NCBI RefSeq assembly: GCF_003334255.1 | Contig: NZ_QOWU01000014.1 | Source: Escherichia coli | Lineage (GTDB): Bacteria; Pseudomonadota; Gammaproteobacteria; Enterobacterales; Enterobacteriaceae | Length of the DNA stretch: 64,000 nucleotides | Direction: 5' to 3' (one strand) | Shown: positions 1 through 64,000 of the stretch, one piece after another | How positions within the stretch are numbered: position 1 is the stretch's first letter | Layout of the letters: each line of letters opens with the position of its first letter | Program-made: the position numbers and the translations under genes | The notes under the pieces: generated by a model | Told to the model about the DNA's origin: nothing | Database searches by the model: none | Seen by the model: the letters and a program-made list of their open reading frames with translations, nothing else

Positions 1-325
1 TAACACTCTACTGGCGCTGGGCAACAACGATCAACGTCCCGATTACGTGTGGCACGAAGGCACGGCATTCCACCTCTTTAATCTGCAAGACGGGCATGAA
101 GCCGTCTGTGAAGTGCCCGCTGCTGACGGATCGGTGATCTTTACTTTAAAAGCAGCACGTACTGGCAACACGATTACTGTGACTGGTGCGGGCGAGGCGA
201 AGAACTGGACACTGTGCCTGCGCAATGTTGTGAAAGTAAATGGTCTGCAAGACGGTTCGCAGGCTGAAAGTGAGCAGGGGCTGGTGGTGAAGCCTCAAGG
301 GAATGCGCTGACAATTACGTTGTAA
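1..325 (+). CDS. yicI: 3' end of alpha-xylosidase-like gene (GH31), partial at window edge
   Basis: ORF runs in from window start in frame and stops at 323-325; convergent with yicH as in E. coli gene order; product assigned from context and recalled C-terminus, not verified. Confidence 0.55.
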   Translation, partial: NTLLALGNNDQRPDYVWHEGTAFHLFNLQDGHEAVCEVPAADGSVIFTLKAARTGNTITVTGAGEAKNWTLCLRNVVKVNGLQDGSQAESEQGLVVKPQGNALTITL

Positions 326-377
326 TCTATTGATGGAATGCCGGGTACGTCTGAGTCGTACCCGGCGAGATTGATGT

Positions 378-2087
378 TTACCGCACCGGCTCCGTCGATG
401 TAACTTCACCGCTGGAAACGATGCCAGCATTCATGGTTTGAGTCACTTGCTGCTTTGCGGCGTTCACGGCATGCAATTGCCCGCTAACCGTAGGTTTCAA
501 CGGGACATTGGCCTGAATATCGCCACTGGCGGTAAGCTGAATATTGCCGTCGCCAGTCAACGGTAATTCAGGCCATCCCCACTGTTGCAAAATATTCACC
601 GGCACACCGCGTCCATTCAGGCTGATATGTGTCTGACGTTGTGGCGTTTGTGAAACACTGGCGGTGGCTTCCAGAATGCCTTTTTCAGTAAATGCACTCA
701 GTTCGCTGATATTCACCGTGCTGCTGTTGGCGGTCAGCGCCAGCGACGGGCGACGAACATCAACACGATTGAATGTCGCGGCGGCGGCATTCAGATTCGC
801 CGAGCCACTCCAGACGCCCCATTTATGATCGGTAACCAGCGTCAGGTTGGCACCGTAACCATCGAGCGCGGTGAGCTGCCACGGGAAGTCAGGGTCGATA
901 TCAATGATCAGATTGCGGCTGGCGCTAAATCTCTTCAGTTGCAGGCTGTTTAACCAACCGGGTGTCGTTTCCATCCACAACTGTTGCCAGTTTTTCGGCA
1001 AGGTATATTCCAGCCCGGCAATTGCCGCATCATCAAGGATCAACGTTTTCCCGTCACGCAGCCAGTTCCCTGACGTTCTGACCATACCCCCTTCCCAGCG
1101 GCTGGTGAACTGGCGCAGCGCTACGCCCTGCGGGGAAAATTCCGTGTTTATAATCGGGTCAAATAAATGCAGCGAACCATAAATGAACTCGCTAGCGTTC
1201 ATCGACAGTTTGCCTTCCTGTGTCTGCCAGTCATCTTTACTGAAGGTCATGTTGCGCAAGCTGAGATCGAGGTCGGTCACCGCCCAGTCCGGACCTTGCA
1301 AACGAGCATCGATCACTTCCAGGCGACCAATCTGCAACGACGGGACAGAGCGTAATGGCGCAAAGAAGTCGGTTAGCGATTTTTCGCTTTGTAGACGTAT
1401 ATCCGCCATGCGCAGGTTTTCCACTTGCCAGCTGCCGTCGGCGTTACGCTGCGCGTTTCCGGTTAATGTCCCGCGGGCGATGTCGGCACCCAGGTTAGTC
1501 AGCGTAACGCGATCGTTATCAATACTGCCTTCAATCAGTACATTGGTGGCAGGAACATCATTGAGCGAAAGCGATCCGGCACTAAACTGAATCTGCGCCT
1601 TCGTACCCAGCACTTTACCGGCTTTTGGTGACCACGGAACTACGCCGCCATTTACCCGCTGCGCGCTCAGTTTCCATTCGCTATTCGGGCTATTAAACGC
1701 CATATCACGCAGTTGCAGACGATCGGCTTTGAACGGTAGCGGCGCGGTCTGGTCGGTGAGATTCAGCGTCCCGTTTTCCAGCAGGATGGTATCGACATGG
1801 CGTGGTTCGGTCAGTTGCCGACTGCTTAGCGCAATGTCGACACTTTTGGCCACCAGGGTCGCGGGCTGGCCATCACGACCAAACGTGACGTTCTCCAGCA
1901 CGATATGAGATGGCGCGGAAAAACGGTGATCCATCGCCCCGAAGGCCAGATGATAGTCGCTATTCTCGGAAACCCATGCGCTGATATGTTCTGCTCCCCA
2001 GCGGGTTTGCAGAAGAAAATAGAGGCCAGCGATCGCCACTAACAGAGCGATGAGAATGTAGAGAAGCAGCTTCCCAATAAATTTCAT
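378..2087 (-). CDS. yicH: AsmA-family outer membrane assembly-like protein
   Basis: 577-aa ORF; internal ATG 8 codons in gives 569 aa starting MKFIGKLLLYILIALL with N-terminal membrane anchor; start refined by arithmetic on the ORF track. Confidence 0.85.
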   Translation of the reverse strand: MKFIGKLLLYILIALLVAIAGLYFLLQTRWGAEHISAWVSENSDYHLAFGAMDHRFSAPSHIVLENVTFGRDGQPATLVAKSVDIALSSRQLTEPRHVDTILLENGTLNLTDQTAPLPFKADRLQLRDMAFNSPNSEWKLSAQRVNGGVVPWSPKAGKVLGTKAQIQFSAGSLSLNDVPATNVLIEGSIDNDRVTLTNLGADIARGTLTGNAQRNADGSWQVENLRMADIRLQSEKSLTDFFAPLRSVPSLQIGRLEVIDARLQGPDWAVTDLDLSLRNMTFSKDDWQTQEGKLSMNASEFIYGSLHLFDPIINTEFSPQGVALRQFTSRWEGGMVRTSGNWLRDGKTLILDDAAIAGLEYTLPKNWQQLWMETTPGWLNSLQLKRFSASRNLIIDIDPDFPWQLTALDGYGANLTLVTDHKWGVWSGSANLNAAAATFNRVDVRRPSLALTANSSTVNISELSAFTEKGILEATASVSQTPQRQTHISLNGRGVPVNILQQWGWPELPLTGDGNIQLTASGDIQANVPLKPTVSGQLHAVNAAKQQVTQTMNAGIVSSGEVTSTEPVR

Positions 2088-2207
2088 GGTCTTCCATCCC
2101 GTGAAATGCACATAAGGGAGTTATGCACGATTTACGCGCAATCCTCAAGGCGGGAATGGTTAAAGAGGTGAGACTGCGGCGGTAATTATCTTACCGCCGC
2201 CAGTGAA

Positions 2208-3599
2208 TTACTGTTTTTCTGGTGGGAAAATCAGATTCAGCACGATGGCAGTAATACCGCCCGCGGCGATCCCGGAGGAGAGCAGGTTTTTCAGCCATTC
2301 AGGGGCAAACTGCAAAATCAGCGGCTGCTGAGACACGCCCAGACCAACCGCCAGCGACAGCGCGATAATCAGAATCGCCCGACGGTTCAGCGGCTCACGA
2401 GAAACGATACGCACACCGGAGGCGGCGATGGTGCCAAACATTACAAGCGTTGCGCCGCCCAGAACCGGTTCTGGAATGTGTTGTACAAAACCGCTCACTG
2501 CCGGGAACAGACCCAGCACGATCAACATCAGCGCGACGACAAAACCGACATAGCGGCTGGCAACACCAGTCAACTGGATCACTCCGTTGTTTTGCCCGAA
2601 GCAGGAGTTCGGGAAGGTGTTAAACACCGCCGAAACAAACGAGTTCAGGCCGTTTGCCAGCACGCCGCCTTTCAGGCGTTTCATGTACAGCGGACCGGAC
2701 ACTGGCTGTTCGGAAACGTCAGAGGTCGCCGTGATATCGCCAATGGTTTCCAGCGAAGTGATCATAAAGACCAGCATCAGCGGCAGCAGCAGACTCCATT
2801 CAATGCCAAGACCGTAATAGAGCGGCGTTGGCACCATAATCAGTTCTTGCGTCATAGGTTCGTTGCTTTCTGGCAACATGCCCATAAACCACGCCAGCGC
2901 ATATCCGGCCGCCATCGCAATTACCAGTGAGGCCACGCGTAAGTAAGGGTTACGTTGACGGTTAAGCAGGATAATTAAGGCTAAGACCACGCCTGCCAGC
3001 AGCAGATTTTTCGGTGCGCCGAAGGTGTTATCGCTCATGGCTGCGTAACCGCCGCCAATGGACGTTAACCCAACCTGAATTAGCGACAGGCCGATAATCA
3101 TCACCACAACGCCAGAAACCAGCGGCGTAATAATGCGGCGCGCCAGATGCAGAACGCGGGAGATCACCATCTCGGTGCAACTTGCCAGCATCAACGTGCC
3201 GAACAAAGCCGCCATCATGGTAGGAACATCAGCACCACCGGTTTTCAGCGCGGTACCGCCCATAATCAGCGGGGCAACAAAGTTGAAGCTGGTGCCCTGA
3301 ATAGACAACAGCCCGGAGCCAACCGGACCCCAGGCCTTAATTTGAATAATCGATGCCACACCGGAGGCAAACAGCGACATACTAATAATGTGTTGCGTGT
3401 CTTGTGCCGGTAAACCCAGCGCCTGGCAGATTAATAGCGCTGGCGTGATCACCGCAACGAACATCGCCAGCAGATGCTGACAGGCGGCAAACAGGGTTTG
3501 AGGAAGCGGCGGACGATCTTCAAGACGGTAAATCAGTTCGCTGTTTTGAGTCTGCGCAACCGGTTGCGCATTTTCTGACTCGAGGGTGGAAACAGACAT
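2208..3599 (-). CDS. xanP: xanthine permease (NCS2 family)
   Basis: polytopic membrane ORF; ATG 3 codons inside track ORF gives 463 aa starting [12 protein letters not shown]. Confidence 0.85.
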
Positions 3600-3878
3600 C
3601 GAAAACAATCCCGTGGTAGCAAAGCGGGCATTTTAGCTGACCGAAAGAGAAAAGCAAACGTTTGCCACATCCTCATCTAAATATTTAAATGAGATAAATG
3701 CACTTTTTTATATAACTTTTGGTATTTTTCTGCTTAAAATCCATGCCATTTGTTCATTAACAGCTGAGAATTTGACCCAGGAAAGCATAACTCGATACCC
3801 GTCATAGTTCATGAAGTTGCCACTGCGCGATGAAGTATGACGAGTATGAAAGAGTGATGCGGATACAAAGGAGTAACT

Positions 3879-5084
3879 ATGTTTCATCTCGATACTTTAG
3901 CAACGCTTGTTGCCGCAACGCTGACGTTGCTGCTCGGGCGTAAGTTGGTCCATTCCGTCTCCTTTTTGAAGAAATACACCATACCGGAACCTGTTGCGGG
4001 TGGTTTGTTGGTGGCGCTGGCGCTACTAGTACTGAAAAAAAGCATGGGCTGGGAAGTCAACTTTGATATGTCCCTGCGCGATCCGTTAATGCTGGCTTTC
4101 TTCGCCACCATTGGCCTGAACGCCAACATTGCCAGTTTGCGTGCCGGTGGGCGTGTGGTTGGCATCTTCTTGATTGTGGTTGTTGGTCTGTTGGTGATGC
4201 AAAATGCCATTGGCATTGGTATGGCTAGCTTGTTAGGGCTTGATCCGCTGATGGGGCTGTTGGCCGGTTCTATTACGCTTTCCGGCGGTCACGGTACGGG
4301 CGCTGCGTGGAGTAAATTGTTCATTGAACGTTATGGCTTCACCAATGCGACGGAAGTGGCGATGGCCTGTGCAACGTTCGGTCTGGTGCTGGGCGGCTTG
4401 ATTGGCGGTCCGGTGGCGCGCTATCTGGTGAAACACTCCACCACGCCGAACGGTATTCCGGATGACCAGGAAGTCCCGACGGCGTTTGAAAAGCCGGATG
4501 TGGGACGCATGATCACCTCGTTGGTGCTGATTGAAACTATCGCGCTGATTGCTATCTGCCTGACGGTGGGGAAAATTGTTGCGCAACTTTTGGCTGGCAC
4601 TGCTTTTGAACTGCCGACCTTCGTCTGTGTACTGTTTGTTGGCGTGATTCTGAGCAACGGTCTGTCAATAATGGGCTTTTACCGCGTCTTTGAGCGTGCG
4701 GTATCCGTGCTGGGTAACGTAAGCTTGTCGTTGTTCCTGGCGATGGCGTTGATGGGGCTGAAACTGTGGGAGCTGGCTTCGCTGGCGCTGCCGATGCTGG
4801 CGATTCTGGTGGTACAGACCATCTTCATGGCGTTGTATGCCATCTTCGTTACCTGGCGCATGATGGGCAAAAACTACGATGCGGCAGTGCTGGCTGCGGG
4901 TCACTGTGGTTTTGGCCTCGGTGCAACGCCAACGGCAATCGCCAACATGCAGGCGATCACTGAACGCTTTGGCCCGTCGCACATGGCGTTTTTGGTGGTG
5001 CCGATGGTCGGTGCGTTCTTTATCGATATCGTCAATGCGCTGGTAATTAAGTTGTATTTGATGTTGCCGATTTTTGCCGGTTAA
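3879..5084 (+). CDS. gltS: sodium/glutamate symporter
   Basis: 401-aa polytopic membrane protein, N-terminus MFHLDTLATLVAATLTLLLGRKL. Confidence 0.9.
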   Translation: MFHLDTLATLVAATLTLLLGRKLVHSVSFLKKYTIPEPVAGGLLVALALLVLKKSMGWEVNFDMSLRDPLMLAFFATIGLNANIASLRAGGRVVGIFLIVVVGLLVMQNAIGIGMASLLGLDPLMGLLAGSITLSGGHGTGAAWSKLFIERYGFTNATEVAMACATFGLVLGGLIGGPVARYLVKHSTTPNGIPDDQEVPTAFEKPDVGRMITSLVLIETIALIAICLTVGKIVAQLLAGTAFELPTFVCVLFVGVILSNGLSIMGFYRVFERAVSVLGNVSLSLFLAMALMGLKLWELASLALPMLAILVVQTIFMALYAIFVTWRMMGKNYDAAVLAAGHCGFGLGATPTAIANMQAITERFGPSHMAFLVVPMVGAFFIDIVNALVIKLYLMLPIFAG

Positions 5085-5252
5085 CCGATGAAGCGGCGGT
5101 AGAAGTGCCGCCGCAACAAAGACAAATGCCTGATACGCTTCGCTTATCAAGCCTGCGTATTGATTCATAATTTATTGAATTTGTAGGGTGATGAATCGCA
5201 TCCGGCAGGAAGGTAGGGTAACCTGAAATGGCGGTCTTCTCACTGCCGCCTT

Positions 5253-7334
5253 TTACGCATTCGAGTAACGTTCCGTCTCCGGCATCCAGCGTTCTATCAG
5301 GGCTTTTGCCTGTTGTGGGTAACGTTCGTGAATATGGCGTGCCAGGCGCTGAACTTCCGGGATCATCGCCTGATCGCGCAGTAAATCCGCCACTTTAAAT
5401 TCAGCATTACCCGTCTGACGCGTGCCTAACAATTCGCCAGGGCCGCGAATCTCCAGATCTTTTTGCGCAATCACAAAACCGTCGTTACTGTCGCGCAGCA
5501 CTTGCAGGCGAATTTGCGCCGTTTTAGAAAGCGGCGTTTTGTAGAGCAGCACGCAGTGAGAAGCCACCGCGCCACGACCTACGCGCCCGCGCAGCTGGTG
5601 TAACTGCGCCAGACCCAGACGCTCCGGGTTTTCGATAATCATCAGACTGGCGTTAGGCACATCAACGCCGACTTCAATAACGGTTGTGGCAACCAGCAGG
5701 TGTAGCTCACCTTGTTTAAACGACGCCATCACCGCCTGTTTCTCGGCAGGTTTCATCCGCCCGTGTACCAGGCCAACGTTCAACTCTGGTAGCGCCAGTT
5801 TCAACTCTTCCCAGGTAGCTTCCGCCGCCTGCGCTTCCAGCAATTCCGACTCTTCAATCAACGTACAAACCCAGTATGCCTGACGACCTTCAGTTATGCA
5901 GGCGTGGTGCACGCGGTCAATGATGTCGGTACGGCGGGTATCAGGAATAGCGACCGTAGTCACTGGCGTGCGGCCTGGCGGCAGCTCATCTATCACCGAG
6001 GTATCGAGATCGGCATACGCAGTCATTGCCAGCGTGCGGGGGATCGGCGTGGCGGTCATGATCAACTGATGCGGATGGAAGCCCTGCTGCTGGCCTTTCT
6101 CCCACAATGCCAGACGCTGATGCACGCCAAAACGATGCTGTTCGTCGATAATCACCAGCGCCAGGCCGTTAAACTGCACCTGTTCCTGGAAGATGGCGTG
6201 TGTACCGACAATCATCTGCACCTGACCGCTGGCGATGGCTTCCTGCTGTGCCAGCCGTGCTTTACCTTTCTGCTTACCGGCGAGCCAGCCCACTTCGATA
6301 CCGAGCGGTGCAAACCAGTTGCGGAAGTTATTGGCGTGCTGCTCGGCGAGTAATTCGGTTGGTGCCATCAATGCTACCTGTTTGCCGTGGGCAATCGCAC
6401 GCAACGCGGCGAGGGCGGCGACCAGCGTTTTACCGGAACCTACATCGCCCTGCACCAGACGCATCATCGGCACATCCAGCGCCATATCGCGCTCGATCTC
6501 CGCCACTACGCGTGCCTGTGCGCCCGTTGGCTTGAACGGTAAGGCGGCGAGGAGTTTATTTTTCAGCGTGTCATTGGCGCTCAGCGGCTGGGCATGAAAA
6601 CGCTGTGCTCCGGCACGTAAGGCTAACATGCTGAGGTTGTGCGCCAGCAGTTCTTCCAGAATCAGACGACGTTGCGCCGGATGCTGCCCGGTTTCCAGAT
6701 CGCTAAGCTGTAGCGTCGGTGGCGGGCGGTGCAAAGTGCGCAACGCTTCCGGTAGCGTCATCATTCCTTGTGACAGTTCCGGCGGCAGGAGTTCTTCAAT
6801 GGCGCAGGTGTCGAGCAGATCCAGCGCCTGGTCGGTTAATTTACGCAGCGTGGCCTGCTTTACGCCTTCCGTTGTTGGATAAACCGGCGTGAGCGTTTCC
6901 TGTAATTCTGGCGTGCTGAGATCGCCCTGCACGCGGTATTCCGGGTGGATCATCTCCGCACCATATTTACCGCGCTTTGCTTCGCCATAAGCCAGTACAC
7001 GGCGGCCCGCCGCCAGGCTATTTTTCATTGCCGCGCTGAAATTGAAAAAGCGCATGGTGAGGATGCCGGAACCGTCGCTGATCTGGCAGGTCATCATCCG
7101 CCGACCGCCGAAGGAGATATTGCAGTTCAGCACTTCGCCTTCCACCGTGGCATAAACGCCCGGCAGTAGTTCTCCGATGGGGTAGAGATGGGTGCGATCT
7201 TCGTAGCGCAGGGGAAGGTGTAAGAGTAGATCCTGCACGGTATGCAGGTTGATTTTCGCCAGTTTGTTACTAAGTGCTGCGCCAACGCCCGTTAGGGAAC
7301 TGAGTGGGACAGCATCTAACAGGCGACCTTTCAT
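5253..7334 (-). CDS. recG: ATP-dependent DNA helicase RecG
   Basis: 693 aa from internal ATG (MKGRLLDAVPLSSLTGVG); Walker A GSGKT and DEQHRFG helicase motifs present in translation. Confidence 0.93.
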   Translation of the reverse strand: MKGRLLDAVPLSSLTGVGAALSNKLAKINLHTVQDLLLHLPLRYEDRTHLYPIGELLPGVYATVEGEVLNCNISFGGRRMMTCQISDGSGILTMRFFNFSAAMKNSLAAGRRVLAYGEAKRGKYGAEMIHPEYRVQGDLSTPELQETLTPVYPTTEGVKQATLRKLTDQALDLLDTCAIEELLPPELSQGMMTLPEALRTLHRPPPTLQLSDLETGQHPAQRRLILEELLAHNLSMLALRAGAQRFHAQPLSANDTLKNKLLAALPFKPTGAQARVVAEIERDMALDVPMMRLVQGDVGSGKTLVAALAALRAIAHGKQVALMAPTELLAEQHANNFRNWFAPLGIEVGWLAGKQKGKARLAQQEAIASGQVQMIVGTHAIFQEQVQFNGLALVIIDEQHRFGVHQRLALWEKGQQQGFHPHQLIMTATPIPRTLAMTAYADLDTSVIDELPPGRTPVTTVAIPDTRRTDIIDRVHHACITEGRQAYWVCTLIEESELLEAQAAEATWEELKLALPELNVGLVHGRMKPAEKQAVMASFKQGELHLLVATTVIEVGVDVPNASLMIIENPERLGLAQLHQLRGRVGRGAVASHCVLLYKTPLSKTAQIRLQVLRDSNDGFVIAQKDLEIRGPGELLGTRQTGNAEFKVADLLRDQAMIPEVQRLARHIHERYPQQAKALIERWMPETERYSNA

Positions 7335-7339
7335 GGCAC

Positions 7340-8029
7340 TTACCCTGCAGCCTGCATAGTAGCCCACCAGTCGGCATCAGCTTCGATCTCGCCTTGCTGA
7401 TTGACGTGGGGATAAGGCAGGCCTTTGCGTTTTGCGACTTTCGCCAGCACCGGATAGCCGCCTTCAAACAACAGGCGTTGTTGCTCTGCTTCCGGCAACA
7501 TGCTGTTTTCACGCAGGTACATGCCTGCATTTTGCCGCTGACGCTGGGCTTCGTAAAGAATGAGGGCTGAGGCAACGGAAACATTCAGCGACTGCACCAT
7601 GCCGATCATCGGAATGATGATGTCCTGATCCGCCAGGGCCAATGCTTCCTGCGTGATGCCCGTTTTCTCCTGTCCCATCAAAATGCAGGTCGGGCGAGTG
7701 TAATCAATTTCGCGGAAATCGACAGCGTTATCAGAAAGATGGGTTGCCAGAATCTGCATGCCCTGGCCTTTGAGATGAGCGACGGCATCGCCAATGGTGC
7801 GGTGTGTTTTCACCTGTACCCAGCTGTTACTACCCGCCGCTGCCGAAGCCATGGTGCGCATGCGGCTACCAGGCCAGACGGCGTGAACTTCATGTACGCC
7901 AACGGCATCTGCGGTACGAATAATCGCAGAAACGTTATGAGGTTTGTGGACCTGCTCCATGCAGACGGTCAGATCAGGCTGCCGCCTGGCGAGCATTTCG
8001 CAGATGCGTGCATAACGTGTTGGGTTCAT
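7340..8029 (-). CDS. trmH: tRNA (Gm18) 2'-O-methyltransferase
   Basis: 229-aa SpoU-family ORF between spoT and recG, same strand, 5-bp gap to recG. Confidence 0.9.
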   Translation of the reverse strand: MNPTRYARICEMLARRQPDLTVCMEQVHKPHNVSAIIRTADAVGVHEVHAVWPGSRMRTMASAAAGSNSWVQVKTHRTIGDAVAHLKGQGMQILATHLSDNAVDFREIDYTRPTCILMGQEKTGITQEALALADQDIIIPMIGMVQSLNVSVASALILYEAQRQRQNAGMYLRENSMLPEAEQQRLLFEGGYPVLAKVAKRKGLPYPHVNQQGEIEADADWWATMQAAG

Positions 8030-8035
8030 AAAACA

Positions 8036-10144
8036 TTAATTTCGGTTTCGGGTGACTTTAATCACGTCTGGCATCACGCGGATTTTGCGCATGATATTCG
8101 CCAGATGCACACGGTCACGAGCGGTCAGACGAATAAAGGCGCTGTAGACGCGACCATCTTTCTCTTCCGTATTCAAACTTTGAATATTCGAAGTCGTGGT
8201 GTTAATTGCCGCCGTCAGGTTTGCCAGCGCACCCTGATGATTGAACATCTCCACCTTGATTTCGGTGATGAACTCCTGCGCCGTCTCTTTATCCCATTCC
8301 ACAGCCATAAACTTCTCTGGCTCTTTCTGGTAGCCACGGATATTACGGCAGGATTCATGGTGGATCACCAGACCTTTACCGGGGCTGACGTGGGCGATAA
8401 TCGGGTCGCCAGGAATAGGGCGGCAGCATTTCGCAAAGGTGATCAGCACGCCATCGGCACCTTTAATGGGCAGATGTCCGTGGCTTTGGGTTGCCGGTGG
8501 AATGGAGGCGTCCCCATGTTGCAGATTTTTCGCGACCACCACGCTCATTGCGTTACCAAGTCCGATTTCTGCCAGCAGATCGTCAAGCGTTGCCAGCTTC
8601 ATGCGATCCAGCTCGCGCTGAATATTTTCCTGCGGGATTTCATTCAGCTTACGGCTACCACCCAAAGCATGGTTGAGCAGACGACGGCCCAGGCTTACAG
8701 AATCATCACGCTTGAGGTTTTTCAGCAACTGACGAATTTTGGCGCGCGCTTTCGAGCTAACGACAAAGTTCAGCCAAGCGGCATTCGGGCGAGCGCCCGG
8801 AGCGGTAATGATTTCAACGGTTTGACCGCTGGTAAGCGGCTGCGACAGCGGGTAAGGCTGGCGGTCAACGCGTGCGCCCACGCAGGCATGACCGATATCG
8901 GTATGCACTGCATAAGCGAAGTCGACGGGCGTTGCACCGGCAGGCAGCTCGACAATGCGCCCTTCCGGTGTGAAAACGTAAATCTCATCCGGGAAGAGAT
9001 CGGATTTAACGCTCTCGATAAATTCAAACGAACTACCGGCGCTCTGTTGCAGCTCCAGCAGGCTTTGCATCCAGCGCTGGGCGCGGATTTGTGCGGTAGT
9101 ACTGGTTTCGCCGTGCTCTTTATAAGCCCAGTGCGCGGCAACACCCATCTCCGCCATCTGGTCCATATCTTCGGTACGGATCTGGACCTCAACCGGCACA
9201 CCGTGCGGGCCGATCATCGAGGTGTGCAAAGACTGATAGCCGTTCGCTTTTGGAATGGCGATATAGTCTTTCACGCGGCCCGGACGCGGCTTGTACAGGC
9301 TGTGCATCTGGCCCAGCACGCGATAACAGGTGTCAGAATCATTGACGATCACGCGGAAAGCGTAGATGTCCATGATCGAGTGAAAACGCTGCTCTTTGAG
9401 CACCATTTTGCAGTAAATCGAATAAAGATGCTTCTCGCGACCACTGACGCGGCACGGTATTCCCGCTTCCTGCAAACGCCCTTCGATTTCAGAAAGAATC
9501 TTCTGGATCATCTCTTTACGGTTGCCGCGCGCGGCTTTCACCACTTCTTTGATTACGCGATAACGGTTGGGATACAGCGCCTCAAAACCCAGCTCTTCGA
9601 GTTCGGTTTTAATGTGGTGGATACCTAAACGGTGCGCCAGCGGGCTATAAATTTCGAGAGTTTCACGGGCGATGCGGCGACGTTTGTCCGGGCGAAGTGA
9701 GCCCAGCGTGCGCATGTTGTGGGTACGGTCGGCAAGTTTGATGAGGATGACGCGGATATCCTGCACCATCGCCATAATCATCTTGCGAAAGTTTTCGGCC
9801 TGCGCCTCTTTCTTATCGCGGAACTTGAGTTTATCAAGTTTCGACACCCCCTCTACCAGCTCGGCGACGCTTTTACCAAAAAGCTGTTCCATATCCTGGT
9901 AGGTGGCGGGAGTATCTTCAATCACGTCATGCAGCAGCGCCGCCATCAGCGTTTCATAGTCGAGTTTCATCTCGGCCAGAATGCAGGCAACCGCTACCGG
10001 GTGCGTGATATAGGGTTCACCGCTTGAACGTGTTTGCCCCTCGTGAGCATCACGTGCAACGAGATACGCCTGCCGCAGACGCTTGATTTGGTCTTCCGGC
10101 AGGTAGGTTTGAATCAGTTGATTCAGGCTTTCAAACAGATACAA
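8036..10144 (-). CDS. spoT: bifunctional (p)ppGpp synthetase/hydrolase SpoT
   Basis: 702 aa, N-terminus MYLFESLNQLIQTYLPEDQIKRLRQAY, HD domain motif HDVIEDT present. Confidence 0.95.
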   Translation of the reverse strand: MYLFESLNQLIQTYLPEDQIKRLRQAYLVARDAHEGQTRSSGEPYITHPVAVACILAEMKLDYETLMAALLHDVIEDTPATYQDMEQLFGKSVAELVEGVSKLDKLKFRDKKEAQAENFRKMIMAMVQDIRVILIKLADRTHNMRTLGSLRPDKRRRIARETLEIYSPLAHRLGIHHIKTELEELGFEALYPNRYRVIKEVVKAARGNRKEMIQKILSEIEGRLQEAGIPCRVSGREKHLYSIYCKMVLKEQRFHSIMDIYAFRVIVNDSDTCYRVLGQMHSLYKPRPGRVKDYIAIPKANGYQSLHTSMIGPHGVPVEVQIRTEDMDQMAEMGVAAHWAYKEHGETSTTAQIRAQRWMQSLLELQQSAGSSFEFIESVKSDLFPDEIYVFTPEGRIVELPAGATPVDFAYAVHTDIGHACVGARVDRQPYPLSQPLTSGQTVEIITAPGARPNAAWLNFVVSSKARAKIRQLLKNLKRDDSVSLGRRLLNHALGGSRKLNEIPQENIQRELDRMKLATLDDLLAEIGLGNAMSVVVAKNLQHGDASIPPATQSHGHLPIKGADGVLITFAKCCRPIPGDPIIAHVSPGKGLVIHHESCRNIRGYQKEPEKFMAVEWDKETAQEFITEIKVEMFNHQGALANLTAAINTTTSNIQSLNTEEKDGRVYSAFIRLTARDRVHLANIMRKIRVMPDVIKVTRNRN

Positions 10145-10162
10145 GGGCGACCCGCTTTGTGA

Positions 10163-10438
10163 TTAACGACGACCTTCAGCAATAGCGGTAACGGCTTGTA
10201 ATTCAGCGGCTTCCTGCTCTTGCTGTTCCTGGCGTTCGCGAACGTCGAGGATCTGGTTGTTGATCAGACCTTCTTCGATTTCGCGCAGCGCGATTACAGT
10301 GGTTTTATCGTTTTCTTCCGGTACCAGCGGATCCTTTCCGCCTACCTGCATCTGACGAGCGCGACGCGCGGCGACCAGTACCAGGTCAAAACGGTTACCA
10401 ATTTTCTCTACAGCGTCCTGAACAGTTACGCGTGCCAT
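10163..10438 (-). CDS. rpoZ: RNA polymerase omega subunit
   Basis: 91 aa [29 protein letters not shown], immediately upstream of spoT. Confidence 0.95.
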
Positions 10439-10492
10439 ACTTAAAAAGCTCCACAGGTGAAGAAATGACTGGGCATGATACTGAAATCAGGT

Positions 10493-13670
<3,178 letters not shown>

Positions 13671-13960
13671 GGTTCTCTCCCTAAAAATCTGTCTGGCAGG
13701 GTAGCGATTTGTGCGCATTGTCACGATTGAGATTTTTTAAGGTGAGGGGAAATTGATAACTTGTAGTTATGTGAAATCGCTATTTTCTGTAGCAGAGATG
13801 CATTCTTCTGACTTCTTGTCTGAGAAAATGCATAAGAAAAAATAGGTTAAAACTGAGGGGGGAAAAGAAAGGTGCAATATTTAGCCATTGTGTTCACTGC
13901 ACCTGGACCTTGGCTTACGCATCGGGTGTCTCAATCAACAAAAAGAGTTTTTAGTTTCTG

Positions 13961-14785
13961 CTATTTCTTCTCTGTAATTTTTACACTGTTTTCCAACTGC
14001 TTGATGCTGACCTGCGGGGTCGGCAACTCCTCAGGCATGGTTCCGCCAAGTTCCTGAATGGTTTGCCTCACCTTGCGACCCACGTCAAAGTGTGTGGTGT
14101 TTGCTTGCTGTTTTGAATTCACGCCATCCCGCTTGAGTTTTTCTTCTGTTTGGGTAGCTCGAAAGAGATTAGCCGCCAGTTCTGTTGAACCCATATGATC
14201 CAGGATCTTCTGATTCTTTTTCAGCCCCTTCCGCTGATGAATAGCTTTCTGATCTAATCCACCATACAGCCCCCGGTAACCATGATTCTGAAATATGGCG
14301 AAATCGATAGCTGTCGCTCCCCCAGCTTGCTGCGCTGCCTCAACCAATTGTTTGTTATGTTCTTTCAATTCATTTCTCAGAAAAAGACGCTTTTCGTCTT
14401 CACGAAGTTGCCTGAAAGCTTCATCGTCAGCCAGCTCCTGCCGTCGGGTCTGGATAGCAAAATAAGTTTGCCCTGCCGCAATAACCGGTTTCGCAGGGTC
14501 GCCGTTTTGTACTACCAGGTAACAGGCATAGCGGGAGAGATGAACATCTTCAAGTTCTCGTTGAGCCCCTGAACCTAATACAACCATTTTGGTGGTTTCA
14601 ACGAAATGGTCAGATGCAGCTTGATTGCTGGCTTCGCACGCTTGAGTCGCGCGGGCCAGTACCTTTTGAAAATTGCGCCAGTCCCGATAATCCAGTAACG
14701 GTGCCAATTCTCTAGCTGACCAAAATTCTTGCCCTTCAGTGCCATAATGCCGTATTTCTTCAAAAGGTTGATGATGTTCGTTCAT
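13961..14785 (-). CDS. dinD: DNA damage-inducible protein D
   Basis: 274 aa from internal ATG (MNEHHQPFEEIRHYG); LexA-box-like palindrome upstream. Confidence 0.85.
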   Translation of the reverse strand: MNEHHQPFEEIRHYGTEGQEFWSARELAPLLDYRDWRNFQKVLARATQACEASNQAASDHFVETTKMVVLGSGAQRELEDVHLSRYACYLVVQNGDPAKPVIAAGQTYFAIQTRRQELADDEAFRQLREDEKRLFLRNELKEHNKQLVEAAQQAGGATAIDFAIFQNHGYRGLYGGLDQKAIHQRKGLKKNQKILDHMGSTELAANLFRATQTEEKLKRDGVNSKQQANTTHFDVGRKVRQTIQELGGTMPEELPTPQVSIKQLENSVKITEKK

Positions 14786-14830
14786 TGCCCACTCCATGTG
14801 ATATCGATTGCAAAGAAAGTAAATCTGTAA

Positions 14831-14846
14831 CTGTATTTATATACAG
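14831..14846. promoter_or_regulatory. LexA (SOS) box-like palindrome CTGTATTTATATACAG upstream of dinD
   Basis: CTGT-N8-ACAG palindrome about 50 bp upstream of the dinD start; coordinates hand-counted, +/-2 bp. Confidence 0.6.
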
Positions 14847-15005
14847 TTGTGAGTATCTCACGTTCTCAGTGTGCTGGGCAAAAAAACATCGCAAAATCTG
14901 GAGCAGGCACGCAAAACAGAATTGAAGTTGCGGGGAAGAAAAATGCCGCTCTGTTTGAGTGGGCGGCATTTGTGAAGGCTGAAAAGTAAGAATTAGTGTT
15001 ACGAG

Positions 15006-15869
15006 TTACTCAATATTCTGAATCTGCTCGCGCATCTGCTCAATCAACACTTTCAGCTCGATGGCGGAGTTTGTCACTTCGGCATTGATAGATTTCGACG
15101 CAAGAGTGTTCGACTCGCGGTTGAATTCCTGCATCATAAAGTCCAGACGACGACCAACGGCTTCTTTTTTCTTCAGAATGTTGTAGGTCTCTTTGACATG
15201 CGCTTCCAGGCGGTCCAGTTCTTCGGCAACGTCAATTCGTTGTGCCAGCAGAACCAACTCCTGCTCCAGACGGTTGTTTTCCAACTGAACCTGAGCATCT
15301 TCCAGCTTCGCGACCAGACGCTCACGCTGCCATTGCAGGATTTCCGGCATATGGGCGCGGACTTTGACCACTTCGGCGGTGACGCCTTCCAGACGCTGCT
15401 CGATCAATGCTTTCAGTGCCTGACCTTCGGTTTCGCGCGCGACAATAAAGTCGTCCAGCGTACCATCCAGCGCCGCGAGAATTTCAGCGGCAATGGCGTC
15501 GAGATCCTGCTCCTGGGCTGCCATCACGCCCGGCCAGCGCAGAATATCAACCGGGTTGATTTCCCCTTCGTCACTCTGCATTTTTACCCAGTTCGCGGCA
15601 GTTACCAGCTGTTTAGCCAGTTTTTCATTGAGGATCAGCTCACCTTGTGCGCTAACATCTGGCTCATAGCGCAGGGTACATTCCACTTTACCGCGCGTCA
15701 GGCGAGAACGAATACGCTCGCGAACGACAGGTTCAAGGCTACGGAACTGCTCCGGCAGACGAAAGTAAGTTTCCAGATAACGCTGGTTTACCGAGCGCAT
15801 TTCCCAGGTTGCGCTCCCCCATTCACCCTTGATTTCACGCCGGGCGTAGGCGGTCATACTGCGGATCAT
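15006..15869 (-). CDS. yicC: YicC-family stress-induced protein
   Basis: 287-aa ORF divergent from rph. Confidence 0.85.
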   Translation of the reverse strand: MIRSMTAYARREIKGEWGSATWEMRSVNQRYLETYFRLPEQFRSLEPVVRERIRSRLTRGKVECTLRYEPDVSAQGELILNEKLAKQLVTAANWVKMQSDEGEINPVDILRWPGVMAAQEQDLDAIAAEILAALDGTLDDFIVARETEGQALKALIEQRLEGVTAEVVKVRAHMPEILQWQRERLVAKLEDAQVQLENNRLEQELVLLAQRIDVAEELDRLEAHVKETYNILKKKEAVGRRLDFMMQEFNRESNTLASKSINAEVTNSAIELKVLIEQMREQIQNIE

Positions 15870-15995
15870 AGACGTTCCTGTTTATAAAAGGAGAGGTGGA
15901 AGGATTATAGCCATCGATGCCTTGTCAGGATAGGAATAACCGCCGGAAGTCCGTATAATGCGCAGCCACATTTGTTTCAAGCCGGAGATTTCAAT

Positions 15996-16712
15996 ATGCG
16001 TCCAGCAGGCCGTAGCAATAATCAGGTGCGTCCCGTTACCCTGACTCGTAACTATACAAAACATGCAGAAGGCTCGGTGCTGGTCGAATTTGGCGATACC
16101 AAAGTGTTGTGTACCGCCTCTATTGAAGAAGGCGTGCCGCGCTTCCTGAAAGGTCAGGACCAGGGCTGGATCACCGCAGAGTACGGCATGCTGCCACGTT
16201 CTACCCACACCCGTAACGCTCGTGAAGCGGCGAAAGGTAAGCAGGGTGGACGCACAATGGAAATCCAGCGTCTGATCGCCCGTGCTCTTCGCGCGGCAGT
16301 AGATTTGAAAGCGCTGGGTGAGTTCACCATTACGCTGGACTGCGACGTGCTTCAGGCTGATGGTGGCACGCGTACCGCGTCGATTACGGGTGCCTGCGTG
16401 GCGCTGGCAGATGCGCTACAGAAGCTGGTGGAAAACGGCAAGCTGAAAACCAACCCGATGAAAGGGATGGTAGCCGCAGTTTCTGTCGGTATTGTAAACG
16501 GTGAAGCAATTTGCGATCTGGAATACGTTGAAGACTCAGCCGCAGAGACCGACATGAACGTAGTGATGACCGAAGACGGGCGCATCATTGAAGTGCAGGG
16601 GACGGCAGAAGGCGAGCCGTTCACCCATGAAGAGCTACTCACCTTGTTGGCGCTGGCCCGAGGGGGAATCGAATCCATTGTAGCGACGCAGAAGGCGGCG
16701 CTGGCAAACTGA
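15996..16712 (+). CDS. rph: ribonuclease PH, full length
   Basis: 238 aa from [14 protein letters not shown] to ...[13 protein letters not shown] with no frameshift before the stop. Confidence 0.93.
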
Positions 16713-16717
16713 TTTTT

Positions 16718-16746
16718 AAGGCGACTGATGAGTCGCCTTTTTTTTG
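16718..16746 (+). terminator. rph-pyrE intercistronic attenuator hairpin with T-run
   Basis: AGGCGACT-GATG-AGTCGCCT stem-loop followed by a run of T, directly upstream of pyrE. Confidence 0.8.
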
Positions 16747-16777
16747 TCTGTAGAAAAGTAAGATGAGGAGCGAAGGC

Positions 16778-17419
16778 ATGAAACCATATCAGCGCCAGTT
16801 TATTGAATTTGCGCTTAGCAAGCAGGTGTTAAAGTTTGGCGAGTTTACGCTGAAATCCGGGCGCAAAAGCCCCTATTTCTTCAACGCCGGGCTGTTTAAT
16901 ACCGGGCGCGACCTGGCACTGTTAGGCCGTTTTTACGCTGAAGCATTGGTGGATTCTGGCATTGAGTTCGATCTGCTGTTTGGCCCTGCTTACAAAGGGA
17001 TCCCGATTGCGACCACTACCGCCGTGGCGCTGGCGGAGCATCATGACCTTGACCTGCCGTACTGCTTTAACCGCAAAGAGGCAAAAGACCACGGTGAAGG
17101 CGGCAATCTGGTTGGTAGCGCGTTACAAGGACGCGTAATGCTGGTAGATGATGTGATCACCGCCGGAACGGCGATTCGCGAATCGATGGAGATTATTCAG
17201 GCTAATGGCGCGACGCTTGCTGGCGTATTGATTTCGCTTGATCGTCAGGAACGGGGGCGCGGCGAGATTTCGGCGATTCAGGAAGTTGAGCGTGATTACA
17301 ACTGCAAAGTGATCTCTATCATCACCCTGAAAGATCTGATTGCCTATCTGGAAGAGAAGCCGGAAATGGCGGAACATCTGGCGGCGGTTAAGGCCTATCG
17401 CGAAGAGTTTGGCGTTTAA
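16778..17419 (+). CDS. pyrE: orotate phosphoribosyltransferase
   Basis: 213 aa from internal ATG ([13 protein letters not shown]); PRPP-binding motif [13 protein letters not shown]. Confidence 0.93.
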
Positions 17420-17455
17420 AGAAACTCGCCGGATGAAAAGTCATCCGGCGTCATA

Positions 17456-18052
17456 TTACTGCAACTGCGCGGCAATTAGCGGCCAGCGGGCGTCAAAATC
17501 ATCCGTCGGGCGGTATTTAAATTCGCTGCGGACAAAACGTGACAGCATACCTTCACAGAAGGCCAGGATCTGGCTTGCCAGCAGGGTTTCATCGGTGGTG
17601 TAACCTTCACCCTCACGCATTCTCTTTTCACGCAATACCTGACGCAGCTGCGCTTCAATACGCTCGAACAGCTGGTTGATACGCCCTTGCAGGCGATCCT
17701 GTTCAAACATCAGCGCATGACCAGTGAGGATGCGGGTCAGGCCAGGATTACGCTCACCAAAACCGAGAAGCAGCAACACAATCAGACGCAGGCGCGCTGT
17801 GGTGTCTTTCTCATCTTTCAGAATCAGGTTGATGCGAGTAATCAGGCTATCTTCGATAAACTCAATCAGGCTATCGAACATGCGGGTCTTACTGGGGAAG
17901 TGGCGATACAGTGCCGCTTCGGAAACGCCGACAGAGGCGGCCAGTTTTGCCGTCGTGATACGTTGGCTTCCATCGCTGGATTCCAGCATCAGCGCCAGAG
18001 ACTGAAGTATTTCCTCGCGACGGTTCCTTTTCGCAGTTTGTTTTTCTGCCAT
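17456..18052 (-). CDS. slmA: nucleoid occlusion factor SlmA (TetR family)
   Basis: 198 aa from internal ATG ([16 protein letters not shown]); helix-turn-helix near N-terminus. Confidence 0.9.
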
Positions 18053-18158
18053 GTTACAAAATACCCCTGAAAATAAGCACTTGCCAGGCGGCACCCACGC
18101 TATGACCGCAAACGAAATGTTTGCGGCTATGTTATGACGTTATTCGGATGCGTATGTG

Positions 18159-18617
18159 TTACTGACGACCAGAGTGACCAAAGCCGCCTTCACCGCGGTC
18201 GGTGGCGTCGAAATCTTCCACCAGATTAAATTCAGCCTGTACTACCGGAACAAAAATCATCTGGGCGATGCGTTCGCCAGGTTGAATGGTGAAGCTGTCC
18301 TGACCACGGTTCCAAACGGAAATCATCAACTGGCCCTGATAGTCAGAATCGATCAATCCTACCAGGTTACCAAGCACGATACCGTGCTTATGTCCCAATC
18401 CGGAGCGCGGCAGCATCATTGCCGCCAGTGAAGGATCGGCAATATGAATCGCCAGCCCGGTCGGAACCAGCGTAGTGTCACCCGGAGCCAGTTCTACGGC
18501 GTCGTCGAGACAGGCACGCAGGTCAAGTCCGGCAGAGCCAGAGGTGGCATAAGTCGGGAGCGGAAATTCCTTCCCAACGCGCGGGTCCAGAATCTTAACG
18601 TCGATTTTTTTCATCAT
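18159..18617 (-). CDS. dut: dUTP diphosphatase
   Basis: 152 aa [35 protein letters not shown]. Confidence 0.93.
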
Positions 18618-19815
18618 AACGGGTCACGATCTCGTCGAGTAATAATTGGCCAAGGAGCTCTTTGCGCTCAAGCGGTAAGACTTTATCTCCGTCCTGCCAG
18701 AAAAGGTGTAATGCGTTGTTGTCGCTGTTAAATCCTTGAGTTGGCTGGGAAACATCGTTCGCGCAGATCAGATCAAGGTTTTTACGGATACGTTTTTGCC
18801 GGGCGTATTCTTCCACATTATTTGTTTCGGCGGCAAATCCAACGACGTAGGGTCGATGGTCTTTTAGTGCGGCAACGCCTGCGACGATATCGGGGTTTTT
18901 AACCATTTTTATTGTTAATTCATCACCCTGCGTGGCCTGCTTTTTGATTTTTTCTGGGGCCACGGTAGCTGCGCGATAATCCGCCACGGCGGCGCAACCG
19001 ATAAAAATATTTTGCTGCTGTACAGAAGCATTCACGGCGGCTTCCATTTCCAGCGCGGTCATCACATCAACACGTTTAACAAACGGTGGCGTCGGTAGTG
19101 AAACCGGACCTGATACCAGCGTGACGTTCGCGCCACGACGGGCAGCGGCGGCGGCGATAGCAAAACCCATCTTGCCGGAGCTGTGATTAGAGATATAACG
19201 CACCGGATCGAGCGGTTCACGCGTCGGGCCGGCGGTAATCATAATGTTCAGATGTTTCAGGTCGTTGACGGGCGAAAAATGCGCTACCGCCATATCCACA
19301 ATGGTTAATGGATCGAGCATTCGCCCTGGGCCGATATCACCACAAGCCTGACTGCCACTGTCTGGCCCCCAGATCAGCAAACCACGGGAAGCAAGCACCT
19401 CTAAATTATGCTGCGTGGCAGCGGCACGGTACATCTGCTGGTTCATGGCGGGGAGCACGGCTACAGGCGCAGGTGTAGCCAGACAAATCGTCGATACCAG
19501 GTCATTCGCCATTCCGGCAGCAACACGGGCAATCAAATCTGCCGTGGCAGGGGCGAGAATCACTAAATCAGCCCATTTACCCAGCTCAATATGGCCCATA
19601 GCGGCTTCGGCTGCCGGGTCCAGCAGACTGTCGGAAACGGGATAACCAGAAACCGCCTGCAAGCTAAGTGGGGTGATAAAGGCTTTTGCCGCTTCGGTCA
19701 TGGCTACGCGGACGTCGGCCCCGCGATCGCGCAAACGACGCACCAGTTCAGGGGTTTTATAGGCAGCAATACCGCCGCTAACGCCGAGAACGATTTTTTT
19801 ACCGGCCAGGCTCAT
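18595..19815 (-). CDS. coaBC: bifunctional phosphopantothenoylcysteine decarboxylase / synthetase
   Basis: 406 aa from internal ATG ([20 protein letters not shown]); overlaps dut start. Confidence 0.92.
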
Positions 19816-19986
19816 GATGATTTTTCCTGTTGGGTGACACCAGAAGTTGGCGATTTTATCACAATACTTTTGTTGTCGTGCCTTCACCTGAGATTCACTT
19901 TGCGAGGCTCTTTCCAGGATTGAAAACTGGCCGTCGATTTAACGGAACGACTATGACAGGATGCGAGCACCACAAAGGAGGTGAAG

Positions 19987-20655
19987 GTGAAAAACAATGC
20001 ACAGCTGTTGATGCCGCGCGAAAAAATGCTGAAGTTTGGTATTAGCGCCTTAACGGATGTCGAGCTGCTGGCGCTATTTCTGCGTACCGGAACGCGCGGT
20101 AAAGATGTATTAACCCTGGCAAAAGAGATGCTGGAGAATTTCGGCTCTCTTTATGGCTTGTTAACCTCTGAATATGAACAATTTAGTGGTGTTCATGGAA
20201 TTGGCGTAGCGAAATTTGCCCAGTTAAAGGGGATTGCTGAACTGGCGCGACGTTACTACAACGTGCGGATGCGTGAAGAAAGCCCTTTACTCAGCCCGGA
20301 GATGACGCGGGAATTTTTACAAAGCCAGCTCACGGGTGAGGAGCGGGAGATCTTTATGGTGATCTTTCTCGACTCCCAACACCGGGTTATAACGCATAGC
20401 CGTCTTTTTTCCGGCACGCTAAACCATGTTGAAGTCCATCCTCGGGAAATTATCCGCGAAGCGATAAAAATAAACGCCTCGGCGCTGATCCTTGCACATA
20501 ATCATCCTTCGGGTTGTGCTGAACCCAGTAAAGCGGATAAACTCATTACTGAACGGATAATAAAGAGTTGTCAGTTCATGGATTTACGCGTGCTCGACCA
20601 TATCGTGATTGGGCGTGGAGAGTATGTTTCTTTTGCCGAACGCGGCTGGATTTAA
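19987..20655 (+). CDS. radC: RadC-like JAB-domain protein
   Basis: 222 aa from second GTG, which has better spacing to the AAAGGAG ribosome-binding site; HNHPSG motif present. Confidence 0.85.
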
Positions 20656-20850
20656 CCCGCTATGCGCGATCCTTCGGGATCTTTGTCTGTTCGGGACTTG
20701 AGCACATCGCTGAGTCAGCGTATACTACGCCACCTTTGAGAATCTCGGGTTTGGCATTTGGGCCTGGCAATCGAGAGTTCACATAGAACTGCGATGACCG
20801 GGCTGTAAAGCCTGACGAGGCGCCAATACCCCATACGAAGCTCGAGCTAA

Positions 20851-21108
<258 letters not shown>

Positions 21109-21125
21109 GTACTTAGAGGAAATAA

Positions 21126-21296
<171 letters not shown>

Positions 21297-21320
21297 TTCT
21301 CGCTTTGATGTAACGAAAAA

Positions 21321-21343
21321 CCTCGCTCCGGCGGGGTTTTTTG
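21321..21343 (+). terminator. rho-independent terminator after rpmG
   Basis: CCTCGC-TCCG-GCGGGG stem-loop followed by TTTTTT. Confidence 0.7.
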
Positions 21344-21393
21344 TTATCTGCTTACCCCCATATTGATTGCATCTGTTCATTCCTGGAGATGCT

Positions 21394-22203
21394 ATGCCTG
21401 AATTACCCGAAGTTGAAACCAGCCGCCGCGGCATAGAACCGCATCTCGTTGGTGCAACCATTCTTCATGCTGTGGTGCGCAACGGACGCTTGCGCTGGCC
21501 GGTTTCAGAAGAGATCTACCGATTAAGCGATCAACCAGTGCTTAGCGTGCAGCGGCGGGCTAAATATCTGCTGCTGGAGCTGCCTGAGGGCTGGATTATC
21601 ATTCATTTGGGGATGTCTGGCAGCCTGCGCATCCTTCCAGAAGAACTTCCCCCTGAGAAGCATGACCATGTTGATTTGGTGATGAGCAACGGCAAAGTGC
21701 TGCGCTACACCGATCCGCGCCGCTTTGGTGCCTGGCTGTGGACCAAAGAGCTGGAAGGGCACAACGTGCTGGCCCATCTTGGACCGGAGCCGCTTAGCGA
21801 CGATTTCAACGGTGAGTACCTGCATCAGAAGTGCGCGAAGAAAAAAACGGCGATTAAACCGTGGCTGATGGATAACAAGCTGGTGGTAGGGGTAGGTAAT
21901 ATTTATGCCAGCGAATCACTGTTTGCGGCGGGGATCCATCCGGATCGGCTGGCGTCATCACTGTCGCTGGCAGAGTGTGAATTGTTAGCTCGGGTGATTA
22001 AAGCGGTGTTGCTGCGTTCGATTGAGCAGGGTGGTACAACGCTGAAAGATTTTCTGCAAAGTGATGGTAAACCGGGCTATTTCGCGCAGGAATTGCAGGT
22101 TTACGGGCGAAAAGGCGAGCCGTGTCGGGTGTGCGGTACGCCGATTGTGGCGACTAAACATGCGCAGCGGGCAACGTTTTATTGTCGGCAGTGCCAGAAG
22201 TAA
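21394..22203 (+). CDS. mutM: formamidopyrimidine-DNA glycosylase
   Basis: 269 aa from internal ATG ([20 protein letters not shown]); C-terminal zinc finger [26 protein letters not shown]. Confidence 0.93.
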
Positions 22204-22212
22204 TTCATGCGC

Positions 22213-22234
22213 GCCGGATGGCATACCATCCGGC
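22213..22234. other. perfect palindrome GCCGGATGG-CATA-CCATCCGGC between convergent mutM and coaD
   Basis: 9-bp inverted repeat in the 38-bp gap between the two stop codons; no T-run on either side. Confidence 0.5.
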
Positions 22235-22241
22235 ATAAACG

Positions 22242-24006
<1,765 letters not shown>

Positions 24007-24357
24007 AGTAAATAGCTGACTTATGGATGTGCTGGGGATTCTATGTATTTAGCTGTGGCTTTACCATTACTTTTCCCGTTTTTGACTTAAATAGCAATTT
24101 ACCCGCCAATTCTTGCTGAACATCTATACTTTTTTTGTATTTTTATGCGATTCATTGATTTCTGCTGTACGTGCAGGAAGGAATCGCAGAGCAACAGTGA
24201 AAGAATATGGTTGCTAATGATTTTATTTGATTGATTTCTTTATTGAAAATCAACAATGTGCTTAAAAATCATTCGGGTCGGATTGCCGCGAAAGAAGTGA
24301 TACACTAGCGCGTCAATATCAGTGCGGTATCAGTATTCAGGTAGCTGTTGAGCCTGG

Positions 24358-24369
24358 GGCGGTAGCGTG
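24358..24369 (+). promoter_or_regulatory. ops element GGCGGTAGCGTG (RfaH recruitment site) in the waaQ leader
   Basis: exact 12-mer about 50 bp upstream of the waaQ start. Confidence 0.8.
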
Positions 24370-24418
24370 CTTTTTCTGCTTCACCTTAATCGGATAATCT
24401 CAACAAAAAGAGTTACTT

Positions 24419-25477
24419 GTGGATAAGCCATTTCGAAGAATTTTGCTCATTAAGATGCGTTTTCATGGGGATATGTTATTAACTACTCCCGTCATTAGTT
24501 CGCTGAAAAAAAATTACCCTGACGCAAAAATCGATGTGCTGCTTTATCAGGACACCATCCCGATCCTGTCTGAAAATCCAGAGATTAACGCGCTCTACGG
24601 CATAAAAAATAAAAAAGCAAAAGCCTCAGAAAAAATTGCCAACTTTTTTCATCTCATCAAGGTATTACGTGCCAATAAGTATGACCTTATCGTCAATCTT
24701 ACCGATCAATGGATGGTTGCTATACTGGTTCGCTTATTAAATGCTCGTGTGAAAATTTCCCAGGATTATCATCATCGGCAGTCTGCTTTTTGGCGTAAAA
24801 GTTTCACCCATTTGGTGCCGTTGCAGGGTGGAAATGTGGTGGAAAGTAACTTATCCGTGCTGACACCATTGGGACTTGATTCGTTGGTGAAGCAGACAAC
24901 CATGAGTTACCCGCCTGCAAGCTGGAAACGTATGCGTCGCGAACTTGATCACGCTGGTGTTGGACAAAATTATGTGGTTATCCAACCTACGGCGCGGCAA
25001 ATCTTCAAATGCTGGGACAACGCCAAGTTTTCCGCTGTGATTGATGCCTTACATGCTAGTGGTTATGAAGTCGTTCTGACGTCCGGCCCGGATAAAGACG
25101 ATCTGGCCTGCGTCAATGAAATTGCGCAGGGATGCCAGACGCCACCAGTAACGGCGCTGGCTGGAAAGGTGACCTTCCCGGAACTTGGTGCGTTAATCGA
25201 TCATGCGCAGCTGTTTATTGGCGTTGATTCCGCACCGGCGCATATTGCCGCTGCAGTTAATACGCCGCTGATATCGCTGTTTGGTGCGACAGACCATATT
25301 TTCTGGCGTCCCTGGTCAAATAACATGATTCAATTCTGGGCGGGAGATTACCGGGAAATGCCAACGCGCGATCAGCGTGACCGAAATGAGATGTATCTTT
25401 CGGTTATTCCGGCGGCAGATGTCATTGCTGCTGTCGATAAATTACTGCCCTTCTCCACGACAGGTACGTCGTTATGA
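24419..25477 (+). CDS. waaQ: LPS heptosyltransferase III (GT9)
   Basis: GT9 N-terminal motif RILLIKMRFHGDMLLTTPVISSL; GTG start as in ORF track, ATG at 24455 is the alternative. Confidence 0.85.
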   Translation: MDKPFRRILLIKMRFHGDMLLTTPVISSLKKNYPDAKIDVLLYQDTIPILSENPEINALYGIKNKKAKASEKIANFFHLIKVLRANKYDLIVNLTDQWMVAILVRLLNARVKISQDYHHRQSAFWRKSFTHLVPLQGGNVVESNLSVLTPLGLDSLVKQTTMSYPPASWKRMRRELDHAGVGQNYVVIQPTARQIFKCWDNAKFSAVIDALHASGYEVVLTSGPDKDDLACVNEIAQGCQTPPVTALAGKVTFPELGALIDHAQLFIGVDSAPAHIAAAVNTPLISLFGATDHIFWRPWSNNMIQFWAGDYREMPTRDQRDRNEMYLSVIPAADVIAAVDKLLPFSTTGTSL

Positions 25478-26598
25478 TCGTTGCTTTTTGTTTATATAAA
25501 TATTTTCCCTTTGGCGGTTTGCAGCGCGATTTTATGCGTATTGCTCAGACAGTCGCCGCCCGAGGTCATCATGTTCGGGTTTATACCCAGTCGTGGGAAG
25601 GCGAATGCCCTGATGTATTTGAACTGATCAAAGTGCCGGTTAAATCGCATACCAATCACGGGCGCAATGCGGAGTATTTTACCTGGGTGCAAAAACATTT
25701 ACGCGAACATCCCGTCGATAAAGTCGTTGGATTCAACAAAATGCCGGGGCTGGACGTTTATTATGCCGCTGATGTTTGTTATGCCGAGAAAGTAGCGCAG
25801 GAGAAAGGCTTTTTCTATCGCCTGACGTCACGTTATCGCCATTATGCCGCCTTTGAGCGGGCAACCTTCGAACAGGGCAAGCCGACACAGCTGCTGATGC
25901 TGACAGATAAGCAAATCGCCGATTTCCAGAAACATTATCAGACTGAAGCGGAGCGTTTTCATATTCTGCCACCGGGGATTTATCCTGATCGTAAATATAG
26001 CCAGCAGCCAGCCAATAGCCGTGAAATCTTCCGTAAGAAGAATGGAATAACCGAACAACAATATTTATTGTTGCAGGTCGGTTCAGACTTCACGCGTAAA
26101 GGTGTCGATCGTTCCATTGAAGCACTTGCTTCTTTACCGGATTCGCTGCGCCACAACACATTGCTATATGTTGTTGGGCAGGATAAACCGCGAAAATTTG
26201 AGGCGCTGGCAGAAAAACGCGGCGTGCGCAGTAATGTTCACTTCTTCTCGGGGCGCAATGATGTCTCGGAATTAATGGCGGCGGCGGATTTATTACTGCA
26301 TCCTGCCTACCAGGAAGCGGCGGGAATTGTGCTGCTGGAAGCGATTACTGCAGGATTACCGGTACTAACAACAGCCGTTTGTGGCTATGCGCCTTATATT
26401 GTCGAGGCCAATTGCGGCGAGGCTATTGCTGAGCCATTCCGCCAGGAAACATTGAATGAGATTTTACGCAAAGCGTTAACGCAATCTTCATTGCGCCAGG
26501 CCTGGGCGGAAAATGCGCGACATTATGCTGATACACAAGATTTATACAGTCTGCCAGAGAAAGCGGCGGATATCATAACGGGTGGTCTGGATGGTTGA
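25474..26598 (+). CDS. waaG: LPS glucosyltransferase I (GT4)
   Basis: 374-aa ORF overlapping waaQ stop by 4 bp. Confidence 0.9.
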
Positions 26599-27388
26599 AC
26601 TTAAAGAGCCGTTTGCCACGTTATGGCGCGGTAAAGATCCTTTTGAGGAAGTTAAAACCTTGCAGGGTGAGATATTTCGTGAACTGGAAACTCGCCGTAC
26701 TCTGCGCTTTGAAATGGCGGGAAAAAGCTATTTTCTCAAATGGCATCGCGGCACGACCCTGAAAGAGATAATCAAAAATTTACTCTCATTGCGGATGCCA
26801 GTATTAGGCGCAGACCGCGAATGGAATGCGATTCATCGACTGCGGGATGTCGGCGTTGATACTATGTATGGGGTGGCATTCGGCGAAAAAGGCATGAATC
26901 CGCTGACCAGAACCTCGTTTATTATTACCGAAGATCTGACACCAACCATAAGTCTGGAAGATTACTGTGCTGACTGGGCGACCAACCCACCAGATGTTCG
27001 CGTAAAGCGTATGCTTATTAAGCGTGTCGCGACGATGGTGCGCGATATGCATGCTGCGGGCATTAATCACCGTGACTGTTATATCTGTCATTTCCTGCTG
27101 CACTTGCCTTTTTCCGGTAAGGAAGAGGAGTTAAAAATTTCGGTAATTGACCTGCACCGGGCGCAGCTTCGCACGCGCGTTCCACGTCGTTGGCGCGATA
27201 AAGATCTTATTGGACTTTATTTTTCTTCGATGAATATTGGCCTGACTCAGCGGGATATCTGGCGGTTTATGAAGGTGTATTTTGCCGCTCCGCTTAAAGA
27301 CATTCTCAAGCAGGAACAAGGACTGCTGTTGCAAGCAGAAGCAAAAGCCACAAAAATCAGGGAAAGAACGATTCGAAAATCGTTGTAA
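26591..27388 (+). CDS. waaP: LPS core heptose(I) kinase
   Basis: 265 aa from internal ATG ([21 protein letters not shown]). Confidence 0.9.
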
Positions 27389-27430
27389 CCCGTAACTTAT
27401 TTTTGCCAAAATTTTGGATACAGAATAAAT

Positions 27431-28438
27431 ATGTCTCAACTCAATGATAGTGACATCATCCTTTTTGAGTATAATTTTCATTATCAAAATATAAGATCTA
27501 AAAATACTCTTGATATAGCATTTGGTATTGACAGAAATTTTCTTTTTGGATGTGGTGTAGCCATCGCATCTATTCTATTAAACAATAGAGAAATCTCTTG
27601 TGAATTTCATGTTTTCACAGATTATATCAGTGATAAAGACAAATTATATTTTTCTGATTTAGCAAAACAATATAATTCAAGAATTAATATTTATGTTATC
27701 AATTGTGATAAGCTGAAGTCATTACCAAGCACGAAAAACTGGACTTACGCAACATATTTTCGATTTATAATTGCAGATTATTTCTATCATAAACATGAAA
27801 AAATACTATATCTTGATGCAGATATTGCTTGCAAGGGTAGTATTAAAGAACTCTTAGATTATCAATTTTCTACTAATGAAATTGCCGCAGTTGTAGCTGA
27901 AAGAGATGTTGAATGGTGGCAAAATCGAGCCTCGGTATTAACTACACCACAGTTAGCTTCTGGATATTTCAATGCTGGTTTTTTACTGATAAATATTGAT
28001 GAGTGGAATCTAAATAACATTTCGTCAAAAGCTATTGAAATGTTGCGTGACCCAGATTGGGTAAGTAAAATCACCCACCTTGATCAAGATGTACTGAATG
28101 TATTATTGAATGGTAAAGTGAAGTTTATTTCGGAGAAATATAATACCCGATATAGTATTAACTATGAATTAAAAGACAAAGTTGATAATCCAGTCAATGA
28201 TGACACCGTGTTTATACACTATGTGGGACCTACAAAACCCTGGCATGAGTGGGCTGACTATCCGGTGTCACGTAGTTTTTTGATCGCCAAAGCAGCTTCT
28301 CCGTGGAGTAAAGAAGATTTACTTAAACCTGTAAATAGCAATCAGTATCGGTATTGTGCAAAACATAAATTTAAACAAAAGCATTATATGGCAGGCATTT
28401 TTAATTATTTAAAGTATTATAAAGAAAAATGCTTCTAA
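27431..28438 (+). CDS. waaI: GT8-family outer-core glycosyltransferase (WaaI-like)
   Basis: 335 aa with GT8 DxD motif YLDADIACKGSI; position after waaP fits the R3 gene order; AT-rich. Confidence 0.7.
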   Translation: MSQLNDSDIILFEYNFHYQNIRSKNTLDIAFGIDRNFLFGCGVAIASILLNNREISCEFHVFTDYISDKDKLYFSDLAKQYNSRINIYVINCDKLKSLPSTKNWTYATYFRFIIADYFYHKHEKILYLDADIACKGSIKELLDYQFSTNEIAAVVAERDVEWWQNRASVLTTPQLASGYFNAGFLLINIDEWNLNNISSKAIEMLRDPDWVSKITHLDQDVLNVLLNGKVKFISEKYNTRYSINYELKDKVDNPVNDDTVFIHYVGPTKPWHEWADYPVSRSFLIAKAASPWSKEDLLKPVNSNQYRYCAKHKFKQKHYMAGIFNYLKYYKEKCF

Positions 28439-28463
28439 AGATTTAAGGTTAAAATAATTCATT

Positions 28464-29171
28464 ATGATATATAATAAAACGATAAATGGGTTGAAAGTTT
28501 TCATAAAAGATAATGATCCCTTTTATGAGCAAGTTCTAAATGACTTTTTAACTTGCAGGGTTAAAACATTAAAAGTTTTTCGTTCTATTGATGATACTAA
28601 AGTCATTCTTATTGACACTGCTCGTGGACCTCTTGTACTTAAAGTTTATGCGCCAAAGCATAAAATGACCGAACGTTTCTTAAAATCTTGCATAAAAAAA
28701 GATTATTATGAAAATTTAATTTATCAAACCGATCGGGTACGTGGTGAAGGCATCCAATCAATTAATGACTATTTTTTGCTAGCTGAACGTAAAACATTAA
28801 ATTTCGCTCATTATTATATTATGCTCATTGAGTATATTGAAGGTGTCGGGTTAAATGAGTATTTGGAAATTTCTGAAGATCTGAAGGATCAATTATCAGA
28901 ATCGATAAAAGAGTTGCATCAGCATGGAATGGTGTCTGGCGATCCTCATAAAGGAAATTTTATAGTATCCGAAAAAGGTTTAAGACTAATTGACCTTTCA
29001 GGTAAAAAAACAACCGCTGTTTTAAAAGCAAAAGATCGCATTGATCTTGAACGGCACTATAATATAAAAAATGAATTGAAAGACTTTGGCTATACATATC
29101 TTATATTCAAAAAGAAAATTAAAAAAGTAATCAGGGATGTAAAAGTCAAACTAGGATTGAAGAGCAAATAA
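28464..29171 (+). CDS. waaY: LPS core heptose(II) kinase
   Basis: 235-aa kinase-like ORF (LVLKVY...HGMVSGDPHKGNF) between the two GT8 genes. Confidence 0.75.
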   Translation: MIYNKTINGLKVFIKDNDPFYEQVLNDFLTCRVKTLKVFRSIDDTKVILIDTARGPLVLKVYAPKHKMTERFLKSCIKKDYYENLIYQTDRVRGEGIQSINDYFLLAERKTLNFAHYYIMLIEYIEGVGLNEYLEISEDLKDQLSESIKELHQHGMVSGDPHKGNFIVSEKGLRLIDLSGKKTTAVLKAKDRIDLERHYNIKNELKDFGYTYLIFKKKIKKVIRDVKVKLGLKSK

Positions 29172-29195
29172 TGATTATGATGAAGGGTAATTAAA

Positions 29196-30209
29196 TTGGA
29201 TTTTAAACATCTTACTCAATTTAAAGATATAATTGAACTGGACAAGCGCCCCGTTAAACTTGATGAACGGGAAACGTTTAATGTCTCATGGGGTATTGAT
29301 GAGAACTACCAGGTTGGGGCTGCGATTTCAATTGCTTCAATTCTTGAAAATAATAAACAAAACAAATTTACCTTTCACATAATCGCTGATTACTTAGACA
29401 AAGAGTATATTGAATTATTATCACAATTAGCAACGAAGTATCAAACAGTAATTAAATTATATCATATTGATTCTGAGCCATTGAAGGCGCTACCTCAATC
29501 AAATATCTGGCCAGTATCTATTTATTATCGTTTGCTTTCATTTGATTATTTTTCTGCGCGATTGGATTCATTATTATATCTTGATGCTGATATCGTCTGT
29601 AAGGGTTCATTGAACGAGTTAATAGCATTAGAGTTTAAAGATGAATATGGGGCAGTGGTAATTGATGTAGATGCTATGCAAAGTAAAAGCGCTGAGCGTT
29701 TGTGTAATGAGGATTTTAACGGTAGCTATTTTAACTCTGGTGTAATGTATATTAATTTACGGGAATGGTTAAAACAAAGACTAACGGAAAAATTCTTTGA
29801 TCTATTATCAGATGAGTCAATTATAAAAAAATTAAAGTACCCGGATCAAGATATTTTAAACTTAATGTTTCTACATCATGCTAAAATATTACCGAGAAAA
29901 TATAATTGTATTTATACTATAAAGTCAGAATTTGAAGAAAAAAATAGTGAATATTACACCCGGTTTATTAATGATGACACTGTCTTCATACATTATACTG
30001 GTATAACTAAGCCATGGCATGATTGGGCGAACTACGCCTCTGCAGATTATTTTCGTAATATTTATAATATATCACCATGGAGAAATATACCTTATAAAAA
30101 AGCTGTTAAAAAACATGAGTACAAAGAAAAATATAAACACTTGCTTTACCAGAAAAAATTTCTCGATGGTGTTTTTACAGCAATTAAATATAATGTTATG
30201 AAAGGTTAA
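29196..30209 (+). CDS. waaJ: GT8-family outer-core glycosyltransferase (WaaJ-like)
   Basis: 337 aa with GT8 motif YLDADIVCKGSL; paralogous to the 27431-28438 ORF. Confidence 0.7.
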   Translation: MDFKHLTQFKDIIELDKRPVKLDERETFNVSWGIDENYQVGAAISIASILENNKQNKFTFHIIADYLDKEYIELLSQLATKYQTVIKLYHIDSEPLKALPQSNIWPVSIYYRLLSFDYFSARLDSLLYLDADIVCKGSLNELIALEFKDEYGAVVIDVDAMQSKSAERLCNEDFNGSYFNSGVMYINLREWLKQRLTEKFFDLLSDESIIKKLKYPDQDILNLMFLHHAKILPRKYNCIYTIKSEFEEKNSEYYTRFINDDTVFIHYTGITKPWHDWANYASADYFRNIYNISPWRNIPYKKAVKKHEYKEKYKHLLYQKKFLDGVFTAIKYNVMKG

Positions 30210-30217
30210 TATACGAG

Positions 30218-31360
30218 ATGGTTGATAAAATAATATTTACGGTTACTCCTATTTTTTCAATTCCTCCTCGCGGAGCGGCTGCTGTTGAAACGTGGATGTA
30301 TCAGGTTGCTCAGCGTACCAATTTTCCAAATCGTATTGTTTGTATCAAAAATCCAGGATACTCAAATTACACCTTTGTTAATGATAATTGTAGTATTCAT
30401 AGGGTTGGATTCAGTCGCATATATAAGCGGTTATTTCAAAAATGGACAAGACTTGATCCTCTTCCATATTCACAGAGAATATTGAATATTGCACATGATT
30501 TTCCTATAACGAAAGAAAGTGTTATTGTAGTTCATAATAGCATGAAGCTATACACTCAAATTCGTAAGCGAGCTCCTCAGGCAAGAGTGGTTATACATAT
30601 GCATAATGCATTTGAACCAAAATTGCTTGAGCAAAATGTTAAAATGATAGTGCCTAGTTTATACTTGAAAAAGTATTACCAATCTTATTTAGCAAATGCA
30701 GATATTGAGATTGTACCAAATGGAATTGATTTAGAAACCTATCAATCTAATTTTCAGCCGATCACTAGAAGCGAACTTAATATCTCCCCTGAAGAGAAAA
30801 TTATTTTTTATGCTGGGCGTATCGTCCCTGACAAAGGCATATTGCTGTTGATGCAATCATTCGAAAAATTGGCCGCTGCTCACAAAAATTTAAAATTAGT
30901 TGTGATTGGTGATTATACAGAAATGAGTAAAAGTGACAAAGGTGCATATCAACGCAATGTCAGGGAAATTGCAAAACGTTTGAAGGATCGTTGCATTATG
31001 TTAGGAAGCATACCGCCTGAAAAGATGCATTGTTATTACCCACTGGCAGATTTAGTCGTCATTCCTTCCCAGTTCCAGGAACCATTTTGCATGGTGGCAA
31101 TTGAAGCTATGGGTGCTGGTAAGCCTGTTTTAGTGAGTACGCGTGGGGGGATGACGGAATTTGTCAAAGAAAATACTACGGGATTCCATTTAAAAGAACC
31201 TATGACTGCAGACTCCATAAGCAGCGATATTTTAAAAACGTTAGCGAATCCTGAATTAACAGCAGTTGCAAAGCAAGGTCAGGACTTTGTGTTTGATCAC
31301 TACAGTTGGGATGGCGTAACTCAAAGATTCGAAGAGGTTATTCATAATTGGTTTGAATAA
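30218..31360 (+). CDS. waaD: GT4-family glycosyltransferase (WaaD-like, R3 outer core)
   Basis: 380 aa with retaining-GT4 C-terminal motif (FQEPFCMVAIEAMGAGKPV); last gene of the waaQ operon before convergent waaL. Confidence 0.65.
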   Translation: MVDKIIFTVTPIFSIPPRGAAAVETWMYQVAQRTNFPNRIVCIKNPGYSNYTFVNDNCSIHRVGFSRIYKRLFQKWTRLDPLPYSQRILNIAHDFPITKESVIVVHNSMKLYTQIRKRAPQARVVIHMHNAFEPKLLEQNVKMIVPSLYLKKYYQSYLANADIEIVPNGIDLETYQSNFQPITRSELNISPEEKIIFYAGRIVPDKGILLLMQSFEKLAAAHKNLKLVVIGDYTEMSKSDKGAYQRNVREIAKRLKDRCIMLGSIPPEKMHCYYPLADLVVIPSQFQEPFCMVAIEAMGAGKPVLVSTRGGMTEFVKENTTGFHLKEPMTADSISSDILKTLANPELTAVAKQGQDFVFDHYSWDGVTQRFEEVIHNWFE

Positions 31361-31362
31361 AT

Positions 31363-31395
31363 AAAAAGGCCGCATTATGCAGCCTTTTTTATTTT
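31363..31395. terminator. bidirectional rho-independent terminator between waaD and waaL
   Basis: AAAAAGGC...GCCTTTTTT perfect stem with A-run on one side and T-run on the other. Confidence 0.8.
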
Positions 31396-32604
31396 TTACT
31401 TGTTTTTCATCGCTAATAATAAGCCGGCGTAAACGCCTAATAAATTTGGTTCAATTTGTTCTACGTTTCCACGGATAACAAAATAACCTATAAAAGATAG
31501 TAAGATTATATAATATGCATTATATGGTGAGCGATATTTATTCTTGACGCCATTTTTTATACACTCTTTCAATATTGCACAGTATAGCATCATAAGACTT
31601 ACCAGCCCTAATAAACCAGTGCCAAACCAGATGAATAGCGCAAAATTATGTGGCCCTATTGATTGTCTAAAGGTCCATTCTGGATAATCAATGACACGTT
31701 TATTATAGACATCTTTATATGCAACGTTACCGTAACCATAACCAATAACAGGATTTTCTAATATTAGATCGAGTGCGCTGCCTTGAGTACCATTTGCATA
31801 GCGATAAGAACTATTAGTTTGTTGAAGTTTATACGTTAGCTTTGCGGTCATCTCCTTATGTGTGAAAATAACCGACAATGCAATGATGGCAACCATTACT
31901 CCTACTAATAGTAACTTCCATTGTTTAAACATCAGAATCCATATTAATCCAATGACTAACACGGAAAGCCAGGCCCCTCTGGATAAAGTTCCTAATATCA
32001 GAAAAATAAAAATAACGCTTAGAACCACAAAAGAAATGCGGTATTTTGCTGATTTGATAAGCCAGAGATTTAACAATGCAGGGAATAAAAAGACCATCGA
32101 GTCAGAAATGCTACGGTGTCTATAATCTGCGAATGGCATTATCCCTTGTTGATAGTCCTTATAATAGGTAATCAATTCAGAAAAACAGCGTAAGCCCAAC
32201 GCACTAATAAATGAGAAGAAAACGATTTTTTCGACATCTTCTCTTTTCTCGTCTCTCAATATGATCGGTATTGCTATTGTGCATAGTAAAGTATTCTCAA
32301 TAATAGCTTTGAAAATTTCCTTCATGCTAGCACCTGCATCAGGGGATTGAAGAAGTGACAGCAATGCAGCAATAGTTAATATGGCAACACTACCAAAAAG
32401 AAATGTTTTAAATAGTGAGAGATAGTGTTTTGGCCGTTTGCAGAGATAGACGATTGTCGTTATTGTCATAAGAATAACAATAAGATGTTTATACCTTGTA
32501 ATCCCACCCAAAAAATAGGTGGTAATGAATAAGAATACGAGAGCTCTGTTCCAGTACGCTATCCAGTTTTTTTTCTCGAGAGAGAAAAATAATGTTGAGG
32601 TCAT
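31396..32604 (-). CDS. waaL: O-antigen ligase
   Basis: 402-aa polytopic membrane protein downstream of waaC in the hldD-waaF-waaC operon; AT-rich. Confidence 0.8.
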   Translation of the reverse strand: MTSTLFFSLEKKNWIAYWNRALVFLFITTYFLGGITRYKHLIVILMTITTIVYLCKRPKHYLSLFKTFLFGSVAILTIAALLSLLQSPDAGASMKEIFKAIIENTLLCTIAIPIILRDEKREDVEKIVFFSFISALGLRCFSELITYYKDYQQGIMPFADYRHRSISDSMVFLFPALLNLWLIKSAKYRISFVVLSVIFIFLILGTLSRGAWLSVLVIGLIWILMFKQWKLLLVGVMVAIIALSVIFTHKEMTAKLTYKLQQTNSSYRYANGTQGSALDLILENPVIGYGYGNVAYKDVYNKRVIDYPEWTFRQSIGPHNFALFIWFGTGLLGLVSLMMLYCAILKECIKNGVKNKYRSPYNAYYIILLSFIGYFVIRGNVEQIEPNLLGVYAGLLLAMKNK

Positions 32605-33593
32605 CTTATCTCCGATGTCAACTTATTGGTTATTATTTCAAGATTTAAATTTTGAAAAACGGTTTGAGCTGGCAAATCTGCAAGAGACATACTTGTAGAA
32701 CGACACTCTACTTGATTCTTCCCATACCCACCAATTAATCCCGGATCGGTTGGTCCATAAACCGTGATATTGGGTCTATCCAGTGCCGCCGTTAAATGGC
32801 TTAACCCCGTATCCACCGACACTACAAATTTAGCCCCGGCCAGCACGCGGGCAACGCCTTCCAGACTCATCTTCGGCAATACTTCAACATAAGCAAATCC
32901 TTCCGCCAGTCGTTTCGCCCGTTCTTCCTCATGCGGCGCGCCCCACGGAAGTTTAATCCGTATTCCTGAATCAGCCAGTAAACCAATCAATTCTCGCCAG
33001 TGTTCTTCCGGCCAGTGTTTATCATCACGGGTCGTCGCATGAAGAAATACGGCATATTCGCCAGCATCTGTAGGCAGGTTCGTCAGAAAATGCTGTGCGA
33101 TAGCATAATCGCCCTGGGTTTGCGGTTTGCTATAGCCCAAACTTTTGGCAAACAGTTCGCGGGTGCGTTCTACGGCGTGCTGCTGTTTTGCAATATGATG
33201 CTTACGATTGTAAAACAGGCTGGCTAAAGGTTCGCGAGCGGTTTGCCAGTCCATGCCATGCTTTACGCCATGCGCCAGACGCGTCACCAGCGCCGCGCTT
33301 TTTACCAGCCCCTGAGCGTCGATAACTGCGTCATAGTTCTCTGCTTGTAGCGCTTCACGAAACGCTTTGCGTTCCGCTTTTATGGGGGCCGAGAACCAGG
33401 CTTTACGCCAGCGACGTATTGCCACAGGAATAACTCGCTCAACGGCAGCGTGCCAGGAAGGAATCTGTGCGAACCCTTCTTCCACCACCCAGTCAAACTT
33501 AATCCCTGGGATTGCCTGCTGGGCATCAGTGAGTGCGGGCAACGTATGGAGAACATCGCCCATCGACGATGTTTTAACGATCAAAACCCGCAT
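32601..33593 (-). CDS. waaC: LPS heptosyltransferase I (GT9)
   Basis: 330 aa MRVLIVKTSSMGDVLHTLPAL; stop overlaps waaL start. Confidence 0.9.
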   Translation of the reverse strand: MRVLIVKTSSMGDVLHTLPALTDAQQAIPGIKFDWVVEEGFAQIPSWHAAVERVIPVAIRRWRKAWFSAPIKAERKAFREALQAENYDAVIDAQGLVKSAALVTRLAHGVKHGMDWQTAREPLASLFYNRKHHIAKQQHAVERTRELFAKSLGYSKPQTQGDYAIAQHFLTNLPTDAGEYAVFLHATTRDDKHWPEEHWRELIGLLADSGIRIKLPWGAPHEEERAKRLAEGFAYVEVLPKMSLEGVARVLAGAKFVVSVDTGLSHLTAALDRPNITVYGPTDPGLIGGYGKNQVECRSTSMSLADLPAQTVFQNLNLEIITNKLTSEIR

Positions 33594-33596
33594 CCG

Positions 33597-34643
33597 TCAG
33601 GCTTCCTCTTGTAACAATAGCGCGTTGAGTTCTTCCAGTACGCGCTGGGGAGTAATGTCGATTAAGCTCTGGTGATAACCCTCCGCAGCGTCACCTTTAC
33701 GCACTTTGTGATAGCCGGTAATCAAACGGATCACGCGCGCTTTATGGGATAGCGGCGGTGTGAAGTCCGGGCTACTCGGACCATACAGGGCAACCAGCGG
33801 ACGATTGAGCGCCGCCGCAACATGCATCAGGCCAGAATCGTTAGTGACAATGGCTTTACAGGCTGCAATCAGGATAACCGCTTGATCAAGCTGTGTTTCC
33901 CCCGCCAGGTTCCGACACCATGCCTGCTGCTCGGTATTCAAAGCGGCAAGAATCTCATTGCCCGCTTCATGATCTTTCGCCGAGCCAAACAGAACCACCT
34001 GATAACCTTCATCAATCAGCTGCTTTGCCAGCTCCGCATAGTGGTAGTGTGGCCAGCGTTTTGCCGGACCAAACTCCGCACCCGGGCAAAAACCAATCAT
34101 CGGACGTTCTGATGAAAGCGAAAATTGATTACAGGTATATGATTTTTCACCTTCGCTCACCTGCAACTGCGGCCATAACAATGGCTGCGGCAGATCTTGT
34201 GCTGTGCGCATAATGCCTTTGTCATAGGCCAGCGCTATATAGCGTTCCACCATTAGCGGCCAGGCTTCTTTATCGAGCACGCGTACATCGTTGAGTAAAC
34301 CGTAGCGCATCTCGCCGCGCCAGCCGGTGCGATGAGGAATACCCGCGAAGAAAGGCACTAATGCAGATTTGAAGGAGTTGGGTAAGACGTAGGCGCGGTC
34401 GTAGCGCTTTTCACGCAGGCTATGACCCAGTTTGCGGCGTTCGCCGATTTCCAGCGCTCCGTGACCGAGAGGCATAGGAATAGCTTCGTTAACTTCCGGC
34501 ATCCGCGATAATAATGGACGGCACCATGCCGGTGCCATCACATCGATTATCGCCTGGGGATAGCGCGCCTGGAGCGTGCGATAGAGACTTTGCGACATCA
34601 TCATGTCGCCAACCCAAGACGGGCCGATCACCAGTATTTTCAT
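33597..34643 (-). CDS. waaF: LPS heptosyltransferase II (GT9)
   Basis: 348 aa MKILVIGPSWVGDMMMSQSLYRTL. Confidence 0.92.
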   Translation of the reverse strand: MKILVIGPSWVGDMMMSQSLYRTLQARYPQAIIDVMAPAWCRPLLSRMPEVNEAIPMPLGHGALEIGERRKLGHSLREKRYDRAYVLPNSFKSALVPFFAGIPHRTGWRGEMRYGLLNDVRVLDKEAWPLMVERYIALAYDKGIMRTAQDLPQPLLWPQLQVSEGEKSYTCNQFSLSSERPMIGFCPGAEFGPAKRWPHYHYAELAKQLIDEGYQVVLFGSAKDHEAGNEILAALNTEQQAWCRNLAGETQLDQAVILIAACKAIVTNDSGLMHVAAALNRPLVALYGPSSPDFTPPLSHKARVIRLITGYHKVRKGDAAEGYHQSLIDITPQRVLEELNALLLQEEA

Positions 34644-34652
34644 GCAGAGCTC

Positions 34653-35585
34653 TTATGCGTCGCGATTCAGCCAGGCCATGTATTCCGTTACACCTTCAGC
34701 AACGGTTTTGAACGGTTTGTCGTAACCCGCCGCGCGCAGATTCGTCAGATCTGCCTGAGTGAACGCCTGATAGCGGCCTTTCAGTTTATCCGGGAACGGA
34801 ATGTATTCGATCTGGCCTTTCTTGTGATAAGCCAGCGTAGCATCAGCTACCGCCTGGAAGGATTCCGCACGACCAGTACCGAGATTGAAGATGCCGGAAA
34901 CGCCATTTTCCAGGAACCACAGATTCACATCAGCCACGTCGCCCACATAGACGAAGTCGCGTTTGAAGTTCTCGCTACCTTCAAACAGCTTCGGTGATTC
35001 ACCGTTGTTAAGCTGGGTGTTGAGATGGAAAGCGACGCTCGCCATGCTGCCTTTATGGCCTTCACGCGGTCCATAAACGTTGAAATAACGGAAGCCAACA
35101 ATCTGCGAGTTCGCTTCAGGCAGGATTTGACGAACATATTCATCAAACAGGAATTTTGAGTAACCGTAGACGTTCAACGGTTTTTCGTACTCGCGGGATT
35201 CAATAAAGTCGGAGGTGCGTCCGCCGTAGGTGGCTGCGGAAGAAGCGTACAGGAACGGGATTTCACGCTCCAGGCAGTAGTGCAGCAGCTCCTTGGAGTA
35301 TTGATAGTTGTTATCCATCATATACTTGCCGTCCCACTCGGTGGTGGAAGAGCACGCGCCTTCGTGGAAAATCGCTTCGACATCGCCGAACTCTTCGCCA
35401 GCCATAATCTGGATCAGGAAGTCTTCCTTATCCATATAGTCTGCGATATTCAGATCCACCAGGTTCACAAACTTGGTGCCGTCTTTCAGGTTGTCCACCA
35501 CCAGAATATCGGTGATGCCTTTATCATTCAGGGCTTTAACGATGTTGCTGCCGATAAAGCCCGCGCCGCCGGTAACGATGATCAT
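34653..35585 (-). CDS. hldD: ADP-L-glycero-D-manno-heptose 6-epimerase
   Basis: 310 aa [23 protein letters not shown] (Rossmann GxGxxG). Confidence 0.93.
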
Positions 35586-35873
35586 AACTGTAACCTTCGA
35601 ATTATGGAGTCAGAGACAATCTCAGACACGAATGTCTGTAATCATACCATCACATCCGAATCCCTTCAGCCCTTTACATAGAGGTGCAAGGATGCTAATT
35701 GCAACAAACTAGTTTGGGTTTTAGCTAGTCCTTCATGGCGGATGTTGGTTTTGCATGTGAATAGTGCTTTAGTATCAATATTCCGATGTATGATAAATAA
35801 CGGAAGCATTTGAATGGATAATATACAGTATACATTCTATTAATATTTATGATATAATTCTTTTTTTATATTA

Positions 35874-36746
35874 ATGGTCTTATTAGTAATGAAATCATCC
35901 ACCACAATTATCACTGCATATTTTGACATTGGTAGAGGGGATTGGACTGCTAATAAAGGGTTCCGTGAAAAACTAGCTCGTTCAGTTGATGTTTATTTTA
36001 GTTACTTTGAGCGTCTGGCCGCACTTGAAAATGAGATGATTATTTTCACTTCTCCCGATTTGAAACCAAGGGTTGAAGCGATTCGCAACGGAAAACCAAC
36101 AACGGTTATCGTTATCGATATAAAAAAGAAATTTAGATATATCAGAAGTCGTATCGAAAAAATTCAAAAAGATGAGTCGTTTACAAATAGACTTGAGCCT
36201 CGACAATTAAAAAACCCAGAGTACTGGTCACCAGAGTATGTTTTGGTATGTAACCTTAAGGCCTATTTTGTAAATAAAGCTATCAACATGGGCTTAGTGA
36301 AAACGCCTCTTGTTGCGTGGATAGATTTTGGCTATTGCCGTAAGCCAAATGTAACTCGAGGATTGAAAATTTGGGATTTCCCATTTGATGAAAGTAAGAT
36401 GCATCTTTTCACTATAAAAAAAGGGCTTACTGTCACATCTCAACAACAGGTTTTTGATTTCATGATTGGCAATCATGTATATATTATTGGGGGCGCAATT
36501 GTTGGTTCACAGCATAAATGGAAAGAATTCTATAAATTAGTTCTGGAAAGTCAAAAAATAACACTAAATAATAACATTGTGGACGATGACCAGGGCATTT
36601 TTGTCATGTGCTATTACAAACGCCCCGATCTCTTCAACCTAAACTATCTGGGGAGAGGAAAATGGTTCGATTTGTTTCGCTGCTTCAGGAGTAACACTTT
36701 AGGGGCAAAAATGCAGGCGCTGAGAATTTTCCTTTCAAGAAAATAG
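35874..36746 (+). CDS. htrL: HtrL (YibB) family protein
   Basis: 290-aa AT-rich ORF between hldD and kbl; alternative start at 35889 gives 285 aa. Confidence 0.75.
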   Translation: MVLLVMKSSTTIITAYFDIGRGDWTANKGFREKLARSVDVYFSYFERLAALENEMIIFTSPDLKPRVEAIRNGKPTTVIVIDIKKKFRYIRSRIEKIQKDESFTNRLEPRQLKNPEYWSPEYVLVCNLKAYFVNKAINMGLVKTPLVAWIDFGYCRKPNVTRGLKIWDFPFDESKMHLFTIKKGLTVTSQQQVFDFMIGNHVYIIGGAIVGSQHKWKEFYKLVLESQKITLNNNIVDDDQGIFVMCYYKRPDLFNLNYLGRGKWFDLFRCFRSNTLGAKMQALRIFLSRK

Positions 36747-37020
36747 GTTTCCCTCCATTAGTGGGTAGCGTTTTGATACCAACTGAGATAGGAAAAATGA
36801 TGCTTTGGCATCATTTTTTCTTTTTATATCAATGCAGTAAAATCAATCATCATTATGCCCAGCCAAAACTGTACAGTTTTTCTACTATCTGTAGGTGTTG
36901 AGAGACATCAAGTTACACGTTATTTATCCTGAATTTTGCAGAAGTGTTAACGCGTTATCTCGTCGCGACCTATAAGTTTGGGTAATATGTGCTGGAATTT
37001 GCCCTGTCTGGAGAATCGCA

Positions 37021-38217
37021 ATGCGTGGAGAATTTTATCAGCAGTTAACCAACGATCTGGAAACCGCACGGGCGGAAGGGTTGTTTAAAGAAGAGCGCAT
37101 TATTACGTCTGCGCAGCAAGCAGATATCACTGTGGCTGATGGAAGCCACGTCATTAACTTTTGTGCCAACAACTATCTCGGGCTGGCGAATCATCCTGAT
37201 CTGATTGCGGCGGCAAAGGCGGGAATGGATTCTCACGGTTTCGGCATGGCTTCGGTGCGTTTTATTTGCGGCACTCAGGACAGCCATAAAGAGCTTGAAC
37301 AAAAACTGGCGGCCTTCCTGGGGATGGAAGATGCGATTCTCTACTCTTCCTGCTTTGATGCTAACGGTGGCCTGTTTGAAACGCTTCTGGGTGCGGAAGA
37401 CGCCATTATCTCCGACGCACTGAACCACGCGTCTATTATTGATGGTGTGCGTCTGTGCAAAGCTAAACGCTATCGCTATGCCAACAACGATATGCAGGAG
37501 CTGGAAGCACGTCTGAAAGAAGCGCGTGAAGCCGGTGCGCGTCATGTGCTGATCGCCACCGATGGTGTGTTCTCAATGGACGGCGTGATTGCCAACCTGA
37601 AGGGCGTTTGCGATCTGGCAGATAAATATGATGCCCTGGTGATGGTAGACGACTCCCACGCGGTCGGTTTTGTCGGTGAAAATGGTCGTGGTTCCCATGA
37701 ATACTGCGATGTGATGGGCCGGGTCGATATTATCACCGGTACGCTTGGTAAAGCGCTGGGCGGGGCTTCTGGTGGTTATACCGCGGCGCGCAAAGAAGTG
37801 GTTGAGTGGCTGCGCCAGCGTTCTCGTCCGTACCTGTTCTCCAACTCGCTGGCACCGGCCATTGTTGCCGCGTCCATCAAAGTACTGGAGATGGTCGAAG
37901 CGGGCAGCGAACTGCGTGACCGTCTGTGGGCGAACGCGCGTCAGTTCCGTGAGCAAATGTCGGCGGCGGGCTTTACCCTGGCGGGAGCCGATCACGCCAT
38001 TATTCCGGTCATGCTTGGTGATGCGGTAGTGGCGCAGAAATTTGCCCGTGAGCTGCAAAAAGAGGGCATTTACGTTACCGGTTTCTTCTATCCGGTCGTT
38101 CCGAAAGGTCAGGCGCGTATTCGTACCCAGATGTCTGCGGCGCATACCCCTGAGCAAATTACGCGTGCAGTAGAAGCATTTACGCGTATTGGTAAACAAC
38201 TGGGCGTTATCGCCTGA
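37021..38217 (+). CDS. kbl: 2-amino-3-ketobutyrate CoA ligase
   Basis: 398-aa PLP-dependent transferase. Confidence 0.93.
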
Positions 38218-38226
38218 GGATGTGAG

Positions 38227-39252
38227 ATGAAAGCGTTATCCAAACTGAAAGCGGAAGAGGGCATCTGGATGACCGACGTTCCTGTACCGGAACTCGGGCA
38301 TAACGATCTGCTGATTAAAATCCGTAAAACAGCCATCTGCGGGACTGACGTTCACATCTATAACTGGGATGAGTGGTCGCAAAAAACCATCCCGGTGCCG
38401 ATGGTCGTGGGCCATGAATATGTCGGTGAAGTGGTAGGTATTGGTCAGGAAGTGAAAGGCTTCAAGATCGGCGATCGCGTTTCTGGCGAAGGCCATATCA
38501 CCTGTGGTCATTGCCGCAACTGTCGTGGTGGTCGTACCCATTTGTGCCGCAACACGATAGGCGTTGGTGTTAATCGCCCGGGCTGCTTTGCCGAATATCT
38601 GGTGATCCCGGCATTCAACGCCTTCAAAATCCCCGACAATATTTCCGATGACTTAGCCGCAATTTTTGATCCCTTCGGTAACGCCGTGCATACCGCGCTG
38701 TCGTTTGATCTGGTGGGCGAAGATGTGCTGGTTTCTGGTGCAGGTCCGATAGGTATTATGGCTGCGGCGGTGGCGAAACACGTTGGTGCACGCAATGTGG
38801 TGATCACCGATGTTAACGAATACCGCCTTGAGCTGGCGCGCAAAATGGGTATCACCCGTGCGGTTAACGTCGCGAAAGAAAACCTTAATGATGTGATGGC
38901 TGAACTGGGCATGACCGAAGGCTTTGATGTCGGTCTGGAAATGTCCGGCGCGCCGCCAGCGTTTCGTACCATGCTCGATACCATGAACCACGGCGGTCGT
39001 ATTGCGATGCTGGGTATTCCACCGTCTGACATGTCTATCGACTGGACCAAAGTGATCTTTAAAGGCTTGTTCATTAAAGGCATTTACGGTCGTGAGATGT
39101 TTGAAACCTGGTACAAGATGGCGGCGCTGATTCAGTCTGGCCTCGATCTCTCGCCGATCATTACCCATCGTTTCTCTATCGATGATTTCCAGAAGGGCTT
39201 TGACGCCATGCGTTCGGGCCAGTCCGGGAAAGTTATTCTGAGCTGGGATTAA
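38227..39252 (+). CDS. tdh: L-threonine 3-dehydrogenase
   Basis: 341-aa zinc alcohol dehydrogenase family ([15 protein letters not shown]). Confidence 0.93.
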
Positions 39253-39256
39253 CACG

Positions 39257-39285
39257 AAAAAGGGCTGGTATTCCAGCCCTTTTGC
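39257..39285 (+). terminator. rho-independent terminator after tdh
   Basis: AAAAAGGGCTGG-TATT-CCAGCCCTTTT hairpin. Confidence 0.8.
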
Positions 39286-39490
39286 CTGAGGATAATCCGT
39301 TAAATATGTAAAATCCTGTCAGTGTAATAAAGATATCGTAATTGCGCTGATCTCTTATATAGCTGCTCTCATTATCTCTCTACCCTGAAGTGACTCTCTC
39401 ACCTGTAAAAATAATATCTCACAGGCTTAATAGTTTCTTAATACAAAGCCTGTAAAACGTCAGGATAACTTCAGAGGTCGTCGGTAATTT

Positions 39491-40525
39491 ATGATGAACA
39501 GCACCAATAAACTTAGTGTTATTATTCCGTTATATAATGCGGGCGATGATTTCCGCACTTGTATGGAATCTTTAATTACGCAAACCTGGACTGCTCTGGA
39601 AATCATTATTATTAACGATGGTTCAACGGATAATTCTGTTGAAATAGCAAAGCATTACGCAGAAAACTATCCGCACGTTCGTTTGTTGCATCAGGCGAAT
39701 GCTGGCGCATCGGTGGCGCGTAATCGTGGGATCGAGGTGGCAACGGGCAAATATGTCGCTTTTGTCGATGCTGACGATGAAGTCTATCCCACCATGTACG
39801 AAACGCTGATGACCATGGCGTTAGAGGACGACCTCGATGTAGCGCAGTGCAACGCTGACTGGTGTTTTCGTGAAACGGGAGAAACCTGGCAATCTATCCC
39901 CAGCGATCGCCTTCGCTCAACCGGTGTATTAACCGGCCCGGACTGGCTGCGGATGGGGCTTTCTTCGCGCCGTTGGACTCACGTTGTCTGGATGGGGGTT
40001 TATCGCCGCGATGTTATTGTTAAAAATAACATTAAATTTATTGCCGGATTACATCATCAGGATATTGTCTGGACAACAGAATTCATGTTTAATGCGCTGC
40101 GTGCGCGATATACCGAGCAATCATTATATAAATATTATCTGCATAATACGTCAGTGAGTCGGTTGCATAGACAAGGGAATAAAAACCTTAATTATCAACG
40201 TCACTATATTAAGATTACCCGCCTGCTGGAGAAATTAAATCGAAATTATGCCGACAAAATTACGATTTATCCGGAATTTCATCAGCAAATAACTTACGAA
40301 GCATTGCGTGTTTGCCATGCGGTGCGCAAAGAGCCGGATATTCTTACCCGCCAACGGATGATTGCCGAGATATTTACTTCCGGTATGTATAAGCGCCTGA
40401 TTACCAATGTGCGCAGCGTGAAGGTGGGTTACCAGGCGTTACTGTGGTCTTTCCGCTTATGGCAATGGCGCGACAAAACGCGGTCGCACCATCGCATTAC
40501 GCGTAGCGCCTTTAATTTGCGCTAG
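39491..40525 (+). CDS. waaH: GT2-family glycosyltransferase WaaH (YibD)
   Basis: 344 aa with GT2 N-terminal motif LSVIIPLYNAGDDF and DAD motif. Confidence 0.85.
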   Translation: MMNSTNKLSVIIPLYNAGDDFRTCMESLITQTWTALEIIIINDGSTDNSVEIAKHYAENYPHVRLLHQANAGASVARNRGIEVATGKYVAFVDADDEVYPTMYETLMTMALEDDLDVAQCNADWCFRETGETWQSIPSDRLRSTGVLTGPDWLRMGLSSRRWTHVVWMGVYRRDVIVKNNIKFIAGLHHQDIVWTTEFMFNALRARYTEQSLYKYYLHNTSVSRLHRQGNKNLNYQRHYIKITRLLEKLNRNYADKITIYPEFHQQITYEALRVCHAVRKEPDILTRQRMIAEIFTSGMYKRLITNVRSVKVGYQALLWSFRLWQWRDKTRSHHRITRSAFNLR

Positions 40526-41471
40526 CGTTAAACTTCGCCGCTTCGGGCTGTTTGCCCCAGCCTTGCCACTGATGCTGGAAGTAAACGATCAGCGTGCTCT
40601 GGCTGATGCTTTCGCTTAATACTTCAAAGAAGCGATTAGCATAAACAGGTTCTATCGGTTTCTTCGGTTTGCACAGCTTCACGCCACGGAACGGATTACG
40701 CGGTGCATCAGGCACAGCGTTTTTCGGCGGTGTAGAAGTATCAACCTGCGGTTCATTCAGCAAGCTGCTGGCTTTCACCAGCGTAATGTCTGGCGGCAGG
40801 TTATAAACCATCTGTTGCAACACGCGTACCGTTGCAGGGTGAGGATGCCCAATGGCAATGGTCGAACCGTTGCGACGCGCCAGGTCAATTGCGCGATTAA
40901 ATTGCACACGGATGTCCGCTTCATTTTGCGAATCGTCGAGGAATACCTTCCGTTTGATCACCTTCACGCCAGTGCCTTGCGCGGCGCGCATCGCCTGGGT
41001 ATTACCGATGGTTACGCTGTCGAGGAAGTAAAGATTGTAACGCTCCAGCGCCTGCATCACTTTCTGCATACCAAACAGGTTAGAGGTCATCTTGCTGCCC
41101 ATGTGGTTGTTGATCCCCACGGCATAGGGCACGTTATTGACCGCACTACGAATAATGCGCTCAATTTCGTCGCTGCTCATCTCCGGGCGTAGCGTATTTT
41201 TCTCCAGCGGCTGTTTACTCAACGGTGCCATCGGGAGATGAATCAACACTTCGTGCCCGCTGTTATGCGCTTTGGTCGCCATCTCTCTGGCGTGCGGTGA
41301 ATCGGGTAATACAGCGACGGAGATAGCGGAAGGCATCGCCAGCACCTGGTTTTCGTTGTGCGGGCGATACCCAAAATCATCAATGACGATGGCAAGTTTG
41401 CCAGCAAGTACGGGGGAGGAGAGCGCCAACAGAGCGGCAAATGCAAGAACGTTACGACGAAATGGAAACAA
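40512..41471 (-). CDS. yibQ: divergent polysaccharide deacetylase family protein
   Basis: 319 aa with signal peptide-like N-terminus; 3' end overlaps waaH 3' end. Confidence 0.85.
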   Translation of the reverse strand: MFPFRRNVLAFAALLALSSPVLAGKLAIVIDDFGYRPHNENQVLAMPSAISVAVLPDSPHAREMATKAHNSGHEVLIHLPMAPLSKQPLEKNTLRPEMSSDEIERIIRSAVNNVPYAVGINNHMGSKMTSNLFGMQKVMQALERYNLYFLDSVTIGNTQAMRAAQGTGVKVIKRKVFLDDSQNEADIRVQFNRAIDLARRNGSTIAIGHPHPATVRVLQQMVYNLPPDITLVKASSLLNEPQVDTSTPPKNAVPDAPRNPFRGVKLCKPKKPIEPVYANRFFEVLSESISQSTLIVYFQHQWQGWGKQPEAAKFNASAN

Positions 41472-41474
41472 AAC

Positions 41475-42734
41475 TTATCTTCCCAACCACGGCTGTGGAT
41501 TGACCGCCTGACCCTGGCGGCGAATTTCGAAATAGAGTGAAGGCCGACCCTGACCGCCACTGCTGCCCACCAGTGCAATCGGCTGGCCCGCGCGAACCTG
41601 CGAACCAACGCTCACCAGTGCGCTCTGATTATAGCCGTAAAGACTCATGTCGCCTTTACCATGCTCAACCACCACCACCAGACCGTAGCCTTGCAGCCAG
41701 TCAGCCAGAATCACCCGACCGTCGGCAATCGCTTTAACTTCAGTACCTTCAGAAGCACCGATAACCATACCTTTCCAGCGTAATTCACCCTGTAGCTGTT
41801 CGCCATAGCGATGCAGCGTCGGCCCGCGAACCGGCCAGAATGCCTGACCACGCGGCGCGCCCAGACCACCGGTACGGGACATCAGCGATTTTTCGCTTTC
41901 GGTCGGTTTGTAGGTGGTGCCTTTGCGCGTCGCTTCTTTCTGGCGGTCGCGAACCGCCTGGGCCTCACGTGCTTCTCGTTCTGCACGCGCTTTCGCCGCG
42001 GCTTCCGCACGGGCAATGCTGTTACGCAGACGGGATTCGTTGGCGCGCAGCTCGCTCAACTGTTGCTGACCTTGCTGGATGGAAGACTCCAGCCCTGCCA
42101 GCGTCTTTTTACGCTCGTTCAGCGCCTGAGTCAGTTTCGCCTGTTGGGCGCGCTGCTCATATAACAGCGTTTGTTGCTCGCTCTGTTTCTCTTCCAGTTC
42201 AGCACGCTGCATGGCGACTTCTTCACGCGTTTGCTTCAACTGGGCAATGGTTTCTTGTCGCGCCTGGTTGAGATAGCCGAAATAAGCCTGTAAACGCTGT
42301 CCACGCTGGCTTTCTTCACCGCTGAGAATCAGCTGAATACCGGTATGCTCGCCCTGACGGAATGCGGCATCCAGTTGTGCGGCGAGGCTGCGCTCCTGGG
42401 CGGCTTTTTGCTGCTCCAGTTTGGCAATCGACGCGTTCATCTCATCAATCTGTTTATTGAGTTGATTGAGCGTGTTTTGCGTTTCGCGCAGCTTACGGGT
42501 GGCTTCAGAGATCGCTTCTTCCTGCTTTTTCAATTGTGCGAGCAGGCTTGCGCGTTGTTGTTGCTTTTGGCGTACCGCGCGCTCTTTTGCGGCGATGTCA
42601 GCCTGAATAGATTTGAGTTGGTCACGCTCATCCGCGTGGGCGGAAAAGGCGCACAACAATACGCCAGCGCTAAGAACGCTGGCGTAGATGATGGGCCTGA
42701 TTGCAAACCTGCGCGGTTTCACGGCCCGTGTCAT
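41475..42734 (-). CDS. envC: murein hydrolase activator EnvC
   Basis: 419 aa from internal ATG (MTRAVKPRRF); long coiled-coil then C-terminal LytM-like domain. Confidence 0.9.
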   Translation of the reverse strand: MTRAVKPRRFAIRPIIYASVLSAGVLLCAFSAHADERDQLKSIQADIAAKERAVRQKQQQRASLLAQLKKQEEAISEATRKLRETQNTLNQLNKQIDEMNASIAKLEQQKAAQERSLAAQLDAAFRQGEHTGIQLILSGEESQRGQRLQAYFGYLNQARQETIAQLKQTREEVAMQRAELEEKQSEQQTLLYEQRAQQAKLTQALNERKKTLAGLESSIQQGQQQLSELRANESRLRNSIARAEAAAKARAEREAREAQAVRDRQKEATRKGTTYKPTESEKSLMSRTGGLGAPRGQAFWPVRGPTLHRYGEQLQGELRWKGMVIGASEGTEVKAIADGRVILADWLQGYGLVVVVEHGKGDMSLYGYNQSALVSVGSQVRAGQPIALVGSSGGQGRPSLYFEIRRQGQAVNPQPWLGR

Positions 42735-42767
42735 GGTATTAATCGCCTTTCCCCTCATGGGGAGGGA

Positions 42768-44312
42768 TTATTCCACGATGAACAGCGGCTTACCAGTCAT
42801 CTCTTGCGGGATTTCCATACCCATCAGCGACAACATGGTCGGCGCGATGTCAGAAAGTTTGCCGCCTTCAACCGCTTTCACGTTCTTATCACCAACGTAA
42901 ATCAGCGGAACTGGCAGGTTGGTGTGTGCCGTGTGTGCCTGACCCGTTGCCGGATCGCGCATCTGCTCAGCGTTACCGTGGTCAGCGGTGATCAGCAGTT
43001 GTCCACCCACGGACTCAACCGCTTTCGCGACTTCTTCCACGCAGTGATCCAGCGCTTCAACCGCTTTAACCGCCGCTTCCATCACCCCGGTGTGACCTAC
43101 CATGTCGCCGTTCGGATAGTTACAGATGATGGTGTCGTATTTGCCGCTCTTGATGGCCGCAACCAGTTTTTCGGTCAGCTCTGCGGAGCTCATTTCCGGT
43201 TGCAGATCGTAGGTAGCCACTTTCGGTGAGTTGATCAGAATGCGATCTTCGCCTTTGAACGACTCTTCTACGCCACCGTTGAAGAAGAAAGTAACGTGGG
43301 CATATTTTTCGGTTTCGGAAATACGCAACTGAGTTTTGTCGTTTTTCGCCATCCACTCGCCGAAGGTGTTAACCAGGGAAGCGGGTGGGTAAGCAACCGC
43401 AGTTTTGATGTCAGCGGCGTATTCGGTCAGCATCACGAAATCGACGTTAACCACTTTCTTACGCGCGAAGCCATCGAAATCAGCGTTCACGAAAGCACGA
43501 GTGATTTCACGCGCGCGGTCAGCACGGAAGTTCATGAAAATCAGTGCATCGCCGTCTTCCATTGCCGCGTCTGGCTGACCTTCAGCACGGATAACGGTCG
43601 CTTTCACGAATTCATCATTTTCGTCGCGAGCATAAGCAGCCTGCAAACCAGCAACGGCGGTATCGGCCTGGAACTCGCCCTGCGCCAGAGTCAGCAGGTC
43701 ATAAGCTTTTTCTACGCGATCCCAACGGTTATCGCGGTCCATCGCGTAGTAACGACCAATGATGGACGCTACGCGGCCTTTGCCCAGCGCGGCAAATTTT
43801 TCTTCGAATTTTTTCAGCGAGGATTCAGCACTGCGCGGCGGAGTGTCGCGACCGTCAAGGAATGCGTGCAGGTAGATTTTTTCTGCGCCACGTTCAGCTG
43901 CCAGTTCTACCATCGCCATGATGTGATCTTCGTGGCTGTGTACGCCGCCTGCGGAGAGCAGACCCATAATGTGTACCGCTTTGCCTGCGTTTTTCGCTTT
44001 ATTTACCGCGCCAGTCAGCACCGGATTAGCAAAGAAAGCGCGATCTTTGATTTCAACGTCCAGACGAGTCAGGTCCTGATACACGATGCGGCCGGCACCC
44101 AGGTTAACGTGGCCTACTTCGGAGTTACCCATCTGACGGTCAGGCAGACCGACTTCCAGACCGGAAGCGTCGATTAGGGTATGCGGACGATTGGCCCACA
44201 GTGCATCCATTACCGGGGTTTTAGCACTAAAAATGGCGTTATCCTGCTGTTCTTCGCGATAGCCATAGCCATCCAGAATCACCAGTACCATAGGTTTTTT
44301 AGAAACCGACAT
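42768..44312 (-). CDS. gpmI: 2,3-bisphosphoglycerate-independent phosphoglycerate mutase
   Basis: 514 aa from internal ATG ([20 protein letters not shown]). Confidence 0.92.
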
Positions 44313-44556
44313 TGCGACAACCTCATACTCAAGAGTCAAAATTTGCGTAATTTTACTACAGCTGAATCGATAAAATAGCCTCTGAAGATCAAAATATACG
44401 ACCGCTCGCGGCAAGCCGATGCCAGATTTACGCTTTTTTTTCGTCGCGCCCCGCAAAATTGCATTCCAGTTAACGCGCTGGCTGTATTTGCCGCACCGCG
44501 CAGGTATACTCCTTTCCTGGTTTTTTTAATCACTACGTCGGGAGTTGTTACCCCCC

Positions 44557-44988
44557 ATGCAAGAAATTATGCAATTTGTTGGCCGTCATCCCATACTGAG
44601 TATCGCCTGGATCGCGTTACTGGTGGCGGTTCTTGTGACTACGTTTAAGAGCCTGACCTCGAAAGTGAAGGTGATTACTCGTGGTGAAGCTACGCGTCTG
44701 ATCAACAAAGAAGACGCTGTGGTTGTGGATTTACGTCAGCGTGATGACTTCCGTAAAGGCCATATCGCAGGTTCTATTAATCTGTTGCCGAGCGAAATCA
44801 AAGCCAACAATGTTGGTGAGCTTGAGAAGCACAAAGACAAACCGGTTATCGTGGTAGACGGTTCTGGCATGCAGTGCCAGGAGCCTGCAAACGCACTGAC
44901 GAAAGCTGGTTTTGCGCAAGTATTCGTGCTGAAAGAAGGCGTCGCTGGCTGGGCTGGCGAAAACTTGCCTTTGGTGCGCGGCAAATAA
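44557..44988 (+). CDS. yibN: rhodanese-domain inner membrane protein
   Basis: 143 aa from internal ATG ([24 protein letters not shown]). Confidence 0.85.
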
Positions 44989-45129
44989 TTTACCTGTCGT
45001 CTTTCATGATGCAGGCCGTTAGCTGCAATTAGGCCCCCAGCGACTTATTGTTATAAGCTTCTGGGGACACTCCATTTTGCTGCCGCCCTGCAACATGAAA
45101 TTTCAGGGTAAAAAAACAGGAGCTAATTT

Positions 45130-45381
45130 ATGGCCAATGTTGAAATCTATACCAAAGAAACCTGCCCGTATTGCCATCGTGCAAAAGCACTGCTGAGCAG
45201 CAAGGGCGTGAGTTTCCAGGAGCTGCCGATCGATGGCAACGCCGCCAAGCGTGAAGAGATGATCAAACGCAGCGGTCGCACCACGGTTCCCCAGATTTTT
45301 ATTGACGCACAGCACATTGGCGGCTGTGATGACTTGTATGCATTGGATGCACGTGGTGGACTGGATCCCCTGCTGAAATAA
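45130..45381 (+). CDS. grxC: glutaredoxin 3
   Basis: 83 aa with CPYC active site. Confidence 0.95.
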
Positions 45382-45443
45382 CGTGTGAACGTTGGCATTA
45401 CATTGCGCAGTATTTAAGGACAACACTTAAGGGTTTTCTACAC

Positions 45444-45911
45444 ATGTCAGAACAAAACAACACTGAAATGACTTTCCAGATCCAACGTATTTATACCAAG
45501 GATATCTCTTTCGAAGCGCCGAACGCGCCGCACGTTTTCCAGAAAGATTGGCAACCAGAAGTTAAACTTGATCTGGATACGGCATCTTCCCAACTGGCAG
45601 ATGACGTATACGAAGTGGTACTGCGTGTTACCGTAACGGCCTCTTTGGGCGAAGAAACCGCGTTCCTGTGTGAAGTTCAGCAGGGCGGTATTTTCTCCAT
45701 CGCGGGTATCGAAGGCACCCAGATGGCGCATTGCCTGGGAGCATACTGCCCGAACATTCTGTTCCCGTATGCTCGTGAGTGCATCACCAGCATGGTATCC
45801 CGCGGTACATTCCCGCAACTGAACCTTGCGCCGGTTAACTTCGATGCGCTGTTCATGAACTATTTGCAGCAGCAGGCTGGCGAAGGTACTGAAGAACATC
45901 AGGATGCCTGA
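45444..45911 (+). CDS. secB: protein-export chaperone SecB
   Basis: 155 aa [29 protein letters not shown]. Confidence 0.95.
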
Positions 45912-46930
45912 TGAACCAACGTAATGCTTCAATGACTGTGATCGGTGCCGGCTCGTACGGCACCGCTCTTGCCATCACCCTGGCAAGAAATGGCCACGAG
46001 GTTGTCCTCTGGGGCCATGACCCTGAACATATCGCAACGCTTGAACGCGACCGCTGTAACGCCGCGTTTCTCCCCGATGTGCCTTTTCCCGATACGCTCC
46101 ATCTTGAAAGCGATCTCGCCACTGCGCTGGCAGCCAGCCGTAATATTCTCGTCGTCGTACCCAGCCATGTCTTTGGTGAAGTGCTGCGCCAGATTAAACC
46201 ACTGATGCGTCCTGATGCGCGTCTGGTGTGGGCGACCAAAGGGCTGGAAGCGGAAACCGGACGTCTGTTACAGGACGTGGCGCGTGAGGCCTTAGGCGAT
46301 CAAATTCCGCTGGCGGTTATCTCTGGCCCAACGTTTGCGAAAGAACTGGCGGCAGGTTTACCGACAGCTATTTCGCTGGCCTCGACCGATCAGACCTTTG
46401 CCGATGATCTCCAGCAGCTGCTGCACTGCGGCAAAAGTTTCCGCGTTTACAGCAATCCGGATTTCATTGGCGTGCAGCTTGGCGGCGCGGTGAAAAACGT
46501 TATTGCCATTGGTGCGGGGATGTCCGACGGTATCGGTTTTGGTGCGAATGCGCGTACGGCGCTGATCACCCGTGGGCTGGCTGAAATGTCGCGTCTTGGT
46601 GCGGTGCTGGGTGCCGACCCTGCCACCTTTATGGGCATGGCGGGGCTTGGCGATCTGGTGCTTACCTGTACCGACAACCAGTCGCGTAACCGCCGTTTTG
46701 GCATGATGCTCGGTCAGGGCATGGATGTACAAAGCGCGCAGGAGAAGATTGGTCAGGTGGTGGAAGGCTACCGCAATACGAAAGAAGTCCGCGAACTGGC
46801 GCATCGCTTCGGCGTTGAAATGCCAATAACCGAGGAAATTTATCAAGTATTATATTGCGGAAAAAAAGCGCGCGAGGCAGCATTGACTTTACTAGGTCGT
46901 GCACGCAAGGACGAGCGCAGCAGCCACTAA
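45911..46930 (+). CDS. gpsA: NAD(P)H-dependent glycerol-3-phosphate dehydrogenase
   Basis: 339 aa with [10 protein letters not shown] Rossmann motif; start overlaps secB stop. Confidence 0.93.
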
Positions 46931-47009
46931 CCCCAGGGAACCTTTGTTACCGCTATGACCCGGCCCGCGCAGAACGGGCCGGTCATTATCTCATCGTGTG
47001 GAGTAAGCA

Positions 47010-47831
47010 ATGTCGTGTGAAGAACTGGAAATTGTCTGGAACAATATTAAAGCCGAAGCCAGAACGCTGGCGGACTGTGAGCCAATGCTGGCCAGTTTTT
47101 ACCACGCGACGCTACTCAAGCACGAAAACCTTGGCAGTGCACTGAGCTACATGCTGGCGAACAAGCTGTCATCGCCAATTATGCCTGCTATTGCTATCCG
47201 TGAAGTGGTGGAAGAAGCCTACGCCGCTGACCCGGAAATGATCGCCTCTGCGGCCTGTGATATTCAGGCGGTGCGTACCCGCGACCCGGCAGTCGATAAA
47301 TACTCAACCCCGTTGTTATACCTGAAGGGTTTTCATGCCTTGCAGGCCTATCGCATCGGTCACTGGTTGTGGAATCAGGGGCGTCGCGCACTGGCAATCT
47401 TTCTGCAAAACCAGGTTTCTGTGACGTTCCAGGTCGATATTCACCCGGCAGCAAAAATTGGTCGCGGTATCATGCTTGACCACGCGACAGGCATCGTCGT
47501 TGGTGAAACGGCGGTGATTGAAAACGACGTATCGATTCTGCAATCTGTGACGCTTGGCGGTACGGGTAAATCTGGTGGTGACCGTCACCCGAAAATTCGT
47601 GAAGGTGTGATGATTGGCGCGGGCGCGAAAATCCTCGGCAATATTGAAGTTGGGCGCGGCGCGAAGATTGGCGCAGGTTCCGTGGTGCTGCAACCGGTGC
47701 CGCCGCATACCACCGCCGCTGGCGTTCCGGCTCGTATTGTCGGTAAACCAGACAGCGATAAGCCATCAATGGATATGGACCAGCATTTCAACGGTATTAA
47801 CCATACATTTGAGTATGGGGATGGGATCTAA
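47010..47831 (+). CDS. cysE: serine O-acetyltransferase
   Basis: 273 aa with hexapeptide repeats. Confidence 0.93.
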   Translation: MSCEELEIVWNNIKAEARTLADCEPMLASFYHATLLKHENLGSALSYMLANKLSSPIMPAIAIREVVEEAYAADPEMIASAACDIQAVRTRDPAVDKYSTPLLYLKGFHALQAYRIGHWLWNQGRRALAIFLQNQVSVTFQVDIHPAAKIGRGIMLDHATGIVVGETAVIENDVSILQSVTLGGTGKSGGDRHPKIREGVMIGAGAKILGNIEVGRGAKIGAGSVVLQPVPPHTTAAGVPARIVGKPDSDKPSMDMDQHFNGINHTFEYGDGI

Positions 47832-47845
47832 TGTCCTGTGATCGT

Positions 47846-47879
47846 GCCGGATGCGATGTAATCATCTATCCGGCCTACA
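47846..47879. repeat. REP (palindromic unit) element
   Basis: GCCGGATGCG...CATCTATCCGGCCTACA resembles the REP consensus; between cysE and trmL; coordinates +/-2 bp. Confidence 0.7.
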
Positions 47880-47883
47880 GTAA

Positions 47884-48357
47884 CTAATCTCTCAATACCG
47901 CTCCCGGATACCCCAACTGCCGCCAGGCTTCATACACCACTACCGACACCGCATTGGACAGATTCATGCTGCGGCTGTCCGGCACCATCGGAATGCGAAT
48001 TTTTTGTTCAGCGGGCAGGGCATCAAGAATGCTCGCTGGCAGGCCGCGTGTTTCCGGGCCGAACATCAGATAATCGCCATCCTGATAGCTTACGGCGCTG
48101 TGAGCAGGTGTACCTTTCGTGGTGAGGGCGAACAGGCGCTGGGGATTTTCTGCTTCGAGGAACGCGCGATAGTCATGATGACGCGTAACGGCGGTAAACT
48201 CGTGATAGTCCAGCCCCGCGCGGCGCAGGCGCTTATCGTCCCAGGCAAATCCCATCGGTTCGATGATATGCAGACGAAAGCCGGTATTAGCGCAAAGACG
48301 GATGATGTTGCCAGTATTTGGCGGAATTTCTGGTTCGTAAAGTACGATGTTTAGCAT
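47884..48357 (-). CDS. trmL: tRNA (cytidine/uridine-2'-O)-methyltransferase
   Basis: 157-aa SpoU-family ORF. Confidence 0.9.
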
Positions 48358-48415
48358 ACTGCCCCCTTAGTGCGGGGGCAGGATAGCAGAAAATTGGTGA
48401 GCAGTGCGGCCTTTT

Positions 48416-48546
48416 CCCCTCACCCCGGCCCTCTCCCCGGAGGGGCGAGGGAGAAAAAAAGAGTGCGGTGTCGTTTCAGAGTGAGGGAGTACATACAGCG
48501 CCGAACGGTCCCCTCTCCCTGAGGGAGAGGGTTAGGGTGAGGGGGC
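48416..48546. repeat. pair of GGTGAGGG / CCCTCTCC-type palindromic intergenic repeats
   Basis: CCCCTCACCCCGGCCCTCTCCCCGGAGGGGCGAGGG and CCCTCTCCCTGAGGGAGAGGGTTAGGGTGAGGGGG; same motif family recurs in the mtlA-mtlD spacer; named family not assigned. Confidence 0.65.
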
Positions 48547-48554
48547 GCAAACGA

Positions 48555-49745
48555 CTATGCCGCATTCCCTTTCGCCATGGGATCCAGTGCCGCAGGCAAC
48601 TCTTTACCCAGCCCCTGCACCAGCGAATCTTGCGTAATTTCGCTGATCGATTTCGCGCCAGTCAGCGTCATCGCCACTTTCATCTCTTTTTCGATCAGAT
48701 TTAGCAGGTTAGCTACACCCGCCTGGCCCGCTGTTGCCAGCGCATACAAGAAAGCACGACCCAGCAGTACGGTGTCGGCACCGAGCGCAATCATACGCAC
48801 GACATCAAGCCCGTTACGAATTCCGCTATCCGCCAGAATGGCGATATCACCTTTCACCGCATCTGCAATAGCGGGCAACGCACGAGCGGAAGAGAGTACA
48901 CCGTCCAGCTGGCGGCCACCGTGGTTAGAAACCACAATTCCATCAGCACCAAAACGTACGGCATCGCGCGCATCTTCCGGATCGAGGATCCCTTTGATCA
49001 CCATCGGGCCATCCCAGAAATCGCGGATCCACTCAAGGTCTTTCCATGAGATAGACGGATCGAAGTTATTCCCCAGCCAGCCGATGTAATCTTCCAGTCC
49101 GGTCGGTTTGCCGAGATAAGCTGAGATATTACCTAAATCATGCGGACGACCGTTCAGACCCACATCCCACGCCCATTGCGGATGCGTCACCGCCTGCAAG
49201 TAACGGCGCATTGCCGCATTCGGGCCGCTCATACCTGAATGCGCATCACGGTAGCGTGCGCCCGGTGTCGGCATATCCACGGTGAAAACCAGCGTCGAAC
49301 AACCCGCTGCTTTTGCTCGCTCCAGCGCGTTACGCATAAAGCCGCGATCGCGCAGTACATAAAGCTGGAACCACATTGGGCGCTTGATGGCTGGCGCGAC
49401 TTCTTCAATCGGGCAAACGGAAACCGTCGAGAGAGTAAACGGAATGCCATGCGCGTCCGCCGCTTTGGCTGCCTGAACTTCGCCACGACGCGCATACATG
49501 CCACACAAACCCACCGGTGCCAGTGCTACCGGCATCGACAATTTCTCATTAAACAGCGTCGTTTCCAGGCTTAAGTCGGACATGTTTTTCAGAATACGCT
49601 GGCGCAGTGCCACTTCTGACAAATCTTCCACGTTGCGGCGCAGCGTGTATTCAGAATATGCACCACCATCCATATAGTGGAACAGGAACGGCGGCAGAAT
49701 GCGTTGCGCTGCGGCGCGATAATCGCTGGCTGCGGAAATAATCAT
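48555..49745 (-). CDS. lldD: L-lactate dehydrogenase (FMN-dependent)
   Basis: 396 aa [24 protein letters not shown]. Confidence 0.93.
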
Positions 49746-50518
49746 GCGTTTTTCTCCCTCGAATGCTCATTATGCTCACCGGGCAGGCGGGTAATCCGTG
49801 CGTGGCGAGCCTGATCTTCATCGAATCGTTTCATGGTGGTGTGAACAAAACTAAGGTGCGCCATCATTGCTTTACGCGCCCCGTCGGCATCACCAGCAAA
49901 AATGGCGTCAATGACAGCCTGATGTTGTTCGGTCAGTTGTGAAAAAACCGGTGGCACCAGATACATCCGCTGACGGCTATGCTTCACTGAGGATTGCAGG
50001 ACATCGAAGAAACCGCGCATGGTTTGCAGCAGCACGATGTTATGTGAGGCTTCGGCAATCGCCAGATGAAAACGAACGTCCGCTTGTGAGGCGATATCCG
50101 GGTCTTCACTTAGCGTTGCTTCAAAGCAAAGCTGAATCTTTTCTTTGTCGCCAGGTGTGGCGCGCATTGCCGCATGCCATGCGGTGCTGGCTTCAATGGC
50201 GTAGCGGGCTTCCAGAATATCGAAACTGTAATCCGGATCATCGGCCATCAGCGTTTTTAGCGGCTGGACGATGTTTTGCTCCGACCATGTGTCATGACGC
50301 CAGCGAATAAACGTCCCGCCGCCGCGTCGACTGAGCAGCACGCCTTCGCTCACCAGTTTTGCCAGTGCCTCGCGCAGTGAATTACGCGATACGCCGAGTT
50401 GCATCGCCAGTTGACGTTCAGCGGGCAACTTCATGCCCGCCTCCAGGTTTTTTTCATCAATCAGCGCCCGCACACGATCGGCAACCTCGTCTGACAGGCG
50501 TCTGGGTAAAACAATCAT
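49742..50518 (-). CDS. lldR: GntR-family regulator LldR
   Basis: 258 aa from internal ATG ([16 protein letters not shown]). Confidence 0.9.
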
Positions 50519-52173
50519 TAAGGAATCATCCACGTTAAGACATAAGCCTGAAGCGTGGTGATCACGCCCACCATACAGGTGAAGATCAGGCTGTGTTTGA
50601 CAGTAAAGCGGAACAAATCAGACTCTTTGCCCACCAGGCCTACCGCCGCACAGGCGATAGCGATAGATTGCGGGGAGATCATCTTACCGGTGACGCCACC
50701 GGTGGTATTGGCGGCAACCAGCAACAGATCAGAGACGCCAATTTGTTGTGCTGCGGTGGCTTGCAGCGCGGCGAACAGGGCGTTAGATGAGGTATCCGAC
50801 CCGGTCAGGAATACCCCCAGCCAGCCGAGGAACGGCGAGAAGAAGGTGAATGCATGACCGGTGTGCGCCAGTGCCAGCGCCAGGGTTGATGACAGTCCGG
50901 AATAGTTCGAAATAAAGGCGAATGCCAGCACCATACCGATGGAGTAGATGGGCAGAGCCAGTTCTTTCAGCGTGCTGCCGAAGGTGCTGATAGCGTCAGA
51001 CGGTTTCATCTTCAGCCAGACAATCGAGAGCAGTGCAGCAAACAGAATGGCGGTGCCGGTGGCAGAGAACCAGTCAAACTTAAACACGGCGGCATAGGCT
51101 GTAGCCTCGCTGACCACTGGCGGCATACGGGCAACCAGTTTATCGAGGTACGGCACCGGAATGTTGATCACCCACTCATACAGCGCGCCACCCGATGCGA
51201 ACAGGGCTTTAAACGGCGGGATACTCCACAGTGTTACGGTAGCTGTCAGGAACAGGAATGGTGTCCAGGCACGTAACACCTGACCCGCAGTGTAACCGGT
51301 GTGGGCCAGCGTCATATCAACCTGTGACGCCCCCAAATCACCAAAACGGAATACGCGCACTGGCTGCCAGCGTTTGAGGAACAGCGTCAGGCAGAGCAGT
51401 GATACCAGCGAAGAGATAATGTCCGGCAGCTCCGGCCCAATGAAGTTAGAGCTAAGGTACTGAGCGATGGCAAACGAGCCGCCCGCAACCACGACCGCAG
51501 GCCAGGTTTCTTTGATACCGCGCCAGCCGTCCATAATCGCCATGATCCAGAACAGCACGATGATGGTCATAAACGGTAGCTGACGCCCCACCATCTGGCC
51601 AATCTCAAAGCTGTCGATGCCTGTTACCTGTCCGGCAACCAGGATTGGAATGCCCATCGCACCAAATGCCACTGGCGCGGTGTTAACAATCAGGCACAGC
51701 CCGGCGGCGTACAGCGGTTTAAAGCCCAGACCGACCAGCAATGCGGCGGTAATTGCTACCGGTGCGCCAAAGCCTGCAGCTCCTTCGAGGAACGCGCCGA
51801 AACAGAAACCGACGATCAGCATTTGCAGGCGCTGGTCTGGGGTTATCGAAAGAATAGACGAGCGAATGATGTCAAACTGCCCGGTTTTCACCGAGATCTT
51901 ATAGACGAACACTGCTGCAATAATGATCCACGCGATGGGCCACAAACCATAGAAGAAGCCATAAACCACCGAGGCCAGCGCGTTAGCGACCGGCATTTTA
52001 TAGAACAGCAAAGCCACGGCAAGGGCGATTGCCACCGTCCATGAGGCGGCGACGTATCCTTTCAGTTTGAGCTTAATCAGCGCAAAGAAGAAAAACAGGA
52101 TGGGAAGCGATGCTATCAGACTGGAAAGCCAGATATTCCCGGCGGGATCGTAGTTTTGTTGCCAGAGATTCAT
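50518..52173 (-). CDS. lldP: L-lactate permease
   Basis: 551 aa from internal ATG ([18 protein letters not shown]). Confidence 0.92.
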
Positions 52174-52486
52174 TGCAGGTCTCCTGGAGTCCACGCACAT
52201 CGTGTAATGAGTCTGTTGCTCATCTCCTTGTCACACGTTGTGTAAAAGTGGCACTGCCAATTGTGTTGTGTAGGGATAATGACAATGAATAGTTAACTAA
52301 ATGTTATGTATTGGCAACGTTGATGTGAGTTTTAATTGGGGAATTGTGAACCAGAGGTCAGATAAGCGAAGAATTGGTAGGGCCAATTTTTTGGTGAAGG
52401 GAGATGTCTGGTAAAGAAAAGGGCAATCCTCATCAGAGAATTGCCCTTAGATTGTTGATCCAGAGCGCCTTATCTTGCCGGATGCG

Positions 52487-52519
52487 GCGTGAACACCTTA
52501 CTCGGCCTATAGGAATGTG
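52487..52519. repeat. REP (palindromic unit) element
   Basis: TGCCGGATGCGGCGTGAACACCTTACTCGGCCTATAGG; coordinates +/-2 bp. Confidence 0.7.
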
Positions 52520-52546
52520 CAGAATCACCCTGTAGATACTGTGTTC

Positions 52547-52909
52547 TTAAAACGCGGTCTTTGAAAACCCAGTCATCTCCTGCAGGCCCATTTCGCGGCC
52601 CAGTGCGGTCATTGGGTGCACAACGACCAGTCCGCGAACACTTTTCTTCAGCTTGCCCATATCAGCCTGCTCTTTTTTGGTAATTGCGCGCTGGAATGGC
52701 ATCTTCATCAGCTTCTGTGCTTCTTTACTCAGTTTTTGGCTATGAACTTCACGCAGGCGAGCAATTTCTGCTTCCAGCGTGGCTTTCTCTTTTTCCAGCT
52801 CGGCATATTTGTCTGCGGCTTCAACCAGCGAAAGATCGGCCTGCTGGTGGCGGATGGCGTCCAGGCGATCGCTGAGACGTTTGATTTCGTTTTTTTCGAC
52901 TTCTTTCAT
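52547..52909 (-). CDS. yibL: DUF2810 family protein YibL
   Basis: 120-aa lysine-rich ORF between lldP and mtlR. Confidence 0.8.
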
Positions 52910-53193
52910 GTGATGGCTTCTGATAAAGATAAATTTATAGCCCCTAGTATGCGCGACCAGGTGCTTTGTTCACAACTAATGACATTGTAATAGTTCTGTA
53001 ACGTAATCATTAACATGCTCAAAAACTACGCAATTCGTTGATTAATTAAGAAATCTATAGAAAAAAGATAATAAACAGCAGCGGATGATTATTGAGGATT
53101 CAGCACGTTTTCCTTAATGTCATCTTTACCGGGAACCTAAACTAAAATTGGCGGCCGCGCATTCCCGGCGCGGGGTAATACGGAGATATCATC

Positions 53194-53403
53194 ATGGGCA
53201 AATTAGGTGAAAACGTTCCGCTTCTTATCGATAAAGCCGTAGATTTCATGGCATCAAGCCAGGCGTTCCGGGAGTATCTGAAAAAACTTCCTCCCCGTAA
53301 CGCGATTCCGTCCGGAATACCCGATGAAAGCGTGCCGTTATATCTACAACGTCTGGAGTATTATCGTCGGCTTTATCGGCCGAAGCAGGTAGAGGGGCAG
53401 TAA
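53194..53403 (+). CDS. yibT: small uncharacterized protein YibT
   Basis: 69-aa [34 protein letters not shown] in the mtlR-yibL gap. Confidence 0.6.
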
Positions 53404-53414
53404 GCAGACGTTGC

Positions 53415-54002
53415 TTACTTTTGAAAGGCTTTTTTTAAGCTGATTTTGGAAATCAGCTCAGTCAGTGAAAGGACCATTGTTGATCGCACAGCCTGTTGAT
53501 AGCGCTGAATTTGCATTGCATACAAACTGGAGTCTGCTGGTTCAAACTGTGGCGGCGGTGGTAACGCCGCCACGCAGTGCAGTTCACCAAAGGGTCCAAG
53601 GATTTCGTCGTCGGTAAAGGCGTACTCGTTGCCGTCGTGATTTAGCTCTTCACGCAATGCCATCAGCAGTTCCGCATCTTCGTATTCCTGGCGGTTAATG
53701 ACGCCCAACCCGTAAATGAGTTTTAAACGCACAGAAAGATCGCCCAGCGGACCATCGCCGTCGAGTAACGGTTCTACAGCATACTTCACCGCGTAATCGT
53801 CTTTGCGGAATACCTGAAGCACCAGAAGATTTACCGCCTCGGTCAGGAGCTCGACGGCGGTGATCAGAAAGCTTCGCACGGTTTTGCCAGCATTCAGACG
53901 CTCAAGCACACGGTTTTCAAAGGCCTGGGTTTGTTCCATTGTTGCCTGCATATCTGACAATCTGTTATTCGGGCGCAGGGTGTCCTGCGCCTGGTCCACC
54001 AT
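53415..54002 (-). CDS. mtlR: mannitol operon repressor
   Basis: 195-aa ORF directly downstream of mtlD. Confidence 0.9.
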   Translation of the reverse strand: MVDQAQDTLRPNNRLSDMQATMEQTQAFENRVLERLNAGKTVRSFLITAVELLTEAVNLLVLQVFRKDDYAVKYAVEPLLDGDGPLGDLSVRLKLIYGLGVINRQEYEDAELLMALREELNHDGNEYAFTDDEILGPFGELHCVAALPPPPQFEPADSSLYAMQIQRYQQAVRSTMVLSLTELISKISLKKAFQK

Positions 54003-55150
54003 TATTGCATTGCTTTATAAGCGGTTACCGCCTCGGATACAACCTCGCTGTTGGCATCAAGACCGGAAATCTGTGCCAGCGCCGCCTGCGGACCTTTGTC
54101 AGCGATCAGTGCTGCCAGTTCCTGAGCCTGCGGATCATCTTCACTGCGGAAGTGCATTGCAGCGGCAATACCTTCAATCAGGTTTTTATGTGGCAGACCA
54201 TATTCCAGCGTACCGAGCAGTGGCTTGATCAGACGGTCGCCAGCACTCAGTTTACGCAGTGGCTGACGGCCTACGCGCTCTACATCATCTTTCAGATACG
54301 GGTTCTCAAAACGGCCGAGAATTTTCTGGATGTACGCCGCATGCTTGTCAGCGTCAAAGCCGTAGCGCTTGATCAATACTGCACCACTTTCTTCCATCGC
54401 ACCTTTTACCACCGCGCGGATTTTCTCGTCGAGAATCGCGTCACGAATGGTCTGATGACCGGCCAGTTTTCCGAGGTACGCGGTTATAGCATGACCCGTG
54501 TTCAGGGTGAAGAGTTTACGTTCGACAAATGCCATCAGGTTGTCGGTTAACTCCATGCCTGGGATGTTCGGCAGTGCGCCTTTGAACTGCGTTTTATCGA
54601 CAATCCATTCGCTGAAGGTTTCTACCGTCACTTCCAGCGGATCGTTAGTTGCCGAAGCCGAAGGCGGTACGATGCGGTCAACGGCGGAATCGACAAAGCC
54701 AACGTGTTCTTCTACCCACGCTTTGGCGTCTTCCGGCAGGGCGTTCATCACATGGCCTTTCAGCTGCGTGGTACCGCGTACCATGTTTTCACAGGCGATG
54801 ATGTTCAGCGGGGATTCATTACCTTGTTCTTTACGTTTCACCAGCCCTTTGGCGATTGCCGGAGCAATACGTTCCAGCACAACCGGGCCAACGGCGGTAG
54901 TGACTAAATCAACCTGAGCAATCAGATCAACGACATCATCACCAATGCTGCTGACAGCATTGACGCCGGAAACGGTATCTACCTGCTCGGTTTCACCAAC
55001 CACATGTACCTGATAGCTATGACGGGCATTCAGGGCATCAAGTACCACCTGATTGACATCGGCAAACGTCAGTTGGATACCCGCGTCTGCCAGCAGTTTA
55101 CCGATAAAGCCACGACCGATATTACCTGCGCCAAAATGTAATGCTTTCAT
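54002..55150 (-). CDS. mtlD: mannitol-1-phosphate 5-dehydrogenase
   Basis: 382 aa from internal ATG ([20 protein letters not shown]); the longer track ORF is read-through of the REP spacer. Confidence 0.93.
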
Positions 55151-55179
55151 AGTATTAACCTTCATCAATGTTTTTACCC

Positions 55180-55375
55180 GAGAGGGCTGGGGTGAGGCTT
55201 TTCCCTCACCCAAACCCTCTCCGTGAGGAGAGGGGCAGCGCCGGATGCGGCGTAAGCGCCTTATCCGGCCTACAAGAACGTGCAAATTCAACAAATTGTG
55301 ATGCATCCTGTAGGCCTGATAAGCGTAGCGCATCAGGCAATTAACCCCACCTTCTCCATGTGGAGAGGGTGGGAT
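55180..55375. repeat. composite REP cluster in the mtlA-mtlD spacer
   Basis: two inverted REP units (GCCGGATGCGGCGTAAGCGCCTTATCCGGCCTACA and TGTAGGCCTGATAAGCGTAGCGCATCAGGC) flanked by GGTGAGG/CCCTCTCC palindromes. Confidence 0.8.
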
Positions 55376-55379
55376 TGGA

Positions 55380-57293
55380 TTACTTACGACCTGCCAGCAG
55401 TTCCAGCACTTCATCCACGCTGGTGGTGTGTGCCAGACGCTCGATGACGGACTCATCATCCAGTGCATTGGTCAGGCTGGTGATAACCTGAATGTGCTCG
55501 TTGTTACGGGCAGCAATACCAATCACCAGACGGGCAATGTCATCTTCTTCTTCACCGAAGCGCACGCCTTCCGGGTACTGGCAGAACACGACGCCCGTTT
55601 TCAGTACGCGATCTTTCGCTTCAACCGTACCGTGTGGCACCGCGATAGACTCACCCAGATAAGTCGGGGTCAGTTTTTCACGATCCAGCATCGCCTGAAC
55701 GTATTCCGGCTCAACGTAACCGCCTTTCACCAGCTGCTCGCCAGCAAAACGAATCGCTTCTTCTTTGGTTGCCGCTTTGCGACCGAGGAAGATGTTCTCC
55801 GCGCCTAGCTTGAACAGGTTAGCACTGGAATCGTCAAAGCTGTCTTTCAGGCTGTCTTTTACTTTCTCTTCGTTTGCCGTGTGGCGTTGGGCAGCAACCA
55901 GACGTTCGGTCAGGCTGGTGTACAGGCCGCTGTCGAGGAAGTTGGTCAGCGAAATATGCTGTGCCTGCGGAACCTGGCGCATAGCGCGTTCGGTCAGGTC
56001 ACGGTGAGTGATGACGAGGTCCACATCTGGCGGCAGGTTGTTGATCGCGCTGTTAGTAACAGAAATCTGCGACAGACCTGCATCCTGAATTTTCTTACGC
56101 AGAACGCCTGCGCCCATCGCACTGGAACCCATACCGGCGTCACAGGCAACGATGATTTTACGTACGTGGCTCAGGTCGTTAGTCACATCGCCAGCAGACA
56201 GCGGAGATGCGCCTTTAGACTCAGCTTTCATGTCCTGCATACGACGAGTTGCTGCTTCAATATCATCTTCTTCTTTCACTTTGCTGGTTTTCAGCAAAAT
56301 AGCAGAGACAACGAAGGAGACAGCCATCGCCGCACACACACCCGCGATGTTAGCGAAGTAAGCACCTTTTGGTGTCATCGCCAGTACAGCAAGGATAGAA
56401 CCCGGAGATGCCGGAGAAACCAGACCACCGCCCAGGATAGTCAGCGTGAACACGCCAGTCATACCGCCGAGGATGACTGCGAGGATCAGACGCGGATTCA
56501 TCAGCACATACGGGAAGTAGATTTCGTGGATACCCCCCAGGAAGTGGATGATTGCCGCACCGCCCGCAGACTGTTTAGCGCTACCACGACCAAAGAACAT
56601 GTACGCCAGCAGCACGCCCATACCTGGACCTGGGTTAGCTTCAATCAGGAAGAAGATTGATTTACCCAGTTCATGGGACTGCTGAATACCCAGCGGCGAG
56701 AAGATACCGTGGTTAATGGCGTTGTTGAGGAACAGGATTTTCGCCGGTTCAACAAAGATAGACGCCAGCGGCAGCATGTCATGGACAACCATGAAGTTAA
56801 CGCCCGCAGCCAGCATTTTGGACAGGGCTTCAACAATCGGGCCAATGCCGAGGAATGCCAGAATAGCGAGGATCATCCCGATGATGCCTGCGGAGAAGTT
56901 ATTCACCAGCATCTCAAAACCGGATTTGATCTTACCGTCTACCCAGCGGTCGAAGTGCTTAATGCACCAGCCGCCCAGCGGACCTGCAATCATAGAACCG
57001 AGGAACATCGGCATGTCTGCGCCGACGATAACGCCCATGGTGGTGATGGCACCGACTACGCCGCCACGTTCGCCGCCTACCAGCTTACCACCGGTATAAC
57101 CGATCAGCAGCGGCAGGAGATAAGTGATCATCGGCCCGACCAGCTTCGCCAGCGTCTCGTTCGGTAACCACCCTGTTGGAATAAATAACGCGGTGATGAT
57201 ACCCCACGCGATAAACGCGCCGATATTTGGCATCACCATGTTGCTGAGGAAACGACCAAAGCTTTGCACTTTGATCTTAATATCGGATGACAT
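55380..57293 (-). CDS. mtlA: PTS mannitol-specific EIICBA component
   Basis: 637 aa [39 protein letters not shown]. Confidence 0.95.
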
Positions 57294-57436
57294 AAAAACA
57301 CCCCTTCTTATGTTTGCTGTCGCGCAGGCTGGAAGCCCGAGGTTTTTTGTTAATGTGGCGGCAGAGGTAGCCGGACCTTGTAGATACTGCGAAATCTGGC
57401 ACTGAATCGGTTAACTGTCCAGTCGACGGCCTTTTG

Positions 57437-57613
57437 TGTGATATCAATCACATAAATATAGGGGGTAGAGAGGTAATTGACGTGACGTTCATCACAAAAC
57501 GCTTGTGTAAAAAAGCAACAAGGCGGCGATTTTCGCTAAAAATGGCATTTAAATGTGAGTAGTGTCACATTTTTGTTTTGATGGTTTGTTGAATCTTTGT
57601 GATCTGAATCACA
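57437..57613. promoter_or_regulatory. array of four CRP-type palindromes upstream of mtlA
   Basis: TGTGA-N6-TCACA at about 57437-57452, 57481-57496 (CGTGA half-site), 57554-57569 and 57598-57613, plus a half-site near 57641; coordinates +/-2 bp. Confidence 0.65.
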
Positions 57614-57829
57614 AGATATTTTCTTACGGCGTTCACCTGATGTGATCTACAGCATGTTATGCCTTCGTCATACAATCGTTATGTAACTAAGCAACTCATC
57701 ACCTCTAAAAATTATTCTTTGGTGTTATGGCGAGAATCGCGAACCCGGATTATTGTCAAAATATCAGCCTGACTCCCTTCTGGCTGCCAGCCCAAAAACA
57801 ACACTGATAAACGTGAATCCGAGGCAGAT

Positions 57830-58192
57830 ATGTTTCTAAACTATTTCGCGTTGGGAGTGCTGATCTTCGTCTTTCTGGTGATTTTTTATGGAATCATCGC
57901 GATACATGACATCCCTTATCTGATTGCCAAAAAGCGCAACCATCCCCATGCCGACGCTATTCATACGGCGGGCTGGGTGAGCCTGTTTACTCTGCATGTT
58001 ATCTGGCCGTTTCTGTGGATCTGGGCGACGCTCTATCAACCGGAGCGTGGCTGGGGTATGCAGTCACATGTTGCGTCGCAGGAGAAAGCGACTGACCCGG
58101 AAATCGCCGCACTTTCTGACCGAATTTCCCGGCTGGAGCATCAACTCGCCGCCGAGAAAAAGACTGACTATTCCACGTTCCCGGAGATCTAA
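57830..58192 (+). CDS. yibI: DUF3302 small inner membrane protein
   Basis: 120 aa with two N-terminal TM helices; divergent from mtlA. Confidence 0.85.
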
Positions 58193-58194
58193 TT

Positions 58195-59331
58195 ATGGAT
58201 CTATTGATTGTTTTAACTTACGTGGCGCTGGCGTGGGCGGTCTTTAAAATCTTCCGCATTCCGGTAAATCAGTGGACGCTGGCGACGGCGGCGCTGGGAG
58301 GCGTGTTTCTGGTGAGTGGTTTGATTTTGTTGATGAACTACAACCACCCTTACACTTTTACCGCGCAAAAGGCAGTGATAGCGATCCCTATCACGCCACA
58401 GGTGACGGGAATTGTTACTGAAGTCACTGACAAGAATAATCAGCTTATTCAAAAGGGCGAGGTGCTTTTTAAGCTCGACCCGGTTCGTTACCAGGCGCGA
58501 GTTGACAGACTTCAGGCTGACCTGATGACGGCGACGCATAATATAAAGACGCTGCGTGCGCAGCTCACTGAAGCGCAGGCCAACACCACCCAGGTTTCAG
58601 CGGAGCGCGACCGTCTGTTTAAAAATTATCAACGTTACTTGAAAGGCAGCCAGGCGGCGGTGAATCCGTTCTCGGAACGTGACATCGACGATGCGCGGCA
58701 AAATTTCCTCGCGCAGGATGCGCTGGTGAAAGGCTCGGTGGCGGAGCAGGCGCAGATCCAGAGCCAGCTCGACAGTATGGTTAACGGCGAGCAATCGCAG
58801 ATTGTGAGCTTAAGAGCGCAACTTACTGAAGCAAAATATAACCTTGAGCAGACTGTCATTCGCGCGCCGAGCAATGGCTACGTTACTCAGGTACTGATCC
58901 GCCCAGGTACATACGCAGCTGCCTTGCCGCTGCGTCCGGTGATGGTCTTCATCCCCGAGCAAAAACGGCAAATTGTCGCCCAATTTCGGCAAAACTCGCT
59001 GTTACGTCTGAAACCCGGCGATGATGCGGAAGTGGTGTTTAACGCGCTACCTGGGCAGGTGTTTCACGGCAAACTGACTAGTATTTTACCTGTCGTGCTA
59101 GGCGGTTCTTATCAGGCGCAGGGGGTATTGCAATCATTAACGGTCGTGCCCGGCACGGACGGTGTGCTGGGAACCATTGAACTGGACCCTAACGATGATA
59201 TCGATGCCTTACCCGACGGCATCTACGCCCAGGTGGCGGTTTACTCCGACCATTTCAGCCATGTTTCGGTGATGCGGAAAGTGCTGCTAAGAATGACCAG
59301 CTGGATGCATTATCTTTATTTGGATCATTGA
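58195..59331 (+). CDS. yibH: HlyD-family membrane fusion protein
   Basis: 378 aa with N-terminal TM and coiled-coil; 3 bp after yibI. Confidence 0.85.
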
Positions 59332-59790
59332 GGGGGAGGGGGGAGATTATGGAACTTTGCTCCTTGTAAGGACTAATTATTTTTGCATATTACTTCATTA
59401 GCTGCGATGATTTTTCTTTAATATTCATTATGTTAATAAGTTCTGGATGAGTGTGCTCTCATTGGATTTTTTATCCGTCTTGTTCTGCCGCAGGATGAGA
59501 CTATACATCGTCGAGATCGCAATGATGATATGAGTTGTTCCTCCTGCGACGGCTCTAATCAAAAAAGAGCAGGAGTGCTTTTCCATCTATTGCGATGATG
59601 GCTTTATTATCTGAAGGATGACAGTCACATTTAAAAAATATTTAATCTATAGATCACAATGTAGGGTCATGGAATATATGTATACAACTATTTTCTTCTT
59701 CACTTTTAATTATCGTATTCATTATAAAACTAAGTTAAAAAAACTCCTGGAGAGTGAGTTATTAATATATTTTTAAATAAAATTAAGTTA

Positions 59791-60228
59791 TCATTCATCG
59801 ATGCACTTTATAGAATCATCAATGGCCATAATAGTACTATTAACTCTCAATTTTATATTTTTATCATCACTACAAATATTAACTGAATTTATATCAATGA
59901 TTTTTTTATTCTTATCTTTTATTTTATTTACTGTTTCAATGCAATCAGCGGCAAGTTGGAGTGGATTTAGATTTTTCAGATATGGTCTTATGATCTTTCC
60001 CTTACTTAATAAATAGCATGTATAGGATTCGGAAAGTCCAGCATCTATTTTGTACCTCATTATATTAGATAAGGATGTGAGAAATTCCTTGTTATCATTC
60101 GCAGCCATATATGCCAGTCCGAGTTCAGCCTCTGCGGCCTTACAGGCAAAATAGCTTAGTGAACACGCTTTTCGTCCCTCTTTAGTACTGGCTGATATTA
60201 GTGCCCATAATATTGCTTTGTCTGCCAA
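59791..60228 (-). CDS. hypothetical protein, possible immunity gene of the decayed rhs module
   Basis: 145-aa AT-rich ORF immediately downstream of the rhs remnant; TTG start in track, first in-frame ATG is 40 codons in; weak Sel1-like segment KAAEAELGLAYMAAND. Confidence 0.35.
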   Translation of the reverse strand: MADKAILWALISASTKEGRKACSLSYFACKAAEAELGLAYMAANDNKEFLTSLSNIMRYKIDAGLSESYTCYLLSKGKIIRPYLKNLNPLQLAADCIETVNKIKDKNKKIIDINSVNICSDDKNIKLRVNSTIMAIDDSIKCIDE

Positions 60229-60316
60229 ATCTAACTCTCTCTGAAATTGTCTTGCAGTAACTGCACTCGCAGAAATAGAGAAAAAAATACAATTGTTAAT
60301 AATCTTGCCATATTTT

Positions 60317-60930
60317 TTAGTCCGTAACTGTTAATGTGCTATCTGGCTCTGAAAATATTAACTCATTTAATTTTTGCATGTCATTAGATAAACCAGTTAT
60401 ACAACCCTCGGAACAGAATCGAGGTCCTAAAGACGGACCAAAAGCGTTTAAACAACTATGTATTGAAAATCCATTGCGATTATAAGTTCCTGTATTAACT
60501 GACGGTACTAATCGTATGCCGTCAGGTTTTCTATTGCTTGCTCCCGGGTCATTAACATTCCAACTCCATAGGCCTTGAGGTATTGGCCATCTATTTATAA
60601 ATGTGTACAACGGGGATTATTTTTACATTGCATATTATTACCAGAAGCGACTGGAATACTAAGCACATCATAAAAATTATCATCACATGGTATATCTGAA
60701 ACACACGAAAGCATACCTAAAGTTATGCTGTATAAACAGGTGGCTAATCCCAAGGGGATCGATTCCAGAAATCGGGTTCAACGGATACTGATAAAAATTC
60801 CACCTACCTTCCAGCCCAATCGGAGCCTGAGTGTTATACCGCCCCTGCTGCGGTTAATGTTACCGATAATAGTTATAGTACAGCCCTGATTCATCATCAT
60901 ACTACTGCTGCGGCAGTCTGATGAACTATT
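60317..60930 (-). pseudogene. decayed orphan rhs C-terminal fragment (frameshifted)
   Basis: 60750-60930 encodes a degenerate Rhs core end ([32 protein letters not shown]) that hits a stop near 60600, while a 97-aa ORF 60317-60610 continues in another frame. Confidence 0.55.
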
Positions 60931-60934
60931 GCTT

Positions 60935-61396
60935 TTACGGATTCTCCTTATTCTTCCTTCTATCCATTCGCTTTAGCTTTTTGAGCTCTTGAAGTTTGCT
61001 CTTTGCATCAATATTACCGTTATTTACAGCGAATTCCATCCAATAAATAGCTCTATTCAAATTATAATATTCTGATAATGTTGGATTTGTATCTGATAAA
61101 AAGACCCCATAATTAAACTGCGCTGTAACATTCCCCTGAGATGCTGATCTTTCCAAGAATCGCAATTGTTTGTAAATGTTATTTTTAGTAAAGCAGTAAT
61201 ATTGATATAGTCGAAATGATGCCTCTGAATCACCATGTTGTGATTTATACTTCAGTTTCATCAACTTTTCTTCACTTAAATCATAGGTCATTGCTGTAGA
61301 CCCCATCATACTTTCGTTTTGTTTTATTTTCACATCAGCACCATGCAATTGACAAATAAAAGAGAAATAAAAAAATAGTAACAAGCATGCTTTCAT
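60935..61396 (-). CDS. yibG: Sel1-repeat protein with N-terminal signal peptide (YibG-like), candidate immunity protein
   Basis: 153 aa; hydrophobic N-terminus MKACLLLFFYFSFICQLHG then Sel1-like repeat SASQGNVTAQFNYGVFL; directly downstream of orphan rhs tip. Confidence 0.75.
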   Translation of the reverse strand: MKACLLLFFYFSFICQLHGADVKIKQNESMMGSTAMTYDLSEEKLMKLKYKSQHGDSEASFRLYQYYCFTKNNIYKQLRFLERSASQGNVTAQFNYGVFLSDTNPTLSEYYNLNRAIYWMEFAVNNGNIDAKSKLQELKKLKRMDRRKNKENP

Positions 61397-61407
61397 ACAT
61401 CTACAAC

Positions 61408-62346
61408 CTATCTTATATCACTGGGTTTTTCTGGCGTACCTTGCATATTAGAAATGGGGTGCCCAGATGGCCCATATGTTATCCAATTACCAAGGTCTTT
61501 TGTTGTTATAGCCATTAGATCCTTATTTGAATTAAGGTTCGTTGGTGCTGTTAGCACTGTATCCATTTTTAACTTACCATTAGTTCCTCGCCCCCACCAC
61601 GTCCATAGCGTGTCAGGTCCTATTACATTTGTATGTAACTCTTTAGCTAATTGGCTAGCAAATGAATTTTGTCCTTTACCTGTATTACAAGAAAATAACC
61701 AAACTGTCATCCCATCTTTATAATTCCCATCAAATTTAATTAGATATGCTAGATCTTTAGCTGTCATGATACTGCGCGTTGCGGATTCAATAGATGTGGG
61801 GGTACCATGCCCCCCGATTGTGAAAACGCCTGGGATATTAATCTCATCAGCTACAGAATGGATAAGATCACTTTCGGGGTATAAATTTATATCAACCAAA
61901 CCTTGCGGATCTACATTTATGACCGGATTCAACGGATACTGATAAAAATTCCATCCCCCCTTCAGTCCAATCGGATCCTGAGTGATATACCGCCCCAGCA
62001 GCGGGTCATAATAGCGGTGGCGGTTGTAATACAGGCCGGACTCCTCATCATACTGCTGACCCGGCAGGCGAATGAGCTGCTGCAGATGATGCGGGTTCTC
62101 ATCACTCAGCAGGTTGCCCCATTCATCATATTCTGCGCACCACGCTGTTGCCCCTTCCGTGCTGATGAGCGCCAGCGGCAGGCCGCGATGGTCGCAGTGG
62201 TACAGGTGGATTTTTCGCGCCGGCGTGTACACCGGGTCCATCTGGTTTTGCATCTGCTCCACGGTCAGGCCGCACGATGCCAGCCAGCGGCGGCTTTCCT
62301 CACTCACCCGGTCAGCCAGGATTTCACTTTCCAGCCGGTCGAGCAT
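61408..62346 (-). CDS. orphan Rhs C-terminal toxin module (core end plus variable CT)
   Basis: starts inside Rhs core homology (MLDRLES...[26 protein letters not shown]...[39 protein letters not shown]) followed by about 160 aa of unrelated sequence; ATG at third codon of track ORF. Confidence 0.75.
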
Positions 62347-62393
62347 CTGCACCGTGCCGGCGGGAATCCCCCACTGTGCATAGGCAACTCACG

Positions 62394-63236
62394 CTATGAA
62401 CGCTTCAGCTTATCAATAGCGGAAGTTATAATTTCATTGTCATCAAACTTGTACAACATAGTATCTAAAACAGGAAGTAGCGTTTTATCACCTAATTCAC
62501 CCGCAGCTTCAATGATATCATCATAAACAGTATTTTTTTTTAACTCATCGCATAAAACAGATAAAACCCTTTTATCTTTTCTGTAGGAAAGTCCGATTAT
62601 TGCTTCAATACGGACTTCCTCATTTTTATCCTGAAGCATCTCCACAAAACAATCCCTAATATCACTATTATCATATTTATTGATATTTATTGCAAATGCG
62701 GCCCAGTTTCTGACATCTCCATTTGGATCTTTTAACAGATTAATCAATAGTGGAATTGTTGCTTTATCATTGATAACAGAAATAGCAAATGCTGTAGCAC
62801 GTCTGACATTAGTCGATTTATCAAAAGCAGTAATTTGAGATTGTTCTACTATTTTAGGTGAATAAATTGGGTTTTTCTTGCATCGCTGAGCTGTTGACTC
62901 GATTGCCGTAGCTCGAACGCAAGCGCTCTTATCATTCAATGCCATATTGTTCAAAATATTAAAAACATTATCTTCGCATTTTTTGCAAATTTTTATTTGC
63001 CCGAGTATAAATGCTCCGATATCTCTACGGATATAATTTTTATCAGAGCAGAACTCAATTGCCAATCTAACAGCGTCTTGCCCACCTCTTAACTGTAATA
63101 CTCTGGCAGATGAAATCCTTTTCAAGGAATTGTGATCATCAAGTAAGCGAAATAATTCATCATCATTTAGTTTCTTACATTGATTATATAAACCATACTC
63201 TTTACTTGCCTTTCTTTTCTGGTATGTATTTGACAT
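62394..63236 (-). CDS. yibA: HEAT-repeat protein YibA, candidate immunity protein for the main Rhs tip
   Basis: 280 aa from internal ATG (MSNTYQKRKASKEYGLYNQ); directly downstream of main rhs stop. Confidence 0.8.
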   Translation of the reverse strand: MSNTYQKRKASKEYGLYNQCKKLNDDELFRLLDDHNSLKRISSARVLQLRGGQDAVRLAIEFCSDKNYIRRDIGAFILGQIKICKKCEDNVFNILNNMALNDKSACVRATAIESTAQRCKKNPIYSPKIVEQSQITAFDKSTNVRRATAFAISVINDKATIPLLINLLKDPNGDVRNWAAFAININKYDNSDIRDCFVEMLQDKNEEVRIEAIIGLSYRKDKRVLSVLCDELKKNTVYDDIIEAAGELGDKTLLPVLDTMLYKFDDNEIITSAIDKLKRS

Positions 63237-63256
63237 TGCAGGAACCTCCACAAGGG

Positions 63257-64000
63257 CTATCTTTTTTTATCGTTTGACTGTCTGGAGTGACGACAATTCC
63301 AGGCTTTCTGTGTGCTTTTTGCATCTTTAGCACTAATATCACCACAATCAATTAGTTCCTGAAGTACGTCACATCTGTCGGGTTTTTTCCCATCACTCCA
63401 GAATCTGTCATTTATTATGTCATTGACACGATCAGTTATCCCTGTGTCTGCAACATTTCCACGAGAAGCTATCATTGTTATATCTAATGCTAGTCCCGGA
63501 TTATTCAATATTAGAGAGTCAAATATTCTTTGTGATGCTGTATCGTTCCACCATTTTGTCAATGCTTTTGCAGCATTATCATCTGCTTGCTGCTGTGCAG
63601 GGCTTTTGGGCCATGGAATTGGCAAGGGGAATGGTCTAGGAAAAACTTCTAACCCCAGAGGATCTGTATTCGTAACTGGATTCAACGGATACTGATAAAA
63701 ATTCCATCCCCCCTTCAGCCCAATCGGATCCTGAGTGATATACCGCCCCTGCAGCGGGTCATAATAGCGGTGGCGGTTGTAATACAGGCCGGACTCCTCA
63801 TCATACTGCTGCCCCGGCAGGCGGATAAGCTGCTGCAGCTGATGCGGGTTCTCTTCATTCAGCAGGTTGCCCCATTCATCGTATTCTGCGCACCATTCTG
63901 TTGTCCCTTCCTTGCTGATAAGGGCCAGCGGCAGGCCGCGATGGTCGCAGTGGTACAGGTGGATTTTTCGCGCCGGCGTGTACACCGGGTCCATCTGGTT
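63257..64000 (-). CDS. rhsA: 3' end of main rhs gene (core end plus C-terminal toxin tip), partial at window edge
   Basis: frame open to window end; encodes ...[26 protein letters not shown]...[39 protein letters not shown] then about 130-aa variable tail; gene symbol by synteny only. Confidence 0.75.

Follow-up and report, generated by a model that had tools for sequence, protein, structure and literature searches.

A full-length rph-pyrE operon in an Escherichia coli contig with an R3-type lipopolysaccharide core

Introduction

The expression of pyrE in Escherichia coli is set by a UTP-sensitive attenuator, at which read-through rises when UTP is low (PMC2784333, citing Bonekamp 1984 and Jensen 1993; PMC5933015). 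At low UTP, RNA polymerase slows, the ribosome finishing rph is close behind it, the hairpin is blocked, and pyrE is transcribed; at high UTP, the polymerase outruns the ribosome, which leads to termination (PMC2784333, PMC5933015).

The rph-1 allele causes a polar reduction of pyrE expression (PMC2784333, PMC9997739). Release of the ribosome occurs too far upstream, with the result that termination prevails and the cells experience partial pyrimidine starvation (PMC2784333, PMC5933015). This allele is present in EMG2, MG1655, and W3110 and is absent from the K-12 strain WG1 (PMC9997739).

Here, the rph-pyrE locus in a 64-kb stretch of E. coli DNA (the window) is compared with these systems. 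A preliminary description, made from the sequence alone, had singled out positions 15996-16750, a span that corresponds to the rph gene plus the attenuator.

Results

The rph gene and its product

15996..16712, plus strand: rph, full-length ribonuclease PH (RNase PH), 238 aa plus TGA (ORF, translation, profile match, and annotation of E. coli G6/7)

The preliminary description read rph as a full-length gene of 238 codons, and the translation of the window bears this out. The ORF starts with the ATG at 15996 and ends with the TGA at 16710-16712. In the annotation of the near-identical genome of E. coli G6/7, rph is called at coordinates identical to those of this ORF. A Shine-Dalgarno sequence, GGAG, is located 8 nt upstream of the ATG. 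The mechanical ORF list gives the TTG at 15972 as the start; the homology to RNase PH begins at residue 2 of the ATG form.

In a profile search, the product matched the NCBIfam equivalog model TIGR01966 (RNasePH) with 378.6 bits (E 8.7e-114; cutoff 141.5). Residues 2-236 are aligned to model positions 1-235 of 236, and this match is far beyond chance. The comparison with solved structures gave an E-value of 4.4e-103 for the P. aeruginosa RNase PH (1r6l) and 2.1e-82 for 1oyp. The segment with the conserved DGGTRTA is identical between the rph product and the solved structures in the alignments shown. By homology, the product is unambiguously RNase PH, and phosphorolytic 3'-5' exoribonuclease activity is predicted for it. 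RNase PH is a phosphorolytic 3'-5' exoribonuclease that trims the 3' ends of tRNAs.

The scan for sigma-70 consensus promoters upstream of rph returned no site, and the sole weak site was inside pyrE. The TATAAT at 15954-15959 has no good -35 element at a distance of 16-18 nt. The yicC-rph intergenic region shows no difference from MG1655. Two minus-strand ORFs antisense to rph, at 15882-16208 and 16352-16678, are by-products of the coding strand.

The rph-1 deletion site

16662..16666, plus strand: run of five G, the K-12 rph-1 deletion site, intact here (alignment to MG1655)
16681..16683, plus strand: TAG, which ends the rph-1 frame prematurely; not in frame in the window and not used there (MG1655 translation, coordinates)

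The preliminary description had named an alignment to the K-12 rph-1 region as the check on its reading. The MG1655 locus (NC_000913.3), where rph is annotated as "truncated RNase PH", was used as the comparator in this pairwise alignment. There is a single indel. The window has GAGGGGGA at 16660-16667, with five G, where MG1655 has GAGGGGA, with four G. The G missing from the MG1655 run is the rph-1 deletion. After the deletion, the MG1655 frame reads ...ARGESNPL*, and the product is 228 aa in length. The K-12 rph-1 allele is characterized by the one-base deletion in the 3' G run, the frameshift, and the 228-aa product; the window, with its five G and 238 aa, does not belong to it.

Besides the indel, 29 substitutions are observed between the window and MG1655 over 15861-17439, which makes 30 differences over 1.58 kb. 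The two sequences show zero differences between 16663 and 16911.

The pyrE attenuator and PyrE

16718..16745, plus strand: pyrE attenuator, intrinsic terminator hairpin (AAGGCGACU-GAUG-AGUCGCCUU) plus T8 tract (terminator scan, RNA fold)
16778..17419, plus strand: pyrE, orotate phosphoribosyltransferase, 213 aa (TIGR00336, 240.6 bits)

An intact attenuator hairpin ahead of pyrE had also been described, and it was recovered by the terminator scan and RNA folding. The hairpin at 16718-16739 has a 9-bp stem and a folding energy of -14.3 kcal/mol for the hairpin alone, and the T8 tract is at 16738-16745. It is positioned after the rph stop and ahead of the pyrE start (16778), and its sequence is identical to that of MG1655. 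In this intergenic position, the GC-rich hairpin and the U tract are those of an intrinsic terminator, as in the UTP-sensitive pyrE attenuator.

Counted from the rph TGA, the stem begins after 5 nt and its GC core after 7 nt. The distance from the rph-1 stop to the first stem base is 34 nt. It is established that a ribosome at the stop codon reaches as far as the hairpin, and the computed spacing of 5 nt places the rph stop of the window close enough for the ribosome to occlude it. The Rfam scan found no family at threshold at rph-pyrE, the pyrE attenuator included, and its sole match in the whole window was JUMPstart.

The pyrE gene shows 18 nucleotide differences from MG1655. All of them are synonymous, and the PyrE protein is identical to that of K-12.

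Frequency of rph alleles in E. coli

The 1,551-bp rph-pyrE region was found as a single copy in 5,425 of the 5,426 complete E. coli genomes, with annotated rph and pyrE in every match listed. The MG1655 rph-1 haplotype, used as an 88-nt query, had an exact match in 167 of the 5,426 genomes. The 40 matches listed out of these 167 are all K-12 laboratory strains or their derivatives, including MG1655, W3110, BW25113, J53, and HMS174. The K-12 haplotype repaired to five G had an exact match in 180 genomes, mostly K-12 laboratory strains; DH5alpha, DH10B, DH1, C600, MC4100, NCM3722, RR1, and ER and NEB strains are among the carriers.

Full-length rph is the default state of E. coli, and ~97% of complete genomes do not have the rph-1 haplotype. 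Of the K-12 laboratory genomes that have been sequenced, roughly half are rph+. The status of rph is a weak test for K-12 because the full-length gene is the norm and is also present in about half of the K-12 laboratory genomes. Taken by itself, a full-length rph rules out K-12 strains with rph-1, such as MG1655, W3110, BW25113, and J53, but not K-12 generally. The title of the preliminary description had set this gene apart from common K-12 laboratory strains. The distinction is correct against strains with rph-1 but too broad as worded, given the 180 genomes that combine the K-12 haplotype with five G.

The Gly55Asp allele

16158..16160, plus strand: codon 55, GAC (Asp), rare missense allele; GGC (Gly) in MG1655 and O157:H7 (alignment)

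The exact 89-nt context of Gly55Asp is present in 10 of the 5,426 complete E. coli genomes. They are the same ten genomes that match the window at 100% over 1,551 bp, with humans, swine, and seawater as their listed sources.

Among 150 representatives of the RNase PH family (50%-identity clusters), the column corresponding to codon 55 contains G in 105, N in 12, K in 6, S in 6, D in 5, and E in 3. The neighboring G57 and W58 are each found in 148 of the 150. Of the RNase PH proteins with solved structures, those of all four species shown in the alignment (P. aeruginosa, B. subtilis, M. tuberculosis, and B. anthracis) have Gly at position 55. Gly55 was considered as an invariant catalytic or structural glycine, but this was rejected because the column is variable in the 150 representatives, five of which have Asp. 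The preference for G, N, and D fits, in our interpretation, a moderately conserved turn position tolerating Asp. It is probable from this pattern that Gly55Asp is tolerated by RNase PH, and full enzymatic activity of the product is assumed here.

Lipopolysaccharide core type and similarity to K-12

27431..32604: R3-type waa outer-core genes; waaI (annotated as waaO), waaY, waaJ, and waaD (annotated as LPS N-acetylglucosaminyltransferase) on the plus strand, waaL on the minus strand (G6/7 annotation, R3 nomenclature)

The assignment to the R3 core in the preliminary description holds. In-silico PCR, allowing up to 2 mismatches, was performed with the typing primers for the R1, R2, R3, R4, and K-12 cores (PMC13293308). 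Both R3 primers match exactly, R3-R at 29280-29302 (plus strand) and R3-F at 30281-30300 (minus strand), and the resulting waaJ-waaD product is 1,021 bp at 29280-30300. The R1, R2, R4, and K-12 typing primers have no site in the window at up to 2 mismatches.

O157:H7 is typed as R3 (PMC8715443, PMC13293308). Positions 19001-36205 of the window are colinear with O157:H7 PV15-279, with 99.2% identity over 17.2 kb. For WaaO/I, the GlcNAc transferase, and RfaL, the annotations of G6/7 and O157:H7 PV15-279 carry the same RefSeq accessions, and there are zero nucleotide differences between G6/7 and the window in these three genes. At comparator positions 14488-17555 of O157:H7 PV15-279, yicG is split by an insertion of ISEc8, an IS66-family element, and an extra hypothetical gene is present between gltS and recG; the window has neither the insertion nor the extra gene.

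The region of the window at ~27285-32712 has no counterpart in MG1655 beyond two patches of 64-69% identity. Neither the K-12 haplotype across rph-pyrE nor the K-12 waa outer core is present in the window. The 29 other substitutions in rph-pyrE, together with the non-K-12 outer core, rule out K-12 altogether. It had been argued earlier that the source is not of the MG1655/W3110 type, and the absence of the rph-1 deletion, the substitutions, and the outer core support this argument.

The identity to MG1655 is mosaic along this part of the window: 89.8% over 19001-27284, absent in the outer core, and 99.95% over 32713-37000, which includes waaC, waaF, rfaD, and yibB. Such a pattern is consistent with recombination breakpoints on both sides of the variable waa region, the backbone otherwise being close to K-12.

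The JUMPstart RNA element (RF01707), the only Rfam match at the gathering threshold in the 64 kb, is located at 24331-24369 on the plus strand with 55.2 bits, in the leader upstream of waaQ.

The closest genome

The closest genome is that of E. coli G6/7 (NZ_CP060061.1), a commensal from healthy human faeces in Germany, which is colinear with the whole 64-kb window. It has the same rph allele, with the protein WP_032231559.1, and shows 7 single-base differences from the window in 64 kb. No genome identical to the window was found in the collection of complete E. coli genomes.

The possibility that the window is G6/7 itself is ruled out by these seven SNPs, one of which concerns waaH. The waaH gene (39491-40525, plus strand) is intact in the window and encodes 344 aa, whereas the G6/7 copy carries an internal stop and is listed as a pseudogene. 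A single base at 40274 accounts for this: codon 262 reads GAA in the window but TAA in G6/7. Six other SNPs also separate the two sequences. The interval 59099-62892 contains four of the seven.

According to the G6/7 annotation, an Rhs element region occupies ~59791-64000 on the minus strand:

59791-60311, minus strand: frameshifted Imm57-family immunity gene (G6/7 annotation)
60683-60901 and 61408-62364, minus strand: two orphan RHS C-terminal fragments (G6/7 annotation)
Rhs region, minus strand: yibG and yibA, and a full RHS core protein starting at 63257 and running off the window (G6/7 annotation)

Discussion

We interpret the locus, with a probability of about 96%, as the bicistronic rph-pyrE operon in its wild-type form, from a natural E. 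coli that is not K-12 and has an R3 lipopolysaccharide core. Nothing in the analysis contradicts it. What the window shows directly is the structure of the genes, the lack of the rph-1 deletion, an attenuator and a PyrE that are identical to those of K-12, and the strain background. It is an ordinary wild-type operon, whose biology is already known.

Homopolymer runs are prone to error on some platforms, and the run of five G could be such a sequencing or assembly error that hides a frameshifted allele. However, ten independent complete assemblies are 100% identical to the window over 1,551 bp, and only 167 of the 5,426 genomes have the rph-1 haplotype, with K-12 laboratory strains or derivatives in all 40 matches listed. 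An error of this kind is extremely improbable. The window might also come from an rph+ K-12 laboratory derivative of the DH5alpha, DH10B, MC4100, or C600 type, not from a natural isolate. This would be consistent with the 180 genomes, mostly of K-12 laboratory strains, in which the K-12 haplotype has all five G in the run, and with the 99.95% identity of 32713-37000 to MG1655. Against it are the 29 substitutions relative to MG1655 over 15861-17439 besides the indel, the outer-core waa genes that have no K-12 counterpart, the exact R3 amplicon with no site for the K-12 primers, and the genomes nearest to the window, which are commensal and environmental isolates. There is hardly any probability left for a laboratory K-12 origin.

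A wild-type operon of a natural isolate is thus the preferred interpretation, and the remaining alternative concerns the enzyme. The full-length RNase PH might be impaired by Gly55Asp, so that tRNA 3' trimming would be reduced while pyrE regulation would be normal. The conservation of Gly in all four aligned species with solved structures and in 105 of the 150 family representatives, as well as the restriction of the allele to 10 of 5,426 E. coli genomes, are in line with impairment. On the other hand, the column is not invariant and also accepts N, K, S, D, and E, unlike those of G57 and W58, and the allele persists in isolates listed from humans, swine, and seawater, which speaks against a strongly deleterious effect. 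Impairment is unlikely on balance. Even if Gly55Asp impairs the enzyme, the attenuation of pyrE would not change, as ribosomes still translate rph up to its normal stop. It is likewise quite improbable that Gly55Asp, in this small lineage from humans, swine, and seawater, alters the enzyme activity or the hexamer assembly and represents a natural hypomorph. If it did, the hypomorph would keep pyrE attenuation and would separate the two phenotypes that are confounded by rph-1.

For the wild-type operon that we prefer, the coupling at the attenuator should work normally because the rph frame is intact. At low UTP, the ribosome completing rph would cover the 5' arm of the hairpin, by which termination would be suppressed and pyrE would be turned on. 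At high UTP, the polymerase would be ahead of the ribosome, and transcription would terminate before pyrE. The window has the wild-type geometry, and therefore normal pyrE regulation is expected. The source strain should be free of the partial pyrimidine starvation of MG1655 and W3110; both this phenotype and the coupling are projected from the literature.

The full-length rph is a provenance marker only, indicating that the window is not from MG1655, W3110, or BW25113; therefore, the pyrimidine limitation typical of these strains should not apply. The discrimination from K-12 rests on the haplotype and the R3 core.

Among the known systems, the K-12 rph-1 allele of MG1655, W3110, BW25113, and EMG2 occupies the same locus, and its promoter-proximal region and attenuator are identical to those of the window. 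It differs in being one G short at 16662-16666, with its stop 34 nt upstream of the hairpin, whereas the window does not have the deletion. The wild-type rph+ operon of O157:H7, E. coli C, ATCC 8739, and the K-12 strains DH10B, MC4100, and NCM3722 has the same gene order as the window, namely yicC, rph-pyrE, and slmA on the opposite strand. It also shares with the window the 238-aa length of RNase PH, the spacing between the stop and the hairpin, and the identical attenuator and PyrE protein. The RNase PH of the window differs from the O157:H7 protein at two positions (G55D and V172I) and from the repaired K-12 protein at four (G55D, V138A, V172I, and I216T).

Follow-up and report, generated by a model that had tools for sequence, protein, structure and literature searches.

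A canonical JUMPstart/ops leader upstream of the waaQ lipopolysaccharide-core operon in an Escherichia coli strain with an R3 core

Introduction

The recruitment of RfaH to the ops element has been described at the level of individual bases. The wild-type ops12 oligonucleotide used in structural and functional work on the RfaH:ops complex is GGCGGTAGCGTG, RNA polymerase pauses at U11, and a hairpin closed by C3:G8 in the non-template strand presents G4-A7 with T6 flipped out, while changes to G4, G5, A7 or G8 abolish recruitment and the pause needs T11/G12 (PMC5995543). The ops elements of the hly, tra and kps loci, which we liken to the present one by their description in the RfaH literature, share the consensus GGCGGTAGnnTG and the pause-inducing TG at positions 11-12 (PMC5995543). 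The waaQ 5' untranslated region carries both ops and the JUMPstart sequence, and its operon requires RfaH (PMC6358824, PMC8745692, PMC5449661); when RfaH is missing, the waa operon of K-12 is shut down by H-NS and by Rho acting at many weak sites (PMC5449661). The NT44 scaffold GGGCGGTAGCGTGCTTTTTT of the structural work matches the waaQ leader even past ops (PMC5995543). In addition, a 73-nt small RNA of K-12, RirA, is reported to have its 5' end in common with the waaQ mRNA, to contain ops and JUMPstart, and to bind RfaH with RNA polymerase (PMC5736990, PMC8745692). A literature search returned no experimental study of RfaH dependence in an R3-type waa operon.

Here we examine the region between waaA and waaQ in a 64-kb stretch of the E. 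coli chromosome that runs from yicI to an RHS element (the whole stretch is referred to below as the window). We conclude with high confidence (a probability of roughly 94%) that this region represents the canonical JUMPstart/ops leader found before the waaQ (rfaQ) lipopolysaccharide-core operon of E. coli, in this case in an R3 strain, and no evidence contradicting this reading was found. The waaQ ops/JUMPstart is a textbook site for the loading of RfaH, occurs in nearly all E. coli genomes and is as such already known.

An exact ops element in the waaA-waaQ intergenic region

The initial annotation had placed an exact ops element about 50 bp before waaQ, between divergent waaA and waaQ genes, and each part of that description was borne out. 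NCBIfam models identify the two flanking genes, which diverge from an exact 412-bp non-coding gap (Table 1), and the 12-mer, identical to ops12 (PMC5995543), occurs once in the window, on the plus strand, which is the sense (non-template) strand of waaQ. It is separated by 49 nt from the GTG start of waaQ, and no open reading frame of at least 20 amino acids overlaps it on either strand. The 12-mer is non-coding and does not deviate from the consensus. All of the positions implicated in RfaH binding (C3, G4, G5, T6, A7 and G8) and in pausing (T11 and G12) are present. A conserved extended -10 element lies 52 nt upstream, from which the transcription start is placed by prediction. The rfaH gene itself, a core gene of E. 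coli, is absent from the window as judged from the annotation of a collinear strain.

Table 1. Features of the waaA-waaQ region and of the operon behind it, in window coordinates, with identity to K-12 where compared.
Feature	Coordinates	Strand	Basis or detail	Identity to K-12
waaA (Kdo transferase)	22729-24006	-	NCBIfam NF004385, 905.7 bits	99.9% (nucleotide)
waaA-waaQ non-coding gap	24007-24418		412 bp between divergent genes	
waaA-proximal 89 nt			separate conserved block	89/89
Distal spacer	24096-24259		with indels	85/172 (~49%)
Promoter/leader island in otherwise diverged intergenic region	24260-24375	+	conserved	107/116
Predicted extended -10 of waaQ operon, TGaTACACT	24298-24306	+	cross-genus conservation	
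JUMPstart, 39 nt, with ops as its 3' end	24331-24369	+	Rfam RF01707	39/39
JUMPstart stem-loop	24338-24356	+	Rfam consensus structure; arms 24338-24342 CAGGU and 24352-24356 GCCUG	
ops element GGCGGTAGCGTG (site of pausing and of RfaH recruitment; recognized on non-template DNA strand)	24358-24369	+	exact match	
Leader from ops to start codon	24370-24418	+	read from sequence; U-tract 24371-24375, weak Shine-Dalgarno-like AAGAG 24408-24412, then GTG	
Operon downstream of ops, 6.9 kb	24419-31360	+	open reading frames, NCBIfam, RefSeq annotation of collinear strains	
waaQ/rfaQ	24419-25477	+	GTG start; NCBIfam NF007742, 709.2 bits	~70% (coding DNA)
waaG	25474-26598	+		80% (5' end)
waaP	26582-27388	+		
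waaI/O	27431-28438	+		
waaY	28464-29171	+		
waaJ	29196-30209	+		
waaD-type transferase	30218-31360	+		
Terminator-like palindromic hairpin AAAAAGGCTGCA-TAA-TGCGGCCTTTTT between convergent waaD and waaL	31363-31389		terminator scan	

The ops element completes a full-length JUMPstart

The 12-mer forms the 3' end of a longer element. Rfam RF01707 matches this element over its full length (model positions 1-38 of 38) with 55.2 bits, above its gathering score of 35, and E=6.4e-10, and the element precedes a polysaccharide biosynthesis operon, waaQGP-IYJD. Comparison with the JUMPstart sequences of other operons had been proposed as a check on the initial annotation. In K-12 MG1655 the same model scores 60.0 bits upstream of rfbB and 57.3 bits upstream of wza; these two elements are identical to the window element at 33 of 39 and 30 of 39 positions, respectively, and both end in GGCGGTAGCGTG. 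The rfb (O-antigen) and wca (colanic acid) elements thus share with the window the 39-nt architecture and a position in the leader of a long polysaccharide operon, whereas the first gene follows at different distances: 49 nt in the window, roughly 76 nt at rfbB and roughly 179 nt at wza. In some hly, tra and kps operons ops occurs without a full JUMPstart. Two further Rfam hits in the wca/rfb region of K-12 were the algC RNA motif, ahead of cpsG, and, between wcaK and wzxC, a naRNA4/REP-type element.

When a single genome from each species was scanned with a sequence pattern for the element, 120 loci were obtained, all of them from Enterobacterales except for a few likely contaminant contigs. 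The element lies upstream of waaQ homologues at 24 loci, of rfbB at 27, of wza at 24 and of galF at one; at the other 44 the next gene was unmatched by the waaQ, waaA, rfbB, galF, wza and wzc probes or lay beyond the retrieved sequence. The spacing between ops and the start codon is specific to each class, with 47-49 nt at most waaQ loci, 73-84 nt at most rfbB loci and 176-180 nt at most enterobacterial wza loci. The exceptions to the taxonomic pattern are enterobacterial JUMPstarts in contigs labelled Arthrobacter, Erysipelotrichia, Wohlfahrtiimonas, Chryseobacterium and Tenericutes, one of which is a 4-kb contig at 2x coverage whose element does not differ from the rfb JUMPstart of K-12; contamination or misbinning of the public assemblies is the apparent cause.

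A predicted promoter and a conserved leader

An alignment of 21 waaQ leaders from Escherichia, Citrobacter, Silvania, Pluralibacter, Kosakonia, Shimwellia, Cedecea and Pectobacterium revealed a conserved TGnTACACT upstream of the JUMPstart, in which T24298 is invariant and G24299 is kept in at least 90% of the sequences. The hexamer reads TACACT in most leaders, TACAAT in Kosakonia and TATAAT in Citrobacter youngae. On the strength of this alignment TGaTACACT is predicted to be an extended -10 element, which would place the transcription start at about 24312-24315 and give a leader of about 105 nt. A sigma-70 scan of the intergenic region found two sites against 1.0 expected; its plus-strand candidate at 24243-24272 is not conserved across genera and was set aside, with TGaTACACT preferred. 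Between ops and waaQ, the stretches CTTTTT(T)CTGCTTA and AAAAGAG-N6-GTG are conserved across genera, and the weakness of the AAGAG before waaQ agrees with the literature, in which RfaH-controlled operons are described as lacking a canonical ribosome-binding site.

Leader RNA structure and the possibility of a role for the RNA

Within the JUMPstart, RNAalifold recovered the 5-bp stem of the Rfam consensus structure, and the stem shows compensatory change, with five double changes in the waaQ class. The second pair, the only JUMPstart pair left unconstrained in the search pattern, is A:U in the window, as is typical of waaQ leaders, and U:A in the rfb and wca elements. Pairing at this position is kept in 44 of 49 distinct Enterobacterales elements against 26.7 expected (U:A in 30, A:U in eight, G:U in four and G:C in two). 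Folding of the 39-mer and of the leader gave structures no more stable than those of shuffled sequences (z = +0.3 to -0.5). Such unremarkable folds fit a DNA-level signal and lend no support to a role for the RNA.

A reading centred on RNA can nevertheless be formulated, in which the element would act mainly as a transcript: RirA would arise by attenuation at the U-tract, behind a long hairpin around JUMPstart and ops, and would serve mainly to titrate or modulate RfaH, with recruitment through ops DNA being secondary. The reported properties of RirA, namely its waaQ 5' end, its ops and JUMPstart sequences and its binding of RfaH (PMC5736990, PMC8745692), speak for this reading, as does the potential of positions 24321-24371 to form a hairpin of 18 pairs around JUMPstart and ops, with UUUUU directly behind it. 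Across 23 waaQ leaders, 92% of the cells of this hairpin are paired, compared with 29-51% when the 3' partners are slid, and several one-sided changes preserve pairing (U:G to C:G, G:U to A:U). Set against this, the long hairpin is no better than shuffles (z = -0.46), RNAalifold finds no more than the 5-bp stem of JUMPstart, changes on both sides are limited to two pairs in a structure that was derived from one aligned sequence, and the U-tract is missing in the leaders of Pectobacterium, Kosakonia and C. youngae. Moreover, recognition of ops on the non-template DNA is structurally established (PMC5995543). We regard the RNA-centred account as unlikely, and more as a complement to RfaH recruitment through ops DNA than as its rival.

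The long hairpin pairs a conserved AGUGCG (24321-24326) with the 3' half of ops, immediately ahead of the U5 tract, and may mark the 3' end of RirA. A more elaborate and rather improbable proposal is that the hairpin is an intrinsic attenuator that would yield RirA unless RfaH is loaded at ops, a feedback switch between a decoy RNA and the full-length transcript of which the 47-49 nt spacing from ops to GTG could possibly be a part.

A conserved island within a diverged intergenic region

The JUMPstart 39-mer is exact in 4908 records and carries one mismatch in 496 more, and one or the other form is found in 5403 of 5426 complete E. coli genomes. The 412-bp intergenic region as a whole is present in 5425 of these genomes and falls into two allele classes, one at least 99% identical to the window (4410 records) and one at 60-80% identity (935 records) that includes K-12. 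The megablast search with this region also returned one plasmid-borne copy and left one genome without a match.

The waaQ leader of K-12 resembles that of the window in having an identical 39-nt JUMPstart/ops, a GTG start, near-equal spacing and a divergent waaA. It differs in the distal spacer, which is a different allele, and in the U-tract, which is one T shorter in the window. The promoter/leader block is a conservation island within a segment that has been replaced or has diverged, as the identities on either side of it indicate (Table 1). The onset of divergence is abrupt, about 90 nt from waaA, with the promoter/JUMPstart island spared, and may be the edge of a core-type recombination block. 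In the poultry strain E. coli E2, the waaA-waaQ spacer is interrupted by ISVsa5 (IS4-like) at about the equivalent of window position 24180; roughly the proximal 240 nt, with the promoter island and JUMPstart, are intact despite the insertion.

This pattern of conservation bears directly on whether the 12-mer could have arisen by chance or be vestigial, and so play no part in regulation in this strain. The consensus is short: GGCGGTAGnnTG is found once in 64 kb against 0.07 expected per window, and seven of 100 shuffles of the window contain a match. The 8-mer core GGCGGTAG is itself fairly common, with eight copies against 1.55 expected from shuffles. Chance statistics for GGCGGTAGnnTG are thus a weak argument taken alone, and it is context and conservation that decide. 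T11 and G12 accompany only one of the eight GGCGGTAG copies, the one before waaQ, and six of the other seven are intragenic. The pre-waaQ 12-mer sits within a full-length JUMPstart match, which is conserved in 5403 genomes and in other genera even as waaQ and the flanks diverge, and because of this conservation the chance or vestigial reading is effectively refuted.

The seven other GGCGGTAG copies, at window positions 5095, 13458, 17016, 19284, 34847, 50640 and 54893, were also considered as scattered ops-like sites and rejected as such. They lack T11/G12; three of the six intragenic copies are antisense and three, at 19284 (coaBC), 34847 (rfaD) and 50640 (lldP), lie on the sense strand, while the copy at 5095 makes up the stem of a hairpin, GGCGG...GCCGCC, in the gltS-recG gap. 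Eight copies are also not exceptional, as 2.8% of all 8-mers reach that number, and the surplus probably reflects codon or composition bias.

Regulation of the divergent waaA-coaD operon in place of waaQ, which the shared intergenic location of the element might suggest, is excluded by the orientation of ops, as the element is read on the non-template strand and is on the plus strand, directed away from waaA, whose start is 352 nt distant, and the fixed spacing of 47-49 nt to waaQ in other genera and the separate conserved block next to waaA likewise speak against it.

The operon behind ops specifies an R3 core

The genes from waaQ to waaD form a compact operon, with gaps between genes of -17 to +42 nt. 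Behind waaQGP, the outer-core genes are of the R3 type (waaI-Y-J-D) and not of the K-12 type. The typing primers for R3 (PMC13293308) match exactly at 29280-29302 and 30281-30300 and give an in-silico product of 1021 bp across the waaJ-waaD junction, as expected, whereas none of the typing primers for R1, R2, R4 and K-12 match. The gene order is that of R3, waaQGPIYJD with a convergent waaL. The window is therefore from E. coli with an R3 core, in agreement with the core type originally assigned to this locus, and its outer-core block is shared with O157:H7 and occurs in 1364 of 5426 complete E. coli genomes. The outer-core genes had also been described as AT-rich, and they are: their GC content is 30-37%, compared with 47-48% in waaQGP, and their C content is 14.5%. 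This low C and low GC fit the picture of silencing by Rho and H-NS in the absence of RfaH.

The operon is followed by a hairpin with a perfect 12-bp stem and flanks of A5 and T5, which is likely to be the end of the RfaH-modified transcript, and is probably a bidirectional terminator common to the waaQ and gmhD-waaFCL operons.

Strain G6/7 is collinear with the window and differs by seven SNPs in 64 kb. One of these, at 40274, falls within waaH (39491-40525), which is intact in the window and has an internal stop in G6/7. Similarly, waaJ is intact in the window and annotated as frameshifted in O157:H7 PV15-279, a strain in which an ISEc8 insertion upstream shifts the register relative to the window.

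A model for RfaH action at the R3 waaQ leader

For the identical sequence in K-12, published work has shown the polymerase pause, the recruitment of RfaH and the dependence of downstream expression on rfaH. By analogy with K-12, RfaH would be expected to bind at this site, and the dependence of the operon on RfaH and the persistence of RfaH across the R3-specific outer-core genes can be extrapolated from the same strain. RNA polymerase would start at the predicted promoter about 45 nt upstream of ops, transcribe the JUMPstart and pause at ops U11. The non-template GGCGGTAG would then form the small C3:G8 hairpin, flipping out T6, and autoinhibited RfaH would bind this hairpin and open. Its N-terminal domain would lock onto RNA polymerase and exclude NusG, while the refolded C-terminal domain would recruit S10 and hence the ribosome, offsetting the weak Shine-Dalgarno sequence and the GTG start of waaQ. 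The modified complex would be expected to resist pausing, Rho/NusG and H-NS-aided silencing along the 6.9-kb operon, the AT-rich and C-poor outer-core genes included, as far as the terminator behind waaD.

Significance

The ops/JUMPstart result makes no open question newly testable, and its practical value is one of annotation, as the region is without an annotated feature in the E. coli RefSeq records examined. For the biology of the organism, it confirms that the RfaH entry site of K-12 is retained in the R3-core operon, the type characteristic of O157:H7 and other EHEC, despite surroundings that have been replaced or have diverged. Core-lipopolysaccharide expression in these pathogens is therefore still likely to have rfaH and ops as its master control.

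Follow-up and report, generated by a model that had tools for sequence, protein, structure and literature searches.

The waa (rfa) locus of E. coli occurs as five alternative core-type alleles (K-12, R1, R2, R3 and R4). Recognition of rough or semi-rough E. coli by phages, antibodies and some predators depends on the core type, as does the residue to which O antigen is attached, which makes an R3 call a useful annotation. The R3 locus of strain F653, O157:H7 and Shigella flexneri 2a has the order waaQ-G-P-I-Y-J-D and faces a convergent waaL-waaC-waaF-hldD, the same order as in the locus described here. Its oligosaccharide has a GlcI-Gal-GlcII-GlcIII backbone with a GlcNAc branch, a structure from the literature, while the present work deals with genes only. 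K-12 MG1655 (waaQ-G-P-S-B-O-J-Y-Z-U, waaL) occupies the same site with the same three-operon layout, a convergent waaL and an AT-rich outer-core block (GC 0.333). A convergent waaL is likewise found in the R2 and Salmonella loci, where the terminal gene encodes a PRK15484-family GT4 (WaaK); R2, with the order O-J-Y-Z-K, additionally has waaB, waaZ and, in the waaS position, a GT8 gene. In R1 and R4 the order is waaO-T-Y-W-V/X (waaV in R1, waaX in R4), followed by a co-directional waaL.

Here we analyse a 64,000-nt stretch of E. coli DNA (the window) whose waa locus is almost certainly an R3 allele. Five ORFs lie at 27431-32604, comprising a GT8, a WaaY kinase, a second GT8 and a GT4 on the plus strand and a convergent O-antigen ligase on the minus strand, with NCBIfam hits to 3-alpha-galactosyltransferase, RfaY, PRK15484 GT4 and RfaL. 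The genes waaQ, waaG and waaP precede this block, which is followed on the minus strand by waaC, waaF and hldD. The names waaI, waaJ and waaD were taken from bracketing deletion arms: the deletion-primer arms of the R3 prototype F653 (about 540 nt) match at 100% and bracket all three ORFs, as do six S. flexneri 2a arms (180 nt). The published typing primers R3-F (30281-30300, in waaD) and R3-R (29280-29302, in waaJ) bind with 0 mismatches, and the predicted amplicon of 1,021 bp is as published. The other seven oligonucleotides, for R1, R2, R4 and K-12, have no site in the window at up to 3 mismatches. As controls, the same primers typed MG1655 as K-12 (1,442 bp), locus L003 as R4 (380 bp), L005 and L006 as R2 (610 bp) and L004 as R1. 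Relative to O157:H7 2-6-2, the block shows 5 differences in 5 kb (99.9% nt identity), and the WaaI, WaaJ, WaaD and WaaL accessions are identical between O157:H7 and G6/7, a genome that equals the window over the block and over 12000-36999. The order waaI-waaY-waaJ-waaD with convergent waaL, proposed in a sequence-only reading of this DNA, is borne out by the primers, the arms and the near-identity to O157:H7 and S. flexneri 2a. The R3 block itself is already-known biology and ordinary in E. coli: R3 is one of the five textbook types, not a new one, and the block is found full length at 95% identity or more in 1364 of 5426 complete genomes, O157:H7 among them (about 25%, a quarter of those sequenced).

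It is scarcely credible that the cluster is another core type (K-12, R1, R2 or R4) or an R2/K-12-style hybrid. Hybrids between core types are on record (PMC13293308), and the nearest other E. coli type, R2, has a WaaK 57% identical to WaaD and a WaaL 51.5% identical to the ligase here. Against this stand the missing primer sites and the absence from the window of waaS, waaB, waaZ, waaT, waaW, waaV, waaX and waaU by ORF, profile and protein comparison. Moreover, waaL is convergent here whereas in R1 and R4 it runs with the waaQ operon, and near-identity to O157:H7 runs from end to end of all five block genes, which leaves no internal hybrid junction. The segment 27389-32712 is either unaligned with the K-12, R1, R2 and R4 loci or aligned only as fragments of about 65-75%. 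Each type was accordingly rejected on its own account: K-12, as the earlier reading also held, for the absence of its primer sites from the window and proteins at most 57% identical or absent; R1 and R4 for absent primer sites, a waaL on the opposite strand and best identities of 43-55%; and R2 for absent primer sites, the lack of waaB and waaZ here, and the WaaD/WaaK and WaaL values given above. The protein comparison suggested as a check excludes all four (40-58% aa identity or no match), and nothing found here directly contradicts the R3 assignment.

Ahead of the operon, 50 nt from waaQ, lies a full-length JUMPstart element (24331-24369, plus strand; Rfam RF01707 at 55.2 bits, gathering score 35, E=1.2e-10) that contains the ops sequence GGCGGTAGCGTG at 24358-24369 (ops octamer at 24358). 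RfaH loads at JUMPstart/ops to act on the long waaQ operon, whose RfaH dependence is established. The first gene, waaQ (heptosyltransferase III; 24419-25477, plus strand; NF007742, 709 bits), is an R1/R3/R4-class allele, its product being 99.1% identical in amino acids to those of the R1 and R4 loci and 73.2% to that of K-12. It is followed by waaG (GT4, first outer-core glucose; 25474-26598, plus strand; from the annotation of the identical G6/7 locus), with 99% identity to R1/R4 and 89.6% to K-12, and by waaP (heptose I kinase; 26591-27388, plus strand; NF011703, 479.6 bits). The description of waaP as conserved holds against R1 and R4 (98-99% aa) but not against K-12 or R2 (84% aa).

Within the block, waaI (27431-28438, plus strand) encodes a 335-aa GT8 (Pfam Glyco_transf_8 and 8C; NF011718, 619.6 bits, cutoff 461), and PMC9927288, citing Kaniuk 2004, gives WaaI as an alpha-1,3-galactosyltransferase adding Gal as HexII. 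The heptose II kinase gene waaY (28464-29171, plus strand; 235 aa; Pfam WaaY, 312.8 bits; NF007684, 390.5 bits) shares 51-58% aa identity with the WaaY of other core types. The second GT8 gene, waaJ (29196-30209, plus strand; 337 aa; Pfam Glyco_transf_8 and 8C), begins with TTG and has the coordinates of PGAP CDS WP_000346017.1; upstream of this start codon, a GAAGGG motif lies 8 nt away and an in-frame TGA occupies 29181-29183. In R3 the outer-core transferase that acts last is the GT4 WaaD (30218-31360, plus strand; 380 aa; Pfam Glycos_transf_1; NF012028, 770.5 bits), which is 57.3% identical to R2 WaaK and 75.5% to a Cedecea GT4. Its donor sugar is glucose according to PMC9927288 and GlcNAc according to PMC3184986, and the PGAP product name also gives GlcNAc. 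The 35-nt gap between the convergent waaD and waaL is filled by a hairpin found in a terminator scan (31363-31389), with a 12-bp GC-containing stem and A and T runs on either side, which is probably a bidirectional intrinsic terminator.

On the minus strand, waaL (31396-32604; 402 aa; Pfam Wzy_C; NF012031, 692.7 bits) encodes the R3-type O-antigen ligase and closes the hldD-waaF-waaC-waaL operon; the waaC stop codon and the waaL start codon overlap (ATGA, 4 nt). WaaL has no blastp match to the WaaL of K-12, R1 or R4 and is 54% identical to that of Salmonella; it is 97-99% identical to E. coli R3 clusters, below which there is a gap down to 71% (Cedecea).

Alignment junctions delimit an R3-specific, AT-rich cassette of 5324 bp (27389-32712), running from just past the waaP stop codon, its left edge, to a point within waaC that lies 109 nt from the 3′ end of that gene. 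Homology to R1 and R4 (98.8-99.2% nt) stops exactly at 27388. On the right, blastn junctions fall at 32710-32713, and in non-R3 genomes the waaC alignment starts no earlier than query base 61-64. The final ~37 codons of waaC (32601-32712, minus strand) are thus core-type-specific by blastn junctions and WaaC alignment; the type-specific tails begin after ...GKNQ, and the R3 tail is VECRSTSMSLADLPAQTVFQNLNLEIITNKLTSEIR. The remainder of waaC, waaF and hldD (32713-35585, minus strand) are conserved by their match to K-12 MG1655, with WaaF and HldD 100% identical to K-12 in amino acids. Apart from the 4-nt waaC/waaL overlap, intergenic gaps in the block are 8-42 nt and leave no room for mobility genes; no integrase, transposase or IS was found in the block, where the five genes take up the coding space. 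Across the 64-kb window JUMPstart is the sole Rfam hit, and no tRNA was hit. A mobile genomic island was rejected, as there are no mobility genes or tRNA and the junctions lie within or at the end of conserved genes.

The block was described from the outset as markedly AT-rich, and windowed GC agrees: GC is 0.332 over 27389-32712, 0.509 in the rest of the window, 0.488 in the left flank and 0.524 in the right, and all other 5324-bp windows reach at least 0.410 (mean 0.514, sd 0.029). GC3 is 0.24-0.34 in the five block genes and 0.46-0.63 in neighbouring genes. The further claim that low GC points to horizontal origin does not follow, because K-12, R1, R2 and R4 have outer-core blocks just as rich in AT (GC 0.333-0.355), as does Cedecea in a syntenic block (GC 0.372, against about 0.53 in its flanks), and the R3 block has no mobility genes. 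Low GC is an old trait common to the locus, not evidence of a recent R3 import.

PMC8715443 has already described the variable region as low in G+C and as exchanged by recombination, and it takes the low G+C as a sign of horizontal transfer. Read in that way, and with GC3 down to 0.24, the block would be a foreign island of recent arrival, its donor a low-GC organism from outside the Enterobacteriaceae and its composition not yet ameliorated. We consider this unlikely. The low GC is common to all five E. coli types, and the Cedecea locus, with equal chromosomal context and proteins 71-75% identical, shows that it has persisted across genera; no integrase or IS accompanies genes spaced so closely; and 5.8 billion proteins include no WaaL relative at 71%-97% identity and hence no visible recent donor. 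Quite possibly, though we hold this only tentatively, the R3 cassette is instead an old enterobacterial waa allele with Cedecea as its closest named relative and an actively maintained low GC. PMC8715443 reported that the central region had no homologue beyond Escherichia and Shigella. If the cassette is an old allele, E. coli would have in its five core types a set of long-lived alleles, possibly older than the species itself, that balancing selection (phages or immunity) preserves and homologous recombination reshuffles.

The flanks of the locus are essentially those of K-12 MG1655, with 2 differences in 12 kb on the left and 2 in 5.8 kb on the right; over 32713-35585 there is one, at 34743, and 36 of the 64 1-kb bins have at most 2. 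DNA directly right of the block equals K-12 but is 1-2% from O157:H7, and 23001-23500 has 1 difference from K-12 versus 12 from O157:H7. From the difference map and the 1-kb identity profile against MG1655, the full segment differing from K-12 is 24095-32712. Within it, the waaQ leader and waaQGP are 74-78% identical to K-12 in nucleotides, while 27285-32712 is mostly unaligned, with only ~64-69% fragments in waaI and waaY. Since waaQGP also shows 5-11 differences per 500 bp from O157:H7, either a tract acquired in a single event came from a donor unlike O157, or the region is a mosaic in its own right.

Could the host derive from laboratory K-12 and have received its R3 core locus by engineering or transduction? 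Over long stretches, among them the Rhs-associated region at 59-64 kb, the flanks match MG1655 at 99.9-100%. However, rph is intact (238 aa) where MG1655 has a truncated allele, mosaic patches of ~98% identity to MG1655 occur at 12-23, 38.5-40.5 and 48-53 kb, and many wild isolates (humans, pigs, seawater, sewage) share a 25-kb core of the window at 100% identity, which together make such an origin very improbable. The statement that the host is not of K-12 lineage therefore stands as regards laboratory K-12, given rph and the mosaic patches, but not as regards the flanks. By its sequence, the host is a wild, K-12-like strain that appears to differ from K-12 by allelic exchange over about 24095-32712. 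All five core types occur in phylogroup A, with R3 at 11.9% (PMC8715443; PMC13293308), and together with the K-12-like flanks here this makes core type a poor marker of lineage.

On this reading the RfaH-dependent operon waaQ-G-P-I-Y-J-D begins behind the JUMPstart/ops element. With specificities taken from the literature, WaaG would add GlcI, WaaI Gal, WaaJ GlcII and WaaD the terminal hexose, while WaaP would phosphorylate HepI and WaaY HepII, and WaaQ would add HepIII. The convergent hldD-waaF-waaC-waaL operon would end in the matching R3 ligase, joining O antigen to the finished core, and the waaD/waaL hairpin probably stops both operons. The cassette, comprising the five type-specific genes and the last 37 waaC codons, may be exchanged between strains by homologous recombination in conserved flanks, a mechanism likewise proposed in PMC8715443. 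In this strain the R3 allele and R1/R3/R4-class waaQGP sit in an otherwise K-12-like chromosome, and either this strain or K-12 may be the recombinant; the exchange signature is a near-perfect match to K-12 right of 32713 and to O157:H7, not K-12, inside the block.

Compared with known R3 strains, nothing sets this locus apart within the block; the background here is K-12-like, not phylogroup E, and waaQGP of O157:H7 differs from waaQGP here by 1-2%. R1 and R4 share the waaQGP allele class (98-99% aa) and the same junctions, at the waaP stop codon and inside waaC, whereas their outer-core proteins are 43-55% identical and their WaaL gives no match. The waaP of R2 is of the K-12 class. K-12 has seven outer-core genes versus four here, its waaS, waaB, waaZ and waaU lacking a counterpart; WaaI/O are 57% identical, WaaY 56% and WaaJ 40%, WaaL shows no detectable similarity, and WaaQ, WaaG and WaaP are 73%, 90% and 84% identical. 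The analysis adds two modest points to these descriptions: a precisely mapped case of nearly identical chromosomes carrying different core types (junctions about 24.1 kb and, within waaC, 32712/32713), and a syntenic, equally AT-rich R3-like locus in Cedecea. In Cedecea sp. FDAARGOS_727 and C. davisae the context is the same, gpmM-envC-yibQ-tdh-kbl-htrL-hldD-waaF-waaC-waaL converging on waaQ-G-P-GT8-GT8-GT4. Despite belonging to a different genus and lacking waaY between the two GT8 genes as well as waaH, this locus has an R3-like WaaC tail, an AT-rich block (0.37) and about 71% nt identity, with WaaI 72%, WaaJ 72%, WaaD 75% and WaaL 71% identical in amino acids.

Between waaQ, waaG and waaP upstream and waaC, waaF and hldD downstream on the minus strand, the outer-core block comprises five genes, each at the coordinates assigned in the sequence-only reading. 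The plus strand carries waaI (ORF1, 27431–28438; Pfam Glyco_transf_8 with its C-terminal domain; NCBIfam LPS 3-alpha-galactosyltransferase, 619.6 bits against a cutoff of 461), waaY (28464–29171; Pfam WaaY, NCBIfam RfaY), waaJ (ORF3, 29196–30209, with a TTG start; Pfam Glyco_transf_8 with its C-terminal domain) and waaD (ORF4, 30218–31360; Pfam Glycos_transf_1 (GT4), NCBIfam PRK15484 subfamily at 770.5 bits). The ligase gene waaL lies on the minus strand (31396–32604; Pfam Wzy_C, NCBIfam RfaL at 692.7 bits). An 87-aa ORF antisense to waaL (31862–32125) lacks similarity to K-12 YibX and is probably a chance ORF of AT-rich DNA.

Four independent sequence tests agree on an R3 core type, bearing out the original call. 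Among nine oligonucleotides published for in-silico or PCR core typing (PMC13293308, Table 2), only R3-R (29280–29302) and R3-F (30281–30300) have sites in the window; both are exact and yield the published 1,021-bp product, and the remaining seven find no window site even at three mismatches. As controls, MG1655 came out as K-12 (1,442 bp) with this script, and four loci from other genomes as R4 (380 bp), R1 and R2 (610 bp, twice). In the R1 control, from E. coli O145 RM8995-C1, the in-silico amplicon measures 852 bp, against 842 bp as published, and a frameshifted GT2 gene occupies the waaV position (L004, 7282–8516). The 2025 typing paper (PMC13293308) labels the R3 primer target 'waaD' as ADP-heptose 6-epimerase (rfaD/hldD), a name collision: the R3-F site falls within waaD, the outer-core GT4 gene, and hldD (34653–35585) is 4.3 kb away.

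Homology arms have been printed for deleting waaI, waaJ, waaD and waaG in F653, the prototype R3 strain (PMC9927288), and those for waaI, waaJ and waaD match the window at 100%, bracketing ORF1, ORF3 and ORF4, respectively. Six arms of the same kind from Shigella flexneri 2a 2457T (PMC3184986) are likewise 100% matches; as they begin just past the initiation codons at 27431, 29196 and 30218, the TTG start of waaJ is confirmed. Of 5426 complete E. coli genomes, 1364 contain the block at full length and at least 95% identity, including many O157:H7 strains. An O157:H7 strain, 2-6-2, differs from the window at 5 positions in 5 kb and shares identical WaaI, WaaJ, WaaD and WaaL accessions with the wild isolate G6/7, which equals the window over the block and over 12000–36999. 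A hybrid or novel core type is ruled out, as the near-identity to O157:H7 is uniform over all five genes. When the block proteins were compared with the K-12, R1, R2 and R4 loci, no other core type fitted: their best counterparts reach only 40–58% identity, and WaaL finds no blastp match among the ligases of K-12, R1 and R4 and shares 51.5% identity with the R2 ligase. In R1 and R4, waaL is co-directional with the waaQ operon, whereas the ligase of the window is convergent, which excludes these two types by itself.

A full-length JUMPstart element (24331–24369; RF01707, 55.2 bits against a gathering score of 35) lies 50 nt upstream of waaQ and carries the ops sequence GGCGGTAGCGTG. JUMPstart/ops elements recruit RfaH, which allows RNA polymerase to transcribe long operons. 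RfaH loaded at this site would support transcription through the waaQ-G-P-I-Y-J-D run, in which the genes are separated by gaps of 8–42 nt; a sigma-70 scan for internal promoters returned 31 sites against 30.4 expected, and thus no signal. The 35-nt convergent gap between waaD and waaL is filled by a 12-bp hairpin between an A-run and a T-run (31363–31389), which we infer to be a bidirectional terminator. At the other end of the ligase gene, the waaC stop codon and waaL start codon overlap (ATGA). The window holds 8 copies of the ops-core octamer GGCGGTAG (5095, 13458, 17016, 19284, 24358, 34847, 50640 and 54893) against 1.55 expected and a maximum of 5 in 100 shuffles, with only the copy at 24358 inside JUMPstart; codon usage may be the source of this excess.

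Compared with the R1 and R4 loci, nucleotide identity is 98.8–99.2% up to the waaP stop codon (27388) and returns at 32710–32713, within waaC. The cassette therefore spans 27389–32712, slightly beyond the interval 27431–32604 first proposed. At the right junction, the compared E. coli WaaC sequences agree through '...YGKNQ', with one substitution (GENQ) in the O157:H7 strain. Beyond this motif the C-terminal tail differs with each core type, and WaaC is 330 aa long in R3 versus 319–320 aa in K-12, R4 and R2. The description of the flanking waaP as conserved holds within the R1/R3/R4 allele class but not against K-12: WaaQ, WaaG and WaaP are 98–99% identical to R1/R4, and 73%, 90% and 84% identical to K-12, respectively. 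Between hldD and kbl, at 35634–36916, there is another AT-rich insert (GC 0.37), which contains the htrL/yibB CDS (35889–36746). The window shares this insert with K-12, O157:H7, strain 23CRST028 and Cedecea, but the sampled R1, R2 and R4 loci (L003–L006) lack it; it is a presence/absence polymorphism adjoining the waa locus.

The window is collinear with MG1655, with most of 27285–32712 unaligned. Of its 64 1-kb bins, 36 contain at most two differences from MG1655, with 2 differences across the first 12 kb and another 2 across 32713–38500. The densely divergent tract has an abrupt left edge at 24095, between waaA and waaQ, and extends to 32712. The window is O157-like within the block and K-12-like directly outside it, where O157:H7 diverges by 1–2%, a pattern that we read as the signature of homologous recombination exchanging alleles between two chromosomes that are nearly identical elsewhere. 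Patches of ~98–99% identity to MG1655 (12001–23000, 38501–40500 and 48001–53000) also interrupt identical sequence. The dinD-region bin 14001–15000 is only 88.7% identical to K-12, and its second half (14501–15000) is near O157:H7, with 3 differences versus 100 for K-12. The mosaic patches and the dinD bin are probably further recombination tracts.

The rph gene (15996–16712) is full length, encoding 238 aa, versus the truncated allele annotated in MG1655, and offers an easy way to tell the host from an MG1655/W3110-type laboratory strain. The claim that the host is not of K-12 lineage survives in this narrower form, with intact rph and mosaic patches setting it apart from laboratory K-12, but the flanks are essentially K-12. 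Many wild isolates, among them G6/7, G8 and B-1109, match the central 25 kb at 100%; G6/7 differs from the window at 2 of 29,174 positions, a near-identical but distinct isolate. All five core types occur in phylogroup A, where R3 accounts for 11.9% (PMC8715443, PMC13293308). Farther along, an AT-rich stretch (59000–63500, GC 0.33–0.39) is 99.6–100% identical to MG1655 and matches the K-12 region downstream of the rhsA core (yibA, yibJ, yibG).

PMC9927288, on the authority of Kaniuk et al. 2004, assigns the HexII galactose to WaaI, the HexIII glucose to WaaJ, and to WaaD a glucose placed on the HexIII residue, whereas PMC3184986 treats WaaD as a GlcNAc transferase. The PGAP/NCBIfam name of the waaD product, 'lipopolysaccharide N-acetylglucosaminyltransferase' (PRK15484, WaaK family), sides with PMC3184986 and conflicts with the glucose donor of PMC9927288. 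A preprint passage citing Kaniuk et al. 2004 attributes the GlcNAc on the outer-core Gal to an enzyme still unknown, and that on HepIII to plasmid-borne WabB. On these attributions, the locus by itself probably lacks the capacity for a complete R3 core. We take pO157p80, an 'RfbU-like' GT4 gene adjoining a polysaccharide deacetylase fragment (L013, pO157 Sakai 47223–48766), to be a candidate wabB. This gene occurs in 548 of 5426 genomes, with 547 of the occurrences on plasmids; a close copy is therefore missing from most of the 1364 R3 genomes. Outside the block, waaH (39491–40525) is intact in the window and equals K-12 at 342 of 345 positions; it is a pseudogene in G6/7 (codon 262 changed from GAA to TAA, at window position 40274) and frameshifted in O157:H7 2-6-2. 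Both pseudogenes fit a remark in the preprint that R3 cores do not show the WaaH-dependent GlcUA modification.

The AT-richness noticed by eye is genuine: GC is 0.332 across 27389–32712 versus 0.509 in the remaining window, no other stretch of 5324 bp falls below 0.410, and third-position GC is 0.24–0.34 in the five block genes versus 0.46–0.63 in adjoining genes. With GC depressed and no best match in another core type, the initial observation is confirmed, and its lineage and horizontal-origin arguments are qualified. The depression is neither R3-specific nor a sign of recent import: GC is 0.333–0.355 in the outer-core blocks of K-12, R1, R2 and R4 as well, a property already noted in the literature (PMC8715443). 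No mobility genes were found among the ORFs and gaps of the block, and no tRNA match across the whole 64-kb window.

All the central content is textbook or recently published and amounts to ordinary annotation; the only mildly new points are where the junctions fall in a K-12-like background, and a syntenic, equally AT-rich R3-like locus in Cedecea. The central region has been described as lacking homologues outside Escherichia and Shigella (PMC8715443). In a ligase search of 5.8 billion proteins, R3-type E. coli clusters (97–99%) were followed by Cedecea (71%), Silvania (65%) and Salmonella (54%), with no relatives between the E. coli clusters and Cedecea. Cedecea sp. FDAARGOS_727 (L011, CP050966.1, 10001–14505) carries GT8-GT8-GT4 and a convergent waaL in the same gene neighbourhood, where htrL-hldD-waaF-waaC-waaL converges on waaQ-G-P-GT8-GT8-GT4. 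The Cedecea block is also AT-rich (GC 0.37, flanks ~0.53), and low GC, shared with the other E. coli types, is therefore an old property of these genes, persisting across genera. The Cedecea proteins are 72% (WaaI), 72% (WaaJ), 75% (WaaD) and 71% (WaaL) identical to those of R3, with ~71% nucleotide identity and an R3-like WaaC tail, while, unlike R3, the locus has no waaY.

Follow-up and report, generated by a model that had tools for sequence, protein, structure and literature searches.

The right-hand edge of the Escherichia coli R3 core-type block lies inside waaC

Results

A mosaic junction inside waaC

On its right-hand side, the E. coli core-type block ends between nucleotides 881 and 882 of waaC, a position that we mapped to a single nucleotide in the window (the whole 64,000-nt stretch of E. 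coli DNA analyzed here). The R3 block in this window (27389–32712) thus comprises waaI, waaY, waaJ, waaD, and waaL, together with the 36 3′-terminal codons of waaC. It is very likely, in our view, that two things account for the whole arrangement: an ordinary mosaic junction left by the exchange of cassettes through homologous recombination and, separately, the lack of earlier stop codons, which gave the R3 WaaC protein its 330 residues.

As judged from its sequence, the window holds the R3-type LPS core (waa) locus of E. coli in a K-12-like chromosomal background. The gene order (waaQ-G-P-I-Y-J-D with a convergent waaL-C-F-hldD) is that of R3, as is the allele of waaL, the gene that serves as the marker when core types are assigned in silico (PMC8715443). 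On its other side, the block is bounded by the stop codon of waaP (26591–27388, plus strand): matches to non-R3 genomes stop at 27388, and some stop at 27284. The remainder of the R3-specific block (27389–31395, plus) carries waaI (annotated as waaO; 27431–28438), waaY (28464–29171), waaJ (29196–30209), and waaD (30218–31360), all on the plus strand. On the minus strand follows waaL (31396–32604; 402 aa), encoding the R3-type O-antigen ligase, which scored 692.7 bits against NF012031 (RfaL; cutoff 277). This gene shows no differences from that of O157:H7 SS17. Its product is 51% identical to R2 WaaL; no BLASTP match to the K-12, R1, or R4 WaaL was found at E < 1e-5, and the identities in global alignments were 20–23%. 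Between the convergent waaL and waaD, 3′ of waaL, lies a terminator-like hairpin (31363–31389, minus), which is named as such from a consensus match only. The genes of the block have GC contents of 0.31–0.37, and no mobile-element remnants were seen at the locus. Upstream of waaC, in the hldD-waaF-waaC-waaL operon, are the conserved genes waaF (33597–34643, minus) and hldD/rfaD (34653–35585, minus).

In the list of open reading frames, waaC occupies 32601–33593 on the minus strand and encodes 330 aa. The product passes the curated cutoff of the RfaC equivalog model (NCBIfam NF008204; 634.5 bits, cutoff 437) and scored 431.8 bits against TIGR02193 (cutoff 185.3). Since residues 1–294 are 99–100% identical to those of characterized E. 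coli WaaC, the protein is predicted to transfer heptose I from ADP-heptose to Kdo2-lipid A.

The gene divides into two parts. A conserved body (32713–33593; codons 1–294, nt 1–881) is common to all E. coli core types, and an R3-specific tail (32601–32712; codons 295–330 plus the stop codon) belongs to the low-GC, exchangeable block. Base 32713 (gene nt 881) is the last that all types have in common, and type-specific sequence begins with 32712, within a junction interval of 32710–32715. Three kinds of alignment place the break here: in a five-type DNA alignment, the sequences match up to nt 881 and diverge from nt 882; the ends of the blastn HSPs agree with this position; and the megablast matches of the non-R3 genomes that were sampled end at 32713 or 32710 (query positions 1318 or 1315). 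Over its 881 nt, the body is 96.5–100% identical across all five core types, with no differences from K-12 and 0.7–3.5% from R1, R4, and R2. The 112-nt R3 tail, on the other hand, has no blastn match in K-12, R1, or R4, and in R2 only a match that is 42% divergent; so sharp a change is not a chance effect.

A sequence-only reading of this DNA had proposed that the 3′ end of waaC may be the boundary of the core-type cassette. The boundary is indeed there, but its edge is not at the stop codon: it lies 112 nt inside waaC, directly after codon Q294. The interval 32601–32700, which had been described as adjoining the variable block, is wholly within it; the break, at 32712/32713, lies 12 nt past the end of that interval. 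We examined the idea of a cassette boundary exactly at the waaC stop and waaL start, with all of waaC as conserved flank, on its own merits. The gene junction at 32601–32604 is a natural landmark, and the opposite edge of the block does fall at a stop codon (that of waaP, 27388). However, homology with non-R3 genomes ends 109–112 nt upstream of the waaC stop codon, and the tail has a block-like GC content (0.34) and is limited to the 1364 R3 genomes described below. These observations refute a boundary at the stop codon, which we therefore regard as extremely improbable.

We made the alignment of WaaC C-termini that the earlier reading had suggested. Among the K-12, R1, R2, R3, and R4 proteins, residues 1–294 are 99–100% identical, whereupon identity falls abruptly to 28–50%. 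Q294 is also the last invariant residue among enterobacterial WaaC proteins. The tails are divergent and of unequal length (K-12, 319 aa; R1, 326; R2, 318; R3, 330; R4, 319), so the C-termini are not of the conserved, equal-length kind that would speak against a core-type boundary in this region.

The step in divergence at the junction is not confined to the protein. The body has a GC content of 0.526 and the tail one of 0.342, and a GC profile falls from 0.53 (32750–32849) to 0.33 (32600–32699), with the drop near 32700. Synonymous divergence between R3 and the other E. coli types is 0.005–0.16 in the body and 1.3–2.0 (i.e., saturated) in the tail. Divergence that rises abruptly at a fixed position, at synonymous sites and in the nucleotide sequence as a whole, is what a mosaic junction is expected to show. 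The dN/dS ratios are 0.02–0.06 for the body and 0.16–0.77 for the tail, the latter being noisy because they come from 22 codons. Because the ratio is 5–10 times higher in the tail, an effect of constraint on the position of the break is possible: the break position common to all five types could partly mark the end of protein constraint rather than a fixed crossover site.

These data bear on another account of the tail, namely that its differences arose by drift of a dispensable C-terminus within E. coli, under relaxed constraint and with no recombination boundary. The higher dN/dS of the tail is what such drift would produce. Family-wide, too, residues 291–320 are among the less conserved blocks, residues 321–330 are mostly gaps, and many phmmer alignments of distant homologs stop near residues 290–300. 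But synonymous sites jump at the same nucleotide, and GC content falls there to the level of the block. Moreover, the R3 tail is closer to the tails of other genera than to other E. coli tails and tracks WaaL, and it does not vary between lineages that are 1–2% apart in their flanks (see below). We thus consider drift very improbable and retain the mosaic junction as the preferred reading.

Two further ideas on the break were considered and rejected. Chi sites do not explain the fixed break: GCTGGTGG occurs nine times in the window, but never between 23297 and 52843. A SNP at 32720, which seemed to offer a crossover marker within 8 nt of the junction, proved to be a K292E substitution of the O157 lineage. 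As the next SNP is at 33273, the crossover interval is not narrowed by SNPs.

Linkage of the tail to the R3 block

We surveyed 5426 complete E. coli genomes, using RefSeq loci as representatives of the core types. The waaC body and waaF were matched in 5424 of them; in 1364, the match continued into the R3 tail and waaL. The R3 tail itself was found in 1364 of the 5426, the combination of tail, waaL, and waaF in 1364, and the segment from waaQ to waaD in 1364, each of them complete; the linkage of tail and block rests on these equal counts and on sampled rows. In 1355 of the 1364, the tail matches that of the window at 99% or more of its nucleotides. Together, the five tail types cover 5406 of approximately 5424 genomes. 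One natural exception to the intact types is the recombinant O157:H7 TR01, where the waaC body and waaF are K-12-like and the tail is a chimera (R1-like proximally and R3-like distally). A divergent R3 genome, LR-58-2 (H10), shows 2% divergence, evenly spread, and has an identical tail; it is uninformative on the junction.

The breakpoint evidence consists of pairwise SNP maps. The window is colinear with O157:H7 SS17 over 18,977 nt (99.26% identity). Within the block (27389–32712), only 4 SNPs separate the two in 5324 nt (0.08%); all four are in the 4007 nt of 27389–31395, and none occurs in 29180–32719. The flanks differ by 0.6–2.6%. The comparison with K-12 gives the converse: the flank (waaC body plus waaF) has no differences from the window, and the block is completely different. 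Both comparisons speak for a recent lateral spread of the block.

Relatives of the R3 block occur in other genera. Atlantibacter hermannii, Leclercia pneumoniae, Citrobacter enshiensis, and a Logan contig (L007) have an R3-like gene order, and they share with the window the VECRS...L(A/T)(D/N)L...(T/A)VF tail and the ribosome-binding site (RBS) and start position of waaL. Their WaaL proteins are 65–70% identical to R3 WaaL; in the two loci in which the comparison was made, A. hermannii and L007, WaaD is 73–74% and WaaJ 70–74% identical. The R3 tail has 50–68% amino-acid identity to the tails of these four, compared with 28–46% to other E. coli tails. These loci differ from the window in the position of the waaC stop (WaaC of 320, 325, or 330 aa), and A. 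hermannii further differs in having no waaY and in the higher GC content of its block (0.41–0.48). Since protein identity is only 65–74%, these loci are not the direct donor of the R3 block. In Mantel tests, the similarity of the tails correlates with that of WaaL (r = 0.76, p = 0.0002) but not with that of the WaaC body (r = 0.007, p = 0.45). Thus, the O157 and K-12 comparisons and the Mantel tests all reveal the discordance of block and flank that characterizes a mosaic junction.

Length of WaaC and its overlap with waaL

The R3 WaaC was correctly noted in the earlier reading to be some ten residues longer than that of K-12: K-12 rfaC (L001) has 960 nt and encodes 319 aa, a difference of 11. 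Also borne out was the overlap of the waaC stop with the waaL start codon. The plus strand reads 'tcat' at 32601–32604, and the coding strand is therefore ATGA, in which the TGA of waaC and the ATG of waaL share 4 nt (minus strand). The RefSeq/PGAP annotations of other R3 genomes (L008, L012, L014) contain the same 330-aa waaC, 402-aa waaL, and 4-nt overlap.

Neither feature is evidence for the boundary, as had been supposed; both arose separately and locally, because the frame has no stop codon at the earlier positions. Codons 321–330 (32604–32633, minus) form an R3-only C-terminal extension, where the waaC frame continues into sequence that, in the relatives, lies between the two genes and contains the RBS. 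These residues lie beyond the NF008204 profile (the match covers residues 1–320; the profile has 322 positions), and of 132 family representatives, 70% are gapped at these positions. The TAG stop codon of A. hermannii waaC aligns with an R3 TTG codon at 32619–32621. Among the R3-like loci, the distance from the waaC start to the start of waaL and its GGAG RBS is nearly constant; it is the waaC stop that varies in position. R3 waaC lacks the earlier stops (TAA in Leclercia and C. enshiensis, TAG in Atlantibacter), so that its frame crosses the RBS; the read-through adds about ten poorly structured residues. The absence of the relatives' stop codons from the R3 frame is thus the reason why WaaC has 330 residues and why its gene overlaps waaL.

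The GGAG at 32610–32613 (minus), 5 nt 5′ of the ATG and within waaC codons 327–328, is the putative Shine-Dalgarno sequence of waaL; the motif cGGAGAaAAG-ATG is kept in R3, A. hermannii, L007, Leclercia, and C. enshiensis. The two genes accordingly form an ATGA-type pair, with a same-strand 4-nt stop/start overlap and an SD-like GGAG inside the upstream ORF. From the overlap and the position of the Shine-Dalgarno sequence alone, translation of waaL is probably coupled to that of waaC in R3. A promoter scan near the junction yielded three sigma-70-like sites, compared with 6.1 in shuffled sequence, and thus gave no indication of an internal waaL promoter, although this is weak evidence.

Could the 330-aa ORF be an artifact, with a sequencing error, frameshift, or miscalled stop obscuring a true end near residue 319? 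The extension does fall outside the RfaC profile and has a low pLDDT (below). Yet 1355 independent complete genomes out of the 1364 have nearly the same tail DNA, which refutes this notion. PGAP calls the identical 330-aa CDS, the frame is continuous and homologous to those of the relatives up to their stops, and L007, an independent lineage, also has a 330-aa WaaC that overlaps waaL. We therefore give this explanation practically no credence.

Structure of WaaC and the role of the tail

An AlphaFold (AF2) model of R3 WaaC, calculated from a 148-sequence alignment, had a pLDDT of 95.4; an earlier run on 19 sequences (pLDDT 55) was discarded. In the model, the tail is the last β-strand (residues 294–298) and the C-terminal helix (309–329), and residues 321–330 have a pLDDT of 57. 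A phmmer comparison of R3 WaaC with 2GT1 gave E = 2.5e-204. The model superposes on 6DFE_B with TM-scores of 0.96 (query-normalized) and 0.98 (target-normalized) and an rmsd of 1.2 Å over 324 columns, as befits the GT-B fold. The crystal structures of E. coli WaaC (2GT1, 2H1F, 2H1H, and 6DFE; 326 aa) have an R1-type tail. They are ~99% identical to the window's protein over residues 1–294, and their GT-B fold includes the terminal strand and helix seen in the R3 model; in contrast, the tails are only 31% identical, and the R3 protein is 4 residues longer. The fold is thus conserved across tail types.

A further possibility is that the tail is a co-adapted, core-type-specific module, acting through contacts with WaaL or other Waa proteins or through the level of waaL translation, and that selection keeps the linkage. 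Tail type covaries with WaaL type even between genera; the R3 tail holds the putative waaL RBS and overlaps the waaL start; and the tail has a defined structure and shows some purifying selection. To our knowledge, however, the donor (ADP-heptose) and acceptor (Kdo2-lipid A) of WaaC are identical in all core types, and adjacency by itself accounts for the linkage. Coupling of waaL to waaC is impossible in R1 and R4, where waaL is convergent. The natural R1/R3 chimeric tail of O157:H7 TR01 and the low model confidence of the R3 extension also argue against co-adaptation, which we deem distinctly improbable. There is a slight chance that the WaaC strand and helix, or the R3 RBS read-through, tunes WaaL expression or mediates core-assembly contacts, with selection maintaining the linkage across genera. 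Under the preferred reading, a mosaic junction created by cassette exchange, tail type is presumably neutral with respect to function.

Discussion

We infer that core types have been swapped between lineages by homologous recombination. Crossovers would occur in two conserved arms: the left-hand one consists of waaQ-G-P, and the right-hand one of the waaC body, waaF, and hldD. The arm on the waaC side ends right behind the Q294 codon; beyond it, each block supplies its own version of the last β-strand and C-terminal helix of WaaC. The tail versions are homologous but anciently diverged, having kept the fold under weaker constraint.

Exchange of cassettes through conserved flanks also occurs at the O-antigen clusters between galF and gnd. 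Like other exchanged polysaccharide cassettes, the window has a low-GC variable block between flanks of core GC, and the phylogenies of block and flank are decoupled. The window also shares the arrangement of the R3 waa locus of O157:H7, O111, O104:H4, and others, in which waaQGP-I-Y-J-D meets a convergent hldD-waaF-waaC-waaL. It differs from the O157:H7 locus in that its flanks are K-12-like (the waaC body and waaF match K-12 throughout) and lie 0.8–2.6% from those of O157, and so the R3 block sits in a different chromosomal background. The drop in GC content and the exchange of the central waa region by homologous recombination have been published (PMC8715443). What distinguishes the present case from published waa exchange is a junction mapped to the nucleotide, inside a conserved, housekeeping-like gene. 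Our literature search found the general recombination-transfer model (PMC8715443) but nothing on the waaC C-terminus or the junction; the primary papers of 1998–2004 (Heinrichs et al. 1998 and related) were outside its coverage.

The locus and the general model of its exchange are well known, and the junction is a fine detail that will not surprise a specialist; it is mainly housekeeping knowledge. Nonetheless, Atlantibacter, Leclercia, and Citrobacter have R3-like and R4-like blocks, and this qualifies the published claim that the central region has no homolog outside Escherichia and Shigella. The position of the junction is of use in designing primers and typing schemes and in choosing homology arms for core-type swaps, and it is relevant to inhibitor and structural work on WaaC, which was carried out on the R1-type protein. 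Because the junction is inside waaC, WaaC is a mosaic protein, in which a body common to the whole species is combined with a C-terminus that is specific to each block. Its last 24–36 residues are a reliable marker of core type, and the tail types explain why the length of WaaC varies between strains (318 to 330 aa).

Gene content of the locus

In the window, hldD (34653-35585), waaF (33597-34643), waaC (32601-33593) and waaL (31396-32604), all taken from the ORF list, form one operon on the minus strand, with a terminator-like hairpin 3' of waaL (31389-31363). The waaC product (330 aa) was identified as RfaC (NCBIfam NF008204, 634.5 bits vs. a cutoff of 437), the profile match covering residues 1-320 only, and the waaL product (402 aa) as RfaL (NF012031, 692.7 bits vs. 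a cutoff of 277). The genes waaY, waaJ and waaD are convergent with the waaL operon and are preceded by waaQ, waaG, waaP and waaI. This is the R3 core-type arrangement, colinear with that of O157:H7 SS17 (99.26% identity over 18,977 nt). The window shares with K-12 and O157:H7 a low-GC yibB (htrL) segment (35634-36916) between hldD and kbl. The loci of R1, R2 and R4 type (L002-L004) do not have it, hldD and kbl being direct neighbours there, so that the segment is a presence/absence polymorphism adjoining the waa locus.

The core-type boundary lies within waaC

The sequence-only reading had proposed the 3' end of waaC as the recombination boundary of the core cassette. When 31396-34643 was used as a megablast query against 5426 complete E. 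coli genomes, 5424 matched, but full-length coverage was found in only 1364. Among the matches listed, all those from non-R3 genomes start at query position 1318 or 1315, i.e., at window 32713 or 32710. One representative locus per core type was then aligned with the window: K-12 (L001, with waaZ and waaU), R4 (L002, with a GT25 waaX and with waaL on the other strand), R2 (L003, with waaZ and waaK) and R1 (L004, with a GT2 waaV). WaaC residues 1-294 are 99-100% identical in all five types, and the proteins diverge directly past GYGKNQ; correspondingly, the DNA is common up to waaC nt 881 and different from nt 882 on. In each of the five types the GC content is 0.52-0.53 over nt 1-882, and it is 0.31-0.40 in the tails, and the window's own profile steps from 0.53 to 0.33 near 32700. 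The homology break and the GC step therefore place the core-type boundary within waaC, 112 nt ahead of its stop. The proposed boundary was thus supported, except that it sits inside the gene rather than at its end; the interval in question, 32601-32700, falls completely on the variable side. Aligned across core types, the C-termini are neither conserved nor of equal length (K-12 and R4, 319 aa; R2, 318; R1, 326; R3, 330).

Might the step simply reflect relaxed constraint at the end of the protein? The dN/dS ratio does rise, from 0.02-0.06 in codons 1-294 to 0.16-0.77 in codons 295-316 (a tail sample of just 22 codons), and the relaxation is a real effect. As the sole cause, it is ruled out by a 10- to 100-fold synonymous jump and the change in base composition: synonymous divergence of R3 from the remaining E. 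coli types (Nei-Gojobori) is 0.005-0.16 over codons 1-294 and 1.3-2.0, i.e., saturated, over codons 295-316. The step in waaC thus records a different history, beyond a floppy C-terminus.

The tail belongs to the R3 block

Searched alone, the 112-nt R3 tail has a match in exactly 1364 genomes (at least 99% identity in 1355 of them), the same count as obtained with the complete waaL-waaC-waaF query and with a complete waaQ-to-waaD query. On the far side, matches from most non-R3 genomes end at 27388, the waaP stop, and in some about 105 nt earlier, at 27284. The R3-specific block is therefore 27389-32712. The window's waaQ-G-P had no megablast match in 951 of the 5426 genomes, and this arm is therefore less conserved than that of waaC, waaF and hldD.

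Tail-only searches with the other types retrieved 1030 (K-12), 692 (R4), 485 (R2) and 1835 (R1) genomes. Together with R3, these classes account for 5406 of about 5424 genomes and therefore cover nearly the whole species sample. About 19 genomes with the waaC body were unmatched by the five tail queries, and two lacked a waaC and waaF match; the unmatched genomes may have novel tails, IS disruptions or deletions. R1-type WaaC itself varies, with forms of 326 aa (...EENAEKAAMI) and 323 aa (...EENTTMI or ...EENAAMI; compare L004:3401-3500 with L013:18204-19175, a further locus), and the 326-aa-type query was less than 80% covered in 85 of the 1835 R1-tail genomes.

Probable recombinational exchange of the block

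The window and SS17, an R3 strain of a different lineage, differ at four positions in the 5324-nt block, with none between 29180 and 32719; the arms of these two genomes diverge by 0.57-2.6% on the waaQ/waaG/waaP side and by 0.79-1.93% across hldD, waaF and the body of waaC. The comparison with K-12 gives the opposite result: the waaC body and waaF show no differences and only two occur in 5431 nt overall, yet the block is unrelated. The near-identity of the block with SS17 and of the arms with K-12 shows that the window carries an O157-like R3 block in a K-12-like background. Cassette replacement through homologous recombination would be expected to leave this pattern; for the central waa region such exchange has been proposed from its GC content and from the absence of traces of mobile elements (PMC8715443).

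A second strain, O157:H7 TR01, points to a crossover within the tail itself. Its waaC (NZ_CP033605.1, L014:3001-3993, corresponding to window 32601-33593) encodes ...GYGKNQ-MVCRAPGNELSQLTA-KTVFQNLNLEIITNKLTSEIR, an R1-type proximal tail followed by an R3-type distal tail; nt 882 to about 929 are R1-type (MVCRAPGNELSQLTA) and the remainder R3-type, with a few bases of microhomology at the join. In its waaC body and waaF, TR01 matches the window and K-12 exactly, and not SS17.

Several other features of the region were recorded. Within the conserved GYGKNQ motif, SS17 carries K292E (AAG to GAG; window 32720, waaC codon 292), a position occupied by M in Leclercia and R in C. enshiensis. Chi (GCTGGTGG) occurs nine times in the whole window vs. 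1.7 expected, with none from 23297 to 52843, an interval that holds the entire waa locus. NZ_CP070033.1 (FDAARGOS_1337, 9822 bp), classed as a plasmid, opens on a 338-nt piece of waaC whose sole annotation is "glycosyltransferase family 9 protein"; the record is probably a part of the chromosome that was left unplaced.

The waa genes and the R3 locus are already established, as is the view that the low-GC central region is exchanged by recombination, and the waaC junction is an ordinary mosaic junction in this known system. In the literature searched, whose scope did not extend to the primary papers of 1998-2004, there is no description of a junction inside waaC or of core-type-specific WaaC tails; the observation follows, however, from aligning any of the published loci.

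Predicted structure of the tail

An AlphaFold model of the window's WaaC (148 sequences; pLDDT 95.4, pTM 0.92) assigns residues 294-298 to a beta-strand and 309-329 to a helix. Mean pLDDT values by block are 96, 97 and 87 across residues 291-320, and 57 for 321-330. Superposed on crystal structures of R1-type WaaC, the model aligns across 324 columns (TM 0.96 and 0.98, rmsd 1.2 Å); the fold is thus retained although the R3 and R1 tails share only 31% identity. In an alignment of 19 sequences, Q294 is the last invariant residue, and C297 and L304 are almost invariant. Across the family, the blocks spanning residues 291-320 rank among those of lower conservation, and 70% of representatives have gaps at 321-330. 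That the break falls at Q294 in every type is probably due to the drop in constraint there: the strongly constrained GPTDPGLIGGYGKNQ segment would keep DNA identity sufficient for crossovers, and the weakly constrained tail would not. Functional co-adaptation of the tail to core type is unlikely, because WaaC substrates are common to all core types and the chimeric tail of TR01 is viable.

WaaC length and the waaL overlap

Two further claims of the sequence-only reading held: WaaC is longer than that of K-12 by 11 residues (330 vs. 319 aa for rfaC; about 10 had been claimed), and its stop overlaps the waaL start, the plus-strand "tcat" at 32601-32604 reading ATGA in the coding sense, with 4 nt shared. 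The PGAP annotation of other genomes contains identical 330-aa and 402-aa CDSs with an equal overlap. Counted in waaC nt, the waaL ATG is at 984-996 in R3, R2 and four R3-like loci of other genera, and cGGAGAaAAG is conserved ahead of it in R3 and the R3-like loci. The waaC stop is a TAA at nt 963 in Leclercia and C. enshiensis and a TAG at nt 978 in Atlantibacter hermannii; in R3 and L007 (a Logan contig) it falls at nt 993. The 25 nt 5' of the waaL ATG align ungapped between A. hermannii and R3 (20/25 identical), and the A. hermannii TAG aligns with an R3 TTG (window 32619-32621); the R3 frame thus runs on through the waaL ribosome-binding site (TCG GAG ATA AGA TGA) to end on the waaL start. 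The extra R3 residues are a by-product of where the stop codon falls in a weakly constrained spacer. In R3, waaL translation may plausibly be coupled to that of waaC; the two genes are separated by 9 nt in K-12 and 38 nt in R2, and coupling is impossible in R1 and R4 because waaL is convergent there.

R3-like and R4-like blocks in other genera

A protein search retrieved homologues of WaaC in other Enterobacteriaceae (82-87% identity), with tails variable in sequence and length. One ENA metagenome contig (P0003) encodes a WaaC that resembles that of E. coli as far as about residue 205, then diverges and ends in a non-E. coli tail; recombination or chimeric assembly may account for it. The WaaC entries P0001, P0002, P0061 and P0088 have internal indels or frameshift-like stretches. 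Tails resembling that of R3, VECRS..L(A/T)(D/N)L...(T/A)VF, occur in A. hermannii (L005/L006), Leclercia pneumoniae (L009), Citrobacter enshiensis (L010) and L007 (ERR11010859), and all of these loci have the R3 gene order. Relative to the window, their WaaL proteins are 65-70% identical, WaaD 73-74% and WaaJ 70-74% (both measured for A. hermannii and L007), and WaaY 72% (measured for L007). The C. amalonaticus locus (L011) is R4-like, its WaaL 63% identical to that of R4.

Over ten loci, tail identity correlated with that of WaaL (Mantel r=0.76, p=0.0002) but not with that of the WaaC body (r=0.007, p=0.45). Identity of the R3 tail to the R3-like tails of other genera is 50-68%, vs. only 28-46% to other E. 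coli tails. Together, the Mantel results and these identities indicate that the tail classes are old and move between genera with the outer-core block. The central region has been described as having no homologue elsewhere (PMC8715443); the R3-like and R4-like blocks outside Escherichia and Shigella qualify that statement.

Follow-up and report, generated by a model that had tools for sequence, protein, structure and literature searches.

What is the palindromic repeat that occurs between lldD and trmL and again between mtlA and mtlD in a 64-kb stretch of Escherichia coli DNA (the window), and does it do the same thing, or indeed anything, at the two places? The first part of this question can be answered. 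The repeat family at both loci is BoxC, a non-coding, G/C-rich repeat that is known from Enterobacteriaceae and was reportedly described by Bergler in 1992 and by Bachellier, and for which, to our knowledge, no function has been demonstrated in thirty years. The same family goes under the names PIT element and TMECO intrastrand-triplex motif in a literature that includes Hoyne and Maher (2000) and a survey that lists 23 units in E. coli K-12 (Holder et al., 2015; PMC4666352). According to the published descriptions, a BoxC unit consists of one C-rich arm followed by two G-rich arms, either of which is able to pair with the C-rich arm, and the original K-12 annotation recorded 33 BoxC of 51-59 bp. 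The first-pass annotation of this DNA, which perceived one family at both loci, was right about the kinship and wrong in holding that no named family could be assigned: the two units at the lldD-trmL locus are published nos. 17 and 18, located in K-12 at 3,781,061-3,781,028 and 3,781,121-3,781,156, respectively, between the same two genes (Holder et al., 2015; PMC4666352).

The assignment is supported by both pattern and profile searches. The published full pattern, CCCTCNCCC-N3-6-GGGNGAGGG-N3-GGGNGAGGG, matches the window at 48417-48451 (minus strand) and 48511-48543 (plus strand), with 0 matches expected in 64 kb, and a shorter motif, CCCTCTCC-N2-6-GGAGAGGG, occurs in the window exactly twice, at 48511-48531 and 55215-55234, compared with 0 in shuffled sequences. 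A family profile built from the 21 other published K-12 units, with the two lldD-trmL units left out, detected the lldD-trmL and mtlA-mtlD spacers as the sole loci in the 64 kb (E 1e-9 and 5e-9 at the former, 0.0015 at the latter); the sequences of both spacers are identical to those of E. coli K-12. The genome-wide recurrence that the first-pass annotation had proposed to check was readily observed: of 5426 E. coli genomes, 5409 carry BoxC, each at between 1 and 36 places (median 19), so the possibility that the motif does not recur can be dismissed. Nearly all of these places are on chromosomes (93219 of 93298), and they are intergenic, with no annotated feature beneath the matches. No Rfam family covers the BoxC element, either at the gathering threshold or at E<=1. 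Up to this point, the finding is largely known already, BoxC and REP being textbook repeats of E. coli, and as first stated it matters little: the family is known and the lldD-trmL locus is catalogued.

Table 1. Features of the lldD-trmL and mtlA-mtlD spacers (positions within the window)
Feature	Coordinates	Strand	Composition and remarks
BoxC/TMECO unit, type B	48416..48451	-	CCCTCGCCCC-TCC-GGGGAGAGGG-CCG-GGGTGAGGGG; one mismatch; loop 2 = CCG; pattern match; K-12 TMECO no. 18; profile E 5e-9
Spacer between head-to-head units, 59 nt	48452..48510		partial CCCTCAC copy at 48479-48487; seven-T run on the lldD sense strand
BoxC/TMECO unit, type A	48511..48544	+	CCCTCTCCC-TGA-GGGAGAGGG-TTA-GGGTGAGGGG; loop 2 = TTA; pattern match; K-12 TMECO no. 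17; profile E 1.3e-9
Conserved mtlD leader	55151..55179	-	GGGTAAAAACATTGATGAAGGTTAATACT, then ATG; Shine-Dalgarno AAGG inside; mean pairwise identity ~0.77-0.81 in 65 species
Long hairpin, 3' half on the mtl messenger	55180..55197	-	b' (CCTCACCCC, 55189-55197), AG, a'' (CCCTCTC, 55180-55186); identity 0.85-0.91 in 65 species
Loop L2 of the long hairpin	55198..55202	-	AAAAG in E. coli; 4-20 nt of variable sequence in other genera
Degenerate BoxC unit, 8-nt stems	55203..55234	-	a (CCCTCTCC, 55227-55234), TCAC, a' (GGAGAGGG, 55215-55222), TTT, b (GGGTGAGGG, 55203-55211); loop 2 = TTT
REP unit 1	55240..55273	+	GCCGGATGCGGCG...CCGGCCTAC; hairpin arms
REP unit 2	55310..55338	+	GTAGGCCTGATAAG...GCATCAGGC; hairpin arms; inverted relative to unit 1, the two forming a BIME
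mtlA-proximal 12-bp hairpin H1	55345..55373	-	CCCACCCTCTCC-ACAT-GGAGAAGGTGGG; 7 nt past the mtlA stop codon

At the lldD-trmL locus, the units form the inverted pair that was noticed at the outset, with 22-nt arms that are 86% complementary, and the combination of a type A unit (TTA) with an inverted type B unit (CCG) conforms to the BoxC/TMECO rule. The arrangement of this pair is head-to-head across its 59-nt gap, whereas in K-12 the remaining four TMECO pairs have a tail-to-tail arrangement and 16-27 nt between their units. The spacer is retained to at least 80% in 2715 of the 5426 E. coli genomes, with the pair missing or shortened in about half, and comes in alleles of 197, 185, 154, 153, 72 and 47 nt, the breakpoints of which lie within the arms; the 47-nt allele of B2 strains is devoid of BoxC, and in other alleles the stretch that separates the two units is substituted or deleted. 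This is the strain variability that characterizes BoxC/TMECO. The lldD-trmL pair is dispensable, and it probably represents a recent, strain-variable insertion that would be co-transcribed as a long hairpin without any dedicated role and would behave as published for BoxC, being an unstable site at which small deletions tend to arise. The suggestion of the first-pass annotation that such repeats stabilize transcripts or bring about differential expression is thus not supported at this locus, given the loss of the pair in about half of the genomes and the published tests that found no role, but is plausible at the mtl locus, by virtue of conservation and of covariation of the RNA type.

The mtlA-mtlD spacer is a composite of approximately 1.6 degenerate BoxC units, two inverted REPs and one BoxC-like half hairpin, H1, and these elements are absent from the published list of 23 K-12 units. 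The two REPs were correctly recognized from the start: they are imperfect palindromes of ~30-35 nt with the ends GCC(G/T)GATGCG ... (C/A)GGCCTAC, inverted relative to each other and present in high copy, with relatives numbering in the hundreds per genome, the REP query hitting at least 40 places in each. Their sequences are unrelated to BoxC, so that the two repeats are merely neighbours in this spacer. A search of the E. coli orthologue against Rfam matched the REP part to naRNA4, a REP-derived RNA, at a score below the gathering threshold (41.3 bits versus 59.5); the Rfam scan of the window also returned JUMPstart, at another place. The number of REPs in the spacer is 0, 2, 4, 6 or 8 depending on the E. 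coli strain, REPs are missing from it in every genus except Escherichia, and of 80 species only E. coli and E. albertii have H1. Because the REPs and H1 vary by strain, they are not required.

The BoxC part proper, 55180-55234, combines an 18-nt inverted repeat (55180-55197 versus 55204-55221, 89%) with a hairpin (55215-55222/55227-55234). The unit at 55203-55234, with its 8-nt stems, fails the strict pattern but is recovered by the profile, whereas the partial unit at 55180-55197, which reads on the plus strand as a truncated type-B-like unit with the loop CTG, scores weakly (E 0.21). H1 and the mtl BoxC unit have the 8-nt CCCTCTCC in common, H1 being without the GGGTGAGGG arm; the family profile does not detect H1, which rules it out as a full member. 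Given these weak or absent scores beyond 55203-55234, the claim that the motif flanks the REPs on both sides is firm only for the mtlD side, H1 on the mtlA side being a BoxC-like half.

So is the mtl copy just another BoxC in decay? The evidence from comparative genomics indicates otherwise. The mtlD-proximal element is present in 5405 of the 5426 E. coli genomes, with at least 99% identity in 4899, its BoxC unit is invariant across seven E. coli length alleles, and the strain variability typical of BoxC/TMECO is not seen. In 65 of the 80 Enterobacterales species, Salmonella included, the element occupies the same position in the same orientation, a deep conservation that seems to be new to the literature. 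Separate insertions into one hot spot are ruled out because all 65 copies point the same way and meet the mtlD leader at the same junction, and a derived variant, GGTTGAGGG, that is common to Salmonella and Citrobacter implies vertical descent. The copy upstream of mtlD would have been fixed before the genera of Enterobacteriaceae split and then kept by selection. One could still maintain that all copies, that at mtl included, are neutral or selfish DNA and that the mtl copy only looks conserved through age, G/C richness, repair or homogenization. A copy number that ranges from 1 to 36 among E. coli genomes, the loss of the lldD-trmL pair in half of the strains and a published survey in which neither functional class nor distance showed a bias (Holder et al., 2015; PMC4666352) are in line with such an explanation, and one E. 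coli allele, in which the BoxC loop has turned into the H1 loop ACAT, hints at gene conversion. However, neutral sites nearby are far more diverged (identity of 0.51 at fourfold-degenerate mtlD sites and 0.37 in the upstream spacer) than the stems (0.85-0.95), loops L1 and L2 are free to vary, unlike the stems, and the variant shared by Salmonella and Citrobacter speaks for descent. Furthermore, the element is kept in Salmonella, in the genome of which no TMECO has been reported (Holder et al., 2015; PMC4666352), so that there are no donor copies elsewhere to homogenize it. Thus, we consider the neutral explanation unlikely.

The pattern of substitutions suggests that the structure in question is one of RNA. 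In the long hairpin, 91.6% of the cells are paired, compared with 36-58% when the partners are slid, and seven pairs have changed on both sides, a number reached by 0 of 500 shuffles, although these are counts of cells and not of independent events, and related sequences can beat all shuffles without any structure. Because arm a' is almost invariant, the evidence for the a:a' and a':a'' pairings is one of conservation and not of covariation; a helix a:a' of at least 8 bp, with free loop sequences, forms in 60 of the 65 species when scored sequence by sequence, as was done here in place of RNAalifold on the MAFFT alignment, which mis-registers arm a because the length of L1 varies. Among the non-Watson-Crick cells, 48 are G.U and 6 are A.C, a bias that holds for the sense strand only, and in a:a' all 32 of 32 are U.G. 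This bias fits pairing in RNA because G.T is a mismatch in DNA. As for stability, the assertion of the first-pass annotation that each unit forms a strong hairpin has to be moved from the units to the composites: the folding energies of single units, -8 to -11 kcal/mol with DNA parameters, are ordinary for sequences of such composition (z -0.2 to -1.9), whereas those of the entire mtl spacer taken as RNA (-111.9 kcal/mol, z -8.3), the segment 55176-55237 (z -3.8) and the lldD-trmL gap (-69.8 kcal/mol, z -2.8) stand out. The DNA fold of H1 is at -9.7 kcal/mol (z -3.0).

A role at the DNA level could also account for the conservation of the mtl element. Holder and colleagues envisage that the G-rich strand, when single, adopts an intrastrand purine-motif triplex that stalls polymerases and causes local deletions and rearrangements, and the consensus indeed formed a triplex in vitro, as seen by CD, NMR and polymerase stops (PMC4666352). 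The excess variability published for TMECO loci is reproduced here at the lldD-trmL locus, with its five length alleles, the mtl unit still permits 8 of 9 base triads by eye, and the mtl allele of O157:H7 is a deletion between two copies of CCCTCTCC, with H1 as one endpoint. The mtlA-mtlD spacer measures 94 nt in O157:H7 and 229 nt in K-12. Nevertheless, an in vivo DMS footprint showed no protection (PMC4666352), instability would explain loss and not the family-wide keeping of the mtl copy, arms b' and a'' are conserved though no part of the triplex, and the excess of G.U over A.C fits RNA, so that a triplex appears to us quite improbable as the reason for the persistence of the element. An RNA triple helix of the pyrimidine type, formed by a, a' and a'', was rejected too, by reasoning and not by computation: both C-rich arms are antiparallel to a' and hence compete for Watson-Crick pairing, with no Hoogsteen pairs.

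REP units bind gyrase and IHF, and BoxC palindromes might likewise be recognized by a partner of their own, a dimer of some DNA-binding or nucleoid protein. A symmetric site would also yield paired changes in the arms, and sequence conservation as high as that observed, beyond what structure demands, is typical of protein sites. Yet we know of no BoxC-binding protein, the conserved extra arm a spoils the twofold symmetry, the wobble bias is strand-specific, and the arms lie 4-20 nt apart across L2, a range that a dimer with a fixed footprint could hardly accommodate. Work on how mtl is regulated has recently placed MtlR at the CRP sites that precede mtlA, without mention of an intergenic site. 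A protein site is, in our estimation, very unlikely.

On balance, we are inclined to the view that an old, family-wide BoxC copy upstream of mtlD has been selected as a structure in the mtlA-mtlD-mtlR messenger RNA, whereas the lldD-trmL pair has no dedicated role. A cis-acting role of the mtlD-proximal element in this messenger is plausible. The element would most likely act as RNA and could adopt two alternative folds, either two adjacent hairpins (a:a' and b:b') or a single hairpin of ~18 bp (a'b:b'a''), which are predicted to be near-isoenergetic (mean difference 1.9 kcal/mol). We infer from the conservation and the RNA-type substitutions that such a stable intercistronic structure may govern how the messenger fares between mtlA and mtlD, affecting its stability or processing, possibly as a decay barrier or a processing site, and thereby holding the MtlA:MtlD ratio. 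A selective rationale is offered by the finding that loss of MtlD makes mannitol toxic (PMC11784389).

The mode of action would probably be neither transcription termination nor hiding of the mtlD ribosome-binding site. Strong G/C-rich stems directly past stop codons could suggest that the lldD and mtlA transcripts end there, at intrinsic terminators or attenuators, but a scan of the coding (minus) strand at both loci detected no terminator-like site, that is, no stem followed by a T run, and mtlD and mtlR lie downstream of a spacer in which no promoter-like site was found; termination is hardly credible. A switch that hides the ribosome-binding site is ruled out by equal predicted accessibility in both folds, the mean unpaired probability of positions -14 to -5 in 65 species being 0.52, 0.54 and 0.53 under three constraints. 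Coupling to ribosomes halting at the mtlA stop codon was also rejected: arm a begins no more than 15 nt from the stop in only 26 of the 65 species, and in E. coli the distance is 145 nt, so that such coupling cannot be general, and the tolerance of 0 to 8 REPs between mtlA and the element in E. coli implies that it is not essential.

A bolder scenario, which we regard as possible but doubtful, is that the element is an ancient, exapted, cis-acting RNA with two alternative folds, common to all Enterobacteriaceae, that tunes expression or stability at the mtlA-mtlD junction and so guards cells against mannitol-1-phosphate toxicity, and that perhaps was the founder of the lineage-specific BoxC families of E. 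coli and Enterobacter. Against any regulatory role, the published survey detected neither a regulatory pattern nor an effect in vivo of BoxC copies (Holder et al., 2015; PMC4666352), and the studies of Maher, to the extent that they are cited there, came to the same result. In the literature on the mtl operon, recent papers included, we found no mention of an intergenic element between mtlA and mtlD.

The added value of the present analysis is in the contrast: one copy of BoxC decays freely within the species, whereas the other remains nearly unchanged in the mannitol operon, where it has been held since before Escherichia, Salmonella, Klebsiella and Enterobacter diverged, with substitutions that fit RNA pairing. 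A single BoxC copy under clear selection provides a concrete place to test for function and suggests that an operon in which imbalance is toxic has a post-transcriptional layer that has so far gone unstudied.

How does this element compare with known systems? It resembles published BoxC in its three-arm layout and its match to the family profile, and the 55-nt palindrome at 55180-55234 agrees with the length range of the BoxC annotated in K-12. It differs from published TMECO in failing the strict 9-nt-stem pattern and in being missing from the K-12 list, and, whereas BoxC is described as an unstable, patchy family, the mtl copy has become fixed in every one of the 65 Enterobacteriaceae sampled, Salmonella among them. 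Stabilization of messengers by REP hairpins in polycistronic operons has been shown experimentally, with malE-malF as the paradigm. Like the malE-malF REP, the mtl element is a stable intercistronic hairpin within an operon, has no terminator features and is proposed to set the relative expression of the upstream and downstream genes. In contrast to that paradigm, the role of the mtl BoxC is one that we infer, its conserved part adjoins the downstream gene, and it can adopt two alternative folds.

The repeat motif CCCTCTCC-loop-GGAGAGGG, which the first-pass annotation had placed at two loci, is real, being found twice in 64 kb and never in shuffles, and its inverted arrangement is confirmed in both the lldD-trmL and mtlA-mtlD spacers, which are identical at every base to K-12 MG1655; the window itself is E. 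coli chromosome with near-identical matches across thousands of genomes. The family that the annotation felt unable to name is BoxC, which has since been rediscovered, first as the 'PIT element' and then as 'TMECO' (Holder et al. 2015, PMC4666352), of which an older K-12 annotation holds 33 copies of 51-59 bp each. In the TMECO layout, a loop of 3-6 nt separates a C-rich arm from a G-rich one, which a 3-nt loop joins to a second G-rich arm (PMC4666352); in the window the published pattern matches only the two lldD-trmL units, listed between these genes as units 17 and 18 in the published K-12 table and obeying the published rule of one type A and one type B unit per inverted pair (PMC4666352). 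A profile built from the 21 other published K-12 units, with 17 and 18 left out, recovers both, together with one degenerate and, weakly, one truncated unit near mtlD, and gives no other match in the window (see the table). Thus, membership of one family extends to both loci but not to the mtlA-proximal hairpin H1, which the profile does not detect. As a query, the 36-nt type A unit hits 5409 of 5426 complete E. coli genomes, with a median of 19 places in each (range 1-36); almost all of these places are chromosomal and under no annotated gene, so the annotation's refuting condition, a motif that fails to recur, does not hold. With BoxC and REPs known and the lldD-trmL pair already catalogued, the finding as first noted is ordinary.

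Features of the window, in window positions
Feature	Position	Strand	Remark
JUMPstart RNA (Rfam)	24331-24369	+	55.2 bits, gathering score 35; sole above-threshold family in the window
trmL	47884-48357	-	
Hairpin directly 5' of trmL start	48359-48381	-	8 bp, G/C; RNA CTGCCCCC-GCACTAA-GGGGGCAG; ends 1 nt before ATG
BoxC unit 18, type B (loop CCG)	48417-48451	-	profile E about 1e-9
BoxC unit 17, type A (loop TTA)	48511-48543	+	profile E about 1e-9
lldD	48555-49745	-	
mtlD	54002-55150	-	
Truncated mtl unit	55180-55197		profile E 0.21
mtl unit	55203-55234		profile E 0.0015
Hairpin H1, mtlA-proximal	55345-55373		no profile score
mtlA	55380-57293	-	

At lldD-trmL, only 2715 of 5426 genomes retain 80% or more of the 197-nt spacer. 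Sampled ranking of genomes and alignment of representatives yield, besides the K-12-like 197-nt allele (roughly a fifth of genomes), a 185-nt allele whose type B unit has lost a G arm to a 12-nt deletion, a 153-154-nt allele with an unrelated 35-nt palindrome in place of the inner halves, a 72-nt allele with one G-arm remnant only and, in B2 strains such as E2348/69, a 47-nt allele without any BoxC. This reproduces the published picture of unstable BoxC loci and shows that the pair is dispensable for lldD and trmL; the suggested role as transcript stabiliser or differential-expression element is accordingly unsupported here. The perfect palindrome, CTGTCTCTTGATCAGATCTCCTGATCAAGAGACAG (L003 238-272 and L004 237-271 in the comparison loci), replaces the inner halves in roughly 1 genome in 6 and occurs at 1-44 places in 2468 of 5426 genomes, frequently on plasmids and under features annotated 'IS4 family transposase'; its arm is presumably the IS50/Tn5 inside end. 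The hairpin preceding trmL is unchanged in 7/7 E. coli spacer alleles, even the 47-nt one of B2 strains, and could restrict trmL translation, because the only Shine-Dalgarno-like purine run (AAGGGGG) for this gene lies within its 3' arm.

The claim that each unit forms a strong hairpin holds for the composites rather than for single units: isolated units fold at -8 to -11 kcal/mol (DNA parameters; z -0.2 to -1.9), unremarkable for their composition, whereas the mtl spacer as RNA reaches -111.9 kcal/mol (z -8.3) and the lldD-trmL gap, where the two units pair over about 30 bp, -69.8 kcal/mol (z -2.8). Neither spacer contains a promoter-like site or, on the coding strand, a terminator-like one.

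In E. coli, the mtlA-mtlD spacer measures 94, 217, 228, 229, 319, 419 or 520 nt, variation being confined to the REP block (0, 2, 4, 6 or 8 REPs) and H1. The longer form is found in E. albertii and most E. coli; in the O157:H7 allele (L008) the CCCTCTCC of H1 is fused directly to that of the BoxC unit and the whole REP block is gone, most simply read as a deletion between 8-nt direct repeats. Growth of the block from 2 to 4, 6 and 8 units by ~100 nt (two REPs) per step in O25:H4 (L011), SSGw1 (L012) and DETEC-E1005 (L013) amounts to a tandem amplification of the BIME in some lineages. The 84-nt stretch that runs from arm a to the mtlD start is the same in 7/7 alleles save for L1 loop changes in one, RIVM_C039205 (L010), and as a query is found in 5405 of 5426 genomes, with at least 99% identity in 4899. 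The a:a' loop of the RIVM allele is ACAT, as in H1, instead of TCAC, which suggests gene conversion between these CCCTCTCC hairpins 130 nt apart. A REP unit at L015 2881-2937 (E. coli orthologue of ~55217-55273) scores 41.3 bits against naRNA4 (RF02564), a REP-derived nucleoid-associated RNA, below the threshold of 59.5.

Among 80 orthologous loci retrieved by an MtlD scan of the genome collection, the spacer ends with the mtlD-proximal element in the same orientation in 65, namely all those sampled from Escherichia, Salmonella, Citrobacter, Klebsiella, Enterobacter, Kosakonia, Lelliottia, Leclercia, Pluralibacter, Phytobacter, Cedecea, Buttiauxella, Siccibacter, Franconibacter, Mangrovibacter, Atlantibacter, Yokenella and others. 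On the mtl sense strand it reads a (CCCTCTCCC) - L1 - a' (GGGAGAGGG) - TTA - b (GGGTGAGGG) - L2 - b' (CCTCACCCC) - AG - a'' (CCCTCTC), followed by GGGTAAAAACATTGATGAAGGTTAATACT and the mtlD ATG; the strict TMECO pattern matches 25 of the 65 copies. Mean pairwise identity is 0.95, 0.91, 0.85 and 0.91 in a', b, b' and a'', 0.94/0.98/0.59 at mtlD codon positions 1/2/3, 0.51 at fourfold-degenerate sites and 0.37 in the upstream spacer; the end of the spacer next to mtlA is different in every genus. Salmonella is reported to have no TMECO at all (Holder et al. 2015, PMC4666352), and its mtl copy (GGTTGAGGG) falls outside the pattern but is plainly this same element; its persistence there therefore cannot be put down to homogenisation by other copies. 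Enterobacter-like genomes have additional strict units, some in inverted pairs, 2.2-2.9 kb downstream from the start of mtlD (L028 5625-5805, L032 5625-5861, L035 5309-5341, L036 5293-5325, L038 5168-5256); the 563 kb of retrieved loci contain no other strict copy outside the mtl spacer. The 15 loci without the element belong to Pantoea, Mixta and relatives and carry unrelated G/C-rich hairpins instead; in L079, L082, L085-L089 and L091-L093 (Pantoea, Mixta) there are two, the second of which, GGGGCGG-ATTT-GCCCGCCC followed by TTTCGTCATTT, resembles an attenuator. Spacer structure may therefore be common to mtl operons in general.

The element can form either a long hairpin, a'b:b'a'', or two adjacent ones, a:a' and b:b'; the former is favoured by a mean of 1.9 kcal/mol (sd 2.7), so close are the folds in energy. 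In the MAFFT alignment, 91.6% of long-hairpin cells are paired, against 36-58% with slid partners, and changes on both sides affect 7 pairs and 21 cells, values reached in 0/500 shuffles, with the caveat that the cells do not represent independent events and a' is nearly invariant. The clearest paired changes are at the 'loop 2' positions, where in several lineages TTA/CAG (one A-C mismatch) is replaced by the fully paired TTC/GAA, TTC/GAG or CCA/TGG; in b:b', Franconibacter has GGGAAAGGG/CTTTCCCC and Atlantibacter GGGTGAAAGGC/GCCTTTCACCC. The a:a' helix is unbroken for at least 8 bp in 60/65 species, and its loop varies freely. With two polymorphic positions excluded, non-Watson-Crick cells comprise 48 G.U against 6 A.C, and those in a:a' are U.G in 32/32. 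Because G.U pairs are tolerated only in RNA and the wobbles fit the mtl sense strand only, the substitution pattern speaks for an RNA structure within the messenger of the operon.

So what could this structure do? Switching of the mtlD ribosome-binding site is rejected, predicted accessibility being 0.52-0.54 in all states, as is general coupling to ribosome stopping at mtlA, since only 26/65 species have arm a no more than 15 nt from the stop codon. This leaves a stable intercistronic RNA structure that is under selection and lacks terminator features. The balance of MtlA and MtlD matters because mannitol import poisons cells that lack MtlD (PMC11784389); recent work on mtl regulation covers the promoter region only, leaving the spacer unmentioned (PMC13421365), and our literature search found no paper on the mtlA-mtlD intergenic element. 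Its conservation across the family and its RNA-like pattern of substitution, for which there appears to be no earlier report, merit bench test and make the expression role, unsupported at lldD-trmL, plausible here, though unproven. Most likely, the element acts on messenger decay or processing and would thereby affect the MtlA:MtlD balance, the model for such an effect being the REP hairpins of other operons.

Follow-up and report, generated by a model that had tools for sequence, protein, structure and literature searches.

A CRP-site array of conserved spacing in the mtlADR operator-promoter of Escherichia coli

The closest described system is the mtlADR operator of Escherichia coli K-12, whose CRP sites were reportedly first described by Ramseier and Saier in 1995 (Microbiology 141:1901). 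The published centres of CRP1 to CRP5 are at -262.5, -219.5, -175.5, -102.5 and -58.5 from the mtlA start of transcription, at successive distances of 43, 44, 73 and 44 bp (PMC13421365). The start of transcription itself is a literature value from S1 mapping in 1983.

This operator was studied by Lee et al. (NAR 2026, 54:gkag751, PMC13421365) using EMSA, chromosomal site mutants and qRT-PCR. MtlR lacks a DNA-binding domain and gives a supershift of CRP-DNA complexes solely when two CRP dimers are 43-46 bp apart. The supershift is seen on CRP1-2, CRP2-3 and CRP4-5, and none is seen on CRP3-4 (73 bp) or on the malK operator (PMC13421365). CRP2, CRP4 and CRP5 are each essential for mtl expression and growth on mannitol, and mutation of CRP3 causes only a slight reduction because CRP1 can substitute for it by pairing with CRP2, with partial compensation (PMC13421365). 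CRP1, which matches only 7 of 10 consensus positions, is dispensable, and on the wild-type operator in vitro it stays empty as long as CRP2 and CRP3 can be bound (PMC13421365).

With mannitol, dephosphorylated enzyme II-Mtl (MtlA) holds MtlR at the membrane, and mtl is induced because MtlR is sequestered there. With glucose, dephosphorylated HPr competes for the same MtlR surface, bringing repression back (PMC13421365). In 2017, the same laboratory could not detect the MtlR-CRP interaction; according to the 2026 paper, this is because two CRP dimers must be bound to DNA at the correct spacing. Lee et al. give no settled reason why the sites from -102.5 to -219.5 are needed in activation, and raise phase-dependent looping as a possibility (PMC13421365). 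The mechanism of MtlR bridging comes from this single paper. The region is, to date, the best case of a repressor reading the distance between two bound activators rather than DNA.

Three other systems are similar in part. First, at deoP2, as at mtl, a repressor is recruited to tandem CRP sites via contacts with CRP, which serves both as activator and as anti-activator platform. CytR, however, belongs to the LacI family and binds DNA between the CRP sites, whereas MtlR without any DNA-binding domain reads only the distance between CRP dimers. Second, malEp-malKp also has several CRP sites in a divergent intergenic region and forms a higher-order activation complex, but both promoters are regulated there with MalT as partner, whereas the mtl array has a conserved geometry toward mtlA alone. 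Third, the pap CRP site at -215 activates from far upstream in a helical-phase-dependent manner, and is cited by Lee et al. as a precedent for the need for CRP2-CRP4. At pap, one remote site acts together with Lrp and H-NS, as opposed to the ordered four-site array of mtl.

The window, which is the whole 64-kb stretch of E. coli DNA analysed here, contains this locus with the following genes.

53415-54002, minus strand: mtlR, NCBIfam NF008234 MltR family (256 bits, cut-off 149) and annotation
55380-57293, minus strand: mtlA, mannitol PTS enzyme IICBA, 637 codons, NCBIfam NF011663 (1324 bits) and RefSeq annotation
57830-58192, plus strand: yibI (DUF3302), RefSeq annotation of the identical region
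58195-59331, plus strand: yibH (HlyD-family adaptor), annotation and NCBIfam efflux-adaptor (HlyD-type) matches

The intergenic gap between the minus-strand and plus-strand ORFs is 536 bp long (57294-57829). It is 100% identical to the K-12-type (O16:H48) and O157:H7 E. coli chromosomes, and 5405 of 5426 complete E. coli genomes carry it, once each. The operon order is mtlA-mtlD-mtlR in the RefSeq annotation of the identical K-12-type region, and an MltR-family repressor without a DNA-binding domain is encoded, as mtlR, within the operon it regulates. When the intergenic region was scanned against Rfam with E-values up to 1, no known RNA element was found, and the scan gave no E. coli equivalent of MtlS, an antisense RNA of Vibrio.

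A pattern search for TGTGA-N6-TCACA finds four sites, three perfect and one with one mismatch, and a weak fifth site at 57437-57656. They are listed below with their scores and window ranks by the CRP matrix described later.

57437-57452: CRP5, TGTGATATCAATCACA, perfect core, centre 57444.5, 18.1 bits, rank 2
57481-57496: CRP4, CGTGACGTTCATCACA, one mismatch, centre 57488.5, 16.3 bits, rank 3
57554-57569: CRP3, TGTGAGTAGTGTCACA, perfect core, centre 57561.5, 14.7 bits, rank 4
57598-57613: CRP2, TGTGATCTGAATCACA, perfect core, centre 57605.5, 19.7 bits, rank 1
57641-57656: CRP1 (weak), TGTGATCTACAGCATG, one good half-site, centre 57648.5, 10.1 bits, rank 14

The mtlA ATG is at 57293 on the minus strand, and the centres lie 151.5, 195.5, 268.5, 312.5 and 355.5 bp upstream of it, in order from CRP5 to CRP1. 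The centre-to-centre distances in the same order are 44 bp (CRP5-CRP4 pair), 73 bp (CRP4-CRP3 gap), 44 bp (CRP3-CRP2 pair) and 43 bp (CRP2-CRP1 pair). The original prediction, made from the sequence of the window, was of four to five CRP-type palindromes at 57437-57650 with phasing of about 44 and 73 bp, and direct reading and the pattern search bear out the sites and the phasing. The start of the predicted range and the four strong sites also stand, and the end falls short, clipping the fifth site by 6 bp. The assignment to CRP, and to an mtl promoter already known to have multiple CRP sites, is confirmed as well, as the sequence is identical to the K-12-type one and the sites are the published CRP5-CRP1.

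Thus, the array is the five long-known CRP sites of the E. coli mtlADR operator and is already known. It is the same object as the K-12 operator, with the same sequence, the same five sites, equal spacings and equal positions from the start of transcription, and nothing in the window differing. The phasing had been called less obvious in the original prediction. The paper of July 2026, however, already explains the 43-44 bp distances as the docking geometry of MtlR on two CRP dimers (PMC13421365), and the three close distances here, 44, 44 and 43 bp, all fall within its 43-46 bp range.

Binding of CRP at these sites has been reported by several approaches. CRP ChIP-seq in ETEC gives two peaks in this spacer with exactly these motifs, that of CRP5 being under an 'mtlA' peak and those of CRP2 and CRP1 under a 'yibI' peak, with CRP4 also among the ChIP-seq motifs (PMC4287617). 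In CRP genomic SELEX, the yibI/mtlA spacer is the second most abundant clone class (Shimada et al.), and in PhyloScan it ranks as the top CRP prediction genome-wide. Together with the above-described EMSA and mutants, CRP binding, spacing-dependent MtlR docking and site-mutant phenotypes have all been shown in the literature.

Two elements were read in the DNA between the array and mtlA.

57393-57421, minus strand: deduced mtlA core promoter, with -35 TGGACA (57421-57416), a 17-bp spacer, TGc and -10 CAGATT (57398-57393)
57402-57415: candidate Cra (FruR) operator, CTGAATCGGTTAAC, in the -35/-10 spacer

The deduced start of transcription is at about 57386, leaving a 5' UTR of 93 nt to the ATG at 57293. 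Measured from this start, the CRP5 centre is at -58.5 and the CRP4 centre at -102.5. Because the deduced -10 and -35 put CRP5 exactly at its published -58.5, the site assignment is internally consistent. TGGACAG and GCCAGATT are conserved across Enterobacteriaceae, and their distance to CRP5 is fixed.

A scan of 57250-57880 for consensus promoters and terminators found no mtlA or yibI promoter, and it missed the mtlA promoter because the -10 hexamer matches at only 3 of 6 positions. A poor -10 match is usual in activator-dependent promoters. The scan's lone promoter-like match is on the wrong strand, across the mtlA start codon, and the lone terminator-like hairpin lies in the -35 region. Both are taken as chance, since their counts equal the shuffle expectation.

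The canonical position of a class I CRP site is -61.5, with class I or class III sites also placed whole helical turns further upstream. With the literature start of transcription, CRP4 at -102.5 fits class I phasing and CRP5 at -58.5 is 3 bp off. We take CTGAATCGGTTAAC as a Cra operator candidate on the basis of 11 matches out of 14 to the Cra consensus, and the candidate is moderately conserved in the Enterobacterales alignment. A Cra site in the mtl promoter is stated to exist, its position not being given (PMC13421365).

We are confident that the region is the operator-promoter of mtlADR, in which four strong sites and one weak site for cAMP-CRP lie upstream of a weak σ70 promoter and provide docking places for MtlR. 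The operator would work as follows. At high cAMP, CRP dimers would occupy CRP5, CRP4, CRP3 and CRP2, all individually indispensable except CRP3. The proximal CRP site probably touches RNA polymerase, and the distal sites probably shape DNA. The 73-bp gap, of about 7 helical turns, may keep both CRP pairs on one face of DNA in one nucleoprotein complex. For repression, MtlR would recognise the 43-44 bp distances in the CRP5/4 pair and in the CRP3/2 (or CRP2/1) pair. For induction, dephosphorylated MtlA would act as a membrane sink for MtlR, and with glucose, dephosphorylated HPr would displace MtlR from MtlA, returning repression.

Conservation of the layout was examined in a survey of MtlA loci with one genome per species, using a phylogenetically uncorrected set, the best 80 of more than 600 tblastn candidates, with up to 2.5 kb of upstream DNA each. 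The same CRP matrix was applied over 700 bp upstream of MtlA. The survey spans about 45 gammaproteobacterial species, as compared with four non-E. coli operators in Lee et al. 2026.

The exact 44-73-44 layout is present in 37 of 37 Enterobacterales loci with four detected sites used for anchored alignment. Their genera include Escherichia, Citrobacter, Enterobacter, Leclercia, Phytobacter, Cedecea, Pluralibacter, Mangrovibacter, Klebsiella, Serratia, Pantoea, Erwinia, Yersinia, Rahnella, Hafnia and Budvicia. CRP1 is found at 41-43 bp in 15 of the 37 loci. Other layouts are as follows, with distances in bp from proximal to distal where three or two are given.

Aeromonas: 44-73-45
Photobacterium: 43-73-45
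Three Vibrio species (fortis, hibernica, Isolate32): 43-73-44
Vibrio S17_S38: 43-117, which is 73+44 with the third site decayed
V. ruber: 43-117-51
Providencia: central gap 72
Edwardsiella: central gap 63
Aliagarivorans: central gap 84

Reduced layouts also occur, as Gilliamella has a single 44-bp pair, and Actinobacillus has such a pair and a third site 40 bp further upstream. An MtlR homologue is encoded downstream in every array-bearing gammaproteobacterial locus except Aliagarivorans and a truncated Vibrio contig. On the other hand, the Firmicutes MtlA loci among the best 80, which are without this kind of MtlR, show no such CRP sites.

The array lies between divergent genes, and the distal sites CRP1 and CRP2 could regulate yibI-yibH by cAMP in addition to their role for mtlADR. 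We regard such bidirectional control as unlikely, the points in its favour being weak. According to Shimada et al., divergent regions are often CRP-controlled both ways, and the opposite gene was counted by them as a predicted target. The ChIP-seq peak with CRP2 and CRP1 was assigned to yibI by proximity (Haycocks et al., PMC4287617). An RNA polymerase SELEX study lists, for this spacer, a weak σ70-like TCTACA-19-TACAAT that is directed toward yibI (57646-57676) and overlaps CRP1. In addition, urine, which is poor in glucose, induces yibI promoter clones.

However, one such clone argues the other way. It was obtained in UTI89 by promoter trapping (DFI) from 144 bp upstream of the yibI ATG and is still active in urine. 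Its start corresponds to about 57686 in the window, past all five sites, when coordinates are checked against the UTI89 record. Because it starts only 144 bp from the ATG, it contains neither a CRP site nor the TACAAT. In E. coli GPEC1054, moreover, an IS21-family element is inserted at about 57629/57630, separating CRP2 from CRP1 and yibI. CRP1 is also the site that is unoccupied in the wild-type operator in vitro (PMC13421365), and the appearance of yibIH among candidates in a nitric-oxide response study hints at other signals. A search of the literature turned up no yibI expression data in crp mutants.

The survey also speaks against control of yibI-yibH by the array. Among the 37 species with the exact array, tblastn places yibI-yibH no more than 2.5 kb upstream of mtlA in just 10, and CRP1 is present in 5 of the 10 loci with yibI versus 10 of the 27 without yibI. 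Measured from CRP2, the yibI start lies about 220 bp away in Escherichia and Citrobacter; in Leclercia and Enterobacter this distance is about 350 bp, and in Pseudescherichia vulneris about 120 bp. Across species, the distance from the array to yibI ranges over about 120-355 bp with no conserved geometry. Linkage and geometry conserved toward both divergent promoters, as in the malE/malK type, were thus not found. The original prediction had left an effect on yibI-yibH as a less obvious matter, and the comparisons of linkage, CRP1 presence and distance, along with the 144-bp clone, lend it no support. The yibI-yibH pair is a lineage-restricted neighbour and, on present evidence, not part of the device.

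Three other candidates on the yibI side were tried and rejected. A conserved block at 57722-57745, which includes ATGGCG, was considered as a small leader ORF, but it has no ribosome-binding site and its frame ends after 8-9 codons in Leclercia and RIT691. The same block was considered by eye as a σ54 promoter, but its GG-GC distance is 10 and not 12. Control of yibI by NsrR, prompted by the urine and nitric-oxide screens, was looked for in the literature, which gave nothing usable.

As to the mtlADR operator itself, its CRP sites could be ordinary additive activator sites, the 44/73/44 spacing being a functionless historical accident frozen in E. coli. Many CRP-dependent promoters do carry several sites at varied spacing, and the E. 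coli spacers share no sequence with one another. Whether distances are held where sequences are not was read from an ungapped alignment of the 37 Enterobacterales loci anchored on the proximal site, with ten core positions per site. Mean core conservation, out of 2 bits, is 1.60 for CRP5, 1.65 for CRP4, 1.61 for CRP3 and 1.72 for CRP2, and is 0.37 for CRP1. The spacers have 0.45-0.68 bits in this alignment, with a median between-species identity of 43%.

The distances thus stay constant across 37 species from many genera, while spacer identity is only about 43%. In contrast, 15 different distances (145.5-190.5 bp) are found between the proximal site and the ATG. At least 14 length changes have occurred in the adjoining 93-nt leader, and the probability that none would hit the 113 spacer bases is about 1.5e-5, a rough figure that assumes an even spread and ignores kinship. 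The same layout also recurs in Aeromonas and Vibrionaceae, the only large departures of the central gap, 63 and 84 bp, are by whole helical turns, and MtlR docking in EMSA is restricted to 43-46 bp. A functionless spacing is already contradicted by these observations, and we consider it highly improbable.

Lengths are kept while spacer sequences diverge, and therefore the pattern is as the spacing code predicts. As seen in sequence comparison, conservation of the 44-bp distances supports Lee et al. 2026 independently. The comparative layout data are inexpensive independent support for the spacing code, and the recognition of this textbook region in the window adds nothing new on E. coli itself.

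MtlR docking concerns the distances within pairs, and the 73-bp gap between pairs stands out through its conservation to the base pair while the spacers diverge. All 37 Enterobacterales species keep it unchanged, and it is seen again in Aeromonas, Photobacterium and Vibrio. With 10.5 bp to the turn, gaps of 63, 73 and 84 bp correspond to 6.0, 6.95 and 8.0 turns. The gap departs from 73 bp by whole helical turns in two species (Edwardsiella and Aliagarivorans) and by 1 bp in one (Providencia). This conservation favours the view that the helical phase between the pairs may matter.

We are evenly divided on a further reading, in which the 73-bp gap is constrained to the base pair and both pairs face the same side, the four CRP dimers forming a single wrapped or looped complex that may or may not include two MtlR dimers. 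If so, the geometry of the complex, beyond occupancy, would account for indispensable sites as far out as -219.5. Conservation of the 73-bp distance is not reported in Lee et al. 2026, and goes slightly beyond the literature.

The strength of the sites was evaluated with a symmetrised 16-bp CRP matrix made from 103 ChIP-seq motifs of ETEC H10407 (Haycocks et al. 2015, PMC4287617, Table 1), which are MEME predictions under ChIP peaks and not footprints. Four motifs of the mtl/yibI region itself were excluded from its training. Position-weight-matrix scoring had been proposed as a check on the predicted sites, and poor scoring was not seen; the four strong sites, at 14.7-19.7 bits, occupy ranks 1-4 among about 64,000 positions of the window. 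The 103 ChIP-seq sites, for comparison, have a median of 12.8 bits and a 10th percentile of 8.2 bits, the latter being exceeded by CRP1 at 10.1 bits.

In the pattern search, these four are the only matches with at most one mismatch in the 64-kb window, and all of them fall within 177 bp. First-order Markov simulation of the window (1000 runs) predicts 0.28 sites of at least 14.5 bits per 64 kb versus 4 observed, and none of the 1000 runs puts 3 or more such sites within 250 bp. Pairs of sites (at least 8 bits each) 40-48 bp apart occur in the window only as the three of the array. A site of CRP1 quality would be found 43-46 bp beyond a given end of the array by chance with a probability of about 6e-4. 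Two matrix matches inside yibH, 58380-58395 (11.8 bits) and 58413-58428 (9.5 bits), are taken as background because about 7.5 sites of at least 10 bits are expected per 64 kb.

That the palindromes are chance matches in AT-rich intergenic DNA has practically no probability left and is already refuted: the plain pattern count is unremarkable, as 14 of 100 shuffles give at least four matches in the window, but four sites of matrix ranks 1-4 lie within 177 bp, no comparable clustering appears in simulations, the sites are conserved across bacterial orders, and their binding has been demonstrated experimentally in the literature. The CRP sites of the mtlADR operator exist, score as first-rate CRP sites, far exceed chance and hold their positions to the base pair across Enterobacterales.

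Variation at shorter evolutionary range was viewed in six E. coli sequences and E. albertii. Substitutions are found in the N6 centres and spacers, and none falls in the ten core bases of CRP4 or of CRP5. A core substitution occurs in CRP3 in E. albertii and in a single E. coli strain (SCPM), and in CRP2 in E. albertii. No length change is found inside the array in these seven sequences. In stationary-phase lineages kept for 1,200 days, a 1-bp insertion somewhere in the mtlA/yibI spacer reached fixation (PMC7858067); if placed within a 44-bp pair, it would make the distance 45 bp and could naturally tune the docking of MtlR. All indels are on the yibI side, namely a 1-bp deletion in the A-run at about 57707-57712 in UTI89 and HM50, and a 1-bp deletion at about 57794 in E. 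albertii.

Between the CRP sites of the mtlADR operator (published as CRP5 to CRP1, from the mtlA-proximal to the distal end), one block is near-invariant among the 37 Enterobacterales loci that have the exact 44-73-44 layout, with columns reaching about 1.9 bits of alignment conservation. It lies in the CRP2-CRP3 spacer and reads AACAAA(G/C), while the spacers outside it are only about 43% identical in the same loci. A T7 tract is also conserved in Enterobacteriaceae. Negative positions below are relative to the mtlA start of transcription.

Conserved blocks in the CRP spacers
About 57585-57590, plus strand TTTGTT; -204 to -199 on the mtlA strand: AACAAA(G/C) block
About 57507-57517; -131 to -121: T7 tract TTTTTTTACAC

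The AACAAA(G/C) block falls beyond the 22-bp CRP footprints. It could serve as a binding site, for Fis or some other protein, or influence how readily the DNA bends. The block is missing from Vibrio and Aeromonas.

MtlR, a repressor without a DNA-binding domain, docks on two CRP dimers 43-46 bp apart (Lee et al. 2026). In a 1,200-day stationary-phase evolution experiment, a 1-bp insertion in the mtlA/yibI intergenic region was fixed in a lineage (PMC7858067), and its place is of interest because of this docking window. In E. coli GPEC1054, from chicken, an IS21-family element (istA, istB; about 2.65 kb) separates CRP2 from CRP1.

Insertion in the operator
About 57629/57630; positions 3336-6150 of its surveyed MtlA locus, L083: IS21-family insertion of GPEC1054

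CRP2-CRP5 and mtlA are undamaged, and CRP1 and yibI are moved about 2.7 kb off, making this natural variant consistent with a dispensable CRP1.

Downstream of the CRP sites, the core promoter has its sequence swapped between groups with its geometry retained (57393-57421 versus survey loci L020-L035). It is CTGGACAG...GTGCCAGATT in Enterobacteriaceae and CTACGCA...GTGATAGAGT in Yersinia, Serratia, Pantoea, Erwinia, Hafnia and Budvicia, the distance from the -10 element to the proximal CRP site being equal within about 1 bp across both types. The stretch 57294-57425, which comprises the mtlA 5′ leader and the core promoter, shows no differences among six diverse E. coli genomes and a single different base in E. 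albertii; the CRP spacers immediately upstream do vary in this comparison. Leader length differs by genus: the ATG and the proximal CRP site are separated by 15 distinct distances. The leader matches no Rfam family.

On the divergent side lie yibI and yibH (57830-59331). Promoter clones of yibI are induced 5.6-fold in human urine, a UTI89 yibI deletion mutant loses competition in urine (competitive index 0.33), and a study of the nitric-oxide response in CFT073 included yibIH among the operons that it tested as candidates. Taken together, these reports suggest that yibI-yibH is controlled by signals other than cAMP. A conserved block is kept here in 9 of the 10 yibI-bearing loci, and a deletion in P. 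vulneris removes most of it.

Conserved block upstream of yibI
57722-57745; about 100 bp upstream of the yibI ATG: GTGTTATGGCGAGAATCGCGAACC

This block may act as the promoter of yibI or as an operator, and it is contained in the 144-bp fragment that showed promoter activity when UTI89 clones were screened in urine. Neither a leader ORF nor a sigma-54 promoter fits it.

Within the yibH coding sequence, two moderate CRP-matrix matches are found 33 bp apart.

CRP-matrix matches in yibH
58380-58395: 11.8 bits
58413-58428: 9.5 bits

Chance alone would be expected to give this many in the window. Elsewhere, an ETEC ChIP-seq table (PMC4287617) lists a CRP peak with no detectable motif at lldP, about 5 kb away from the one at mtlA; the lldP gene is expected inside this window, on the far side of mtlR.
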